Translations under genes and position numbers: made by a program
Part shown: in pieces, positions 1-64,000 of the stretch
Layout: every line of letters starts with the position of its first letter
Numbering within the stretch: position 1 is the stretch's first letter
The notes under the pieces: generated by a model
Database searches by the model: none
What the model saw: the letters and a program-made list of their open reading frames with translations, nothing else
Told to the model about the DNA's origin: nothing
Assembly (NCBI RefSeq): GCF_006345805.1
Contig: NC_043020.1
Location: 3,720,001-3,784,000, forward strand
Origin: Octopus sinensis
Taxonomy: Eukaryota
Length of the DNA stretch: 64,000 nt
Direction: 5' to 3'

Positions 1-162
1 CAGGAGTGGCTGTGTGGTAAGTAGCTTGCTTACCAACCACATGGTTCTGGGTTCAGTCCCACTGCGTGACACCTTGGGCAAGTGTCTTCTACTACAGCTT
101 CGGGCCAACCAAAGCCTTGTGAGTGGATTTGGTAGGTGGAAACTGAAAGAAGCCCGTCATAT

Positions 163-213
<51 letters not shown>

Positions 214-430
214 TATGTGTGTATATGTTTGTGTGTCTGTGTTTGTTCCCCCAACATTGCTTGACAACTGATGCTGGTGTGTTTACGTCCCCGTAACTTA
301 GTGGTTCGGCAAAAGAGACTGATAGAATAAGTACTAGGCTTACGAAGATTAAATCCTGGGGTCAATTTGCTCGACTATGAGCAATGCTCCAGCATGGCCA
401 TAGTCAAATCACTGAAGCAAGTAGAAGAGT
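1..430 (+). mobile_element. abundant SINE-like family A (caggagtggctgtgtggtaag...) with internal (TA)n
   Basis: Further copies lie near 7870-8460(-), 14640-15000, 21467-21790, 26520-26690(-), 27320-27680(-), 51920-52080(-) and 59040-59170(-). Confidence 0.8.
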
Positions 431-649
431 ATGTGAATGTGTGTGTGTGATATATAGTTAAATTTTCACTTATGTAGTGATATGCATGTCACCTGTGTGC
501 AAAGGTAAATCAAAAATTATCTGCACTTTCGCCATAACATATCTTTATTGTTGTCACACCTCCTTCTGGCCATGCATGCTAATGGTTGGTACTCTTGTGG
601 TCATGTGATGCCAGTTTGAGCCTGGTTGTACCATTTTTCTTTCTGACCT

Positions 650-790
650 TACAGTGTGAGTATGGCCGCTCCACTAGCAATGTGCACCAAAGGAGAAGAG
701 GCAGAATTCAAAAGACAGAGTTTGGAGTGGAAACATCCTGGCTTGCCAGCAATGAAGAAATTCAAGACTCAGTCTCCTGCAACAGTTGAG
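650..790 (+). mobile_element. mariner transposase internal fragment
   Basis: EFKRQSLEWKHPGLPAMKKFKTQ resembles mariner ESKRQSMEWKHPGSP..KKFK. Confidence 0.55.
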
Positions 791-1526
791 CACAGGGGTT
801 GATGTATAATTGACTTACCTTTCCCTCCAAATTGCTGGCCTTGTGCCAAAATTTGAAACCAGTATTTTCCTAGTCCTGATGCCCAATCTGCTGATTTCTT
901 TAAGTATCCAGTTTAGAATTCCAAATATTCTTTTCTACTTTAGGCACAAGGCCCTAAGTTTTGGGGGAGGGGACCAGTCAATTAGATCAACCCCTGTACA
1001 CTGACCCCGAAAGGATGAAAGGCAAAGTTGATCTCAGTGGAATCTGAACTCAGACCATAAAGACAGATGAAATACCCCTAAGCATTTTGCCCCATGTGCT
1101 AACATTTCTGCTAGCTCACCGCCTTAGTATTCCAAATATTGGTACTATCATTAGCCCCGTAGAAGCTTTCTGGGATATAGTTTTACTGAATGCTGTCAGC
1201 TGTTAATTCCGTACCTTTCGAAGTCTGCTAAAGCGTTATTTGTCATTCACAGTTTTACTCCCAACATATGCGATATTCTCTTCCGTTCTTTGATACTTGT
1301 AATGTTCATCAATAGGAATAAGAGATAGACTGGCCATCAGTTTCCATATTCTTTGTCCGGTCAACAATCTTTCTTCATTTGACAATATATGAGAGAAAAC
1401 TCAGAAGAAGATTTATAAATATTATTGCCTACCCCACTACAATGATATGGCTTTGGCTCTCCAAAAGTTTCATGGCTTCACTTAAGTAGCAACTACTGAT
1501 AACTTTCACATCAACAGTGACACACA

Positions 1527-1561
<35 letters not shown>

Positions 1562-4500
1562 TATATCATGTCTGATTTCATGAGGCATAAAAAGAACTAA
1601 CAACAGTGTAATCCATTACTCTTAATTATACAAGTCCCAGCTACCTTTCTCACTTGGCTGCTGGTGTTCTTGTTCATTGCAACACAATAATGATTCATAG
1701 TAAAGATAAATGTCGCATATCTTCTCCAGGTTCTTCAGCAAGGCTTTCCACTTTCATCCTTTCTCCTTCTATTTTACAGTTATCTTTTTTTTTAACAGTG
1801 AAGATACTAACGATGATTTGTTTAATTATTGTGGAACTCTCTGCTTTTGCTAATATCAACTCGTACCCTTCATCTATAATCATTAATAATAATAAAACTA
1901 AGTTATGGAGAGCCCCAGCAACTGCAACAGAATGAACACATGAATATTGTAAAGAATTTGGCCCCTCTAAAACATGAGTTGATTCAATTTGGTAATCCAG
2001 AAGCCATCAATTCTCAATGTCATCATCATCATTGTTTAACGTCCACTTTCCATGCTAGCATGGGTTGGACGGTTTTGACTGAGGGCTGGCGAACCAGATG
2101 GCCGCACCAGACTCCAATCTTGATCTGGCAGAGTTTCTACAGCTGGATGCCCTTCCTAAAGCCAACCACTCCGAGATTGTAGTGGGTGCTTTTTACGTGC
2201 CACCGGCATGGGGCCAGTCAGGCAGTACTGGCAACGACCTTGCTCGAATCTTTTTACACATGCCACCGGCACAGGTGCCAGTAAGGCGATGTTGCTAACG
2301 ATCGCACTCGAATGGTGCCCTTTTATGTGCCACCGGCAATTAAATATATTCAATGACTTAACTATTAACAGCATAAAAAAGTTATAAACACCCTCAGTAT
2401 TTAGTGAATCTGATTTGAAATGAGAAACTCATCTCAAGTTTTCTTTGGAAAAAAAAAGATCTCAACATGGTACACTATTAACCCTTTAGCATTTGAATTA
2501 GCCATTTCCAGCTGTTTTATGCTCAAGCCAGCCAGATCCTGCCTCTCTCACCTACTCAGCAATGTCATTCTGAAAATGGATAATCACATCATTGAAATCT
2601 CAAAACTATGAGATAAGCCATGATTAATTCAGAACAATGTAAATAAGCACAACATTCAAAATTATATGAAAAGAGTTATTAATGTTCAACTTTTGTATGG
2701 TCGCTAAGCAATGGAAACATATAATTTCTGATTATCTTGAAGCTGTCAAAAAATTTTGTACTCAGTTACAGAAAACTATATTGAGTTGCTGAGAATCCAC
2801 CTCTAGGATATTTTTCATGAAATAGAGAAGAATCTAGAAAGCATAAACTGCTAAACTTTCAGTTTAAGCAGAATATAGGGTGGGATATTTGGTTACTGCA
2901 TGGATAGAACAATTACAATCTTTCAAAAAAAAAAAAAAAAACACAAGAAGATGCAGACAAATATTCCAAGAGTGTTACTTTGACAACTCAGCCAGTCATA
3001 GAGATGTGTGACACTCAGAAAATATTGTAGAACATAAGGTTTCTTGGACTTTTCAAAAACAATAATAGAAATATGAGAGTCAGATTACATCATAACTTTA
3101 ACATTATTTGATGCCGGGTGGTGGGATATGAAACATTCTTGGATTCTGCCAAAGGAATAACTATAGAAAAAAATAGTTTTCTATTTGCCAGTAATCTTGG
3201 AACTGTTACAAGATGGTGAGCTGGTAGAGTCAGGATCACTTTGGACAAAATGTTAAGTGGCATTTCTAACTCATTATATTCATAGCTCAAATTTCACCAA
3301 GATCAACTTTGGGTGGGTAGGTGGGGGTGTCAATAAAATAGGAATCAGTTGAGAACTGGGATTAATGCCTCCGGAACTATTTTAATCAGGAAAACGAGGT
3401 CAGGTTAAAAAGGAAAATTGAAATTATTCTCCTAAAAAAAGTTAATGAACAAGTAACAATGATTTGGATACCTGTCCCCTCGAATATGGAGAAAACCAAA
3501 AGAGCAACTCGGTGAACAGAAGAGGGAGTACAAAAAGAAGCAATAGACTACATTTTAAGATCTTTTACAATTGAAATCATTCAACAAAAGAGTGGGGAAA
3601 ATACCAGGAAGAATCTAGAAATAAACTATTGAACTTTAATTTTCTGTTACCTTAGCCATGTTAATCTACATACTGAGCAAGGTTAACGAACAAAGACTTT
3701 GTCTGGCTCCAAATGGACCATATTCCTTTGATCTATATTTTATCACGAACAAATTGTATGGAGTCACCATATATTGGCATTTTTTATTCCAATGCAAATA
3801 TTACTAGTCAGAGTGAGAGGGCATTTTAAAAATGATTTTAAAAGGGATACTAAGGTTGGAAGGGCAATTTCTTTTCAGAGGTCCACCAAATATAAATGAG
3901 ATCAATTTGTGGAAGCTATGGAAAGATGACCCACCTAAGACCACCTCTGCTTCCAGGATACAAACTTCTTGTTTAAAGTCATCGTAATTAAAACTTTCTT
4001 TCAAAATTTCATGTTGATTTATTTTCAAAACACCAACTTAATAATGACAGAGTTACTTTCATTGAAACAAAGGCAGTATTTCAACAGAAATGGAGCAAAA
4101 GGGTCAACAGAAACATTTAAAGGTTCTTTATGTGTGCTTCTTTCTTTCTTTCTTTTCTAGTTTGTGTTGTTGTTTTTTTTTTTGTTGAACTGTTATATAT
4201 CTTCATCAGGTCATCATGCTTTATGAACTTTACACAGACATCTAAATTGCTGAAATAAATAAATGTGTGTGTGTGTATATATATATATATACATACACAC
4301 ACTCACACACACACACATATATATATATATCTGTATATGCATAGTCAAGTTAAAACACACCAGAATTTAATTACCTGATAGCCAGTTCCTCAGCTAAAGT
4401 GCTTATTATGCGTTCTGCTTGATCCTCTGAACCCAGTTATCTGCTAGAATTTGCTGGATCCCCTAAAACTCCTTTCAAGTAACTTGCCAACATGTAACTG

Positions 4501-5766
4501 TAAAGCAGTTGTCCAATGTCCCTGTGAAGATAATTGCCTTATAACAATATCTACAAATGCAATCTCATCACCTAAGTCAGTAATAGATATCATTTCAGTT
4601 CCACAATGATCTCTTTAAGAGGGACTATAATATGCCCAAACATACATTCACTAACAAATAGTTAAGCAATATGATGTCACTGGTCAGAATATATATGGAG
4701 TTCAAAGTGAAGGGATACTGAATTCAAACTGCAATGGAGTATTATAACCACAGCTCCAAGCATCAGAACGTAATCGAAAAGAACATCCTCTGCAGGAACA
4801 GAATTTTCAGGACTTTTAAATTCTATAACAAATCTAATGAAAAGAAACTGTAAAACAATAAACAAACTAAATAATCTCTCATTTCCAAACTACCGGCACT
4901 GGTATCACAACTACAATTTCCATTGATTTTTGGTTGATTTTGATCTCAAATTTAATTTACCTGACTACAAGTTCATTTATTTGTAAGCTCAATGCAAAAG
5001 AAAAAAAAACTGAACAAAAAGGAAAAGAAAAGAAAACTGAAGGAAAAGAAAAGAAAACTTAAGGTGTATAAAAATTATGAACAAATTTTAAACAGTTGCA
5101 ATGGAATTGGTAGCAGGTCTAAGCTCTACTCTGAAATTGTTGATGTTTCCTTAAATATATTTACAATTAATTTAATAATTGTGTGTGTTTTGAAACGGCT
5201 AGAATGGCTCTCCCACAATTATTATTATCATTGTTCTTGTTGTTGTTGTTGGTGGTGGTGGTAACATAATTTTCCCGTGTTTTTCTTGGCCAGTTTTCTA
5301 CTTTGACTTGTAAATCTTCATTTCTATCAAACATTTCTTATCTCTTTTTGTCAGGAAAACAAAAAATTATAAAACCTTTTTTCATCTAAATGAACATTCT
5401 TGTTAATGTCAGAATGTTTTATCAAATTCTATTTAAGCAAAAATATTTTCATAATGTTTGCAAATATCTTGTGGAACATAATCACTTAAAAAAACACTGA
5501 TTTCATTTTTGACAAGGGCACAGAGCCAGTTTTTTTTTTATAGAAGAAGGGTGTAGTTAACTGAATCATTATCTCTGGTGCTTTTTCTATTATTGCGAGT
5601 GCTGTAAGCTGTAGTGATACAAGTTTAGTTCTCATTTGAGATACTTCTATTCACTTCTAGCAATTTAGCCTTTAGTATTTAAACCAAATATTTTTTGCGG
5701 CACACCATTGTGTCACAACACACAGTTTGGTAGACACTGTGTTACAGCTTAATCACTACATCAAAT

Positions 5767-6261
5767 TTGGAATTATTTCTCCATGAGTGGATGGGTCTTC
5801 TGCAGGGTGCATATTGCCAGTCAACCTGGTCCTTTTGTGTCTCCCCCATGAAATATAGCATCTACAGGTCAGCCTTCACCACATCATCCCAGCTTTTCCT
5901 TAGTCTCTCCTGTCTTCAGGTTCCATTCTCTTCAGTCCTCATTTCTTTCGTATGCAGCTGTTATCGGCCATACGCATCACCTGCCCATACCAGATGCCCA
6001 CTACACTTGATTCCTTTTAGACTCTGTGCTTTTCTGAAGTCATCTGTTCTCTGGCATTCATACACACTAACATGAACATCCTTTGGAAATATCAGCTTCA
6101 TTTCTTTCTAGTCTTTGTAAATCTTCAGGTTTCAGAGCTCCCATCTCACTCCCACACTGTATCACAGTACTAACACAAGTGTCATACAATCTACCCTTCA
6201 CACTAAAGGAAAAGACCTTTGTTGCCAGCAGCAGTAGTAACTGTCTGAACTTCCTCCAACC
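5767..6261 (-). mobile_element. RTE LINE fragment (downstream part; interrupted by Tc1)
   Basis: Translation WRKFRQLLLLLATKVFSFSVKGRLYDTCV...LERNEA matches the RTE at 54836-55222. Confidence 0.85.
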
Positions 6262-6848
6262 TTGTGGAGACAGCCAAAAGAAGCATTTGACCCTGACTGC
6301 CTTCTTCCAACTGTTAAACATGGAGGAGGATCTGTGGTGATGGGAGAGGGGGGGCTATATCTTGGAAATCCACTGGCACTATGGTTTCCCTTCATGGCAG
6401 AATTAATAGTCAAGACTATTTAAGCATTTTATCTGATCAAATCCACCCTATAGTTGTGGAACTGTTTCCAGAAGGAAGTACAATCTTTCAGGATGATAAT
6501 GTACCAATTTACTCAGCTAAAGTTGTTATTGAATGGCACAAGGAACATTCTAGTGAAGTTAAACATTTTATCTGGCCACCACAGTCCCCAGATCTCAATA
6601 TTATTGAAATGGTGCATTTTGGAAAAACAAATAAGGAGTTGATATCCTCCACCATCATCACTACAAGAACTGGAGACTGTTTTAGCTGAAGAATGGACAA
6701 AAATTCCTTTGGAAACAATTCAAACTTTGTACGAGTCCATACCTCGTACAATTCAAGCTGTAATTACAACCAAAGCTGGTCCTACTCCATATTAAAATAA
6801 AATTTGTTTGAAATTTTAAGGTGTTTCCATTATTTTGTCCAACCCCTG
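6262..6848 (+). mobile_element. Tc1-like DNA transposon, 3' half (DD36E spacing), with right TIR
   Basis: ORF 6381-6689 has FQDDN...WPPQSPDLNIIE. TIR ggtgtttccattattttgtccaacccctg at 6820-6848. Confidence 0.92.
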
Positions 6849-6849
6849 C

Positions 6850-7080
6850 CTTACTCCTAGTAAACCACTTAGGCATTTGAAAGAATCTATGTCTGGTATT
6901 CTTGTATGTATTCTTCCGGTGCATTTGTCACATAGGAAGCTTATTTCCTCTGCTTGTCTGCATGTAATTCCACAATATCACTTGTGCGTCCGTAGCTTAC
7001 ACTGAGTTCAGCATATAAAATCTACACCTACACCTTTTCTGCCTGTTGAGCAAGGCTGTTTCCCTGAAGATACCAGGATC
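6850..7080 (-). mobile_element. RTE LINE fragment (PHD-finger region; upstream part of the same copy)
   Basis: Degenerate GRKGVG..IC*TQCKLRTHK..FLCDKCTG aligns to the PHD segment at 55379-55510. Confidence 0.7.
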
Positions 7081-10056
7081 CTGATTTCTTTCCTATTTAC
7101 CAAAACCATTATTTTTTGCTAAGTTTACCTTGTGACCTCTTGATTCCTCTCCAATTCCGCTATAAATCCTGCCATGTAAACTGGGTCATCAGCGTATCTG
7201 GCTATAAAAAAACTGTCTCAAAAAGTACTTTTAAATCAATGTCCTGCATGGAAATAACAGGCATAAAAATCATAATAATGATGTGTGTGCATGTGAATGT
7301 GTGTGTGTGAAATGTTATAAATATGTGTGTGAATATGTGAGCATCTGTTATTGAATAAGGCTTTCTTTGATTTATTAAACCCAGTTTATGCTGTAAATAG
7401 AATGTATCCCACCAGGTGTAATTAAATGACAAGCCATTCTGGCAAGCATGATAGGAGGTTAAACACCTGCAAAGCTAAGTATAAATAGATTCACAAATAC
7501 TCCCAGTTGATAGCATACTTAGCATGTGGTGGAATGGCTGTGAGGGTAACATAGTTGTTGGGGGTTCAAACCTAATGCAGATATTTATTTTATTTTTATT
7601 TAGCCCAGGTCATTTATGTTCTGGCAGACCAAACATGAAAAGCGTCCAGTCTGACATTTTGTCTTTTTATATTTTTTTCAATCATTGTCCACTTCATTCT
7701 ACCTTTTTTTGTTAAGGTAATCAGTTTTGTTTGATTTTTGAAGAATGGTCAATCTTAGCACATCTTTCCTCTTTCCATTTTCCTCTTTATTTTCCAGAAG
7801 TGAGATTTCATTGTCATTTAGAAGAAAGGCTTCTTTGTCTGTTTTCATTGTTTTCTTTTTTTTTGTGTGATTTTTCTCTTCTTTTATCCTTTTATTTGTT
7901 TCAGTCATTTGACTGTGGCCATGCTGGAGCAATGCTTTGAAGGATTTTAGTTGAACAAATCGACCCCAGGACTTCATTTTTTTTTTAGCCTAGTACTTAT
8001 TCTATCAGTCCCTTTTGCCAAACTGCTATGTTACAGAAACATAAACACACCAACACCGATTATCAAACAGTGAAGGGGTGGCAGACAAACAGACATTAAG
8101 ACATACACACACACTCTTTTATTATTTTTTTTTGTTTCAGTCATTTGACTGCAACCATGCTGGAGCACCACCTTTAATCAAACAAATCGACTCCCAGGAC
8201 TTATTCTTTGTAAGCCTAGTACTTATTCTATCAGTCTCTTTTGCTGAACCACTAAGTTAAGAGGATGTAAACACGCCAACATTGGTTGTCAAACAATAGT
8301 GGAGAGGTAAACATAGACACACAAACATATACATACATATACATATATATATATATATATGTAGATAGACACTTGCCCAAGGTGCCTCATGGTGGGACTG
8401 AACTTGGATCCATGTGGTTGGGAAGCATGCTTCTTATCACACAGCCACATTTCTGTGCCTGTATTTTTTATTGCCAATTTTGGTAATTTTCATTTGTAAT
8501 TCTTCTTCCACATTGCATGATGAAAGTGTGGTACTACAAGTTGGTACTGCTACTCATAGAATTTTGGTTGGTGGTGCACTGGAAATGGATTTGTTGTTGT
8601 TGTTGCTGTTGCTCTCCATTATTTTTGTTTTTGCTCAATTTTCCCTGCTCTTCTACAAATTCGGCTCCAAAGTGTGTTTTACTTTAACAATTGTATCAAT
8701 TGTGCTTTCTACCTTGTACCATTAATTTTGTACTTTTCGTCTCAGCATCACCTTTTAGGTACACTTAGTATGCCTCTGTGGCCTTCATATATCATTAAAA
8801 CTAGTAAAATTCATTTGGATGCTCCTTAACCACAAGTCAGCTTTTGTTAACCCTGCCTTGACCACTCATCCATTCTCTGATACAAAATTGAGGACTGGCT
8901 ATGGATTGGTGCCATTTCTGGTGTGTCTTATTGTTGCTCTTGTATTTCTTTGACCCATGTATTGGAGGAGCACGAATGTATAGTCAGAGATATGTCTGAC
9001 AATTTCAGTTTGTGTTTTGGCTGCATTTTCGGTTTTGAACGTACAGAGGATAATGCCAAAGCTTTTGCCTTTTTTCAATTGAGAGAATTTCTCCTGATCT
9101 ATCCTGAAGAGCCTGTTGTGCTGTTATTTGGAATGAAGGAAAATTTCATTCACTTTCATCCATTTGTAAGCAGGGGTATCCATTTTTCTTTTTACCTTGT
9201 TTAAGCTTCGTTTCAATTACAAGGAAATGATGTTTGGTTTTATGAAATTTTCCCACCTACAACTCTTATTTTGTAACTATGCATGAAAAACAGACATTAA
9301 ATGATAATGATGAGGATGATATACAGATGACAAGCATCTGCTCAGCTTCTATAATGCAATGGTAGAATTATTCACCCCAAGTTGTCACTCTCTAGGATTG
9401 AATTGAGATCCTTCCATTTGCATTGAAAATTGGTTAACCATACGGCCATGCCTTGCTTACTTGGCTTATACTCTTGAGAAAAGCATGATGGCCACACGGT
9501 CTCAATCTTTGCGGCCTTGGGACAAACTCAGAAATTCACTGTTTTTCTCCGTATATAAAGTTACAATCCTGTTGTTGCTCTTGTTGTTGTTGCAGCTGCT
9601 GTTGTTATTGTTCTTCTTCTTGCTGCTGCTGCTGCTGTTATAGACACAAGTTATGCCTCATACTGCTCTTTGAAAAACATTCTGATTATTTGGTTTTCTG
9701 AATTGTTTTCTTTCCTCTTTTCTTCCTTTTCTTTATTCATTCCACCATTGACGAGATTTAAAAGAAAAGTACACATTTTTAATGTGTTGTCTCTTGAACC
9801 ATTCCTCAGCAGAATTTCTTTGGCAGCATTTTAAGCTATTGATAACAGCTGAACAAATGGCACCATCTTTTTAATTATTTTACTGGTTTCAGTCATTCGG
9901 TACCGCCTTCAAGAGTTGTTGCCAATTGTAAGGACCTGAGTACTTACATTAGTTTGTGATTTATTTAACGAAGGTCTGTTTCACGACCCAAATGGGGTCC
10001 CAACTGAAACAGCCTCAACAATATTAGATTTTGGACTGGTATAAATATAAGCACAG

Positions 10057-10110
<54 letters not shown>

Positions 10111-10302
10111 ATATAACCATATGTTCGCTTACATATAAAATGAAACAACCATACTTGCTCCTATAAAGTCATGAGATTAACCCAAGGCTACAGGAGAAGG
10201 CACTTGGCCAAGGAATTGTGCATTGGGCATGAAAGTAGAACCAAAGAGCTGCAAAGCATTACTACTACTACTACTACTACTACTAGTAGTAGTAGTAGTA
10301 GT

Positions 10303-10339
<37 letters not shown>

Positions 10340-10849
10340 TCCATGAATATTCCACGGAATTAATGGTAAACTTATTGAGTTATTTCTGAAAACTTTATCC
10401 AGAAAACCTGAAAGTGTAGCCTGTGTTGTGTCTGCATCAAAAGAGAGTTGCTCATCTGCTAATCATTGAAAAATGAAGAAGATTGGAATACGATAATTAC
10501 TCTATGGATTTCGTAAATACACTTTATGTACTTTCTTCTCTGTCAGGAGGTAGAAGCACTTGGATGAAGACATAAAGAAGTGCTGATCTCTAACTGTGGA
10601 GGGAACATGTGGTAGAGGTAGATCCAGGAAGACATGGGACAAGGTGGCGAGGCATGATATTTGAACTTTGGGCCTCACTGAGGCAATGACTAGTGACCGA
10701 GACCTTTGACGAAATGCTGTGCTTGAGAAGAAGACCCGTCAAGCCAAGTGAAATTGTGGTTGTGGCTGATGCTCATGTCCCATAACTGGCACTCATGCTA
10801 GTGGCACATGAGAGGCACCTTTCAAGTGTTGGGCCTCATGTCACTCTTG

Positions 10850-11625
10850 ATGGTGTCAAGCCAGCGGGTTCTTGGCCTCTTCCTCTCTTGCCACTGACCA
10901 TTCCGAGCATGATGTCCTTCTCCAGGGATTTTCTCTGCATAATATGACCAAAATATGCCAACCTATGCTTAGTGATCCCAGCTTCCCGCGACATTTTCGG
11001 CCTTATCTGCTTAAGAACTTCTCCATTGGTGAGCCTTGCTCCCCATGGAATCTGTAAAATTCTTGTCCAACACCAAAGTTCGAATGCATTAATTCTCTTC
11101 TGGTCAGCTTTCTTTAGTGTCCAGGTCTCGCATCCATATGTTGCTATTGGGAAGACAACTGCATTTGGTAGTGAGTCTGATGTCTCTACTCTTCCAGACC
11201 CTGCTCATGCTGACCATTGTCTCTCTGCCTAGTACTATCCGCCGTCTTTGTGCAGTCACCATCTCGATTTATTTTGGAGCTAAGGAAGATGAAATCATCG
11301 ACCACTTCGATCTCTTCCCTATCGATCTTGATGTTGATGTTTGTTGTGGCTGATGTTGACATGATCTTTGTTTTCTTGACATTGAGGTACAGCCCAAATT
11401 TCTCACTCTCTTCCTTGACCAGCAGGACAAGATCCTCCAGATCCTTACCACTCTCCACCAGCAGAGTTGTATCATCTGCACAGCGAAGATTATTAATATT
11501 TCTTCCTCCAATCCTAACTCCAATGCTGCTATCCTCCAGGCCTGCATTCCTCATGACCTTTTCTGCGTACATGTCGAAGGCAGCTGGTGACAGGATGCAA
11601 CCTTGCTGAGTGCCTTTTCCAATCT
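10850..11625 (-). mobile_element. RTE (BovB-like) LINE RT fragment
   Basis: ORF 11186-11572 GVRIGGRNINNLRCADDTTLLVES...LNVKKTKIM...EVVDDFIFL. The RTE C-terminal GRPRTRWLD-like segment lies near 10860-10890. Confidence 0.88.
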
Positions 11626-11874
11626 CAAATCATACATAAACACACATGCTCACAAACAGATAAAAAAGAATGCAGCTCCAATAAGGACAGAGTCAACATC
11701 CATTGACAAGGTTGTAAAAACGATGAAAATTTTGGAAGAAAAATATGAATAATAAGTAAATGGAAATCAAACCAGTGAGTGTGTTAGATAATACACACTC
11801 CCCAGCCACAACAAAATTTGCTTCAATACATGAATTCACATAAAGAATCTTGCAAACCAGAAACAAAGAGGAAG

Positions 11875-11881
11875 TACATAC

Positions 11882-11916
<35 letters not shown>

Positions 11917-11975
11917 CACACATATTTGTATATATATACACACACACACACATATACATATATATATATATATAC

Positions 11976-12022
<47 letters not shown>

Positions 12023-12085
12023 CACACTCACATATATATATACATACATACAAACACTCATGCGCACACACACACACACACTCAT
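11875..12085. repeat. (TA)n/(CA)n microsatellite block
   Basis: Direct reading. Confidence 0.9.
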
Positions 12086-12357
12086 GCATGTGTTTATGCA
12101 TCATCCTTATATGCTTTTGTATGCATATACGTGCAGTGTAATTGCAGCTGGCTCTTTGTTTTTAAAGGCAAATGCACAGAGAATGCGAAGAGAACAATCG
12201 CTTCTCTCTCTTTCTCTCCTTTTCACTCTGACCTTTTGTTTCTTCTCTGAATTAAGGGAAAAAATACACAAAGCAATAAAACGAATGCATAAAATGAAAA
12301 TAAGATAACATTTACTGCAGCCCTTCTCTTTATCTATTTATTTAGTTAGCTGTGGAG

Positions 12358-12860
12358 TTAATACATCATCCTCAACATCGTTGTTGTGGTGGTGGCGGTG
12401 GTGATGGTGATGATGGGGTGGGGGTAGTTCTCCAGTTGAAATTCAGTTTGGCAGTTCTTGCTGATATGGCAGAACAGAACAGTTTTAGCTTCTGGTAAGA
12501 ATCTGGCCATGAGGGCAACACCTCGAGGCACACTTTGGTAGAGGCACACTTTGGTAGTTGCCTTCAGTTTAGAAGGTTTCCATGTTAAAACACTTCTGTT
12601 GCTATCATCACCACTACCACCATATCCACCACCATTATTATTATTATCTTCGTCATTGTTGCTGTGATTCTTGTCATCATCGTAGTCATATTCATCACGC
12701 TCTCCTCTTCCTCTCCTACTCCTCTTCCTTTTCATCTCCACCACCACTACCGTTACCACCACCATCACCATCACCACCATTACCATCACCACCATCATCA
12801 TCAACACCATTATCATCATCATCACCATAATCATCATTACACCACCCCCTCCATCAACAT
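12358..12860. repeat. (CAT/CAC)n low-complexity block with an embedded degenerate LINE fragment
   Basis: Trinucleotide runs flank a minus-strand TKVCLYQ..-like segment at about 12440-12600. Confidence 0.7.
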
Positions 12861-13192
12861 TATGATTATTCTATGACTCCTCCGCTACTCTCGGAGCATC
12901 AAACTCTCAGATCCAACCTCAGCCACTTCCTGCCATGGCTTCCTCGTTTCTCTTTTGGTGACGCTGTCCTCTTCATTCTCAATTCTTAACTCTGCCGGAA
13001 TTTTGTTTTTATATTTTACATATTATGTATTTATGAACCAGAATAGAATATCATTGTGAAGAGAGTGAAGAGGGTGTGTCTATGGATCTTGGGTGGAATA
13101 AATACCACAAAAGATGGTTTTGTTGACACACCTACTTATTTGCAATTTCTCACCAGAACATCCACACTCACACATAACAACTTGTACCACTG

Positions 13193-13250
<58 letters not shown>

Positions 13251-13255
13251 TAAGG

Positions 13256-13710
13256 AAGCGAGCTGGCAGAAACGTTAGCACATCGAGCGAAATGTTTAGC
13301 AGTATTTCGTCTGCCATTACATTCTGAGTTCAAATTCCACCGTAGGTCGACTTTGCCTTTCATCCTTTCGGGGTCATTAAATTAAGTACCAGTTACACAC
13401 TGGGATCGATGTAATCGACTTAATCCCTTTGTCTGTCCTTGTTTGTCCCCTCTATGTTTAGCTCCTTGTGGGCAATAAAGAAAAAAAAAGGCAGTGATCT
13501 GGCAGAAACGTTAGCACACTGGGCGAAGTGCTCAGCGGTATTTCGTCTTCCGCTACGTTCTGAGTTCAAATTCTGCCAAGGTCGACTTTGCCTTTCATCC
13601 TTTCGGGGTACCAGTTACGCACTGGGGTCGATATAATCAACTTAATCCATGTGTCTGTCCTTGTTTGTCCTCTCTGTGTGTAGCCCCTTGAGGGTAGTAA
13701 AGAAACGGGT
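13256..13710 (+). mobile_element. two tandem copies of SINE-like family B (gagctggcagaaacgttagcac...ctgagttcaaattcc...)
   Basis: Many other copies, e.g. 960-1130(-), 17520-17720(-), 34990-35230(-), 36435-36670, 37085-37290(-) and 38380-38600(-). Confidence 0.8.
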
Positions 13711-13846
13711 ATAATTACAAGTTCTTGGTTTCAATGAGTTGTGTATAAACACTGGAAAGAAATACAAGAAAATGAGTTGCAATTAACTGCTATGTTTTAT
13801 TCAGCTGTTTGAAATATTGTGTGTATGTGTGCATGCATGTTTGCAT

Positions 13847-13878
<32 letters not shown>

Positions 13879-13960
13879 ACTGTAAATATGATGTTAACTA
13901 TTGCAGGCAATAATTCTTAAGAATATATGTTTTTTTTTGTTTTTTTTTGTTCTTTTGAAG

Positions 13961-14040
13961 GATAGAGGAGTTGGCAAAAGCAGCATGCTCTTCCGTATGA
14001 CACTTGAACATTTTACTGGTTCCATAGACACAAATTTAGG
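13961..14040 (+). CDS. Rab22/31-like: Rab22/31-like GTPase, first visible coding exon (P-loop and switch I)
   Basis: Acceptor ttttgaag|, 80 bp encoding DRGVGKSSMLFRMTLEHFTGSIDTNL-G(split), donor |gtaaat. Phase 2 fits the next exon. The first Gly of the P-loop must come from an unlocated upstream exon. Confidence 0.88.
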
Positions 14041-15690
14041 GTAAATAAATATTTTAACCATTTTAAAACATCTTTCACTTCATGAATTAATTGCTATGGT
14101 TTTAATGGAAAACATACCATATTTGATGGCATATAAGACATACTCTTTTGTGTGTGTGTGTGTGTGTCCCAAAAAATCTTAAAAGAATCACCCTGGGGCC
14201 TGTATGTGAAGTTGGGCCTGCTATAAGCTTTAATGCACTCAAAACTGTTTCCCTGAATATGAGCTGAAGAAATTGAAGTTTTTCCAATATGGCCATGCCT
14301 CTTTTATGCCATGAAATACCATCCATTATAAGCACCAACTTGAGACACAGTTGAGCAACAAGCTCTTTGGTGTCCGTAGCACTTGTTGCTCTTTTCTCTG
14401 TCAAAATTGGTGCTAAAACTATGTTTTTATTTCATTCTATATTTTGTATATATTTATTTTTTTAAAATTCAGTTTGTAATTTTGATTGTTGCCTTTTTAG
14501 TATTTCATTTTTGAATACATTTCAAACCCAGAACAAGATATATACGAAGCAAACTTCTTAACCACACAACCAGTGTTTAGGGCCCATGTTGGCTGGAGGA
14601 TTTGAGGAATAACAATAAGAATATGCAAGATCATATAGTAAAAAAAAAACAGTTGGAAGGTTTGGTTTTGGGTTCAACCCCACTATCTGGCACCGTGGGC
14701 AAGCATCTTCTTCTATAGCCCCAGGCCAACCAATGCCTTGAGAGTGGATTTGGTAGATGGAAACTGTGTGGAAGCTTCTTGTGTGTGTGTGTGTGTGTGT
14801 GCTTTTGTGTTTGTCACCCCCTCCTCCACTGCTTGAGAACTGGTGTTGGTTTATGTTCCTGTAACTTAGTAGTTTGGCAAAATAGACCTATGGAAATAGT
14901 ACCAGACTTTAAAAAAAGTTCTAGGGACCATTTGTTTGAATAAAACCCTTCAAGGCATTGTCCCAGCATTGTTCTGTCCAGTGACTGAAGCAAGTAAAAG
15001 ATAAAAGCCAGACATTAAATAACAATTCTTGAAGCATTCATCATCATCATCATCATCACAATGAAGATGGTCTTTGGAATCTTTGGATTCCTGCTGGAAT
15101 AGAAATTCTCCACAGAATCTTCCAAAGCATTTTTCTCACTTGATTCTGTGTCATCCCCTGCTTCCTTCAGTTCTTGTTCTTCTCTAGGTTCCAAGGCAAA
15201 AGCTTCCTTACTCAGCACTAGTATGGATAAGGAGCCAAAGCCTCAATCAATTCAAGGCTAGTGCTACTGGTAGAGTTTGGTAAGTGGGGACAAGAGTGGT
15301 GGTGGTGGTGGTGGAACAATTGATTAGGTTGATGCTCTTCTGCTTCACTAGTATTTTATTGAACCCCATTAATGTTCACCATTAAGGGTTCATCTCTAGC
15401 CAGTTCACTTTTGGCACACTTTTTGTCCTTTGCATCTTTATGGCTGAGGATATGAAAGTCATATGGTAGAAACTTTTTATGATCAATTTGTCTTATGTTG
15501 CCATGCCAACATAACTACCTTCAAACCAACGACTGATTTTATAAGGTAAAATAATTGAAAGTGTAACACTTCCCCTTCTCAAAAATAACGATTTTGAAAT
15601 TAAGGTTTTTCCTTTTTATCTCTAGTTACAAAAAAAAAAATAATAATTTGCATAATTTATATTGTGCTTTCTCTTTTTTTATTATTTCAG

Positions 15691-15772
15691 TTCTAGTTTC
15701 TTATCAAAATCAATCCAGTTAGATGGCACCACATACAAGTTCCAGATATGGGACACTCCAGGACAAGAAGGA
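15691..15772 (+). CDS. Rab22/31-like: Rab22/31-like GTPase exon (G3 motif)
   Basis: Acceptor ttatttcag|, 82 bp encoding SSFLSKSIQLDGTTYKFQIWDTPGQEG, donor |gttagt. The WDTxGQE motif is present. Confidence 0.9.
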
Positions 15773-16154
15773 GTTAGTTTTATTTTATATATTTTCTATT
15801 TTGATTCTTCTGTTTTATTTTGCAAATATTTTGTTATATGTTTCAGCATTTGTTAACAATTTCATGTAGAACTGCTTTAAAACCATTTCTGTTTAGCATC
15901 TTATGAAGGTGAAGATCTTAAAGAACTGTTTCTGAGTTTGAATGTGTCTTATAGAGACAGAAGGCTTTTAGGGAAAGCCCTTTCTTTCGCTCATAAACAC
16001 AGCCAACCTCACAAACTCCATTGTATAACCACCAATAACTACCACAGATTGTTTTGCTTCTTTTTTTTTTACTTGTTTTGTTTTGTTTTGTTTTTTCCTT
16101 CTACTCTTTCATAAGCATCTTTCCAATTATTTACACTGTTTATATCATTCTATC

Positions 16155-16455
16155 GGAGGCACAACGGCCGGCCCAGTGGTTAGGACAGCGGACTCGTGGT
16201 CGTAGGATCGCGGTTTCGATTCCCAGACCGGGCGTTGTGTGTGTTTATTGAGTGAAAACACCTAAAAAGCTCCACGAGGCTCCGGCAGCGGGTGGTGGCG
16301 ATCCCTGCTGTACTCTTTCTCTCACTCTTTCTTCTGTTGGCCTGCTCGCTTAGCCAGTGGGGTGGCGTCATTTGAAGGCTAAAACAATGCGAAGCGCATT
16401 GTGACCAGCGATGTGTAGCAACATCTGATGGTCTGGTCGGTCACGTGATCACTTG
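16155..16455 (+). mobile_element. tRNA-derived SINE with 13-bp target-site duplication
   Basis: A-box-like GGCCCAGTGG and B-box GGTTTCGATTCCC. TSD ATATCATTCTATC at 16142-16154 and 16456-16468. Confidence 0.85.
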
Positions 16456-18189
16456 ATATCATTCTATCAATATCATAAATATTTGAGAACTTTGCAGAGT
16501 TTTGAAAAATAGCTTTATTTTTCATTATTATACTATCATCATCATCATCATCATCCTAATGATTTAACGTCTGTTGTCCATGCTGGCATGGGCTGGATGG
16601 TTTGACCAGGCCTGGCAAGCTGGAAGGCTACACCAGACTCCAGTCTGATTTGGTATGGTTTCAATGGCTGGATGCCCTTCCTGATGCCAACCACTCTGAG
16701 AGTGTAATGGATAGCTTTACATGTCACTGGCACAGGTGCCATTTGTGTGACACCAGTATCTGCCGTGACTGTGATCTTAATTGGTCTGATGGGTCTTCTT
16801 CTCAAGCATGACATAATGCCATGGTCTCGGTCATTCGTCATTGCCTTTGTGAGGCCCAACCCTTGAAAGGAGCTTTTCACATGCCACCGGCATTGGCCAC
16901 TTTGCTTGACAGGTCAGTTCAAGGACAGAATATTGCCAAAGGTCTAGGACACTAGTCATTGCCTGTGTGAGGCTCAAAGTTCAAAGATCATGCTTCACTA
17001 CATCGCCCCATGTCTTCCAGCACAGGTGAGGTCAGCATGGGAAAAGTAAACGTTACTATGACGATGACGATGTGCATACACATAACCCCCCCCCCACATC
17101 CTCACACGTTTGTGTTTTGCTATAAATATGCTCAGGGTTTCAGGTTGTCTGTCAGTAAAGCAGTGTGAGTTTTATGGCCCTCTTAAATTCAGAACTTATC
17201 TTTTATGTTTCTTTAGCTTCTACTTCTTTTCCCTCTCTTTCACTCACTTTCTCCCTCCCTTATCTCCTCTGTCTCCTCCCCTCTCCGGTGAATCAACATA
17301 CAATAATAAATTTCAAAGTGCTTCAGACTCCCCCCCTCCCGTATATTACAATTATTGCAGCTAGCAGCGCCCTCTCTATAAATATCTCTCAACTGACAGA
17401 GTGGCCAGTTTGGCATTAAACAGCTCCTTATTTACTATTTCTAATGTGGCTTCTACATCAAGAGCTGCTGCTACTACTACTACTACTACTAAATAATAAT
17501 AATAATAATGATAATAATGGTTTCAACTTTTGGCACAATGCCAGTAAGTTCAGGGGAGGGAGTAAGTTGATTACATTGACCCCCAACAGTCAACTGGTAC
17601 TTATTTTATTGACCTCAGAAGGATGAAAGGCAAAGTCGACCTTGCCAGAATTTGAACTCAGAATGTAAAGACCGCTAAGCATGTTACCTGGCATGCTAAC
17701 GATTCTGCCAGCTTGCTGCCTTTATGGTAATAAGAATAACAATAATAAAAACTATTCTTTCTAACTTTTGGCACAGAGCCTGAAATTTTATGGGAGAGGA
17801 TAATCGATTACATCAATCCCAGAGTTCAACAGGTACAAAAGGATGAAAAGCAAAGTCAATTTCGGTGGAATTTGGACCCAGAATGCAAAGCCATTTTGAA
17901 TATGGCAAAGAAATTTCATCGACGATGTTTTGCTCTTTCGTTGGATTGTAACCCTTTCGGTTAAGCACTTTTATTGACCAGAATTATTGCAGAATATTGT
18001 TGGTAATCCCAACATAATTGACCCTGCTCTAGTTTCTCTTTCTTTCTTCCTGTTGTTTCACCCTGTCAGACTTTGTAACATTTATTCCTTTCATCCTTGC
18101 CCTCTGCTCATGTTTGGGATCAGTTGCTCTTTTCTCTCATACAGTTTCACTCAGGCCATCTGCTTCATTTGATCACTTCATCATAATGG

Positions 18190-18400
18190 AGTTTTTGGGC
18201 CCAGCAGCCAGGGCAGCAGTGACTCCTCCAGGCACTTGATGTAGGCCTCTGTGTTGAGTCTGAGGCCATGTGGAAGATGAATGGAGGTATAATGTCACAT
18301 CACTAGTGATCCCTCCAAACATCATGATGTTGACTGGATGTGTGATATTTTTATCACTCTTGGTATATGTTTTGGGGACACAGCAAGCCAATGGTTGTTC
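18190..18400 (-). mobile_element. maT/DD37D-like transposase fragment
   Basis: HPVNIMMFGGITSD, then a frameshift to GLRLNTEAYIKCLEESLLPW. Confidence 0.6.
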
Positions 18401-18688
18401 TGTGTGTTTACCATCTGTTTGTATTGGAGATTCCAGTGCAAATGCCAAGCAGTACAGCATGTTGATTCCAAATTTCTGGCAGAGTGAATTGCATCATGGT
18501 ACTGTTTTTCTCACAGACAGTACCCAACTGACCCTACTAAACTGTGTAGATGACAAAATCAAAAACAATGTGCATGCGTGAAATTAAACTTTTTAATTTG
18601 GTAACAATTTACATATCACACCATGTGTGTATATATATATATATATATATTGTTTATTACCTCTTCCATATGTTTCATTCCACCACAG

Positions 18689-18760
18689 CTTCTTACCAAC
18701 TATTCCAGCCAAATGCACGGTGCCTCTGCTATTGTTATTGTTTACGATGTTACAAATAAG
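18689..18760 (+). CDS. Rab22/31-like: Rab22/31-like GTPase exon (switch II, VYDVT)
   Basis: Acceptor ccacag|, 72 bp encoding LLTNYSSQMHGASAIVIVYDVTNK, donor |gtaaag. Spacing from GQE to GA..IVYD matches canonical Rabs. Confidence 0.88.
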
Positions 18761-19105
18761 GTAAAGTTCAAAGCAAAAGACTTCTCTTCGTTCCTTTCAT
18801 TTTCCTTATTTTGACTTTGTACTTGATGTTTTTTTTGTTTTTTTTCATTTAGTTATTTAGATATTAGACATTTTGGAGATGCACTTGGCAGGCAAACGAC
18901 TTAATCTGCAGGTTGAAACTGAAACAATTCCATCCTGAAAGACATATATTAGCCTTTCAAAAACAGACAAAAAAAAGTTTTTGCTTTAAGAATATTCCGA
19001 GTGCTGTGGTGTTCAGTGCTTCTTAGCTCAGATAATTTCCGAGTTGAATTCTGAAATTGCAAATGTCATATTTCGTTTTTGTGTTGTCGGACAGCAGCCT
19101 TTTAT

Positions 19106-19555
19106 CTTCTATGATGTACATGGGGGCTATGGAATTGGTTCCTGAAATGAAGAAGGAACAAGGCTACTGGAGTTCTGTCATGCAGATAACATCTTGATCT
19201 GCAACACCAACTTCAGGAAGCCAGCTAGCCACCTGATAACCTATCAATACAAAGACCCTCCCTGGTGAAGAATGTACCCCACAGCATAGACTAGCCACTA
19301 GTGACTTCAGACTCCAGGCCAGAAGGATGCCAAGAAGCAGACCAATCTGGAAAAGAAAGATTTGGAAGCTTAAGAACCCTTCACATGGTCAGAGTTTTAA
19401 GGAGATCCTAATTGAGAAATTTGATGAGAGGGAGGAGGAGCTACAAACTTGTGACATCAAAGACAACTGAGAATTCCTGCAAGACAGCTTGCTGAGTGCC
19501 ACAGACCAAATCTGGGGCTGGGGCAAAGTCCCTTCCTGGCCTAGAGTAATGTATC
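19106..19555 (+). mobile_element. RTE LINE APE-endonuclease/linker fragment
   Basis: HGGYGIGS*NEEGTRLLEFCHADNILICNTNFRKPASHLITYQ, followed by degenerate linker. Confidence 0.75.
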
Positions 19556-19578
19556 GGCGATTTTGGACTTTTTCTATA

Positions 19579-19610
19579 TTTCTGATGAAGAGCTCCACTC
19601 GAAATTTGAA
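19579..19610 (+). ncRNA. degenerate minimal hammerhead motif
   Basis: UUU-CUGAUGA-A-GAG-CUCCA-CUC-GAAAU. Stem III and the cleavage site have decayed. Confidence 0.4.
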
Positions 19611-20126
19611 GTCCTCTTTCTTTCCTTTCCTGAGCATCCAATAACACTGTACTTATTCCACATCCTCATGATGAAAACAACACAAAACATAATTAAATTC
19701 CTTTACTGGATAAGGGAGGCCAGCCTTATTTAAGCCCATTTTTTCATTCTAGAGGTATTTGCATGGATAATCTCAGTTAATCAGCATTTTTCAACTCAAT
19801 ATATTATATGTGAGATCCTACAGGGTCTACATTTAATATGCAGACCCGACTTTTCCCCCACACTTTACATCACTCTGTTCTTCATCTCCTTGCATAAAAT
19901 TGTTCCTTTGGGGTTCATAGCCTTGAAAGCTGCATGACAACTTCACTAGTGCTAGTGTCCCCAAAAACAAAAGCACCTGCTACATGCTGTAAAGTGGATG
20001 GCTGTGGGAAGGGCATCTAACTGAAGAAACCATTCCAAAGCAGACACTGGGGCATAATGCAGTCTTTGGGTCCATAAGATCCTGCCAAACCAGGCATTCC
20101 ATGCCAACATGGATCATGGACATTAA

Positions 20127-20163
<37 letters not shown>

Positions 20164-20644
20164 CCCATCCTCTTTTCTATGAAGCCAACACTAAGTGTAT
20201 TGCCATTTCTATAAAACCTTATGCCATGGTTGGAAGCTACTGCAAATATGTTAATGGCATCAGTGATTATTAGAGCAGTATGGATTGATGGAAATTTTGT
20301 GGAAGCCTGCCATATTTATTTTTTTGTAAGCACAGATATATTTCTGTGGTTATGGAGTTTGCTTTGCAACTGTTGCAGGTTTGATTCCACTGATACTTGA
20401 GTAATAGCCCCAGGTTGATGAAAGCCTTGTGAGATCAAATCTACTGGAAGAATTATTCATGTTCTTGTATTGTAGATTTGAATCCGTTATCTGGTTTAAC
20501 ACTTCTGTCCAGCCCTTTGGTGCATTTAGGAGAGTCCATTTAGCACTAGTGCCTGACCCTTTACTGTATTTAGAAACTTATATATTCAATTAGTTACTTA
20601 TTTAACTTTCTAATGACTTAATTTTTTTCCTCTTTTTTTCGCAG

Positions 20645-20771
20645 AATTCTTTTGCAAATGCTACAACCAGCTGGTGGAAGAAGGTCCAGAAACATGGCGG
20701 TGCCAATTTAGTAGTGGCACTGGTTGGCAATAAATGTGATCTAGAAGCTAGTAGGAAGGTCAAAACAACAG
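20645..20771 (+). CDS. Rab22/31-like: Rab22/31-like GTPase exon (G4 NKCD)
   Basis: Long polypyrimidine tract then gcag|, 127 bp encoding NSFANATTSWWKKVQKHGGANLVVALVGNKCDLEASRKVKTT plus 1 nt, donor |gtatga. Confidence 0.9.
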
Positions 20772-20784
20772 GTATGAACTCTTC

Positions 20785-20816
<32 letters not shown>

Positions 20817-20975
20817 ATAATAAATATTAGGGAATAAATCCAAATTTACAGGGAAAAATCAGATTTAGGATTGAATCCAATTTTATAATAAAATATTATA
20901 TTATATTAAATTAGGGACAAAACCACTATTATGCAAATCAAACAAAGAAAGACTTAAGTCAATACATAAAATAAT

Positions 20976-21164
20976 TTATATATATATGTATATATATATA
21001 TATATGGATGTATATATATATACATATACACATGTATGTATATAGATGTATATATATATATATATGGATGTATATATATATACATATACACATGTATGTA
21101 TATAGATGTATATATATATATATATATGGATGTATATATATACATATACACATGTATGTATATA

Positions 21165-21223
<59 letters not shown>

Positions 21224-21336
21224 GTATGTATATAGATGTATATGTATACATGTATATGTATAGCTGTATATGTACACATGTATATGTATAGATGTATTTC
21301 TATAGATATAGATGTGTATGTATACATGTATGTGTA

Positions 21337-21370
<34 letters not shown>

Positions 21371-21460
21371 TGTACATGTAATATGTACACATATATATTC
21401 ACATATATACATGCATACATATATACACACATATACACACACCCCCACACACACATATAC
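20976..21460. repeat. compound (TA)n microsatellite with three roughly 60-bp higher-order units
   Basis: The sequence lines starting at 21001 and 21061 are identical, and the line at 21121 is nearly so. Confidence 0.9.
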
Positions 21461-23075
21461 ATAGGTGCAGGTGTGGCTGTGTGGTAACAAACTTCGTTCC
21501 AAAACACATGGTCCTGAGTTCAGTCCCACTGTGTGGCAACTTGGCATGTGTCCTCTGCTATAGCCTCAGACCAACCAAAGCCTTGTCAGTGGATTTTGTA
21601 GACAGAAACTGAAAGAAATCAATTGTATATATATATGTATGTATATATGTAAGTCTATGTGTGTTTCTCCCTCATCAATGCTTCACAACTGGTGTTCGTT
21701 TATTTACATCCCCATAACTTACTAGTTTCACAAGAACAAACTAATAGAATAAGTACCAGGCTTATCAACATAAAAAAAGCACTAGGCTGTGTCTCATATT
21801 TTTGTTTGCTCACTCAGTTGTATCTATCTATTCATCTTTGTATGTGTGTGTGTGTGTCTATATCTATCTGTCTGTCTGTCTGTCTGTCTATATATATATA
21901 TATATATATATAACACCCTAATGGGGGCCTTAACTCACAAATTTTAGTCATTTCTTTTATGATCCAAAACTAAGTCAAAAGTATTGAATGGATCTTTATG
22001 AAATTTGGAAATTATATTCTTTGCATAAGGGCCATAACCCCCATGACAATTCATATATTTTTGCTGTTGATCTGGCAGAGATGCCCTTCCTAACACCAAC
22101 CACTCCAAGAGTGTAGTAGGTGCTTTTACGTGCCACCGGCATGAGGGCCAGTTAAGTGGTACTGGTAACGGCCATGCTCAAATGGTATTTTTTTATGTGC
22201 CACCTGCACAGGAGCCAGTGCAGCAGCACTGGTAACGACCTCGCACGAATGTTTTTTCACATGCCACTGGCACAAGTGCAAGTAGGGCGACGCTGATAAC
22301 GATCACGCTTGAATGGTGCTTCATATGTGCCACTGGCATGGAAGCCAGTCGGCTGCTCTGGCAACGATCATGCTCGGATGGTGCTCTTAGCGCTCCACTA
22401 GCACAGATGCCAGTCATCAACCAAGAAGGGTAAGGAAAGTAAATCTACCTGCATTGAGAGCACAACTTCATCTCAGGTGTCATTCCCAGATGGTTTGGTA
22501 GCTTTTTTCTGACAGTTGTGTTAGTAATAACCTCACAACTTGGGCCATTGTGTTGTGCTACTAATCTAGGAACATGACTCTGATTAGTTTACTTTGTCTT
22601 TTAGTCTTACTCTGCACTTCACTGGAGCCAACGAGGAAATCGCCTCAGAGCTGATCAACATAATAGAAACAATAGCCATAGTTTTCTCAGTTTACACCTT
22701 ACTGTGTTAGTATAGAAGGACACAGTGAGTAGTGTTACTCAAGGTACACTATGCCCAAGAAATGTAAGATGGTAATGCTTTATGTCATTTTATTCCCTGC
22801 AACTGACAATGAGCACCAACAGTAAAGTATAAGACATTTTGGTGCTGCCTATTTGCCATCGGTGATCTTATGTGACATCAGACATTTAATGTATCTCTTA
22901 TTCTCTCCCTTTCCCCATCTCTCTCTCTCCTGTTTATATTTGTATGTGAATTGAAAGACCCAGTCTTCAACAACGAGAACTAATTGTAATTAGTTAATGA
23001 TTGGAAAGATAAATAAGAAATCATTTAATTAATTTTTTTTATGTAACCATATCTGTTTTTTTTTTTTTTCTTTAG

Positions 23076-23168
23076 ATGGAAAGTCGTTTGCTGACAGCAA
23101 TGGGGCAGTGTTTGTCGAAACAAGTGCATTGACTTCCACAAATTTAGTTTTCTTACTTCAGGAAATTG
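23076..23168 (+). CDS. Rab22/31-like: Rab22/31-like GTPase exon (G5 ETSA)
   Basis: Poly-T tract then ttag|, 93 bp encoding (D)GKSFADSNGAVFVETSALTSTNLVFLLQEI plus 1 nt, donor |gtgaga. Phase 1 at both ends is consistent with its neighbours. Confidence 0.9.
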
Positions 23169-23479
23169 GTGAGAAATATTTTTGTTTCTGTTCGTTTTAT
23201 GGAATTCAGAGCTTTACGTTTCGTTACCAACTAACAGACAGGTTTCTTAGTTGGATCCAACCTAATGGCACCTCAGTTCAAAACCATTATCTGACCCTTA
23301 TGTGTCACTCTGTTACCTACATTCAGACCAAGTGACTGGTCTTAGGGTTTCCCTTCCACAGGTCTCAGAGGCTCTGCAAATGGTTTCAGCTGCTGCTTTT
23401 CTCCTCTGACTTTTTGACAGAATTCTGTCGTGATGACAATGTTAAACTTAGAATAACAATAACCCTAATCAGATTTTAC

Positions 23480-24660
23480 TTTTGCTGTTACCAACTCCTT
23501 ATTACATACATACATGCATAAGGATCTCTAAATCTCTGCCCATATCATACTGGCAGAGATTTAGAGATGACCCTAATGAAGCCTTTAATGAGAAGGAGAA
23601 AGAGATGGAGATATACAACACAGAGGACAACTGGGGGTTCTTACAGAACAATCTGCGGAGGTGATAACCAAATCTGTGGTTGAAGCAAAGCATCTGCCAA
23701 ACCTCTTCTTCTTTTTTAGCTATAATGAATCTAGCAAAAGAATTGGAAAAACATCCTGGCTATCACCCACCACCATCCACCACTATCACCCCACTGCACA
23801 TGCCATTAAAAAGCAATCAAATAAACAAAACACCAAAACAATTAAAACCATCCACTCTCGCCTCAACTTTTTGCTTAATGCCCAAGGCATCAGCCCTTCC
23901 ACCAATACTCAAAAATGGAAGATAAAGTTCCTGGAGGACTGGGTCGATGCCCATCCAAACCACATCCCTTTCTTCGTCCTCACTGAAACCCATCTTAGTA
24001 ACCTCCATTTGGAAGCCGAGGTGAAAGTTAAAAAATTTCAAAGCCATTCGTGCTGATCATGCTGGCGGAAGAAAGGGTGGGACTGCCATTTATGTTCATG
24101 ATTCATTCTCAACAGAAGCTTTGAACATATTTTCCAATGGATACTGCGAAGCAGTCGCTGCATTCAGTCAAACCAACAACTTAACAGTAGTTGGGCTCTA
24201 CAGACCACCCCAAACGCCCCTACCATGCTTCAAGGAATGCCTCAACAACATAAAGTGTTTCATCCAGCAGTGTCAACCTGACAACATTTTAATGATGGGG
24301 GACTTCAACCTCCCCAGGGTTGACTGGTCTACAAACAGTCTACTGCCAGGTTCTTCACTCTCAACCCTTGACAGGGAGGCAGTGGAATTGCTTCTTGACT
24401 TCATGGATGATTTCTTCCTGTCCCAACTGGTGCTCGAACCAACAAGATGTCACAAAAACGTCTTAGACTTAATTTTCAGCAATCACACTGATACTATCCA
24501 CAATATTGCAGTGGAGAAAACTCTGCCCTCCGACCATGACATGGTTCTCTGTGATCTGAGATTTCACCGGCCAAAATGCAAAACAAACGTTATCCCTCCT
24601 GTTCATCCATTTGACACTATGGATTTCCACAACGCAAACTGGGAAGCGAGCAGTAATGAT
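23480..24660 (+). mobile_element. CR1/Jockey-like LINE APE endonuclease remnant in a Rab intron
   Basis: ORFs 23661-24056 and 24121-24825 contain NAQG, LTETH, KGGTAIY, YRPP, GDFN, PTR..NVLDL and SDH. The element is truncated before the RT. Confidence 0.88.
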
Positions 24661-25226
24661 CATGCACAAGTCAATTGGTCCTGTATATGTAAATACCTCT
24701 CGCTAAATATTTATTGCTTTTTATACATTATTGTATCTGGTATGACCTTGTCTATTCTTTTCCGTGGCAGATACATTATAGTGAACAATTTAATAAAGAA
24801 GTGGAGTCACAAATGCTATGATTAACATGACATTCACCATAGATATTGCTTCAGTTAAGATTTGTTTCCAAATATGCATCAACTTTAACAACAACTATAA
24901 AATAAATACTGTTTTAAGATTTCCTGAACATATAAAACTGCAGTGTGTCCTGTTTCAATTCTTATGAAGGTTTATGGAATATGCAAATACAAATCTTCTA
25001 AATTAGAATTTTAAGAGACAGTGAGGATTATGCTGAGGGTCAGGAAGAGTGATTATGAAAGGAAAGGAAAGGTGTCTGAATTTTTAGCTAAAGATGTTTT
25101 TTTTTAACCATCTTTATACTAAATTGTAAGACAGGATAAAGCACCCTGGGCTTTATGGCTACCTTCACTGGCCATGATTCATTTCATGATTAGGAGTTAT
25201 TGTGTAAAATGTAAGTTTTCAAGTAC

Positions 25227-25271
<45 letters not shown>

Positions 25272-25331
25272 ATACACACACACACTGATACACCCATATA
25301 TATGCATGTGTTTTCCTCTTTATCTTCTCAG

Positions 25332-25450
25332 CTCAAAAGTTACCCCCAACTTCATGTGAAGAAGTAGAAGCTAGCAATGACTCTTCTTCAAAGGATGTCT
25401 CTGACTCAACCAGCAAAACATCAAAGAAAAGTGGTTGCAATCTATCCTGA
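25332..25450 (+). CDS. Rab22/31-like: Rab22/31-like GTPase last coding exon (hypervariable tail, CaaX CNLS, stop)
   Basis: Acceptor cttctcag|, phase 1, encodes (A)QKLPPTSCEEVEASNDSSSKDVSDSTSKTSKKSGCNLS-TGA. This resembles a Ser/Lys-rich Rab tail with a terminal Cys motif. Confidence 0.8.
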
Positions 25451-26011
25451 GTAAGGGGCTTTTTTCTTGTTTTCTCTGGCTTTTTTCTAGATCTTTTTTT
25501 CTTTTTTTTTACTTGGGCTGCGACCATGCTAGGGCATCACTTTGAAATGTTTGGGTTGAACAAATCAACTCCAGGGCTTATTTTTTAAAGTTTGGTGCTT
25601 CCTTGTTTCTTAGTTGCTTAAGACAGCTTACCAAAGGTGATGACAATGTCCGTTCAAGACATTCGTTCTTCTCTGCTTCCAGCACATTGTTTCTCATGGG
25701 AGTAGACATGGCTGACAATGCCAAAACGAGAGAGGCAGATCTCATGGCAACGAGGTCCCTGAAAGTGATCCCAAATAACAGCTGCAGAGAGGGTTGATGA
25801 TGTCACCTCCACTCTGCATGCAGTCTCCTACACTCATAGCATCTTTTACCTAACTCATAGAAACAAACCAGTGCCATTTGTCAGGTGGTGGTGGTGGTGG
25901 TGGTGGACAAACAGAAACAAAAAGACACTCACATATGTGTGTGTGCATGTCTGCCTATATATATATATATATATATATATTTAAAAAAGGAGATGTGGAA
26001 CACGAGTTGTG

Positions 26012-26338
26012 ATATATAAAACAAGGAAATGAAGAAAATGCTGACAAAATAATTTAAGTAAGGGGGAGTGTATTTAATTAGGTGAAAGTTCTTTTTACCG
26101 GTTGCGCATTTGTTATGCTTATCAAAAGATATTTTTTAAGAGAGATAGAGTTCCTTTCTGATAGATTTTTTTCTCTTATCTGATAAGAGAAAAAAATCTA
26201 TCAGAAAGGAACTCTATCTCTCTTAAAAAATATCTTTTGATAAGCATAACAAATGCGCAACCGGTAAAAAGAACTTTCACCTAATTAAATACACTCCCCC
26301 TTACTTAAATTATTTTGTCAGCATTTTCTTCATTTCCT

Positions 26339-26350
<12 letters not shown>
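26012..26350. repeat. perfect palindrome: 169-bp arms, 1-nt spacer at 26181
   Basis: Read base by base, 26012-26180 is the exact reverse complement of 26182-26350, including homopolymer lengths. Confidence 0.95.
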
Positions 26351-26374
<24 letters not shown>

Positions 26375-27139
26375 GCACACACACATATATATATAGATCA
26401 GTGCACTTTGATTCAAATGCCTTGGTACTCTGAGTTTCAAGCATGTTGCTAGTCTTTGGCCATTGGAGTCTGAATGAGAGTTTGATTGAAGAGAGTCAAT
26501 GTTTACTTCTGAACATATATGCATACAGTAAGCTTCATTCAGTTTCTATCTACCAATTCCACTCACAAGGCTTTGGTCAGTCTGAGACTATAATAGCAGA
26601 CACTTGCCCAAGTTGCCAAGCAGTGGGACTGAACCCAGAACCATATGGTTGGGAAGCAAGCTTCTTACCACATGGCTATGCTTGTGCCTATACATACATA
26701 TCATAGGCTTCCTCACAGTTTTTGTCTACCAAATTCACTCAGACATCTGCTTGCCTGTAGATTTGGTGTGACTGTGTAGTTAAGAAGTGCACATTGTGAC
26801 CATATGGTTTTGGTCTCACTGTCTTTGGCAAGTGTCCTCTGCTATGGTTCTGAATTGGCCAAAACATTGTGAGTGGAATTGGTTGATGGAGCACCATCTG
26901 TCCAGATCAATGGATGCTTGAATTTCAAAACAGTTATCTTCTCGTTAACCTTGAACACTGGGAAGAGAGAAACAACACTCATCTCTGAACCATCCTGCTT
27001 TGTTTACACAGTTCTGTCTGCAGTGAGAATTCTCCCTCATAAAATGCAACGAATGGCCTTCTTTTGGGTGTGAAAATGTCTCAAACATATTTGAACTGGT
27101 AACAAGTTTCTATTTCAATAACCCACTACTTACCTCTCC

Positions 27140-27310
27140 TTCATAGACATTCTTACAAAATCAAAAAGCAGCACAGCTCTCGTGACTTCCAGAAACATTA
27201 TTTCACGCTCAGAATTGCTGAAGCATGGAATTCACTACCTGCATCAGTTGTTATCTCTCGAGACATTACATCTTTCAAAACTTCCATGCTTCCTGAAATT
27301 CACCAACAGT
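27140..27310 (+). mobile_element. CR1-like LINE 3' end fragment
   Basis: HSYKIKKQHSSRDFQKHYFTLRIAEAWNSLPASVV is a typical CR1 ORF2 C-terminus. Confidence 0.65.
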
Positions 27311-28462
27311 ACACCCTGTGTCAGTCATTAGACTGTGGCCATGTTGGAGCACTACCTTGAAGAATTCTTAGTCGCATGAACCGACCCCTGTCTTTGTATT
27401 TTTTCAAGCTTGTTATTTATTCTATCAGTCTCATCTGCCAAACTGCTAAGTTATGGAGATGTAAAGACACAAACATTGTTTGTCAAGTGGTGGTTGGGGT
27501 GACAAACACAAAGTTACCTTTACACACACAGACGACAGGCTTTTTCCAGTTTCCATCTGCCAAATCCACTCACAAGACTTTGATCGGCCCAATGCTATAG
27601 TAGAAGACACTTGGAACTGAACCTGGAACCGTGTGGTTGGGAAACAGACTTCTTACCACACAGCTATATCTGTGTCTGTATGTAAATTTAATTGTTGAAA
27701 GGCATTCCCTGAACACAACTAGAGATATAGTAGTTATTACAGAAGCATATTTAGCCAATGACCAAACATGGAGATAAGGATTATCTTTCCTTGCAAATCT
27801 TGCATCAGTTTTTTTCCCAAGTTTTAAGGATATTAATGGAAGAAGGTCATAGGTCATACGTAACTCTGTTTAGTTTTGTTATTTTATAGTTGTTCTGTTG
27901 AACCCTTTTAATACCAACCTACCCAAGTCTGCCCCTGGTTTTATAATACAAAACCTACCTTTTTTTAAGTGATCAACATTAAGCCTTTCATCATATTTTT
28001 ATTTTAATTTATTCTCTAAACACCAGCATGAAAACGAGTAAATTATTTTATGAAATTAGTCATTATTTCCCAAACTTAATTAAAACAAAACTAGAATAGA
28101 TCTGCAGAAATATGGTAATAATTTTTAGTGTTTATCTTATATTTTTACATCTTTTCTCTATTTTTACAGCCATTGCATCTGTTGTTGTTATCATCACAGC
28201 CTTAACCGCGACAATCACCAATTTCCCCTGATCAACTCCCTGGCTCAAATCATCCTGCAGCTGATTCTATCTCATCAACTTTGCATCTTTTGTTGTTATG
28301 TGAAAGGATGAAGGGGGGGGGGAACTTTTGTCATTTGTTTGTTAAATACTGACATTTTTGTTGATTTTCTTTTTTTTTTTTTTTTGGAAAGGGAAGGAGT
28401 ACATTTTAAATCTTGTCCTCTCTCTCTCTGTCTATCTGACTCTATATATGTTTGTGAGTGCA

Positions 28463-28503
<41 letters not shown>

Positions 28504-28730
28504 TGTATGTATATATAATGTATAAGAAGAGTGTTGTAGCCGGCTTGAAGCATTGTGATACAGAGGTGAAATAACAAAGTAATGAAGATGGAGTGTTTCT
28601 GACAGTGTGAAAAGGGAAAAGTTTAATAATCTTTTATGTATGAGTTACAAAAGCTCATCCTCAGAAGTAAACGGTCAGAAAATGTGAGTCTTGGCCAGTA
28701 CTGTATAAACTCATTGCTTTACTCTGTCCA

Positions 28731-28765
28731 CTTCTGATGCAGGGTCATCGTGCCCGAAATATATA
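28731..28765 (+). ncRNA. degenerate minimal hammerhead motif
   Basis: CUGAUGC-A-GGG-UCAUCGUG-CCC-GAAAU. Confidence 0.35.
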
Positions 28766-28967
28766 TATTTACTAACTTCTCTCTTTTTGCATAAGAAGCT
28801 CTTTGTCTTCATTACGTTGTGTTATATACATATATACATACATTCATGAATGTATATATATTCATAAATATACATTCTTGTATATAATTACTGTATATTC
28901 TTAAACACATTTTTACAATCCAACAAATAATTTTATGATTCTGTTTAAAAATTCCAAATCCATACAT

Positions 28968-29057
28968 ATTCTCTGATGAAGGAAATGTGAATTACCAAAG
29001 TTCAAAAGGTCTGACCTACACACTTCTTTGCACATTCCCAGAAACGGCCGTAAGACT
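28968..29057 (+). ncRNA. type I hammerhead-ribozyme-like motif (Penelope pLTR type)
   Basis: CUGAUGA (28973), stem II GGAAAUGUG/CACAUUCCC, GAAAC (29041), palindromic ACGGCCGU stem III, GUA cleavage triplet, stem I AUUCU/AGACU. Confidence 0.6.
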
Positions 29058-29414
29058 CTTTCTATTTATTGGATTCATTTGAGGACTTCTCTTTTGGGAC
29101 TATTGTGAACTGTTATCTCATCAGCTTGAACTTCTTAACTTATCTGTATGTATTTATGCAATTATCCAACTTTGATTTGGGCATGGAATTACACTATTAT
29201 ATGTATATATATATGTTTTTTTATGTTATGTGTTTGCATGCTTATAACGGCTTATATGTGCCCTCTGTGTTTAGATATATGTCGGCTTTCACGAGGAGCA
29301 TTATTGACCTTGGAACTTGTCTCTTTCAAATTAATCCTTTAATCTAATTGCTCAATAAATTGAGCCCTGTGCTGTTGCTTCTTGGAAAAAGTCCACCTCT
29401 ATAATTTTTCACTG

Positions 29415-29470
<56 letters not shown>

Positions 29471-29496
29471 TATATATCTGTGTGTGTGTGTGTATG

Positions 29497-29537
<41 letters not shown>

Positions 29538-29899
29538 GAGGCGCAATGGCGCATTGTGACCAGCGATGTGTAGCAACATCTGATAGCCTGGTCATATATA
29601 TATGCTTATACAAGCGATTGATAAAGTTGTTTGGTTTTCACTTATAAGGTTTGGTGCCATTGTGAGATCTCTTGGGAAAGTGTCTTTTGCTGCCACAGCT
29701 TCAGATGGATCTGGTCTGTGCCTGTCTATCAAAGAACCAATTTTTGTTGCATACTGTCACACATTTTACTTGATGATTCTGCTTAAGAATTTACTTTAAA
29801 AATAGAAGTGTCTACGAGATACTCAACCACATACATTATAGCTCTGTTCATTGAACTACAATACTCAACATGGAAACTAATGAAGATTGATTTATTTTG

Positions 29900-30320
29900 T
29901 GTGTGTATCAAAAACTTCCTGGATTATTTCTGTAGTGTGCCAACAGATGGCAGCACATGGTTGTGTGCAAAGTGAGAGCTAGCAGTAACCTTCATGAGGA
30001 AGTGTGCCAAGTGACATTGCCGTGTTTACTGTGCAAGTTGTGGAATTTGTGTTTTTGTGATCATGCGTATGCTTTAGTCTGTGATTTTTGTCATGGACAG
30101 GAAGCTGGAACAAAGAGCCAATGTGAAATTTTGCATTAAATTTGGGAAGTCTTCTACAGAGACATTGAGCATGCTTTGGCAAGCTTACAGTGACAAAGCA
30201 ATGGGTCATACACAATGTTTTGAGTGGTTTGGGTGCTTCAAAAGTGGAAGAATGTCCCTGGAAGATGATGAGTGATCTGAAATACCTACCACAAGCGTCA
30301 CCCCCGGAAATGTGATATTG
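29900..30320 (+). mobile_element. mariner transposon 5' fragment (N-terminal HTH)
   Basis: MDRKLEQRANVKFCIKFGKSSTETLSMLWQAYSDKAMGHTQCFEWFGCFKSGRMSLEDDE*. Confidence 0.85.
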
Positions 30321-31459
30321 TGCATTGAGAATTCATACCCCAGGGCCAGACCATCAACTAAGTATGCCATTCTGTTTGAAAGTTGTAAAGTTTATTTAAA
30401 CATTACGGGACTTTATAGCTAATCTCATAATAATTTATTGCATAAAATGTCTATTTAAATACTTTTTGTTTTGTATTATATTTACGTATTCTTTCTTCAT
30501 TAAAAACTGCTACCATCGCATTTTCTTCCAATGTTTTTACAGAAAACCTCAGTGAAAGAAACTTTATGCAGAGGTTGAATAAATAAGTTCTATCCCTTCT
30601 GTTGTGGCCTCTCTGCCAACATTGGAGGAAATTATTTCTTTTTCTCTTTTGCATTTTGTACTTTGTTAAAGATGGCAGAATCATTCGAGTTCTTGACAAA
30701 AGTCTTTGCAGTATTCTGCTGATTTTAAAATGCTGTTCAACTCCTGCCAAGGTTAACTTTACTTTTCCGCCTTTTTGGAATCAATAATGTAAAGTATCTG
30801 TAAGTACAGGGGTCCATAGAATTGACTAACTTCTTTCTTTTCAAAATTGCTGGCCTTGTGCCAAAATTAGAAACTGTTGTTCAGAATCATTAGCAGACTG
30901 GGCAAAAGGCTCAGCAACGTTTTGTTTGTCTTCACATTCTGAGTTCAAATTCCATTGAGGTCAATCTTGCCTTTCACCCCTTCAGGGTCGATAAAATAAT
31001 TACCAGTTGAACACTGGGGTCAATATAATTGACTTGCCCCCTTGTGCCTATAGTAGAAAGGATTATTATAATATTCAAGGCAGGGAGAAGGCCAAATCAT
31101 TTCCATGCTGGATAAAATGCTTAGCGGTGTTTCGTCTGTTTTTATGTTCTGAGTTCAAATTCTGCTGGGGTCAATTTTGCCTTTCATAATTTCAGGGTCA
31201 ACAAAACAAATAAGTAACAGTTGAGTACTGGGGTCGATGTAATTGACTAACCTCCTCCCCCAAATTTCAGACCTAGTACAAAGGATTATCATTATTATTA
31301 TTATTATGAAGAGTGTTATAATTGGTTGAGCATTAGGCAAAATACCTCACTGTATTTTGTCTCAATTCCTTAAATTCTAAGTTCAAATCTTGCCAAGGTC
31401 AATATTTTGCCTTTCATGTTTCTAAATTCTAATAAACTACACTCTTCCCTAAAATTTGA

Positions 31460-31705
31460 TCTCTTCCACCTTGGCGAAAGCGACTGGATCTGTGGAACAC
31501 AAAGAACTGGATTCTTCACGATGACAATGTACCCTGTCACTGAGCTCTCCTTACTCCTGATTTTCTCACCAAAAGCAACATGTTATCTATTCTGCACCTG
31601 TGGACTTCCATCTCTTCCCCAATATAAAAATGTAGCTCAAAGGGCACTGTTTTAAAACTGTTCTTGAGATCCACAGTAAATCACAGAAGGTCCTTGATTT
31701 TGTTA
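31460..31705 (+). mobile_element. mariner transposase C-terminal fragment
   Basis: RKRLDLWNTKNWILHDDNVPCH...DFHLFPNIK..LKG, with the YSPDLAP motif deleted. Confidence 0.7.
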
Positions 31706-32072
31706 TATGCCACCAGCATGGGTGCCATTGACCTTACAACATTATTTGCACATCCCCTGAACTGTGCCTGCCTTACAGTATTTAGTTTCACCCCCCTTCT
31801 GTTATTATTTCAAATCTTTTAAACTCTCTACAGGGTGGGGAAGGGGACAAGCTGGTAGAATCGTTAGCATATCACACAAAATGCTTAGTGGCCTTTTTTT
31901 TCCAACTCTTTATACTTTGAGTTCAAATCCAGAGTTGATTAAATAAAGTACCAGTCAGTCCTGGGTTGATGTCGTTAACTTACCCCTGCCCTCAAAATTG
32001 TTGGCCTTGAATCCTGCGAGGGACAGGCTTTCCCATTCAGAGAGTATCGGTTGTTGTGATCTTGGTTGCTTA

Positions 32073-32086
32073 GTTGCTATGGAAAC
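32073..32086. promoter_or_regulatory. RFX X-box-like motif in non-repetitive sequence
   Basis: GTTGCTATGGAAAC. Confidence 0.35.
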
Positions 32087-32795
32087 CGAGTAACAGGACT
32101 TCTGAGTCCTTAGGCAGCTCTACAACAACAACAACAACAACAAAAAAAGGTGAAGAGGGAGAGTGAGAGGGTCAACGAAAGTAAGATACTTATTAGTGAC
32201 AGAAGCAGTATTAATACCGGGAGGTACTATTTATCCCTACTTAAACCTGGATGTGACAGACACCTTGAGAGAAACCCTCGTATTGGCATTTCGGTGCAAA
32301 ATACACTTTTGTTTCTATCGCTGATGGGGAGATAGCATCGTTATTGATATCATAACTGGCTCAGTTGGTAAACAAAATACCTTGTGGTATCTAGTCCAGT
32401 TCCTCTATGTTCTCAGTTCAAATCCCTTTCTCTCATCTGTTTTGATGTCAATAAATTCATAATTAACGACATCATCGTTATCATTAATCTTCATCAGCAA
32501 CAGCTCTGTTCAATCTACAACTCTAATTGATTTAAATAGACATTCCTCTTTGTTTATTTATAAATTTTTCTTTTCTTTTTTCTGCATGGCTGTTAAAAAT
32601 AAATGAAGCAATATTAACAAAAATATGTTTTAAAAAAAGTTACAAAAAATAGAAAACCAGAAAAAATATTTTTTGAAAATAAAACCTTATAGATCTTTAC
32701 ATTATTAATAAAACATTTTTATATTTTTACTTTACATTGACTTCTGGTTTTATTTTTTTGTTTCCCTTATATTTAAATTTTCACCTATTTGATCC

Positions 32796-33570
32796 TGTAG
32801 CGGCACAAGCAGTCAGCGCCATATTGGACGAGATCTCACGGCACCCATTGTCATCTCTGAGACTGGAGCAAGACCTCACCTGCATCCATTTGCCATGTGC
32901 GAGATCACAACAAGGCTCACGATGGCAAACTGTATATAAGGGCAAAAACAGAAACAGGTTCAGTCTCTCTTTCTGCCTCTTAGAAGTAGCACTGGCTGAG
33001 CGCATTCCATGGCTGGGCCTGTCTGTATATTGTACCTCCAGAGGCAATGCACCTGCACTAACGGAGCGACTACACAACGCACACAGCTAAAGATGGTTGC
33101 TGAGAGCAGCACACTTCACCTATCCTGCGAAACCTGTAAATAAACCGGTTGTAAATTGCATTTGTACTTGAAGTCTTCTCTCTTCGCCTGAACCACACGA
33201 AGAACAAAAAGAGATAATGGAGGAAGGTGATATTCTCCCGATATCGTAAACCTTGCTATCCATTATAAAATGGTGACCCCCGACGTAGAAAAGGTTCTCG
33301 GCAGCCACAAGCTTTATCGTATAGATTCCTCAACCAAATAATAGACTGGCGGTTTTCACTCGCTTCCAACTGGTAAACACATCAATGGCCATGACTCCAG
33401 GCATCCATCAACTTCTGGCAATCCCCCTATCAACTTCCAGCCATCGTTCCTGCTGCCACATTTGAATTGCCTCACGTGGAAACAGAATTTTACCGGTCAC
33501 ATGCCACTCTCTGGCGATTTTCTGACAAAAGAAGAAAAAAAAAATATTTATTGGTAGAAGCACACACATA
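32796..33570 (+). mobile_element. Gypsy-type LTR retrotransposon remnant: 5' LTR, tRNA-Trp PBS, decayed gag start
   Basis: TGTAG start at 32796, TATATAAG at 32933, AATAAA at 33139, PBS TGGTGACCCC(C)GACGT at 33271-33286, then a decayed gag-like FELPH...KYLLVEA. No pol or second LTR was seen. Confidence 0.7.
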
Positions 33571-34740
33571 CCATTACAGTGGGTTTTTTTCGCATTTCTT
33601 TTTGTTTTCTTTCAGCCATTGTTGGCTATGGTTCCAATCTCACTTGGCTTGACAGATCTACCCAAGTATATTGCCCAGTGTTTCAAGGATGCTTTTTACA
33701 TGGCATCAGCCATGATCACGATCTCTCTTGATTCGATGGCTCTTCTCAAGCATGGCATATAACGAAATACCATTTGTCAGAAACAATAACTCATTTATTT
33801 GCGACTTTCTGGCACTTTATTTCAGAATTTCTAATACATATTATAACAAAAGAATCAAATTAAACTGTATTGTTAGTATTTATTTTAGTTTACAAATAGT
33901 TTTCTTTACAACAAAACTTCTCTCTTTCATTTCATCAATTTTTCCATCTTTCTCTCCCTTGTTAATGTGTTTCTATAGCAACCGTATTTTCCCATCAAAG
34001 CAAATAAATTTATTCGGAAATGTTGAACTTTGCTATTTAATAATGTTTTGTTAGTGTTAGCGTTTTTTTTTTTTTTTTTACAACAGTACTCTTTCTTTTC
34101 TTTCTTTTCTTGCTTGTATTCCTTTCAAGTTCAAATCTTTGCCACAAACATTGATTATTTCCCTTCTTATACAATCTGATAGAATATTCTCCTGAATAAT
34201 GAACAACTTCTACATTCATAAGATGAATATATTTTAGCTATTTTGTACAAGACCATTAGAGTGATGTCTTTTTGTTAGCAGTTCAAATTTTACTTGGAAT
34301 AAACTTTGCTTTTTGATTACAAAAAAAAAAAGTACTAGTCTACTACTACTGAGATTCAGTTTATTTGTTAATAAGATCATCCCACAAAAATTTGACTTTT
34401 GTGACTGTTAGAAATTGTTAATTAAGCTTGATGTCCCAGCTGTGACCATCCCTTTTGACTTTCATACCAAGCATTCTCAGACTATTATACAATGTGTCCT
34501 TTGTTGTTTTTTTAATAAGATGTAATGATGGAGATTTGACTACAGTTTCTAGCTTGTCAGGCACACTATGTGGAGGCTTCCTCATTTGGAGGGCAACACC
34601 AAATTCCTGACACTCTTTCATTTTCTTCATCTAACATGGAAGTTCAAATCTTGATAGAGGTCACTTTGATTTTCATATTTCTAGGTGGATGGGTGTATTT
34701 TTAAAATAAGCGATAGCAATATGGGGCAGTTCACTACATC

Positions 34741-34880
34741 CAGGGTGTTCAAAAAGTCTCTCCGCAGTACACAATGACTGAGAGTCAATGGCTGAAACGC
34801 AGCTGCCCACGCAGTGATGGCCAAGTTGCACAATCGCAGGATGAAAGAATTCACCAAGGAGAGACTTTTTGAACACTGTG
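34741..34880. mobile_element. small MITE, about 140 bp
   Basis: Perfect 19-bp inverted repeats GTGTTCAAAAAGTCTCTCC at 34745-34763 and 34858-34876, with TA after the right end. Confidence 0.7.
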
Positions 34881-36058
34881 TATACACTGACTGCATGTTG
34901 AATCACAGAAGAGAAATCATCATTATTAGCAGAGATAGACTCATTAAAATGCCAGAAAAAACGTCTTACAGTATTAGCTTCACTTTTACATTCTTATTTC
35001 TTTACTACCCACAAGGGGCTACACACAGACGGGACAAACAAGGACAGACAAACGGATTAAGTCGATTATATCGACCCCAGTGTGTAACTGGTACTTATTT
35101 AATCAACCCCGAAAGGATGAAAAGCAAAGTCGACCTTGGCGGAATTTGAACTCAGAACGTAGTGGCAGGCGAAATACCGCTAAGCATTTCGCCCGGCATG
35201 CTAACGATTCTGCCAGCTCACCACCTTTTTCATCACTACATTCTGAGTTCAAATCTCACTGAAGTCAACATTATCTTGCATTCTTGCAACAGTGATGAAA
35301 ATAAGTTACCTATCAAGAACTGGCATGATGGTATCGACTAATCACCTCCCCTTAAAATGACTGGCTCTTGTGTCATCATCATCATCATCTGGTCAAGCAT
35401 GCTCAGACATTTTAAACCCGTGCATGCCATCCATTGCAGTCCAGTTGAGGGAGGTCTTTAGGGAGGCATCCAGAGTCTCTGCTGAGATGATCTACATATG
35501 TTGTGTTTGGACAACCTTGCTGAAGTACACAGGCCATGCTTGGTTGTACTTTGTTGTGCTTAGATTAGGGGTTATTATTAAGGTGGTGACATGGCAGAAT
35601 CGTTAGCATGCAAGGTGAACTTTGCCTTTCATCCTTTCGGGGTCAATAAATTAAGTACCAGTGAAACACTGGGGTTGATGTAATCGACTGTTCCCACTCC
35701 TCCAAAATTTCAGGCCTTGTGCCTAGAGTAGAAAGGATTATTATTATTATTTTTATTATTATATTGTGAAGTCATGGAAACTAGGAGCTCAATAGGTTTG
35801 AAGAGTTTTATCAATCATTTCAATTATTTTGCGATTACTTTCCTTGCTGATATTGTCTAGATCCTGGGGGTAACATTTCTATTCAATTCCGTCCCCTTTT
35901 GCGGGCAGGAGTGCAACTCAGTGGTATTTATTTTGCGTTTCTTGCAAAAACAGAAATGTCACAATTTTACCAATTTAAAAAAAATATGTTGGCACATGAC
36001 AAAATAATAATAATTGATGGTGAACAGTGTTCTGCCCAACCGAGATCTGAGTTACAGC

Positions 36059-36316
36059 ATAACCATGGCAACAGAACATGATATTAGTAGGAGGGAAGTT
36101 CAAACTGAAATCAATTTAACAAATCTATGTAATGGAATTTTGTCTTGTTGCTATGACAACAGCAACACATGCAAAACATACAAGCAGCAGCAACATCAAC
36201 AACAACAAACAACTTGAACAATAACAACAAGAATGAAAACAACAAGGCTAAGAGAGAGAATTAGCATCATAAATGAAGTGAACTACTGCAACAGCAACCA
36301 CAGTTGCTATAGCAAC
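36059..36316. promoter_or_regulatory. cluster of three RFX X-box-like 14-mers
   Basis: ATAACCATGGCAAC (36059), GTTGCTATGACAAC (36147) and the perfect palindrome GTTGCTATAGCAAC (36303). Confidence 0.4.
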
Positions 36317-37259
36317 AAAAGCTGTGTGCAAAACAACAATAAAAAATAAAACTCCAAAACAACAACTCTTTATCTTTTTCAAGGGTAATTAGCTACTGGA
36401 TCATGCATTCAGTGAAAGGTAAGGCCCTCCTTACAAAGGGTGGCGAGCTGGCAGAACCATTAGCACGCCGGGCGAAATGTGTAGCCGTATTTCTTCTGCT
36501 GTTTCATTCTGAGTTCAAATTCCGCCAAGGTTGACTTTGCCTTTCATCCTTTCGGGGTCGATAAATTAAGTACCAGGTATGCACTGGGTCGATGTAATCG
36601 ACTTAATCCGTTTGTCTGTCCTTGTTTGTCCCCTCTGCGTTTAGCCCCTTGTGGGTAATAAAGAAACAGGTAAGGCCCTCCCGTACAAAACTGATATTGT
36701 GAAATCAGGAGTTATGCCACTTAGTGAGGAGGAAAAACACTAACTGAATGGCAAACAATTATCTGTAAGTGCATTTCTTGGAAGGGGAGGAGACTTGAAT
36801 TTCTTACTCTGGCAACATCCTCATCATTTAACGTCTGCTTTCCATGTTGGCATGGGTTCAAGGATTTGACTGAGAACTGGTGTGTCAGGGAGTTGCACCA
36901 GGTGCCAATCTGATTTGGTAAGGTTTCTATGGCTGGATGCCCTTCCTAATGCTTACCATTCCAAGAGCATGGTGGATGTTTTTTATGTGCCACTAGCATG
37001 GGTGCCATTGACCTGACACCAGCATCGACCATGATTATGGTCTCACTTGGCTTGACAGATCTACTCAAGCATGGTATATTCTTTTGTACTCTAGGCACAA
37101 GGCCCAAAATTTTTGGGGAGGGGCCAGTCGATTAGATCAACCCAGTATGCAACTGGTACTTAATTTACCAACCCCCGAAAGGATGAAATGTAAAGTCGAC
37201 CTCAGTGGAATTTGAACTCAGAACTTAAAGACATGAAATACTGCTAAGCGTTTTGCCTG

Positions 37260-38115
37260 GTGGGCTAATGTTTCTGCCAGCTTGCCGCCTTTCAAGCATG
37301 GTATATTGCCAAAGGTCACTGCCTCCATGAAGCCCAATGCTCAAATGGTGCTTTTTACATGGCACTGGCATTGGCCACAGCTACGATTTCATTCGGCTCA
37401 ACAGGTCTTCACAAGCACAACATATTGCCCAATGATTGAAGGATGCTTTCAAAGGGCCAGTTAAATGTGACTGGCATTGGCCTTCACTGCATTCTTGCTT
37501 AGCTTGACAGGTCTTCTCATGCATGGCATATCGCCAATGGTCTCAGTCACTTGTCATTGCCTCTGTGAGGGCCCAACATTCAAAGATCGTGCTTTATCGG
37601 CTTGCCTCATGTCTTCCATAGGTTCCCTCCAGCATTAGAGTGCAACACTTCTTCACACAGCTGTCTTCGTCCATATGCATCATATGACAATATCAGTGCA
37701 GTTGTCTCTCTTGCACACCACATCTGATGCTTCTTATGCTCAACTTTTTTCTCAGGACACTCTGTCGTGCATGCACACTGACATTACATATTAAGCAGAG
37801 CAGAGCAGCTTCATATCTTACAAACCTACACAGGCCCTCAGCAGTCACAGTCAATGTTTCACTGTCATGTAACATAGCTGTTCACTCACAGGAATCATAC
37901 AGTCTACCTTTCACTCTGAATAAGAGACCTTTTGTTACCAACAGAAGTAGGAGCTCTCTTAACATTCTAGTAGTTTCGCTCTCAGAGCATCCACCCCTGC
38001 TACTGACTTGGTCACCCAGGTAATAGAAGCTATTGACTACTTCTAGTTTTTTTTCCCCTGGCATCTATTTTCTGTACATTTTTAGTGCTAATTGTAGCTG
38101 TGCACCTGAAAATGC
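37260..38115 (-). mobile_element. RTE LINE 3' fragment with 3' UTR
   Basis: ORFs 37882-38064 and 37693-37875 (LEVVNSFYYLGDQVSS...GRLYDS...VQERQL) match the 54.8-55.3 kb copy. Confidence 0.85.
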
Positions 38116-38625
38116 AATTTGCATCAATGAGCCAGAATCCAGAAGAATGGTAACAATTACATACATCTACACCTTTATGATGATCGGTGGATGTTCCATT
38201 CCTGCAATACTGAGATGATTAATGGCAAGGAAGTGTGATGACATTCTCGAGAAACCCTGGGCATTGATGGAAATGAACTGGCCTGTCTCTTCTGGAGGTC
38301 AATAAAGTAAGTACCAGTTGAAAACTGGGGTCAAGGTAATCGACTAGCCCAACTCTTACAAAATTCCAAGCCTTGTTATTTCTTTATTGCCCACAAGGGG
38401 CTAAACATAGAGGGGACAGACAAACTGATTAAGTCGATTACACCGACCCCAGTGCGTAACTGGTGCTTAATTTATCAACCCTGAAAGGATGAAAGGTAAA
38501 GTTGACCTCGGCGGAATTTGAACTCAGAACGCAATGGCAGACGAAATACCACTGAGCATTTCGCCTGGCTTGCTAACGTTTCTGCCAGCTCTCTGCCTTC
38601 AATCCTTGTGCCAATAGTAGAAAAG

Positions 38626-38627
<2 letters not shown>

Positions 38628-38672
<45 letters not shown>

Positions 38673-38865
38673 GGCAGTGAGCAGGCTGAACTGTTAGCAT
38701 GTCAAGAAATGCTTAGTTGCATTTCTTCTGATTCTTTACATTCTGCTTTGCTATTCATTCGGGGGTTGATAAAATAATGTCAGTTGAACACTTCTAAAAG
38801 TGCCAACTTTGTGTCAAAATTTGAAACTAACATTATTATTATTATTGTTATTATTATTATTATTA

Positions 38866-38897
<32 letters not shown>

Positions 38898-38915
38898 GTT
38901 GTTGTTATTATTATT
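38628..38915. repeat. two (ATT)n microsatellites
   Basis: Runs at about 38628-38670 and 38830-38915. Confidence 0.9.
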
Positions 38916-39187
38916 AGGGTAGCAAACTGGAAGACTTGATAGCACTGTGCAGTTTTTCTTCCAATTTTATGGTTGACTTCAAACTCTGCCAAGGCTGACT
39001 TTTGTCTTTTGTCCTTTTGAAGTCAATAAAATAAGTGTCAGTGGAGTACTGGATCGACGCAGTTGACTAGCCCCACCCCTCCCCCAGAATTTTGGGCTTT
39101 GTGCCTACAGAAGAAAAGATTATTGTTATTAGTTATATTAGTAGTAGTAGTAGTAGGAAACGTAGTTTGCGTCCATGCATATATATA

Positions 39188-39564
39188 CACTACCGTCAGA
39201 AATTAATTAGCACCCTTGATTTGCTCTTCACTCAAGGTATGTGCTGTCACCTAGTGGCCATATCTCGAACTATTGCTTTGTTGCGAGTTCACTGTTGCGC
39301 AGAACGATGACGTAACTTTGTTTGCAGAGCAGTTTGAGAGTCTACAGCCTTATGATGTTGACATAGCAGTGCAACAAATTGGAGTGCAGATGCAGACAAA
39401 TCTTCCTTTGGTTAATAGATATAGGTAGCGCCTCGCAAGGACCGAAATCACACCATACTAAGTTTTCTCATCGCGTAAGACGTTTTGAACAGCTCATAGG
39501 TTAATTGATTTAACCTATTTAATGTAGAAATTTGAGAAGTGCTAATTAATTTCTGACGCAAGTG
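39188..39564. mobile_element. Tc1/mariner-type MITE, 377 bp
   Basis: 26-bp TIRs (CACTACCGTCAGAAATTAATTAGCAC, 2 mismatches), flanked by TA on both sides. Confidence 0.88.
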
Positions 39565-40299
39565 TACATAGGCACACACGCATATCAACATCTGAATACA
39601 AATGTTTATAATCAGTTATGTACACATCCATGTATTTACCGATGTACAATTGTTAGCCTCAAATACAAGTTACAATACGTCGACACGCAAGCATTACTAA
39701 ACTACAAAAGCGTGAAAATGTACAGTAAATTATTGTACAATGGTGAAATGTGTATAAAATATATATATATAACACAAACAAAAAAGTTAATAATGAAAAA
39801 ATAATGTAAAACAAAAATTTTAAAGATTAAAGGACCATAGAAATCTTCAGCATTTGTGCATAATTACAGACTGACAGAAATGCAGGAATATAAAAATGTA
39901 AACATGACAACTTGCAAAGTAACAGAAATGTGAAAATCACAAAGTTGTGTGGCTCTGAAACTGTGAAATTCAGAGATTGTAAAGTATTGATATATATAAA
40001 TCATGGGCTACAGAAACTGAAATAGAAATTCCAAGAAGTTGCAAGTATACAGACTTATAAACTTACAAATGAGAACTTCATTTCATGCAAAATGTGCAAC
40101 AGATTAACAAATTTCGAAAGTGTTAGTGGTACAAAGTGGTACAAACAGTGGAGCAAAAATAATAAGCATTCAGGCATGAAAATATTACAATCTATGATTA
40201 TATATGTGTATGGGGTTGGCTATTAACTTTTCAGGGGACAGTTGCACACAAAGCATTTGAAGAAAGGTTGTGTGATAAGATCGTAATGGCCTAAGTGTT

Positions 40300-41905
40300 G
40301 TGGGATTTTGAAACTGGGCATTAGGGGTCACTTGGTTTGCTGTTTGGTGCCAATTGTTGTTTTTAGGTCTTTTATTAGATATTTGTGTTTGTACATGCAG
40401 GAAGAGATTAGTTTATATTTTTCAGCTCTGAGCTGGAGCATTTTTGCCAATTTCTCTGCTCTGTACGAGATGTATGTTCCATTTTGCACAGCCTATAATT
40501 TCCCCAGTTGTTCCTTTTAATTCCCATAAATGTCTGGACAAACTGGAGCTGTCTACACTTTTACTCATACTTTTCAATGAATGGCTGTGTTGAACCTGGG
40601 TTTCAAGTATCATGTCTGAGATCATTATCATTAGTGGCATCTGCATGGCACCTGTCTGAATTTTGAAGATAATAGAGCGTTGAGTAGACAGTTTATGAAG
40701 TTGGTACAATTACAGGTTGAGAGCAGCTTTGTATTGTCACATAAATTCTTGGCATCTTTATAACAGTTGTTTGGCAATACAGTTGTAACTACGAAGTTTA
40801 ATGTTATTTTTCTGAACAGTTTGAGTAGTTTTCGAGGAGGTATTTTCTACATCAGAGCCAAAAAATAGAAAGAAATGGCAAGGCTTTGAATCATAGAATT
40901 TTGAATTTGCATTACTAACAAGAATTTTGGTTCCCGTGTTTTGGATTTTATAAATAAATGTGCTGCTGTTAACATCAGAGCATCATTATGATACTGAGAC
41001 AATCTGCTGAAAGCTCCTTCATCTAAGGATCTGCTAGAAAAGTATTGATTTGCATTCGAATGAGGTTTTCGGTAGTTGTCAGCTATGATTCGAAGTTCTC
41101 CTGAAGTGTCATCTAATTGGATACCATGCACTCATCATCATGACATAGATCAGGATACATGTTATTGAATTTTGCATGTAGCACATGTAATATATGGAAG
41201 CCTGTAATTTCACAAATCTCAGCCAAGACATTAAACGATGTGGAGATGTCTTTTCTCTCCACTTTGTCAAAGGAAAGCAAAGATTATTGCAATGTTTTTG
41301 TTTCCTGATCTGTAACTGTGGGGTGCTTTTGGCTGCTTTCAAGTTCAGTGAATGAATAGAACTCAACTATGTCAGCTCAAGTAAACTTTTTATATGTGTT
41401 TGTTGTGTATTTTGTTGAATGAGTTCATTACAGCTTTAGTGTTATTCCAAAGAGTAAGCGAGATGTCTTTTATGATTCCATCTGGAATGGTTTTACTTTG
41501 CTTCTTTCAGTTTTAGAGGCGTTCATTGATCTGAAAGGCATTGTGCAGAAAGTTTGGTCTGTAATCCAAAAGCATTATGTCCACTACACAAAAGGCGTCT
41601 CATATAAACACTTAAGAACCACAACAGTTTCTATGCCTGATGTCATTGCTGGTTTCTTTTGGCTCATTGTTTATAGAGATCAACAAGGTTGATTTTTTGA
41701 ATGTGTTCACAATGCTTGAGAGGAGCCTCTTGAACATAAATCCATGTTATATCAGTTGTTAGTTTGTCAGGTGCTTTAGAAATGTCTTTGAGCTTTTGAA
41801 TGACAGTTACTCTTGGGATGCATTAGCATAAGATTTAAAAGTTACTCATCTTATGAGGTTGAAGAAATCCTGCTCAAATTGGATAGAATATGGATGATTT
41901 GAAGC
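40300..41905 (-). mobile_element. degenerate Penelope-like element (RT plus GIY-YIG region)
   Basis: Frameshifted minus-strand motifs: LWNNTKAVMNSFNKIHNKH (PLE RT start), TCNCTNFINC (Cys linker), SLSRHLWELK (GIY-YIG region). Confidence 0.65.
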
Positions 41906-44452
41906 TGATCTTTAATATATATATATATATATATTAACGGGAAACCACTATGTGGACACCTTTATGCTAGAAATAGATCCGCTATGGTCTTACCACTAAG
42001 AAATGTTCTCAAGAAAAATTTAGCAAAACAACCAAAACTTAATCAAGTAAGACAAAAGAAAAAGCAATAAAAATATGGATTATTCGCATACGTTTCACTA
42101 TTAACATATTACGTAATTTTACTTAAATCAATGTTAATTAAATTAATATATAATTTCTCACCCTCATTTTAAATTTAAATATATATATATATTATATATA
42201 TATATAAAGATCAGTTCAAGCATATGACAGACTTTTGTATAATCTTTCTTTGCAAGATATTGGTCAATCTGAATGCAGAGTCGAAGACTAAGGAACCACC
42301 TCAAAATATAATTTTCTTTCAAACGTTTTGTTCTGATTAAAATTATACATTAAACATAGCTGTACCTGTTTCACATTCATTTTTCTATGGTGCAGGGGTA
42401 GAAGTTATTTTTGTAAATCTTATCTATCTGTATATATTATTAGGAGAGCTGTCTTTCTTAGTGTCTAAGTAGTGTCAATGTGACCAAACTACTCGGACAC
42501 AACAGTGCCTTGGTCTACTTTTGCCAGTGTCTTCTTACATGTTGGTAGGGGTCATCAGAAGGATGTTTGTTTGCTACTTTTTGCAGATCAAGCAACTGCA
42601 TAGAAAATACCTTGGAACAATTGTTTCTAGAGTTGGAAGTCTTCTGCTTCACATATTTTTATTCAAACTGTGAGACTAAACAAATAAGGTAGATTGATGC
42701 TTGAAAGGAGAGTAATCAGAAAGATCTTCGGATAAGACCATTGCCAAAATAAGATCAGAACTCCTCTGAATATGACATCAAACTTTACAGACAGAGAATA
42801 TCTTTTACTAGTAAAACTGCTGTAGGGATCAGTTGTGTTCTGTGTCCATATGACTTCACCTCTCATCCTTCAGGCAGGAGTTGGTGGTGAGAGTGATGGA
42901 TAAAATACATGTAAATCAAAAACGTTTTATTAGAGTATCAAACAGGATGCCTTGCAGTATTTATTTCAGGAGACTGCACTCTGAGTTCAAATCACACTGC
43001 AGTCAATTATGCTTTTCATTCTATTAGGGTTGAGAATGCATCACCTGTGGTGGTAGATGAGTAGAAATGTGAGGTTGTTGGACAAGAGACTTTTACTGTG
43101 GTGGATGTGGATCTTTGCATTCTCAGTTTAAATTCCATCTAGAAATTAAAATACTACCAATGGTTATGTCATCACCCTTCATACACTGAGCAGTGTCAAG
43201 GTGGACCATGACAGATGGTGGCACCAGTATCTCTCTGAAATAAGACAGGCCTCCTTTGCATATCAACAATACAGTTGTGCCCTGGACAGAGGGACCTGAA
43301 AACCAAACAGTGTAGAAATGAGGATTGAACTTGTGACTTTCTCCACACTAAATAAACTTTCTATCAAGTGAATGGTCCTGAAAATCCTTGGAAACATCTT
43401 CAACAGGGAAACATTACTGCCAATGATTTCATACAACAAAATGTGAAGTGTTGTGCTTATGTTAGAAAGTATTATTGTTATTATTAATAGTAGTAGTAGT
43501 AGCAGCAGTAGTATCAAAGCAATAATAGAATTAGTAGTGTCAAGGCTTAATGCCTTAAAAGATATAGTTACATATCTTTTTGGTTTGAGTTGAATTTCCA
43601 TCAGGGCGAAGAATAATTATAAAAGTAACCACAAAAAAACAAAAAAGTGTAAAGAGTGCTTTAACTGTTTAGTTTCAGCTGGTATTTAAGTAGATTTAAA
43701 GTAAGTTGCTATCGAAATTCAAACACTTGTGTCAAATTAAACTCAGAGAAATACAGAACTGGCGGCCACAGAGCTGCAGAACTCTTATGTATGCCTGATT
43801 TTCTTTGCTGAAATGAAGCAAAGGTTTGGCCTAATAATATGAAGATCAGCAAGCAACCTTCCAGCTGCAGATAACTCCAGGGTCCCAACAAACCCACAAG
43901 ATATTCTCAAAGGTTCAAAGGAACATTTTCCCCTATTTGCTTATTGCTGAATCAGAATTCAAGAAAAGCAGAGGATTTCTTGAGAAATTTCCCAAATCAT
44001 TCCAAACAGTTTGAAATTGCCATAAATAGAATGAAACCATGAAGAGTTTCAAGACCAGATACAACCCTTTTGAATTACTGAAACGTGGAGTTTCCACTCT
44101 GATTCTGAAAATATGAGGAGAGCACTGCAGAGCAGAATGAGACTTGCTAACTGTGAAGACAGCAATCTCCTTCAACTTCTGAATCATCCCTTGTTGGTTA
44201 AGAACCCCTCACATTAACTGAACTACATGACACGAAACTGATTCAGATCATCTCACAGACCAATAATGAGTAAGGTGAGCAGGAGATAATTAAGCTGGTA
44301 TTTGCACATAATTTAACAAAAAGACTCTTAGACAACATTATGATGTAAAAGTAATTTCATAAAGATAAATCTGGTGAAGAATAGGTTCAGCAACAAAGGT
44401 GTAGGGTCAGTTGTGATGACAAAAACAACCCTCAGCTAATGAGTGTACGGAG

Positions 44453-44570
44453 AGTACTAGAAGGAAAGTTCTGGATACTTTAACTAGTTAACTACCAGAT
44501 CTGTACCAAATTTAGTAGGAGCACATACACACACATTCCTGCTTTTTGTCCAAGAGAAGAAGACTGAGAG
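44453..44570 (+). repeat. about 118-bp direct repeat, copy 1 (copy 2 at 47227-47349)
   Basis: agtactagaaggaaag..ctaccagatctgtaccaaatttagtag..cattcctgctttttgtccaagagaagaagactgagag, with a few mismatches. Confidence 0.85.
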
Positions 44571-47500
44571 TCTATTAAATGCATTAACAAGTCGGACCCA
44601 ATGGACCGATGATGGTTGCCACCACTTGATACATGACCAGCTGATGGTAAATACATTTAATCAGCAGATTCAAAGCTAACAATGGTCCCCCTTCTCTTTA
44701 AACCAGAAGTTTTCAACCGAGGACCAGATAAGATTTTGCTGTTAAAATTACAGACCAGCAAATTGGTTTACAACACAGAAAATATTTTTACAATTTTTTT
44801 AAATACAATTCCTAATAATATTTAATTATCATTTTTTAAACATTGAATGGCTATGGGGAGGGGGGGTCCATCTAAGTAAAATAGAAATCAGAGGGGTCCA
44901 TAGATAAAATATGGTTTAAACTGGCCTTGTCCAGCCCAAATATTCTACCTGTTTTACCCTGAAATGTCATTCTAAGAATATACAATCATATTATCAACAT
45001 CCTGAAGCTACAAGATAATATACGATTATTCAAAACAATGAGAACAAATAAGCTTTATATTTAGACAAGATAATCTGAATGCTAAAGGGTTAATCCCTTC
45101 ATCTTTTATGTAGTTGGAGTGGAGTTAATCCTGAAAAACTTTCCAAATCAAAGAAACATATTTTTATGCTGATTCCTGACACTAACACAAATAAGCAGAG
45201 AGAGAGACTGAACCAGGCCAGGGATAAGTCTATCTACAATTCATAATTTTAATGTCTCTCCCCCCTTTTTTTTTGTCAATTATTTTGATTTTCTTTGTTT
45301 TTTGGAAGAATGGAGAAATCACACAAAGAATGAAAGAAAAAAGGTGGAAAGATTTGATTCAAACAGAAAATAATAATCAAGTAATTGACATTCATTATCG
45401 TCTTTTATTGTCTTCACATAAGATTTCAATATTAACATTTATCAATTCATTATTTTTCTCAACTCCCCAACTGTTTTATGGTTTAATTCCGAGTGATATT
45501 ATTGCTTAACATCATTGTGTCCTTACAAGTTGTACATTTTGTAAAATATGTACAAATGTGTCAGTTTATTGAACGTCTGTAAATGGAGAAAGATGGTAGA
45601 AGTGATAAAGAAGAGGATTCAGCTATACCAGTAAGAAGTCAGCTTTCTAAAAGGAATGACTCTTCAGGATTCCTTTGTTGGTGTTTTTGCTTAGTCCCAA
45701 GTCAGATCTAATCAAGCAGACCAATTATCACAGTCATTCCAGCCATGACCAACCTATTTTAAAGCATAGTGAATCCCAAACTATATTAACATGAGAGTCT
45801 TTTTTTTTAAGACAGTAGGATGTGATTTGAGCAATTTTTGGCTGCTATTTCTAGCAGAACAAGGCAACAGTATACATTCTTGTAGTCCCTGGCTAATGTG
45901 TCCTGTCCTGTTCATATATAACAAGTAAGGTGTGATTGGAGGGAAACTTAGGAGCTGTTTCTAGCAAATTAAGAGATTAGCTGTACTGGGAGAGAAGACA
46001 AAAAATGTCGTTCAGGGGTCAGTAAATGCCAAATGGTTTTTAGACAGGAGTTGGAAATTCAGTGTTTTATTTGGAGAGTAATGTCTGTTAGGATTGTCAT
46101 TAGAAATGGTAGGCTGCTTCTCCAAGACAAGCAGGTTCCTTTGGCAGTTTAGCAATTCTTTGAGAAAAATAAAAATTTGCTTCTTACTATTAACTGTAAT
46201 AACTGCTAATAGGGGCCATAAACCAAAGGTTTCTGCATACTTTTATCCAACAATCCTGACTGTTGAAAACATGCGTCAGTAATGATACACAGAAAACATG
46301 TAGGAATCGGCTTTTGATTAGAGATATTAAAAAAATAAAAATATATAAAAGCCATGTAGCAATGTGGTTAAGAGGTTTGTTTTGCAGCCACATGGTTCTG
46401 GGTCTGATTGCATTATGTGGCACTTTGGGCAAATGTCTTTTAATACAGCTTCAGGCTGATCAAATGCTCTGTGGGAGTGATCTCTCTCTCACCAAAAATG
46501 TCTGTGTCAGTGTTTATCAACGATTTCTTGATGTCTTTAGCGATTTGGCAAAAAGACATTGATACAATAAGTAGCAGACTGAACCATGTACTAGGATCAA
46601 CAAGAACTTTTGAAGGGCAGTGCTCCAGCTTGGTTGTCTCTAAAAAATTAGAATTATCACAACTATTGCTTTTTGAAGATCAACTAAGAAAAGGGGATGA
46701 ACAGAGCTTAACAGAACACAGAAGGCCAGATCAGGTCTTTGCGGAGAAGTGTGAAGATTATGGAACTAGATGTAAAATGATGGAGGTGAGAGGGAGCTGC
46801 CACAAAGTCAGAGGCATAGGAAACTGTCTCCTAAGTTAGAGGCAACAAGGAACTGTCCATTATATCAGGAGGGATAGGGAGCTGTCCACTATGTTCAAAA
46901 GGTGATAGGTAACTGACCACTAAATCACAGGGATGACTAAAACTGACCCTCTAAATTAGTGGCTTAAAAGTAATTGAGGCCAATGATAGCTCCAAAAGCT
47001 CTCTGACCATTTGGGTCAGTGTTTCTGGGACCACTCTGCTGAAATGTTAGAGAAAATGAAATCGCATCGGGAAGACTTGAGAAAAGATGCTGAAGCAGTC
47101 AGCATTGATATGTAGAAATGGTTGCGTATCCCACAACAAGGAGATCCATATTGGAAAAGGAAGAGGAAAACTTTCTGTTTGCATCATGTAGACCTTAAAA
47201 ACATTAATGACCAGGTCTATATGGAAAGTACTAGAAGGAAAGATCTGGATAATTTAACTAGTAAACTACCAGATCTGTACCAAATTTAGTAGAAGCACAC
47301 GCACACACACACATTCCTGCTTTTTTGTCCAAGAGAAGAAGACTGAGAGAAGAGTTATCTCTGCCTAAGAATTAGTTGTATGACATGGAGGCAGCAGTTG
47401 TTTAACCCTAGGTCAGCCTTGATGAGCAGACCTGTGATTAAAAGCTTTTGCACTCAGGATAACTATCTTATCTTTGTGTATCTAAGACTACACTGCTCAA

Positions 47501-48439
47501 TGAGGTCTTTCTTACTTTCTGAAATGCAGAGGGTGATTTGGCAACTATTTCTAGCAAGTTGCTCAACCACACAAAATCTCTATTATTTGGTAATAGAAAA
47601 AAAGTCCAAGTGGTGTCATTGAAGACATCTGAGTGGATGATGTACGCATAAGTACCAACTGAACACTGGGGTTGGTGTAATCGATTTAACCCTCCGCCAA
47701 AATTTGAAATCATTATTATTATTACTATTGCCTGTTGTTTTTACATATTTTGACCTGAAGTTTATAGGGGACGATGGGAATGTTTTTAACAAGTACAGAG
47801 GTGATCTGGGAAGTGTGACAGTTCTCTAATTGCCCCTAATTGGATGCCCTGCACTTAATCAGATGTTCTATGTCATTTCTCCATATACCTTTTTTCTCAT
47901 ATTTGCTTCTCCATTTTTGCAAATCTGTCCTTGTAATGTCCACTCTTACAGCACTCTTGAGGCAAAAATAAACAGGTCATCATCATCATCATCATCATTG
48001 TTATTAATTATATGACATTGTTGTAGTTTTTAGGGGAGGCAGTTAGTCAATATCACCAACCCCACTAAATTGACTGGTACTTTATTTTATTGATCCTGGA
48101 GAGATGAAAGGCAATGTTGATCCTGGTGAGTTTGAACTGTGAGACCTGAGTTCAAATCTCACCAGAGTCGACTTTATTTATCGTCTCTTTATGTCACTAA
48201 AAAGAAAAAAAATCAATCAAATACTAAGTTTAGTGGTACGATTACTTTCCCTACCCTCAAAATTAGTGGCTTTGTGTCTCAATCAGAAACCATTATTAAT
48301 ATTATTAATTAATGAAGATTGACATAATTCTTCATGAAGCTAAATACACAATAAGAAGAGCAATTTTTGATTTATAATAAATAAAAATTGACTGTTTATT
48401 GCATTTCTTTTTAGGTGAAACGATGTCATCAATCTTCCC

Positions 48440-49330
48440 TTTTTCATAACTGGTATCAAGGGAGAACAGGATAGGAGAAAAGAGAACACATTTATCTTTA
48501 CTGCCACTCATCATCCACATCGTAGAATTAAGTGAAATCCAAAGTCCCAGTTGTTGAAAATACAATTTACGGACATAGGGAATTATGGGAAACATGCAAA
48601 TGCTTTTGTGTACCATTGTGTCAAATGCAATTTCAGTGAATCATGATTTAAGGAAATCACAAATCACATAAACTAAAATTAGCCAAAAAATGGTCAAACT
48701 TTCTTGCCTAATTTTAGCAGTCAAAGACAACAAAACTTCTTTTGGGATTGATTAACTGGCACTGAAATTTCGTTGGTATTTCAAAAGTGTTGCATGAAAG
48801 TTTCAGAAAAATGTCCTCATTTCAAACAAATATTTTCTTATTCACCTATTGTAGGCTTTAGATGTAATAAAAATATTAGAGAACTATTAACCAGTTCCTT
48901 AAATCCCATTAAAAACCCCAAAGGAGTTTCAGAACAGTCTACACCGAAAAACAGCTGCAAGAAAGGTAAGCTATGTTCATTGTGTAACAACATGAATCCA
49001 GTCTATTCTGTCACAAATTATATCAGAAATTTTATGATTTACACAGAAAGGTGTGACCTGCAAGGACTGCCATTTGGTGCACACTGCAAAATATGTAAAA
49101 CACAACTTGATTTTAATGACTTGTAGGTATACGGTATTTTGTTATGCAACCATGCGTTGCAAACTTGATTTATGTTGGTTGCACGATAGAAAAATTAAAG
49201 AAGAGATTCAATGAGCAAAGGTATGATGACAGGAAGAATAACGGTAGAATGGAACTTGCCAGTCATTTTACATCAAAATGGCTGTAAATTGAGGAAAACC
49301 TGAAAGTAGACATTTCCAAAAAACATTTCA
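48440..49330 (+). mobile_element. degenerate Penelope-like element, linker plus GIY-YIG endonuclease
   Basis: KENTFIFTATHHPH; FKQIFSYSPIVGFRCNKNIRELL; CKKGKLCSLC; LIYVGCTIEKLKKRFNEQR...LASHF. Confidence 0.75.
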
Positions 49331-49359
49331 CTCCATTGCACTTTCAGTCCTCAAAACAC

Positions 49360-49630
49360 ATCATCATCATCGTTTAACGTCCGCTTTCCATGATAGCATG
49401 GGTTGGACGATTTTGACTGAGGGCTGGTGAACCAGATGGCCGCACCAGGCTCCAATCTTGATCTGGCAGAGTTTCTACAGCTGCATGCCCTTCCTGACAC
49501 CAACCACACCGAGAGTGTAGTGGGTGCTTTTTACGTGCCACGGCACGGGGGCTAGTCAGGTGGTACTGGGAATAACCTCACTCGAATCTTTTTACACATG
49601 CCACCGGCACAGGTGCCAGTAAGGCGACAT
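49360..49630 (-). mobile_element. repeat family C (RTE 3'-UTR-like, ending in (GAT)n)
   Basis: The same sequence occurs at 2020-2340, 16540-16860, 22070-22420, 36820-37080 and 59600-59810. It is contiguous with the RTE ORF end at 54450-54830. Confidence 0.75.
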
Positions 49631-49954
49631 GAGGATAAATTTGTGATTCCCTAACATCACACCCTGCAGGAATGAACAAAATGGGAGGCAAATTCCATCC
49701 CATTTACACAAAACTTTTTGACAAAGTGTTCTCTTTCTTGCTTTCTATTTTCTTTTTTTCCTTGTTACTATTTATGAAAAGGTGAAAATTGATGCTGTTT
49801 TGTCTAAATAGTCCAGTTCAAATTTTAAATTTCCATTTTCCAGTATATTTTTTTTGGTTCCAAGGAAGACAGACAAACCATTGAAATATTGTTCAATTCA
49901 ATAAACAGACTAAATGTTCGTTTATTACAAATCACATTGCTTTCTTCTTATAGT

Positions 49955-50045
49955 ATGATTATTATCATCATTATTATTATTATTATCATCATTATTATTA
50001 TTATTATCATCATTATTATCATTATCATTATTATTATTATTATTT
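49955..50045. repeat. (ATT/ATC)n microsatellite
   Basis: Direct reading. Confidence 0.9.
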
Positions 50046-50650
50046 ATATTAATGTTGCTGTTGTAATAATATTTAGTATTATTATTTTTGTTTACAACTA
50101 AATTAGATTTATATCATAAAATAACTGAACAAAATGTTAATTAACATAATTACTTTTATAAACTAATGCCAAACTAAATGGAGAAAAACAAGTACATTTC
50201 ACATGTGTGTGTGTATGTGTGTGTATATGTCAGTGTGTATGTGTGTTTATATGTTTTTTACATATAAATGCAGGTGTATGTATGAAGGTGTGATATAAAT
50301 TAATTTAGAAACTAAAATTCAATACTTGCAGTTCATGATTCTACACACACACACGCACGCATGCACGTACACACACACACGCACGCACGTACACGCACAC
50401 ACACACACTGAGATAAATGAAACCTTTGTGCTTTGAATTCTTTCACCTTAATTTCAAGGTATGTTTCCAACGCTTGTTTATGAAACCCTTCTTTCTTTCT
50501 TACTTGATTCATCATCATCATCATCATCATCGTCATCATCCTTACTAGTTTTAAAAGTTTCAAACCATTTTTCACACATTCTAGGATAGATAGAATGTAA
50601 TTTAAAAATAAAATTCATGACGCCATTTCAGTTTTTTTTCTATAAATCCA

Positions 50651-50698
<48 letters not shown>

Positions 50699-51845
50699 TA
50701 CACATACATTTGCAGCAAATTTTAGTTCAAATAATTTTTTGAATTCAAAAAAGTTTTTTTGTTTATATTATTATTACTATAATGTTTTTTTGTTTTAAAT
50801 ACACCTGGCTGCTGCCTGCCGTTTCTTTGGACTGACACATTTCTCAACTCACCATGGAAGAGAAGTAAAGAAGGAGTGCAGAAAGAGTTTGTCAGTCCAG
50901 GAAACACAAAGAGGCAAACAGGTGCTACATCATGTCCCCTTATACTCTCACCTACCTCCCCGATTGGGTAAATTAAAGAGGCAGGTGGTGGCCATACTGG
51001 AGCACAAGGGGTAGTGGGTAGATTTCAATTGAATCATCACCTCACAGCCATAAATGTTTGTTGTTATCCTTGCATTTTATTTTTAAAAAAAACCCCAAAA
51101 AACCCAGCAAAATAAGACAAAAGTCACACAAAAATCAAAAGAGAAACCAGTTAACTTCTAACGCTAATGCTACTTCCACATGTTATTATTTTCGGTTTAA
51201 TTTCAAAAATACTTTTCCTTCCAACTTTGGTTTTCTTTTTCTCTTATAATTCCAAAATATAACAATATCACCATCAGTGTTTCATGTCCATGTTTCCATA
51301 CTTGCATGAGTCAGACCAAATCTTTTCGGTAGAATTTTTATGGCTGGATGTCATCCCTGTTACCGACCCTCACCTCTTTTTCACTGAAGAGAGGAAATAA
51401 CATCACTTGTATGAAGGTGATGCTCATTTACAATTATCTACAAACATCATATACACACACACACACACGTAAGTAGCTGTCTATTCCATCTTCAGAGAGG
51501 AAAAAATGAGAGAGAACCTTAATAAAGAATTTTAATAGTGAACAGTTTCACTACTAAAACCCTTTCCTAAGGGCCTGTCTCAAATTTTTTCTCTCTGAAG
51601 ATAAGTTATCCATATAGTAGACAACTACTCTAGGGATAGCTTATCTTCATTTGCTAGGAAATGCATCATCTGTACATCTATTCTGGAAACAGCTGTAAGG
51701 GACTCTCTCCACACCTAATCTCCTTATTTCTTATGATTTACTCTCCTGTAACAACACAGTAATTATGCTTAAATATATAAATGCCACGATCTAAACTGAC
51801 ACCAGGTATTTCTTTGTTCATGTTTTCTTTCTACTGTACACACAT

Positions 51846-51879
<34 letters not shown>

Positions 51880-52110
51880 CCACATATATATATATATATA
51901 CATACATTACATATAAACACACATCAGGCTTCCAGACAGTTTCCATGTACCAAATTCTCTTACATAGCATTGGTAAGCTCAGGGCTAGAGTAGAAGAGAC
52001 TTGCCCAAGATGTCACAAAGTTGAACTGAACTGGAAACCATGTAGTCACAAAGAGAGCCTTTTAATTATACATCAATGCCTACATCTCTAAATTGAAAGG
52101 GGACACATAA

Positions 52111-52153
<43 letters not shown>

Positions 52154-52396
52154 AGTGTGTATGTAATATATACAAGCATATACACACATACATATATACA
52201 TACACATGTTGGTAAAATTGTGTTCTGAAAACGTATATTCGTCAACTAAACACCAACAAAGTCAAAGTTTCGTTTTATATATATTATATATACACACATA
52301 TATATATTCAGATGTTTCCTCACAAGTAATTTTATGTTTTTACAACAACTATCAAATGAATGTTTACATAATAACAGTTATATTTGGGCTCAAAAT

Positions 52397-52631
52397 GCAG
52401 AGGAGAAAAAGGTCAGTGAATACAGGGCCCTGGCCAGCCGTTATCAGTTTGTGCCAGTTGCTATCTAGATGTCAGGTGTTTTAGGACCCCATACTACCGA
52501 TTTCCTCCACAAGATAGGGATAATGGTGACCCATCAGAGAAAGGAGCCCCATGATGTGGCTGTTGAAATGAGTGTCCCTGGCCATTCTCCATGGCAATGT
52601 TATCACAATCATTACTGCAGGAAGTAGCTGA
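52397..52631 (+). mobile_element. CRE-clade (REL-endonuclease) non-LTR retrotransposon 3' fragment
   Basis: AEEKKVSEYRALASRYQFVPVAI*MSGVLGPHTTDFLHKIG, then a frameshift to SLAILHGNV. Confidence 0.7.
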
Positions 52632-53649
52632 GCCCACCATCTGTTTGGATCTGTGGCCTATCATCACCCCCTCCATATTCTCCTGTTTATCCCCCCCTCC
52701 TTATTTTTTTCTTTCTTTCTTATATACTTTTTCCCAATGTTATAAAAATATTTTTTAAACATAGCAACTGTATCTCGGTGAATATTTATCTGTACATAGC
52801 AAAGGAGTTTACAACTATTTGACAGACAATGCTTACAGCATTATTCTAGTCTTGAACAAATGTTATTTTGAAATCAAACCAAATTCAAATTAACTTTCCT
52901 CTCCATTTGGTACTCCCCAAAAAATCTTTTGTTTTGCTCTTCTTTCAATTCCATTTAAGTTTTTATAAAACTTTTATAAAATATTGATTTCAAATTTAGC
53001 ACAAAGCCAGCAGTTTTGAGGGAGATGTTAAGTCAATTATATCGACCCCAGTATTCAACTGGTACTTATTTTATCAACCCCAAAATAATGAAAGGCAAAG
53101 TTGACCATGGAGCAATTTGAACTCGGTAAAATATTAAGAAACTATTATGGTGGTACGTTTCTGAATGACAGCCTCTTCCTCATTGCTGGTGTACTTGCGG
53201 TCAGATAATTCAAATATTTGATGCTTTTTTATTCTGTACTCATAAATATTCATTTAGAATTTTCACCTAAATGTACTTACTATGTAAAATATTTACCAAT
53301 AAATAACTAGTATACAAATATTAACCTGAGGATTGTTGAGGAAACAAGAAAGTACTGTTGCAGAGATATATAAATGAAACCGAAACTGTGAAAAATTGAG
53401 TGTGTTGGTGTATGATTGAGGAATAAAGGAACATGTTCACACACACACACACACACACATATCTCAATACATATATATATATACATATATATATATACAT
53501 ACAGATACACACATATATACATACATATATAATTATGACAAATTTGTAATGCTTTTATAATTAATACTATTTGCTTTGCATTAGTAAAGAATAAAATAGT
53601 AAGTATCCTGATAACCTGGAATAATTATTATTCCCTATGTTTTTTTAAA

Positions 53650-53725
53650 AAATACTCATACATACACACACATATATATATGCATATATACATATATTTA
53701 TATATACATACACATATATAAAGAC

Positions 53726-53776
<51 letters not shown>

Positions 53777-53871
53777 TATGTATATGCACATATATATACA
53801 CACATACATTTATACACACACACACATATATATACGCACATATATATATATATATATATACACACATATTT

Positions 53872-53952
<81 letters not shown>

Positions 53953-53985
53953 TCATATCTATTCAAGTACACACATACACCATAC
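53650..53985. repeat. (TA)n/(CA)n microsatellite block
   Basis: Direct reading. Confidence 0.9.
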
Positions 53986-54100
53986 ACATATCGCTTTCTC
54001 TGATTTGACAATTTTTTTTTCATATTTTTGTCTTTTTTTTAAAAATAATTTTTGCTTTTTTACTTTTCTTCTTTCTTTATAATCCATCCTTACTCTCCGT

Positions 54101-54106
54101 TTTATT
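54101..54106 (-). terminator. candidate polyadenylation signal of the SLC20 gene
   Basis: AATAAA on the minus strand about 30 nt after the stop codon. The context is AT-rich, so this is weak. Confidence 0.3.
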
Positions 54107-54137
54107 CAACTATTTTTTACTTTTCTTCTCCCCATTT

Positions 54138-54381
54138 TCAAAACGAAACATGAGTAATGAAAATGTACATTATCAAGGCACTAAGTAACCCTGAGGCAGG
54201 CAAGGTACCGATCCAAGCTAGAACAATGTTGCGAAATAGCGACCAGTCCACATTCTCTTTGGAACGAACCCTTCCCACGAACACTACAGAACCAACTTTG
54301 CAGTGAGTCGTACTGATTGGTATACCAATGTTGGAGGCAACAAGCACTGTTAGGGCAGATCCAATTTCAATGCAGAAGCCA
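54138..54381 (-). CDS. SLC20A: SLC20/PiT terminal coding exon
   Basis: Acceptor tcttttcag|, encodes (S)[80 protein letters not shown]-stop. Contains the PISTTH family motif. Confidence 0.96.
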
Positions 54382-54419
54382 CTGAAAAGAGAAAAAAGAA
54401 CATGTATGAGGAATTACAA

Positions 54420-54449
<30 letters not shown>

Positions 54450-54451
<2 letters not shown>

Positions 54452-56310
54452 CATCATCATCATCGCTATCCATGCTAGCATGGGTTGGACGATTTGACTG
54501 AGGTCTGGCGAACCAGATGGCTGCACCAGACTCCAATATTGATCTGGCAGAGTTTCTACAGCTGGATGCCCTTCCTAACGCCCACCACTCTGAGAGTGTA
54601 GCGGGTGCATTTACGTGCCACTGACATGAGGGCCAGTTAGGTGGTACTGGCAATGGCCACGCTCAAATGGAGCTTTTTATGTGCCACCTGCACAGGAGCC
54701 AGTCCTGCGGCACTGGCAACGACCTTGCTCGAATGGTTTTTCACATGCCACCAGTACAAGTGCTAGTAAGGCAACGCAGGTAACGATCACGCTTGAATGG
54801 CCCAACGTTCGAAGGTCATGCTTCACCACCTCATCCTAAGTCTTCCTGGGTCTACCTCCTCCACAGGTTCCTTCAACTGCTAGGGTGTGGCACTTTTTCA
54901 CACAGCTGTCCTCATCCATTCTCACCACATGACCATACCAGCACAAACGTCTCTCTTGCACACCACAACTGATGCTTCTTAGATCCAACTTTTCTCTCAA
55001 GGTACTTACACTCTGTCGAGTATGCACACTGACATTACACATCCATCGGAGCATGCTGGCTTCATTCCTTACGAGCTTATGCATGTTCTCAGCAGTCATG
55101 GCCCATGTTTCACTGCCATGTAGCATGGCTGTTCGAACACATGCGTCATACAGTCTACCTATTACTCTGAGTAAGAGGCCCTTTGTCACCAGCAGAGGTA
55201 AGAGCTCTCTGAACTTAGCCAAGCTATTCTTATTCTAGCAGCTACACTTTCAGCGCACCCTCCCCCTGCTACTGACTTGGTCACCTAGGTAATGGAAGCT
55301 ATCAACTACTTCTAGTTTTTCTCTGTGGAATGTGGCAGAAGATGTTCTCTGCATATTTTCAGTGTTTACTGCACCCGAGCATCTGCCACATACAAAAGCT
55401 ATCCTCCCAGTTAGCCTTCCTTTGATATTGCTGCACCTCTTATGTATCCATAGCTTACACTGGGTACATCTTATAGAGTTTCTACCTATGCCTCTACTAC
55501 AGATCGAGCAGGGCCATCTACCTGAAGGGATTTGTAGTTTGTCTGCCTTCCTACTTATTAGGACTTTGGTTTCAGCTAGGTTGACTCTAAGGCCCTTCGA
55601 TTCTAATCCTTGTTTCCACACCTGAAACTTCTCCTCCAGTTCTGATAGTGACTCAGCAATTAGAGCAAGGTCAACAGCATAGAGGAGCTCCCAGGGGCAT
55701 CCTGTCTTGAATTCCTCCGTTATTGCCTGGAGGACTATGATAAATAGGAGGGGGCTGAGGACTGGACCTTGGTGGACCCCTACCTCTACCCTGAATTCTT
55801 CAGTGTACTCGTTGCCAACCCTCACCTTACTTACAGCGTCCCTGTACATGGCTTGCACAGCTCTCACTAACCATTCATCTATCCTAGTTACCTCATTGAC
55901 CACCAGATAAGGGATCGAGAGACCCTGTCAAAGGCTTTCTCCATGTCAATGAAAGCCAGGCACAGGGGCTTATCTTTGGCTAGGTATTTCTCAGTGGTGC
56001 TTTTCCCTGGCACGAAACCAAACTGCATCTCATCCAAGCTGACTCTCTCCCTAATCAGTTGGGCTATGACCCTCTCCGTAACCTTCATTACCTGATCCAA
56101 CAGTTTGATACCTCTGTAATTATTTATATCTAAAGCGTCACCTTTACCTTTGTAGCAGTTGACTATTATGCTGCTACACCAGTCATTGGGTATGACTCCT
56201 TCGTGTATCAACTGGTTAACTATACAGGTGATGAGGCTATAGCCCATACCAACCCAAAACACAAGCCACTACAATTGGTGAACCCAAGGTAATTCTTCAT
56301 GTTCCATAGC
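54450..56310 (-). mobile_element. 5'-truncated RTE-clade LINE (RT with internal PHD finger, long 3' UTR, (GAT)n tail) in the last SLC20 intron
   Basis: ORFs 55888-56262, 55250-55903 and 54836-55222 give RT motifs (NYRGIKLL, QFGFVPG, DMEKAFDRV, GVHQGPVLSPLLF, YAVD for YADD) and the RTE C-terminus (LLRWYGHV-like, GRPRKT). It has a frameshift and an in-frame deletion after GKSTT, so it is inactive. Confidence 0.92.
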
Positions 56311-56397
56311 CGTTACAGGGAGAGAGAGAGAGAGAGGGGGGGAGAGAGAGAGAGATTGAAATGCTCATGAGAAGAGTGGAAATATCAATATTTATGT

Positions 56398-56432
<35 letters not shown>

Positions 56433-56621
56433 GAAGCAACAGACTTCCATACAGTTTCTATCTACTGATTCCTCTCACAAGACTCAACCCAAAGATGAAA
56501 TACTGGGAGAGAGAGAAAGAGACAGTCTAAAACCACAGGATTATGAAGTAAGTTCCATAGACACCCAGCCATGCTTGTATCTAAAATAGATGAAATATCT
56601 TTAAAAACTAATTTTACAAAC

Positions 56622-56807
56622 CTGGAAGGTGTTATTTTTGTTAAATCTTCACCCATCGTTTTAATCACTCGGCGACCCCAAATCCAAAGTCCAAGGGAAA
56701 TTCCACAGCCACCATAAAACAGAATCCAAAGAGGGGTCGGTGCTGCTTGCAATACACTCCTATCTCGTGCTATTATCCATAAGGCAACAATTGGGCCAAT
56801 GGCATTG
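56622..56807 (-). CDS. SLC20A: SLC20/PiT transmembrane exon
   Basis: 186 bp encoding (S)[61 protein letters not shown]. Acceptor ttattccag|, donor |gtttgt. Confidence 0.95.
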
Positions 56808-57240
56808 CTGGAATAAGAAACGGATCATCAGTAAAGTAATAAAGTCAATGCAAATCAATGAAGGATCCTCTACACGGTTGCTTGATATGCTAGTTATGAT
56901 AGCCAAATCTCCCTTAACCCCTTAGCATTTAATTCGGCCACAATGTTCTTCCTGTTTTATTTTCAAACTGGCCTCTCACACCGACCCTGTAACGTCATTG
57001 TAAAAATAAATAATCACATCTCAAAGTTATGAGATAATCTAGGATTAATTCAAAGAGTTAAACTGAGCCGTTCAGTCTTAAAAAAATTGAGACACAATGT
57101 TCCAGGGATCTCACTGCAATTTGGACAGAACAAACAACACCAAGACTTTTTACTGGTAGAAACAGCATCAATGCTTTCATCTCTTGCCAATACGCATCAG
57201 TAAAGTTACACACACGCAACCTTTGTCTATATGGCTTTAA

Positions 57241-57827
57241 CCCTTTAATATTTAATCTGCCAGTTTCTACCATGTTTTATGCTAAAACTGACCAGATTTA
57301 ACCTCTCACACCTACAATGTCATTTTAAAAATATACAAACACACCACTGAAATTTCAAAGCTTTGAGAAAATGCATGATTAATCTCTCTATATATAAACG
57401 GCAGTTTGTCTGTGTGTGTGTCTGTGTCTCTGTTTGCTTGTACCCTCACCCTGACCACGGCTTTCAACCGATTCTGATGAAACTTGACACACACATAACC
57501 CAATGTCATAATTCAAAACTAACGCAGCGAAAATTTTGAAAAGTTCCCCCAGTTCTGAAAAATATCGATAAATTCGACATGGGGTCGAGAATCAGAAACA
57601 CAAACCAAAAACTGTCTAGGGGACGCAACTCGACCTTTTTTACTCTAAAAAAAAAATTACCATCATTTTTTTCCCATTTTTTTGCTATTTTTTGGCTATA
57701 ACTCTCTAAAAATGCTTTATAGTTATTTCCCTTACAAACCCGAGCAACGCCGGGCGATACTGCTAGTTCAAAATAATATGATTAGATAAGTAATCATATT
57801 TGACGAAGAAATTTGAATGCCAAAGGG
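57241..57827. mobile_element. piggyBac-like MITE (TTAA TSD, CCCTTT termini) hosting the Helitron
   Basis: TTAA-CCCTTT at 57237 and AAAGGG-TTAA ending 57831. Related copies or fragments lie near 2478-2660, 44930-45093 and 56914-57060. Confidence 0.75.
57383..57766 (+). mobile_element. non-autonomous Helitron (384 bp)
   Basis: 5' TC terminus, subterminal hairpin CCCG-AGCAACGC-CGGG at 57739-57754, 3' CTAG, inserted between A and T with no TSD. Confidence 0.85.
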
Positions 57828-57996
57828 TTAATCTCCAAAATCTCACTCCTTGGTTGATTCAAGGCTATGGTAGGAGACACTTGCCCAAGGTGCTGTGCAG
57901 TGAATGAAACCTGGAACCAGGTTTGAGAAGCAAACTTCTTCATCATTCAGCTTTGTTCTTCCTCCCACACAATGCGAAAATAAAAACGATGCTTAC

Positions 57997-58112
57997 CTTA
58001 CATCATTGCCGCCGTGAGCAAAAGAGCCGAAAACAGCAGTAAGAATTTGTAGGAAAGAAAAGAGTTGAACAGTTTCAGGAGAATCTTGTACAAGCTGACG
58101 AGCTTTTATTTT
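57997..58112 (-). CDS. SLC20A: SLC20/PiT exon with C-terminal signature HGGNDV
   Basis: 116 bp encoding [38 protein letters not shown] plus AG. Acceptor ttatttgcag|, donor |gtaagc. Confidence 0.95.
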
Positions 58113-58423
58113 CTGCAAATAAAAAAGATAAAAATCAAATAGAATCAATAAAATATTTATTGATTTATTTACCCGGAATGGCAAAGTGGTAAGAAGCTTG
58201 CTTCTCATCCACAAGGTTCCAGGTTCAGTAAATACAAACGAAATGATTAATTTGTCTGAATGTCTAATCACACTTAACACAACCCAGAAGCAATGCTGTT
58301 AACATTTCCCTGCAATAAACTGAGAAAATGATTTATTTTTTTATACAATTACTCTTTTACTTGTTTCAGTCATTTCAGTGTGTCCATGCTGGAGCACCAC
58401 TGAATCTAAATTTTGCTGAACTG

Positions 58424-58454
<31 letters not shown>

Positions 58455-59394
58455 CTACTTATTTACTAAAAATTACTACTTATTTACTTATCTTATATTT
58501 TATTAACTTCGCAACTTTTTAAGCAGAAAAATCTTCCAGAACAGTCAAATATCCAAAGAGATAAAGAAAAAATAATTTTGAGGTGAAAAAACCTTATTTA
58601 CTTTTTGTTATTAATGTTTACCAGAGAAAAATCAGCGTTCATCGAATAAAAATGAAAATGTTGTTGAGAGAGAGTGAGTGAAAAAGAAAGAGAATGAGAG
58701 TGTGTGTGCGTCTGTAGATAGAGAGAGAGAGAGAGAGCGTAAGAGAAAGAGAGAGACAGCGTTCATTAATAAAGTGCAAAGGTTTTTGTTAAGAGAGAGA
58801 GTTCTCATTGTTCTTACCCTGCTACTACCTTACTGCATTATTTTGGACAAACTTACAAACAAGCTTATTATTATAATAGATGCTGCAATGTTTAAAACAC
58901 TTAAATATAGAAATATTTGTATATAATCTTATCGCACTCTGTAGCTCAACTTTTCCAATATTTGGTATGTTGCCTTCATATGAGCAGTAATTACACATGT
59001 CCAAGTACTGGACTGACCAAAATGGTTGTTATGCTGTATGTTTGCATGCTATGGGACTCTTTCAGTTTCTTGCTACCAAATCCACTCACAAGGCCATGGT
59101 TGGCCTGGAGCTGTAATAGAAGATACTTGTCCAAGATTACGTATCTTAGGTACACCATATTGGGAAAAAAAATTAGGATAATCACAGCTGAAAATTCATC
59201 ATCATAGGTCTGGTCTGTTTCATTGGGGCCAACCTGGGATAAAAACTAACAACAATCCATTCTCAACCCATGAAACAAAATTGAGGATATCACTCCACAA
59301 CCCTGGTCTGAATTTTGATCCGGTTTCCTGGTGTTCTGATTCACTAAACTGCATCATATTTATTGCAATTTACAGAAAACAATGAGATAATTAC

Positions 59395-59444
59395 CTCCAC
59401 TTCACTCGTTGACAATGTTCTGGATCTTTTAGATGAATGGGAAG
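59395..59444 (-). CDS. SLC20A: SLC20/PiT probable 50-bp loop exon
   Basis: Acceptor ccatttcag|, encodes (A)SHSSKRSRTLSTSEVE, donor |gtaatt. Phase 1 in and phase 0 out bridge the flanking exons exactly. Confidence 0.6.
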
Positions 59445-60771
59445 CTGAAATGGATAAAACAATGCAATAATGAGAGGAGCGAAGTGAGGACGGAGGACAA
59501 TTTAAGAAAGATTAGATCCAATTACTTCTATACATATACAAATACACAAAGGAACTGACACCTCGTATCTGTTGGATAATTCCAGGGGTTTTCTATAACC
59601 ACACAAACTGGCCCCCATGCTGGTGGCGCGTAAAAAGTACCTACTACACTCTTGGAGTGGTTGGCGTTAGGAAGGGCATCTAGCTGTAGAAACATTGCCA
59701 GATCAGACTGGAGCCTGGTGCAGCCTTCTGGTTTGCCAGCCTTCAGTCAAAATCGTCCAACCCATGCTAGCATGGCAAGCGGATGTTAAACGATGATGAT
59801 GATGATGATGATGGTGCCAGTTGAGTACTGGGATCAATGTAATCAGTTGAATCCCTCCCCTAAAATATGAAACTATATCTGTACAATGACTACACAGTGC
59901 CGCCAACAGCTGTAGTCATGAAAGGGATTCAACCATTTCAATGAAAATTTAGAGAATGAAGGCTAATAATTCTAGCAGACATTTCCAAAGCTGCCAATAG
60001 ACCTTATAATATCATTGGGGACTGTTGACTTAATAAATTCTGGACCCAGGATTTACAGTTAGGATATTTTCAATGAAAGAGACTCAATAAAAACACAAGT
60101 TATATAACAACAACGATGATGATGATGATAACAACAAAAATAAAACTAATGATAATGATGATGATGATGGTTTCAAAATTTGGCACAAGGCCAGCAAGTT
60201 AACCTCAACAGCATTTGAAAGCAGAATGTAAAACTGGCAGAAATGATACTAAGCATTTTGTCTGGTGTGTTAAAGATCTGCCACCTTGCCCAACTTCTCC
60301 ATCAAATTTCGGCACAATGCCAGCAATTTCAGGAAAAGGAAACTAGTTGATTAAATTGACCCTAGTACTTTACTGACACTATATTTTTATTGATTCTGAA
60401 AGGATGAAAGGCAAGATTTGAACTCTGAACTTAAAGAGCCAGAAGACATACCACAAGGCATTTTTCTGATGCTCTACTGAGCCTGCCAGTCCACCAATAA
60501 TTTCTGACACTGGTGTAAAGCCTTACATTTTGTGGAGGATGAGAGTTGATTAAATCAGGCCAAATACTCGAGTGGCCTTTAATGTAGATTTGTGAATAGT
60601 AAAGACAACCAACTCAGAATATTAAGGTCTGTGACTAACACCACAAGGCATTTTAGCCAAAGCTCTAGTAATTCTGTCACTGCCATGGTGGTGATGATGA
60701 TGATGATGACAATATCAAAAAACAAAAATAAAAAAAAAAGTATAAAAAGAATTTTGAAGAATGCAAAATAC

Positions 60772-60874
60772 CTGGAGTTTCATTAGTCTCCCCATTTCCA
60801 TCTATCTTAATTAACAGAGATGCAGAACTACTCAAGTTCAGTACCTGGGTACTGGATACAGCTGGATCTAAAGT
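60772..60874 (-). CDS. SLC20A: SLC20/PiT phosphate transporter, probable intracellular-loop exon
   Basis: Minus-strand acceptor ctttatttgcag|, 103 bp encoding TLDPAVSSTQVLNLSSSASLLIKIDGNGETNETP plus 1 nt, donor |gtattt. Phase fits the 50-bp exon. Assigned by splice signals and phase only. Confidence 0.6.
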
Positions 60875-61428
60875 CTGCAAATAAAGAAAAGGAAAAAACA
60901 CCTATATCTCCTGATTGATTGAAAATCTTTTACCATTTTTCTGTTGAGATGCTCTGAGTTTTTTTCAATTAATTTTAAATGTAACAAAGAATTTAGTAAA
61001 ATAATTTAGTTATCATTCAGCTAGTGACTAAGGTTTGGCCAAAGATGTTAACTCAGAACTTTTGAAAACAAGACATTTGTACTACAGAGCCAGAGCCGGT
61101 TTCAGCCAGATTGGTATCAAAAGGGTTAAAGGAGAGAAATAAGTGTAGACTCCCTGCTGTTGGCATTTTATTGGAACATTCTCTCAATTACTCTGCTGAA
61201 TTGCGTCTAGTTCTCTACATAGTTTTTGGTTCACTGCTCTCCATAAATAATACTACACACACACACACACACATACAAACACATATATACATGTGCACAT
61301 GTATATATCTGTATGTGTGTGTGTGTGTGTGTATATTTTAAATGTACAGAAAACAAAGGTCAAAGACAGGTGATGGAACAACAAGCAGATATATTAGTTT
61401 GATGCTCAGGAAGGAAGAATGGAAAAGT

Positions 61429-61464
61429 CTTTGATGTTCCGAGCCTATGCTCTTCATCAGAAAG
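61429..61464 (-). ncRNA. degenerate minimal hammerhead motif
   Basis: CUUU-CUGAUGA-A-GAGC-AUAG-GCUC-GGAAC-AUC-AAAG. GAAA is mutated to GGAA. Confidence 0.5.
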
Positions 61465-61729
61465 GGATGAAAAGGAAAAATAGTGTGTCAGGATTAACAG
61501 TGTAACATGAAATGACCAGAAGAAAGAAGTCGAGTGAAGGGGAGATAACAGTGACCCGACTGAACTGGAGTGCACAAGCACTTATGTTTATATAAGAATA
61601 GTGCATGTGAGTGTGTATGTGTGAATGGGGGTGAGCGGATGTGTATGTATGTGTGGTGAGCTTAAGATTATATGAGCCTGGGTGTGCATATGGGAGCATG
61701 TACGTAATCCATTCATCTTTGCCCACTAT

Positions 61730-62030
61730 TCGTGGGAGGATTGTAGAGGCAGAGTCCTTGGGCATCTCCTTCAGATGTTCCCATCAGAAGCAACCATCAT
61801 TAGACTTTCTGGCTTGATTCCCAAGTGTGACATGTTGCAACTATGGATATTATCAAACCATCTTGCTTTTGGTCTACAGCTAAGTCACCTGCTGGTAAGC
61901 TTGGCTTGAAGAATCCATCTTGTGAGTCTTTCCTGTGGCATGCTACTCCCATGTCCATAGTACTGGAACTGGAACTGCTAAATGCAGAGAAGAAGCAGCT
62001 CAACAAGGAGAGATTCCCCAATCTCTGAGC
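61730..62030 (-). mobile_element. LINE ORF2 3' end fragment (RTE/L2-type)
   Basis: SSEIGESLLVELLLLCI*QFQFQYYGHGSSMPQERLTRWILQAK...ARWFDNIH...LGIKPESLMMVA. Confidence 0.65.
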
Positions 62031-62091
62031 TATACACCTTGTATTATATATATATATATATTTTTTTCCTCTCCTTGTTTTTTCTGTGTCC

Positions 62092-62127
62092 CTTTCTGTA
62101 GAAGAGCATAGGCTCGAAACATAAAAG
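62092..62127 (+). ncRNA. degenerate minimal hammerhead motif
   Basis: CUUU-CUGUAGA-A-GAGC-AUAG-GCUC-GAAAC-AUA-AAAG. The core CUGANGA is mutated. Confidence 0.5.
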
Positions 62128-62238
62128 ACTTTTTCTACTCCTGAGCGTTATACTAATGCATCTGTTTGTTTTGTACACCACCTGTCTTCGTCTTTTGTTT
62201 TTTTCGTAAACTTTCCCTATACATATATATATATATAT

Positions 62239-63493
62239 AAATAATGGAAACACCTTAAAATTTCAAACAAATTTATTTTAATATCGGGTAGGACCACCTT
62301 TGGTAGTAATTACAGCTTGAATTCTACGAGGTATGAACTTGTACAAAGTTTGAATTATTTCCAAAGGAAATAATTTAGCTGAATTCTTCAGCTAAAACAG
62401 TCTCCAGTTCTTGTAGTGATGATGGTGGAGGATATCAACTCCTTATATGTTTTTCTAAAATGCACCATTTCAATAATATTGAGATCTGGGGACTGTGGTG
62501 GCCAGATAAGATGTTCAACTTCACTAGAATGTTCCTCGTGCCATTCAGTAACAACTTTAGCTGTGTAAATTGGTACATTATCATCCTGAAAGATTGTACT
62601 TCCTCCTGGAAACAGTTCCACAACTATAGGGTGGATTTGATCAGATAAAATGCTTAAATAGTCTTGACTATTAATTCTGCCATGAAGGGAAACCATTGGG
62701 CCAGCAGATTTTCAAGATATAGCCCCACTCCACCCCATCACCACAGATCCTCCTCCATGTTTAACAGTTGGAACAGGGCAGTCTGGGTCAAATGCTTCTT
62801 TTGGCTGTCTCCACACATATACTCGGCCGGTGATTGGAAATAAGGTAAAAGATGACTCGTCTGAGAAAATAACATTCTTCCACTACTCAAGGGACCAATT
62901 CTGTAGGTTTTTACTCCACTCTAAACACCTTGCAACGTTTGTTTTTGAAAGTAGTGGTTTTCTGATTGCAGGCCTTCCATGAAATCCAGCTTTGTGCAGC
63001 TCCTGGGGAACAGTTTTTGTGGAAACTGGGTTCTCATGGTGGTCATTAAGCTGTGCAGTAATTTTGGGAGCTGTACTTTTGTGATCCTTCCTAACAATTC
63101 ATGTAAAACTCCGACGGCCCCTATCTGAAAGTTTTGGGTTTCTTCCAGAGTTCTGTTTCAATGAGGAGGTTTTCCTCTCTCTTTCTCAAAGGCTGTCATA
63201 ACTTTTGAGACAGTACTTCTTGATACCCCAAACATTTTGGCTGTTTTCTTTATGCTAGTGGCTGCCATACGAGCACCAACAATTTTACCTCTTTGAAAGT
63301 TCGATAAATCTGTCATTTTAATGAATTTTAATTACCCTTTTCTGATAATATCTGAAAAGAAATAGCAATTTTAGCAAAATATATTAAGCAACACTAATAA
63401 TAAATGAAAAAACATAAAATAAACAAGCTTCTGATGGTCTTATAGATATTTCAAAATCATGCCGGGTGTTTCCATTATTTTGTCCAACCCCTG
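62239..63493 (-). mobile_element. near full-length Tc1-like transposon (about 1.25 kb), inactive
   Basis: TA followed by TIR CAGGGGTTGGACAAAATAATGGAAACACC at 63493. The other TIR is partly replaced by (TA)n at 62239. ORF 62388-62696 carries the DDE domain. Same family as 6262-6848. Confidence 0.92.
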
Positions 63494-64000
63494 TATATAT
63501 ATATATATATATACATATATATGCAAACACACACACATATATATATACAAATACTAATTTATAATCAAGGGTAACAAATAGTACTAGCATTGCTAGAATT
63601 TTACTTTTATGGTTATTTTTATGCTTGCTAGTCACTTATATTATTATTATTTACTAATAATAACATCTTTATATATTTTTTATAATTTTACTCACTTCAC
63701 TCATCTTTTAATTTGCTGCTGCATTCAAATGGCCAATACATTCATGGCAACACGCATATCTTTATCACAGAGTTTGAAATCCTGTGATATGAGTACATTG
63801 GCAAATCTCGTGCGATTTTCACTTACTATTGGTAAGTTGACTTTTCTATTTATTTGTTTCTTTGAATTCACCAGTGTGTATAAGTGATAAATGTAGTTTT
63901 GAGTCGTTTTGACTCTTCTTTCTAGTAATACTGAACTCAAACCCATGTGGTTACAATGTGAGCTTCTTATCTATGGCAGCAGTCCGGATACTTCTTGGTC

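Follow-up and report, generated by a model that had tools for sequence, protein, structure and literature searches.

Octopus sinensis carries an intron-rich Rab22-type gene in which approximately one third of the positions that hardly vary in Rab22/31 from sponges to vertebrates have new residues, mostly ones that are conserved among cephalopods. The gene, for which we use the working name DIV, is situated on the forward strand at positions 13961-25450 of the window, the 64-kb stretch of DNA that was analyzed (CM016882.1:3720001-3784000). The explanation we favor, with reasonable rather than strong confidence, is that a retrogene copy of Rab22 kept the ancestral job in cephalopods, while the intron-bearing parent, DIV, became a G protein that is farnesylated and switches atypically.

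Six coding exons of DIV are located within the window (80, 82, 72, 127, 93, and 119 nt), with an AG after a polypyrimidine tract before each and GT after, and when joined they give 573 nt in frame that encode 190 aa (DRGVGKSS...SGCNLS*). These exons, splice sites, and reading frame are as proposed in a sequence-only reading of this DNA; however, that six-exon model missed coding exon 1 (36 nt, MLVRNVKLVFFG), which is separated from exon 2 by an upstream intron of 24,583 nt and is situated ~10.66 kb before window position 1. The in-window model has no start codon because exon 1 sits outside the window, and no exon-1-like peptide was found within the 64 kb. Exons 1 and 2 were mapped to 10001-10036 and 34620-34699 of locus L009, which is 100% identical to the window over 20660-56109, and on this mapping window positions 1-13960 (+) are the 3' part of intron 1. 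Overall, DIV has seven coding exons and a complete product of 202 aa (XP_029650793.1). The gene is already in RefSeq, under generic and mutually inconsistent automatic names ("Rab-5A" or "Rab-5A(-like)," and "Rab-22A isoform X1"). The same exon chain is unbroken in genomic DNA of O. vulgaris and Argonauta hians and is far beyond chance.

Coding exon 2 (13961-14040, +; 80 nt, D13-G39 with the G39 codon split) encodes the P-loop GDRGVGKS, helix alpha1, and a switch I with Asn37 for the universal G2 Thr; its assignment is based on the AG/GT sites, the frame, alignments, and an intron position and phase equal to those in Lottia and Patella Rab22. The remaining exons, all on the same strand, were assigned by splice sites and alignments, supplemented for exons 3, 5, and 6 by their introns. 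Exon 3 (15691-15772; 82 nt, G39-G66) encodes strands beta2-beta3 and the G3 motif WDTPGQE, in which the Ala inside DxxG is Pro. Exon 4 (18689-18760; 72 nt, L67-K90) encodes switch II/alpha2, LLTNYSSQMHG in place of the canonical RALAPMYYRG, and strand beta4 (IVIVYDVT); in Argonauta this exon is 75 nt, owing to a one-codon insertion in switch II. Exon 5 (20645-20771; 127 nt, N91 to D133 base 1) contains alpha3, beta5, and the G4 motif GNKCDL, and exon 6 (23076-23168; 93 nt, D133 to A164 base 1) contains alpha4, beta6, the G5 motif ETSAL, and the beginning of alpha5. Exon 7 (25332-25450; 119 nt including the TGA, A164-S202) encodes a disordered tail with a basic stretch, KTSKKSG, and a CaaX box, CNLS, that has a single Cys rather than the CC of Rabs. 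Intron 6 also holds a remnant of a LINE-type endonuclease ORF (24121-24825, +; Pfam Exo_endo_phos_2, E = 2.7e-13), which is outside the gene product.

By gene structure, DIV is a Rab22/31 gene rather than a Rab5 gene. Its coding exons (36/80/82/72/127/93/119 nt) closely follow those of Rab22 in Lottia (36/80/82/72/124/93/116) and Patella (the same, except that the last is 110), and all six intron positions and phases are common to DIV and these two genes. Five of the six are shared with fish RAB22A (36/80/82/72/107/110/101). The 80/82/72 series, which the sequence-only reading had matched to vertebrate RAB22A/RAB31, is indeed present in the fish, Lottia, and Patella genes. The numbers of exact intron matches between DIV and Rab5-type genes are zero for Hypsibius Rab5B and two for Pyrus RHN1. 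In addition to its exon-intron plan, DIV shares with Rab22A and Rab31 a short N-terminus, GD.GVGKS, GNKCDL, ETSA, and the overall fold, but it differs from them in the G2 Thr, the unaltered DxxG, the RabF3/F4 segment RFRALAPMYYRG, and the CC tail that those proteins possess. Of the named relatives, Rab22A proteins score best, yet their identity to DIV is ~40-46%.

One of the RefSeq names suggests a different kinship, in which DIV would be an old, separate Rab subfamily (e.g., Rab5-like) mistaken for Rab22. Several protein comparisons are in keeping with this: the scores of DIV against PDB entries are nearly tied (Rab31, 128.5 bits; Rab5A and Rab22A, 124.3 bits each), its best single-domain matches beyond the DIV clusters in an exhaustive search are a mixture of Rab5, ARA6, Rab22, and Rab31, and a neighbor-joining tree (300 bootstraps) placed the DIV clade outside all Rab22, adjoining the Rab5 outgroups (98%). 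We consider such an origin very improbable, however, based on the facts that the six introns and the exon pattern are those of mollusc Rab22 and unlike both Rab5-type genes examined, that the N-terminus (M-x-x-R-x-V-K), GD.GVGKS, Lys45, and GNKCDL are Rab22-like, and that no member of DIV was detected outside cephalopods in 1.84 billion representatives. The tree placement is probably due to long-branch attraction, to which an older origin is the alternative.

Orthologues of DIV were identified in cephalopods alone, in Octopus species, Argonauta, and a third lineage (5.8 billion clusters; 1.84 billion representatives searched). They form three clusters with scores of 399-437 bits, and the next single-domain matches score ~158-179 bits. 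The earlier description of the gene as lineage-specific is upheld by this distribution, as no bilaterian-wide orthologues were found in these data.

DIV is under purifying selection, with a dN/dS of ~0.1. Between O. sinensis and O. vulgaris there are four synonymous and no nonsynonymous differences, a ratio not near 1, at a locus whose flanks and introns are ~95-98% identical. Between O. sinensis and Argonauta, pN is 0.103 vs. a pS of 0.75, with a four-fold-site p of 0.59 and a dN/d4 of ~0.095; the corresponding dN/d4 for the canonical Rab22A copy is ~0.09. The loss of universal motifs and the position of exon 1 outside the window might suggest a pseudogene, in decay or without expression, or else an artefact of annotation. 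This explanation, which the sequence-only reading had also rejected, is effectively refuted by the dN/dS value, by ORFs that span all seven exons uninterrupted, with canonical splice sites, in each of O. sinensis, O. vulgaris, and A. hians, by DIV protein models in O. bimaculoides, and by a contiguous DIV ORF in 19 third-lineage contigs from 19 sequencing runs, which look like transcripts. As a separate observation, the silent sites of DIV have diverged ~2-3.5 times as far as those of the canonical copy across one and the same species split.

The protein has a clear match to the Ras family (Pfam PF00071, E = 8e-42). G1 (GDRGVGKS), G4 (NKCD), and G5 (ETSA) are invariant across all of the cephalopod DIV orthologues, and the Mg-binding Ser of the P-loop is retained, as is the catalytic Gln64. 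Each of the motifs previously quoted for this gene (GVGKS, DTNLG, WDTPGQE, GLLTNYSSQMHG, NKCD, and ETSA) was found in the spliced protein, and the strings to which they had been compared, NPTIG and RFRALAPMYYRG, are indeed Rab22A and Rab31 sequence, based on PDB alignments. Thr35 and Gly60 (Ras numbering) are the gamma-phosphate anchors of the universal switch. The G2 Thr is present in 51/51 canonical Rab22/31 sequences and in the Rab5 outgroups, but in Octopus, Argonauta, and the third lineage its position is occupied by Asn37. The Ala and Gly of DxxG are likewise 100% conserved in these canonical sequences and outgroups; octopod DIV reads DTPGQ, keeping D, G, and Q with Ala replaced by Pro62, and third-lineage DIV reads DTARQ, with Gly replaced by Arg63. 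In switch II/alpha2, the canonical LAPMYYRG has become NYSxxxHG.

Among the 51 canonical Rab22/31 sequences there are 80 columns with at least 90% conservation. DIV departs from 33 of these, compared to 7 for the canonical cephalopod copy and 12 for the Rab5 outgroups. Twenty-seven of the 33 departures are common to all three DIV lineages, 18 of them with an identical new residue in all three. The changes are concentrated in switch I, DxxG, switch II/alpha2, alpha1, alpha3, and the tail. The RabF motifs of Pereira-Leal and Seabra reportedly read IGxxF (RabF1), KxQIW (RabF2), RF/YR.. (RabF3), YYRGA (RabF4), and YDxT (RabF5). RabF1, RabF2, and RabF5 are present in DIV as LGSSF (Ile to Leu/Phe), KFQIW, and VYDVT, respectively, but at RabF3 and RabF4, which help in REP/GDI and effector binding, the octopod proteins read GLLTNYSSQMHGA and RLSTTNYSSQLHGA. 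The third-lineage protein has RFRCNYSNFIHGA in this region, with the RFR portion alone retained. The Tyr of the hydrophobic triad is Gln in octopod DIV.

The C-terminus is a further point of departure. DIV has one Cys (in CNLS, CHLS, or CHIS) and none of the di-cysteine motifs (CC, CXC, CCXn), whereas no member of the canonical Rab22/31 set varies at the second Cys: all 51 end in CC, and none has a CaaX tail of the DIV type. The tail, KKS[GN]C[NH][LI]S, is kept in all three DIV lineages. A CaaX box with Ser as X, such as the CVLS of H-Ras, is a farnesyltransferase motif, and DIV resembles H-Ras in having one Cys at the fourth position from the C-terminus, Ser as X, and Lys-rich residues before the box. 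However, RabGGTase still modifies some of the genuine Rabs that end in CXXX, and Rab8, Rab13, Rab18, and Rab23 have their single Cys at the same place as DIV. As judged from these residues, DIV is probably farnesylated, REP/GDI-independent, and membrane-anchored.

A normal G-domain fold is predicted for DIV. The AF2 model (pLDDT 82, pTM 0.77; ~61 for switch I and II, <50 for the tail) has the canonical order of strands and helices and a TM-score of 0.93 to Rab5a, Rab22, and Rab31. This predicted fold, together with the intact G1, G4, and G5, the P-loop Ser, and Gln64, would also be expected if DIV were still a conventional switch, that is, a fast-evolved Rab of the same or similar origin with new partners, in which Asn37 replaces Thr in the Mg2+ and gamma-phosphate contacts, Pro62 is tolerated, and GEFs, GAPs, and effectors have co-evolved. 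The conservation of the new switch residues between lineages under purifying selection fits this alternative as well. Nevertheless, the Thr has been lost in all DIV lineages, DxxG has been altered independently in two of them (Pro62 and Arg63), and an indel has occurred in switch II of Argonauta, a combination that is expected if gamma-phosphate sensing is unconstrained. We therefore rate the conventional switch as appreciably less likely than the atypical one, but as the most serious of its competitors.

Atypical or "broken-switch" small GTPases, including Rab24, Rnd/RhoH, and MRAS, have been described (PMC11733253), and in these, as in DIV, the G-domain fold is kept and canonical-switch residues are changed. 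DIV is not a new kind of system. Rab24 is without the catalytic Gln, whereas DIV keeps the Gln and loses the G2 Thr. By analogy to these proteins, DIV is likely to function through binding rather than classical cycling. Since G1, G4, and G5 are kept, it probably does not fall into the nucleotide-free class i of pseudoGTPases, in the usage of PMC12490416.

A canonical Rab22A exists alongside DIV in O. bimaculoides, O. sinensis/vulgaris, and Argonauta, on a different chromosome or scaffold. Its entire G domain is in a single exon of 597-609 nt, with an optional 3' exon of 39 nt; read-through of the ORF ends at a stop five codons on, and one Logan protein is this read-through form. The canonical copy looks like a retrogene because its G domain lies in one exon, and, going by intron content, DIV is probably the parental locus. 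The sequence-only reading was correct in regarding DIV as a paralog, but the direction is probably the reverse of the one it implied, since it is DIV that holds the ancestral introns, which the canonical copy lacks. No clear poly(A) remnant or target-site duplication was found in the 900 nt downstream of the canonical copy.

The existence of two unlinked copies is also expected if, as the sequence-only reading implied, DIV arose as an intron-preserving DNA duplicate of Rab22 that diverged in cephalopods, the canonical locus being the original, which then lost its introns or was replaced by a retrocopy; the sequence data cannot themselves orient the direction, neither by the tree nor by a test of shared rare residues, in which DIV and the canonical cephalopod copy did not come out as sisters. 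We consider this duplication rather unlikely, as it calls for extra events (six simultaneous intron losses, or retroposition plus loss) vs. a single retroposition, and no intron-bearing canonical Rab22 was found in octopods among the best matches. Replacement of a gene by its retrogene has a precedent in amphioxus SYCP1 (PMC5803294), where the ancestral-type protein also comes from a single-exon copy and no longer from the multi-exon parental structure. In classical retrogene replacement, however, the parent is lost, whereas here the presumed parent, DIV, survives, remodeled and under purifying selection.

In the retroposition scenario that we favor, retroposition of a Rab22 mRNA would have taken place in the cephalopod stem, with the resulting retrogene retaining the ancestral endosomal role of Rab22, a protein whose effectors and regulators include Rabenosyn-5, EEA1, and Rabex-5. 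The parental gene, so released, would have acquired a new function as a membrane-anchored guanine-nucleotide-binding protein. With the canonical Thr/Gly "loaded-spring" switch and the RabF3/F4 surface abandoned, DIV would therefore have different partners and a nucleotide cycle that is atypical, being slow or confined to one state. If this is true, a retrocopy has inherited an ancestral function while its intron-rich parent was rebuilt, not lost, and the rebuilt parent has been under purifying selection at least since Octopus and Argonauta separated and, before that, the third lineage split off. The protein would also be a natural test of how much of the switch a small GTPase can do without, and of which parts, the nucleotide pocket being kept and both "loaded spring" anchors affected, and would have exchanged Rab prenylation and REP/GDI logic for a Ras-type CaaX box. 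A cephalopod-specific trafficking or signaling component would thus join the coleoid innovations.

Coleoids have heavy A-to-I RNA editing, and it is conceivable, if extremely improbable, that editing restores DIV switch residues, so that switching would be gated by ADAR, tissue by tissue. Codon 37 is AAU or AAC (Asn) in all three lineages, and a second-base edit would convert it to AGU or AGC; the resulting Ser37 may in part do the work of the G2 Thr. In the third lineage, codon 63 is AGA (Arg), one edit from GGA, the canonical Gly of DxxG. High-level editing is unlikely in the third-lineage samples because the assembled contigs carry the unedited bases.

The six in-frame exons proposed by the sequence-only reading are present in the window exactly where it had placed them, on the forward strand, and every motif it quoted was found in their translation. 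These are coding exons 2 to 7 of the divergent Rab22-derived gene (DIV), at 13961-14040 (80 nt), 15691-15772 (82 nt), 18689-18760 (72 nt), 20645-20771 (127 nt), 23076-23168 (93 nt) and 25332-25450 (119 nt, including the TGA stop codon). A polypyrimidine tract and AG stand before each exon and GT after it, and together the six give 573 nt of spliced sequence in a single frame encoding 190 residues (DRGVGKSS...KKSGCNLS*). As a model of the whole coding region, however, this set lacks exon 1, because the 190 residues correspond to residues 13-202 of a 202-residue protein common to O. sinensis and O. vulgaris. The N-terminus of that protein, MLVRNVKLVFFG, comes from a 36-nt coding exon that lies 24,583 nt 5' of exon 2 and, by the fetched genomic loci, ~10.7 kb before the window start. 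This location explains why neither six-frame peptide matching nor sensitive tblastn found exon 1 in the window. No further Rab exons besides those of DIV were found in the window, which is 100% identical to GCA_006345805.1 CM016882.1:3720001-3784000 (Octopus sinensis).

RefSeq already lists the protein, under automatic names that do not agree, but it is otherwise undescribed: the O. sinensis entry, XP_029650793.1, is named "Rab-5A", the O. vulgaris entry, CAI9740428.1, is named "Rab-22A isoform X1", and literature searches by protein accession and for Rab22 in cephalopods returned no paper on the family. The orthologue is annotated over 129 kb in O. bimaculoides (GCA_001194135.2), against 36 kb in each of O. 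sinensis and O. vulgaris. O. bimaculoides also has a second isoform, X2, of 182 residues, which begins at Met21 within exon 2, implying an alternative 5' exon or promoter.

The chain of seven coding exons is intact in the genomes of O. sinensis, O. vulgaris and Argonauta hians, and substitutions were compared for the O. sinensis/O. vulgaris and O. sinensis/Argonauta pairs. Between the two Octopus species the coding sequences show four synonymous and no nonsynonymous differences, in a locus whose flanks and introns are ~95-98% identical. The comparison with Argonauta gives pN = 0.103 and a saturated pS of 0.75, with differences at 59% of four-fold sites and a dN/d4 of ~0.095; for canonical Rab22A in the same pair the ratio is ~0.09. 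Constraint on switch I and switch II is not weaker than on the remainder of the protein. In a third cephalopod lineage the protein (P0003) is a contiguous open reading frame in contigs of ~2.2-2.7 kb from 19 sequencing runs, ~99.6% identical among themselves, which are best explained as putative assembled mRNA. The intact chains in three genomes, the dN/d4 value and the contiguous P0003 frame rule out a pseudogene, as the sequence-only reading had argued, and the ratio it had proposed to check between Octopus species is not near 1. DIV is almost certainly a functional gene. With regard to rates, four-fold-site divergence across the Octopus-Argonauta split is 0.59 for the DIV loci (L009 and L011) versus 0.27 for the canonical loci (L014 and L012), silent and replacement rates both being ~3x higher at the DIV locus, and the GC3 of DIV is 0.52 in Argonauta versus 0.37 in Octopus.

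By Pfam, DIV has a Ras-family domain (E = 8e-42), and its best matches among solved structures are Rab31 (128.5 bits), Rab5A (124.3) and Rab22A (124.3), at ~40-45% identity, with DTNLG and GLLTNYSSQMHG in DIV aligned opposite the canonical NPTIG and RFRALAPMYYRG. Exon mapping showed that Lottia and Patella Rab22 match DIV in the position and phase of all six introns, the coding exons measuring 36/80/82/72/127/93/119 nt in O. sinensis DIV and 36/80/82/72/124/93/116 nt in Lottia. Fish RAB22A (36/80/82/72/107/110/101 nt) has five of the six introns in common with DIV, Pyrus RHN1 only two, both in the C-terminal half, and Hypsibius Rab5B has none at an exactly matching position. The introns, along with the short M-x-x-R-x-V-K N-terminus, GD.GVGKS, Lys45 and GNKCDL, therefore place DIV in Rab22 rather than Rab5, its RefSeq name notwithstanding; they uphold the earlier Rab22/31-like assignment and make Rab22 descent very probable. 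A neighbor-joining tree placed the long-branched DIV clade with the outgroup and is uninformative on origin, probably because of long-branch attraction, and a test of shared rare residues did not show DIV and the canonical cephalopod copy as sisters.

The distribution of the family was determined in two ways: 5.8 billion protein clusters were queried through a word index with the DIV protein and an orthologue profile, and 1.84 billion representatives were searched exhaustively with HMMER. Combined, these yielded only three DIV clusters (399-437 bits), from Octopus species (98-100% identity to DIV), Argonauta hians (84%) and the third lineage (P0003; 70%). The next single-domain matches, at ~158-179 bits, were ordinary Rab22, Rab31, Rab5, ARA6 and Rab1 proteins in which G2 and G3 are canonical; the top multi-domain matches of the exhaustive search, being fusions of Rabs in tandem whose motifs are canonical, were rejected as members. 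Since only these three clusters were recovered, the family is, on the public data available, restricted to cephalopods, in line with the proposal of a lineage-specific gene, and a widespread known Rab subfamily is ruled out.

To describe the remodeling we used a reference set of 51 canonical Rab22/31 sequences (sponges, placozoans, lophotrochozoans, arthropods and deuterostomes), in which 80 columns are conserved at 90% or more. DIV deviates at 33 of these, the canonical cephalopod copy at 7 and Rab5-type outgroups (plant, oomycete and tardigrade) at 12. Twenty-seven of the 33 are changed in all three DIV lineages, 18 of them to the identical new residue. The changes lie in beta1 (C9V, L10F), alpha1 (V22L/I, F25M/V, V26T), switch I (T37N, I38L/F, A40S/T, M43L), the DxxG motif (A62P in octopods, G63R in P0003), switch II/alpha2 (LAPMYYR to NYS(S/N)(Q/F)xH), beta4 (A81I), alpha3 (K98T, E103K, L104V) and elsewhere (A117V, A134G, Y137F, A153S, F160L), and the second C-terminal Cys is lost. 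RabF3/F4 and the hydrophobic-triad Tyr are absent from octopod DIV, and the Argonauta protein has a one-codon insertion in switch II. Retained are the P-loop with its Mg-binding Ser, Asp60, Gln64, NKCD and ETSA. The tail ends in KKS[GN]-C-[NH]-[LI]-S in all lineages, a CaaX box like the CVLS type of H-Ras. An AlphaFold2 model shows the usual G-domain fold (mean pLDDT 82; >90 in the core), with low confidence only in switch I/II (~61) and the tail, and a TM-score of 0.93 to Rab5a, Rab22 and Rab31. As read from the alignment, the pattern is one of a replacement burst at positions that hardly ever change elsewhere, with the new residues conserved thereafter, a sequence signature of change in function, not of decay. 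At the codon level, Asn37 (AAT at window 14031-14033; AAT or AAC in all lineages) is one editing-type A-to-G change from Ser, and the AGA codon for Arg63 in the third lineage is one such change from Gly.

A canonical Rab22A (STIGASF, WDTAGQEKYHALAPMYFRG, ...SCC...) is also present in O. bimaculoides, O. sinensis/O. vulgaris and A. hians, on another chromosome or scaffold than DIV. In the two genomes O. bimaculoides (L014, 1001-1609) and A. hians (L012, 1001-1597), both loci being outside the window, its whole G domain lies in one exon of 597-609 nt. A 39-nt 3' exon, 11-22 kb downstream, is optional; without it the frame reads through to a stop after five codons, and a Logan protein is identical to that form. 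This gene looks like a retrogene. The simplest history is that a Rab22 mRNA was retroposed once; its intronless copy then kept the canonical sequence, and it was the parent with introns that diverged. That DIV is the parental locus and the normal octopod Rab22A the retrogene is an unexpected addition to the sequence-only reading, and we consider it likely. The 900 nt downstream of the canonical gene show no clear trace of a poly(A) tract or target-site duplication. The 5' flanks and UTRs of DIV, the canonical copy and the third-lineage contigs have no similarity among them and are therefore silent on retroposition. Lottia Rab22 has a PH/IRS-domain gene tail-to-tail downstream, its flanks gave no tblastx match to the window, and Patella Rab22 has no neighbor within 10 kb.

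Several further features of canonical Rab22 were observed. The ~380 nt 5' of the ATG are 74% conserved between O. bimaculoides and A. hians. Two additional cephalopod-type canonical proteins from Logan (P0169 and P0175), 76-78% identical to the octopod sequence, have 5-7 residues inserted in the loop between beta2 and beta3. In many mollusc Rab22 proteins, the cephalopod canonical copy among them, the chain extends 6-35 residues past the CC prenylation motif (protein alignments A1 and A4), which is unusual for Rabs; these extensions may come from alternative last exons.

In GTPases the gamma-phosphate is held by the main-chain NH groups of two residues, the switch-I Thr and the DxxG Gly, and it is the release of these contacts that drives the universal conformational switch. 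Recognition by REP/GDI and effectors depends in part on RabF3/F4 and the hydrophobic-triad Tyr. The sequence of DIV keeps an intact nucleotide pocket. We propose that the switch-I Thr was lost before the split of the three lineages and that DxxG was then altered independently in two of them, by Pro beside Gly in octopods and Arg for Gly in the third, as expected if gamma-phosphate sensing was already dispensable. In the tail, the RabGGTase di-Cys motif has given way to a farnesyltransferase-type CaaX box with preceding lysines. Based on the lost Thr, altered DxxG, loss of RabF3/F4 and CaaX tail, DIV may be an atypical nucleotide-binding, farnesyl-anchored G protein, independent of REP/GDI, with a slow or one-state nucleotide cycle and a new partner set, and the canonical retrogene would carry the classical endosomal Rab22 role. 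We lean slightly toward an atypical switch, and the odds for farnesylation are likewise a little better than even.

Rab22/31 is the closest family to DIV by descent. However, DIV lacks the G2, RabF3/F4 and CC features of Rabs and is therefore termed a Rab22-derived atypical GTPase, not a Rab22. In mode of working its nearest counterparts, by analogy, may be the atypical or "broken-switch" GTPases and pseudoGTPases (Rab24, Rnd/RhoH); MRAS is among the atypical-switch analogs (PMC11733253), and the pseudoGTPase classes as used in PMC12490416 provide a frame for comparison. The nearest evolutionary process to the DIV/canonical pair is retrogene replacement (PMC5803294), although here the parent would have been kept and repurposed.

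Scans of the window for tRNA and Rfam families gave no match. The remaining elements include a LINE-type endonuclease remnant (Exo_endo_phos_2, E = 2.7e-13) in DIV intron 6 on the sense strand, at 24121-24825 and 23661-24056 (+). Two RVT_1 reverse-transcriptase fragments on the minus strand, at 11186-11572 within intron 1 and at 54836-56262 downstream of DIV, the latter followed by a PHD/C1-like zinc finger, are retrotransposon remnants. An AT-rich tandem array at 20977-21425 (period 60, ~6.8 copies, with a nested TA/TG microsatellite) is found in intron 5, shortly after exon 5. Interspersed SINE-like repeats occur at 13252-13705, 17557-17669, 34997-35228, 35611-35742, 36435-36666, 38379-38599, 53015-53124 and other positions, in families of ~100-230 bp with up to 11 copies in the window, several of them in DIV introns.
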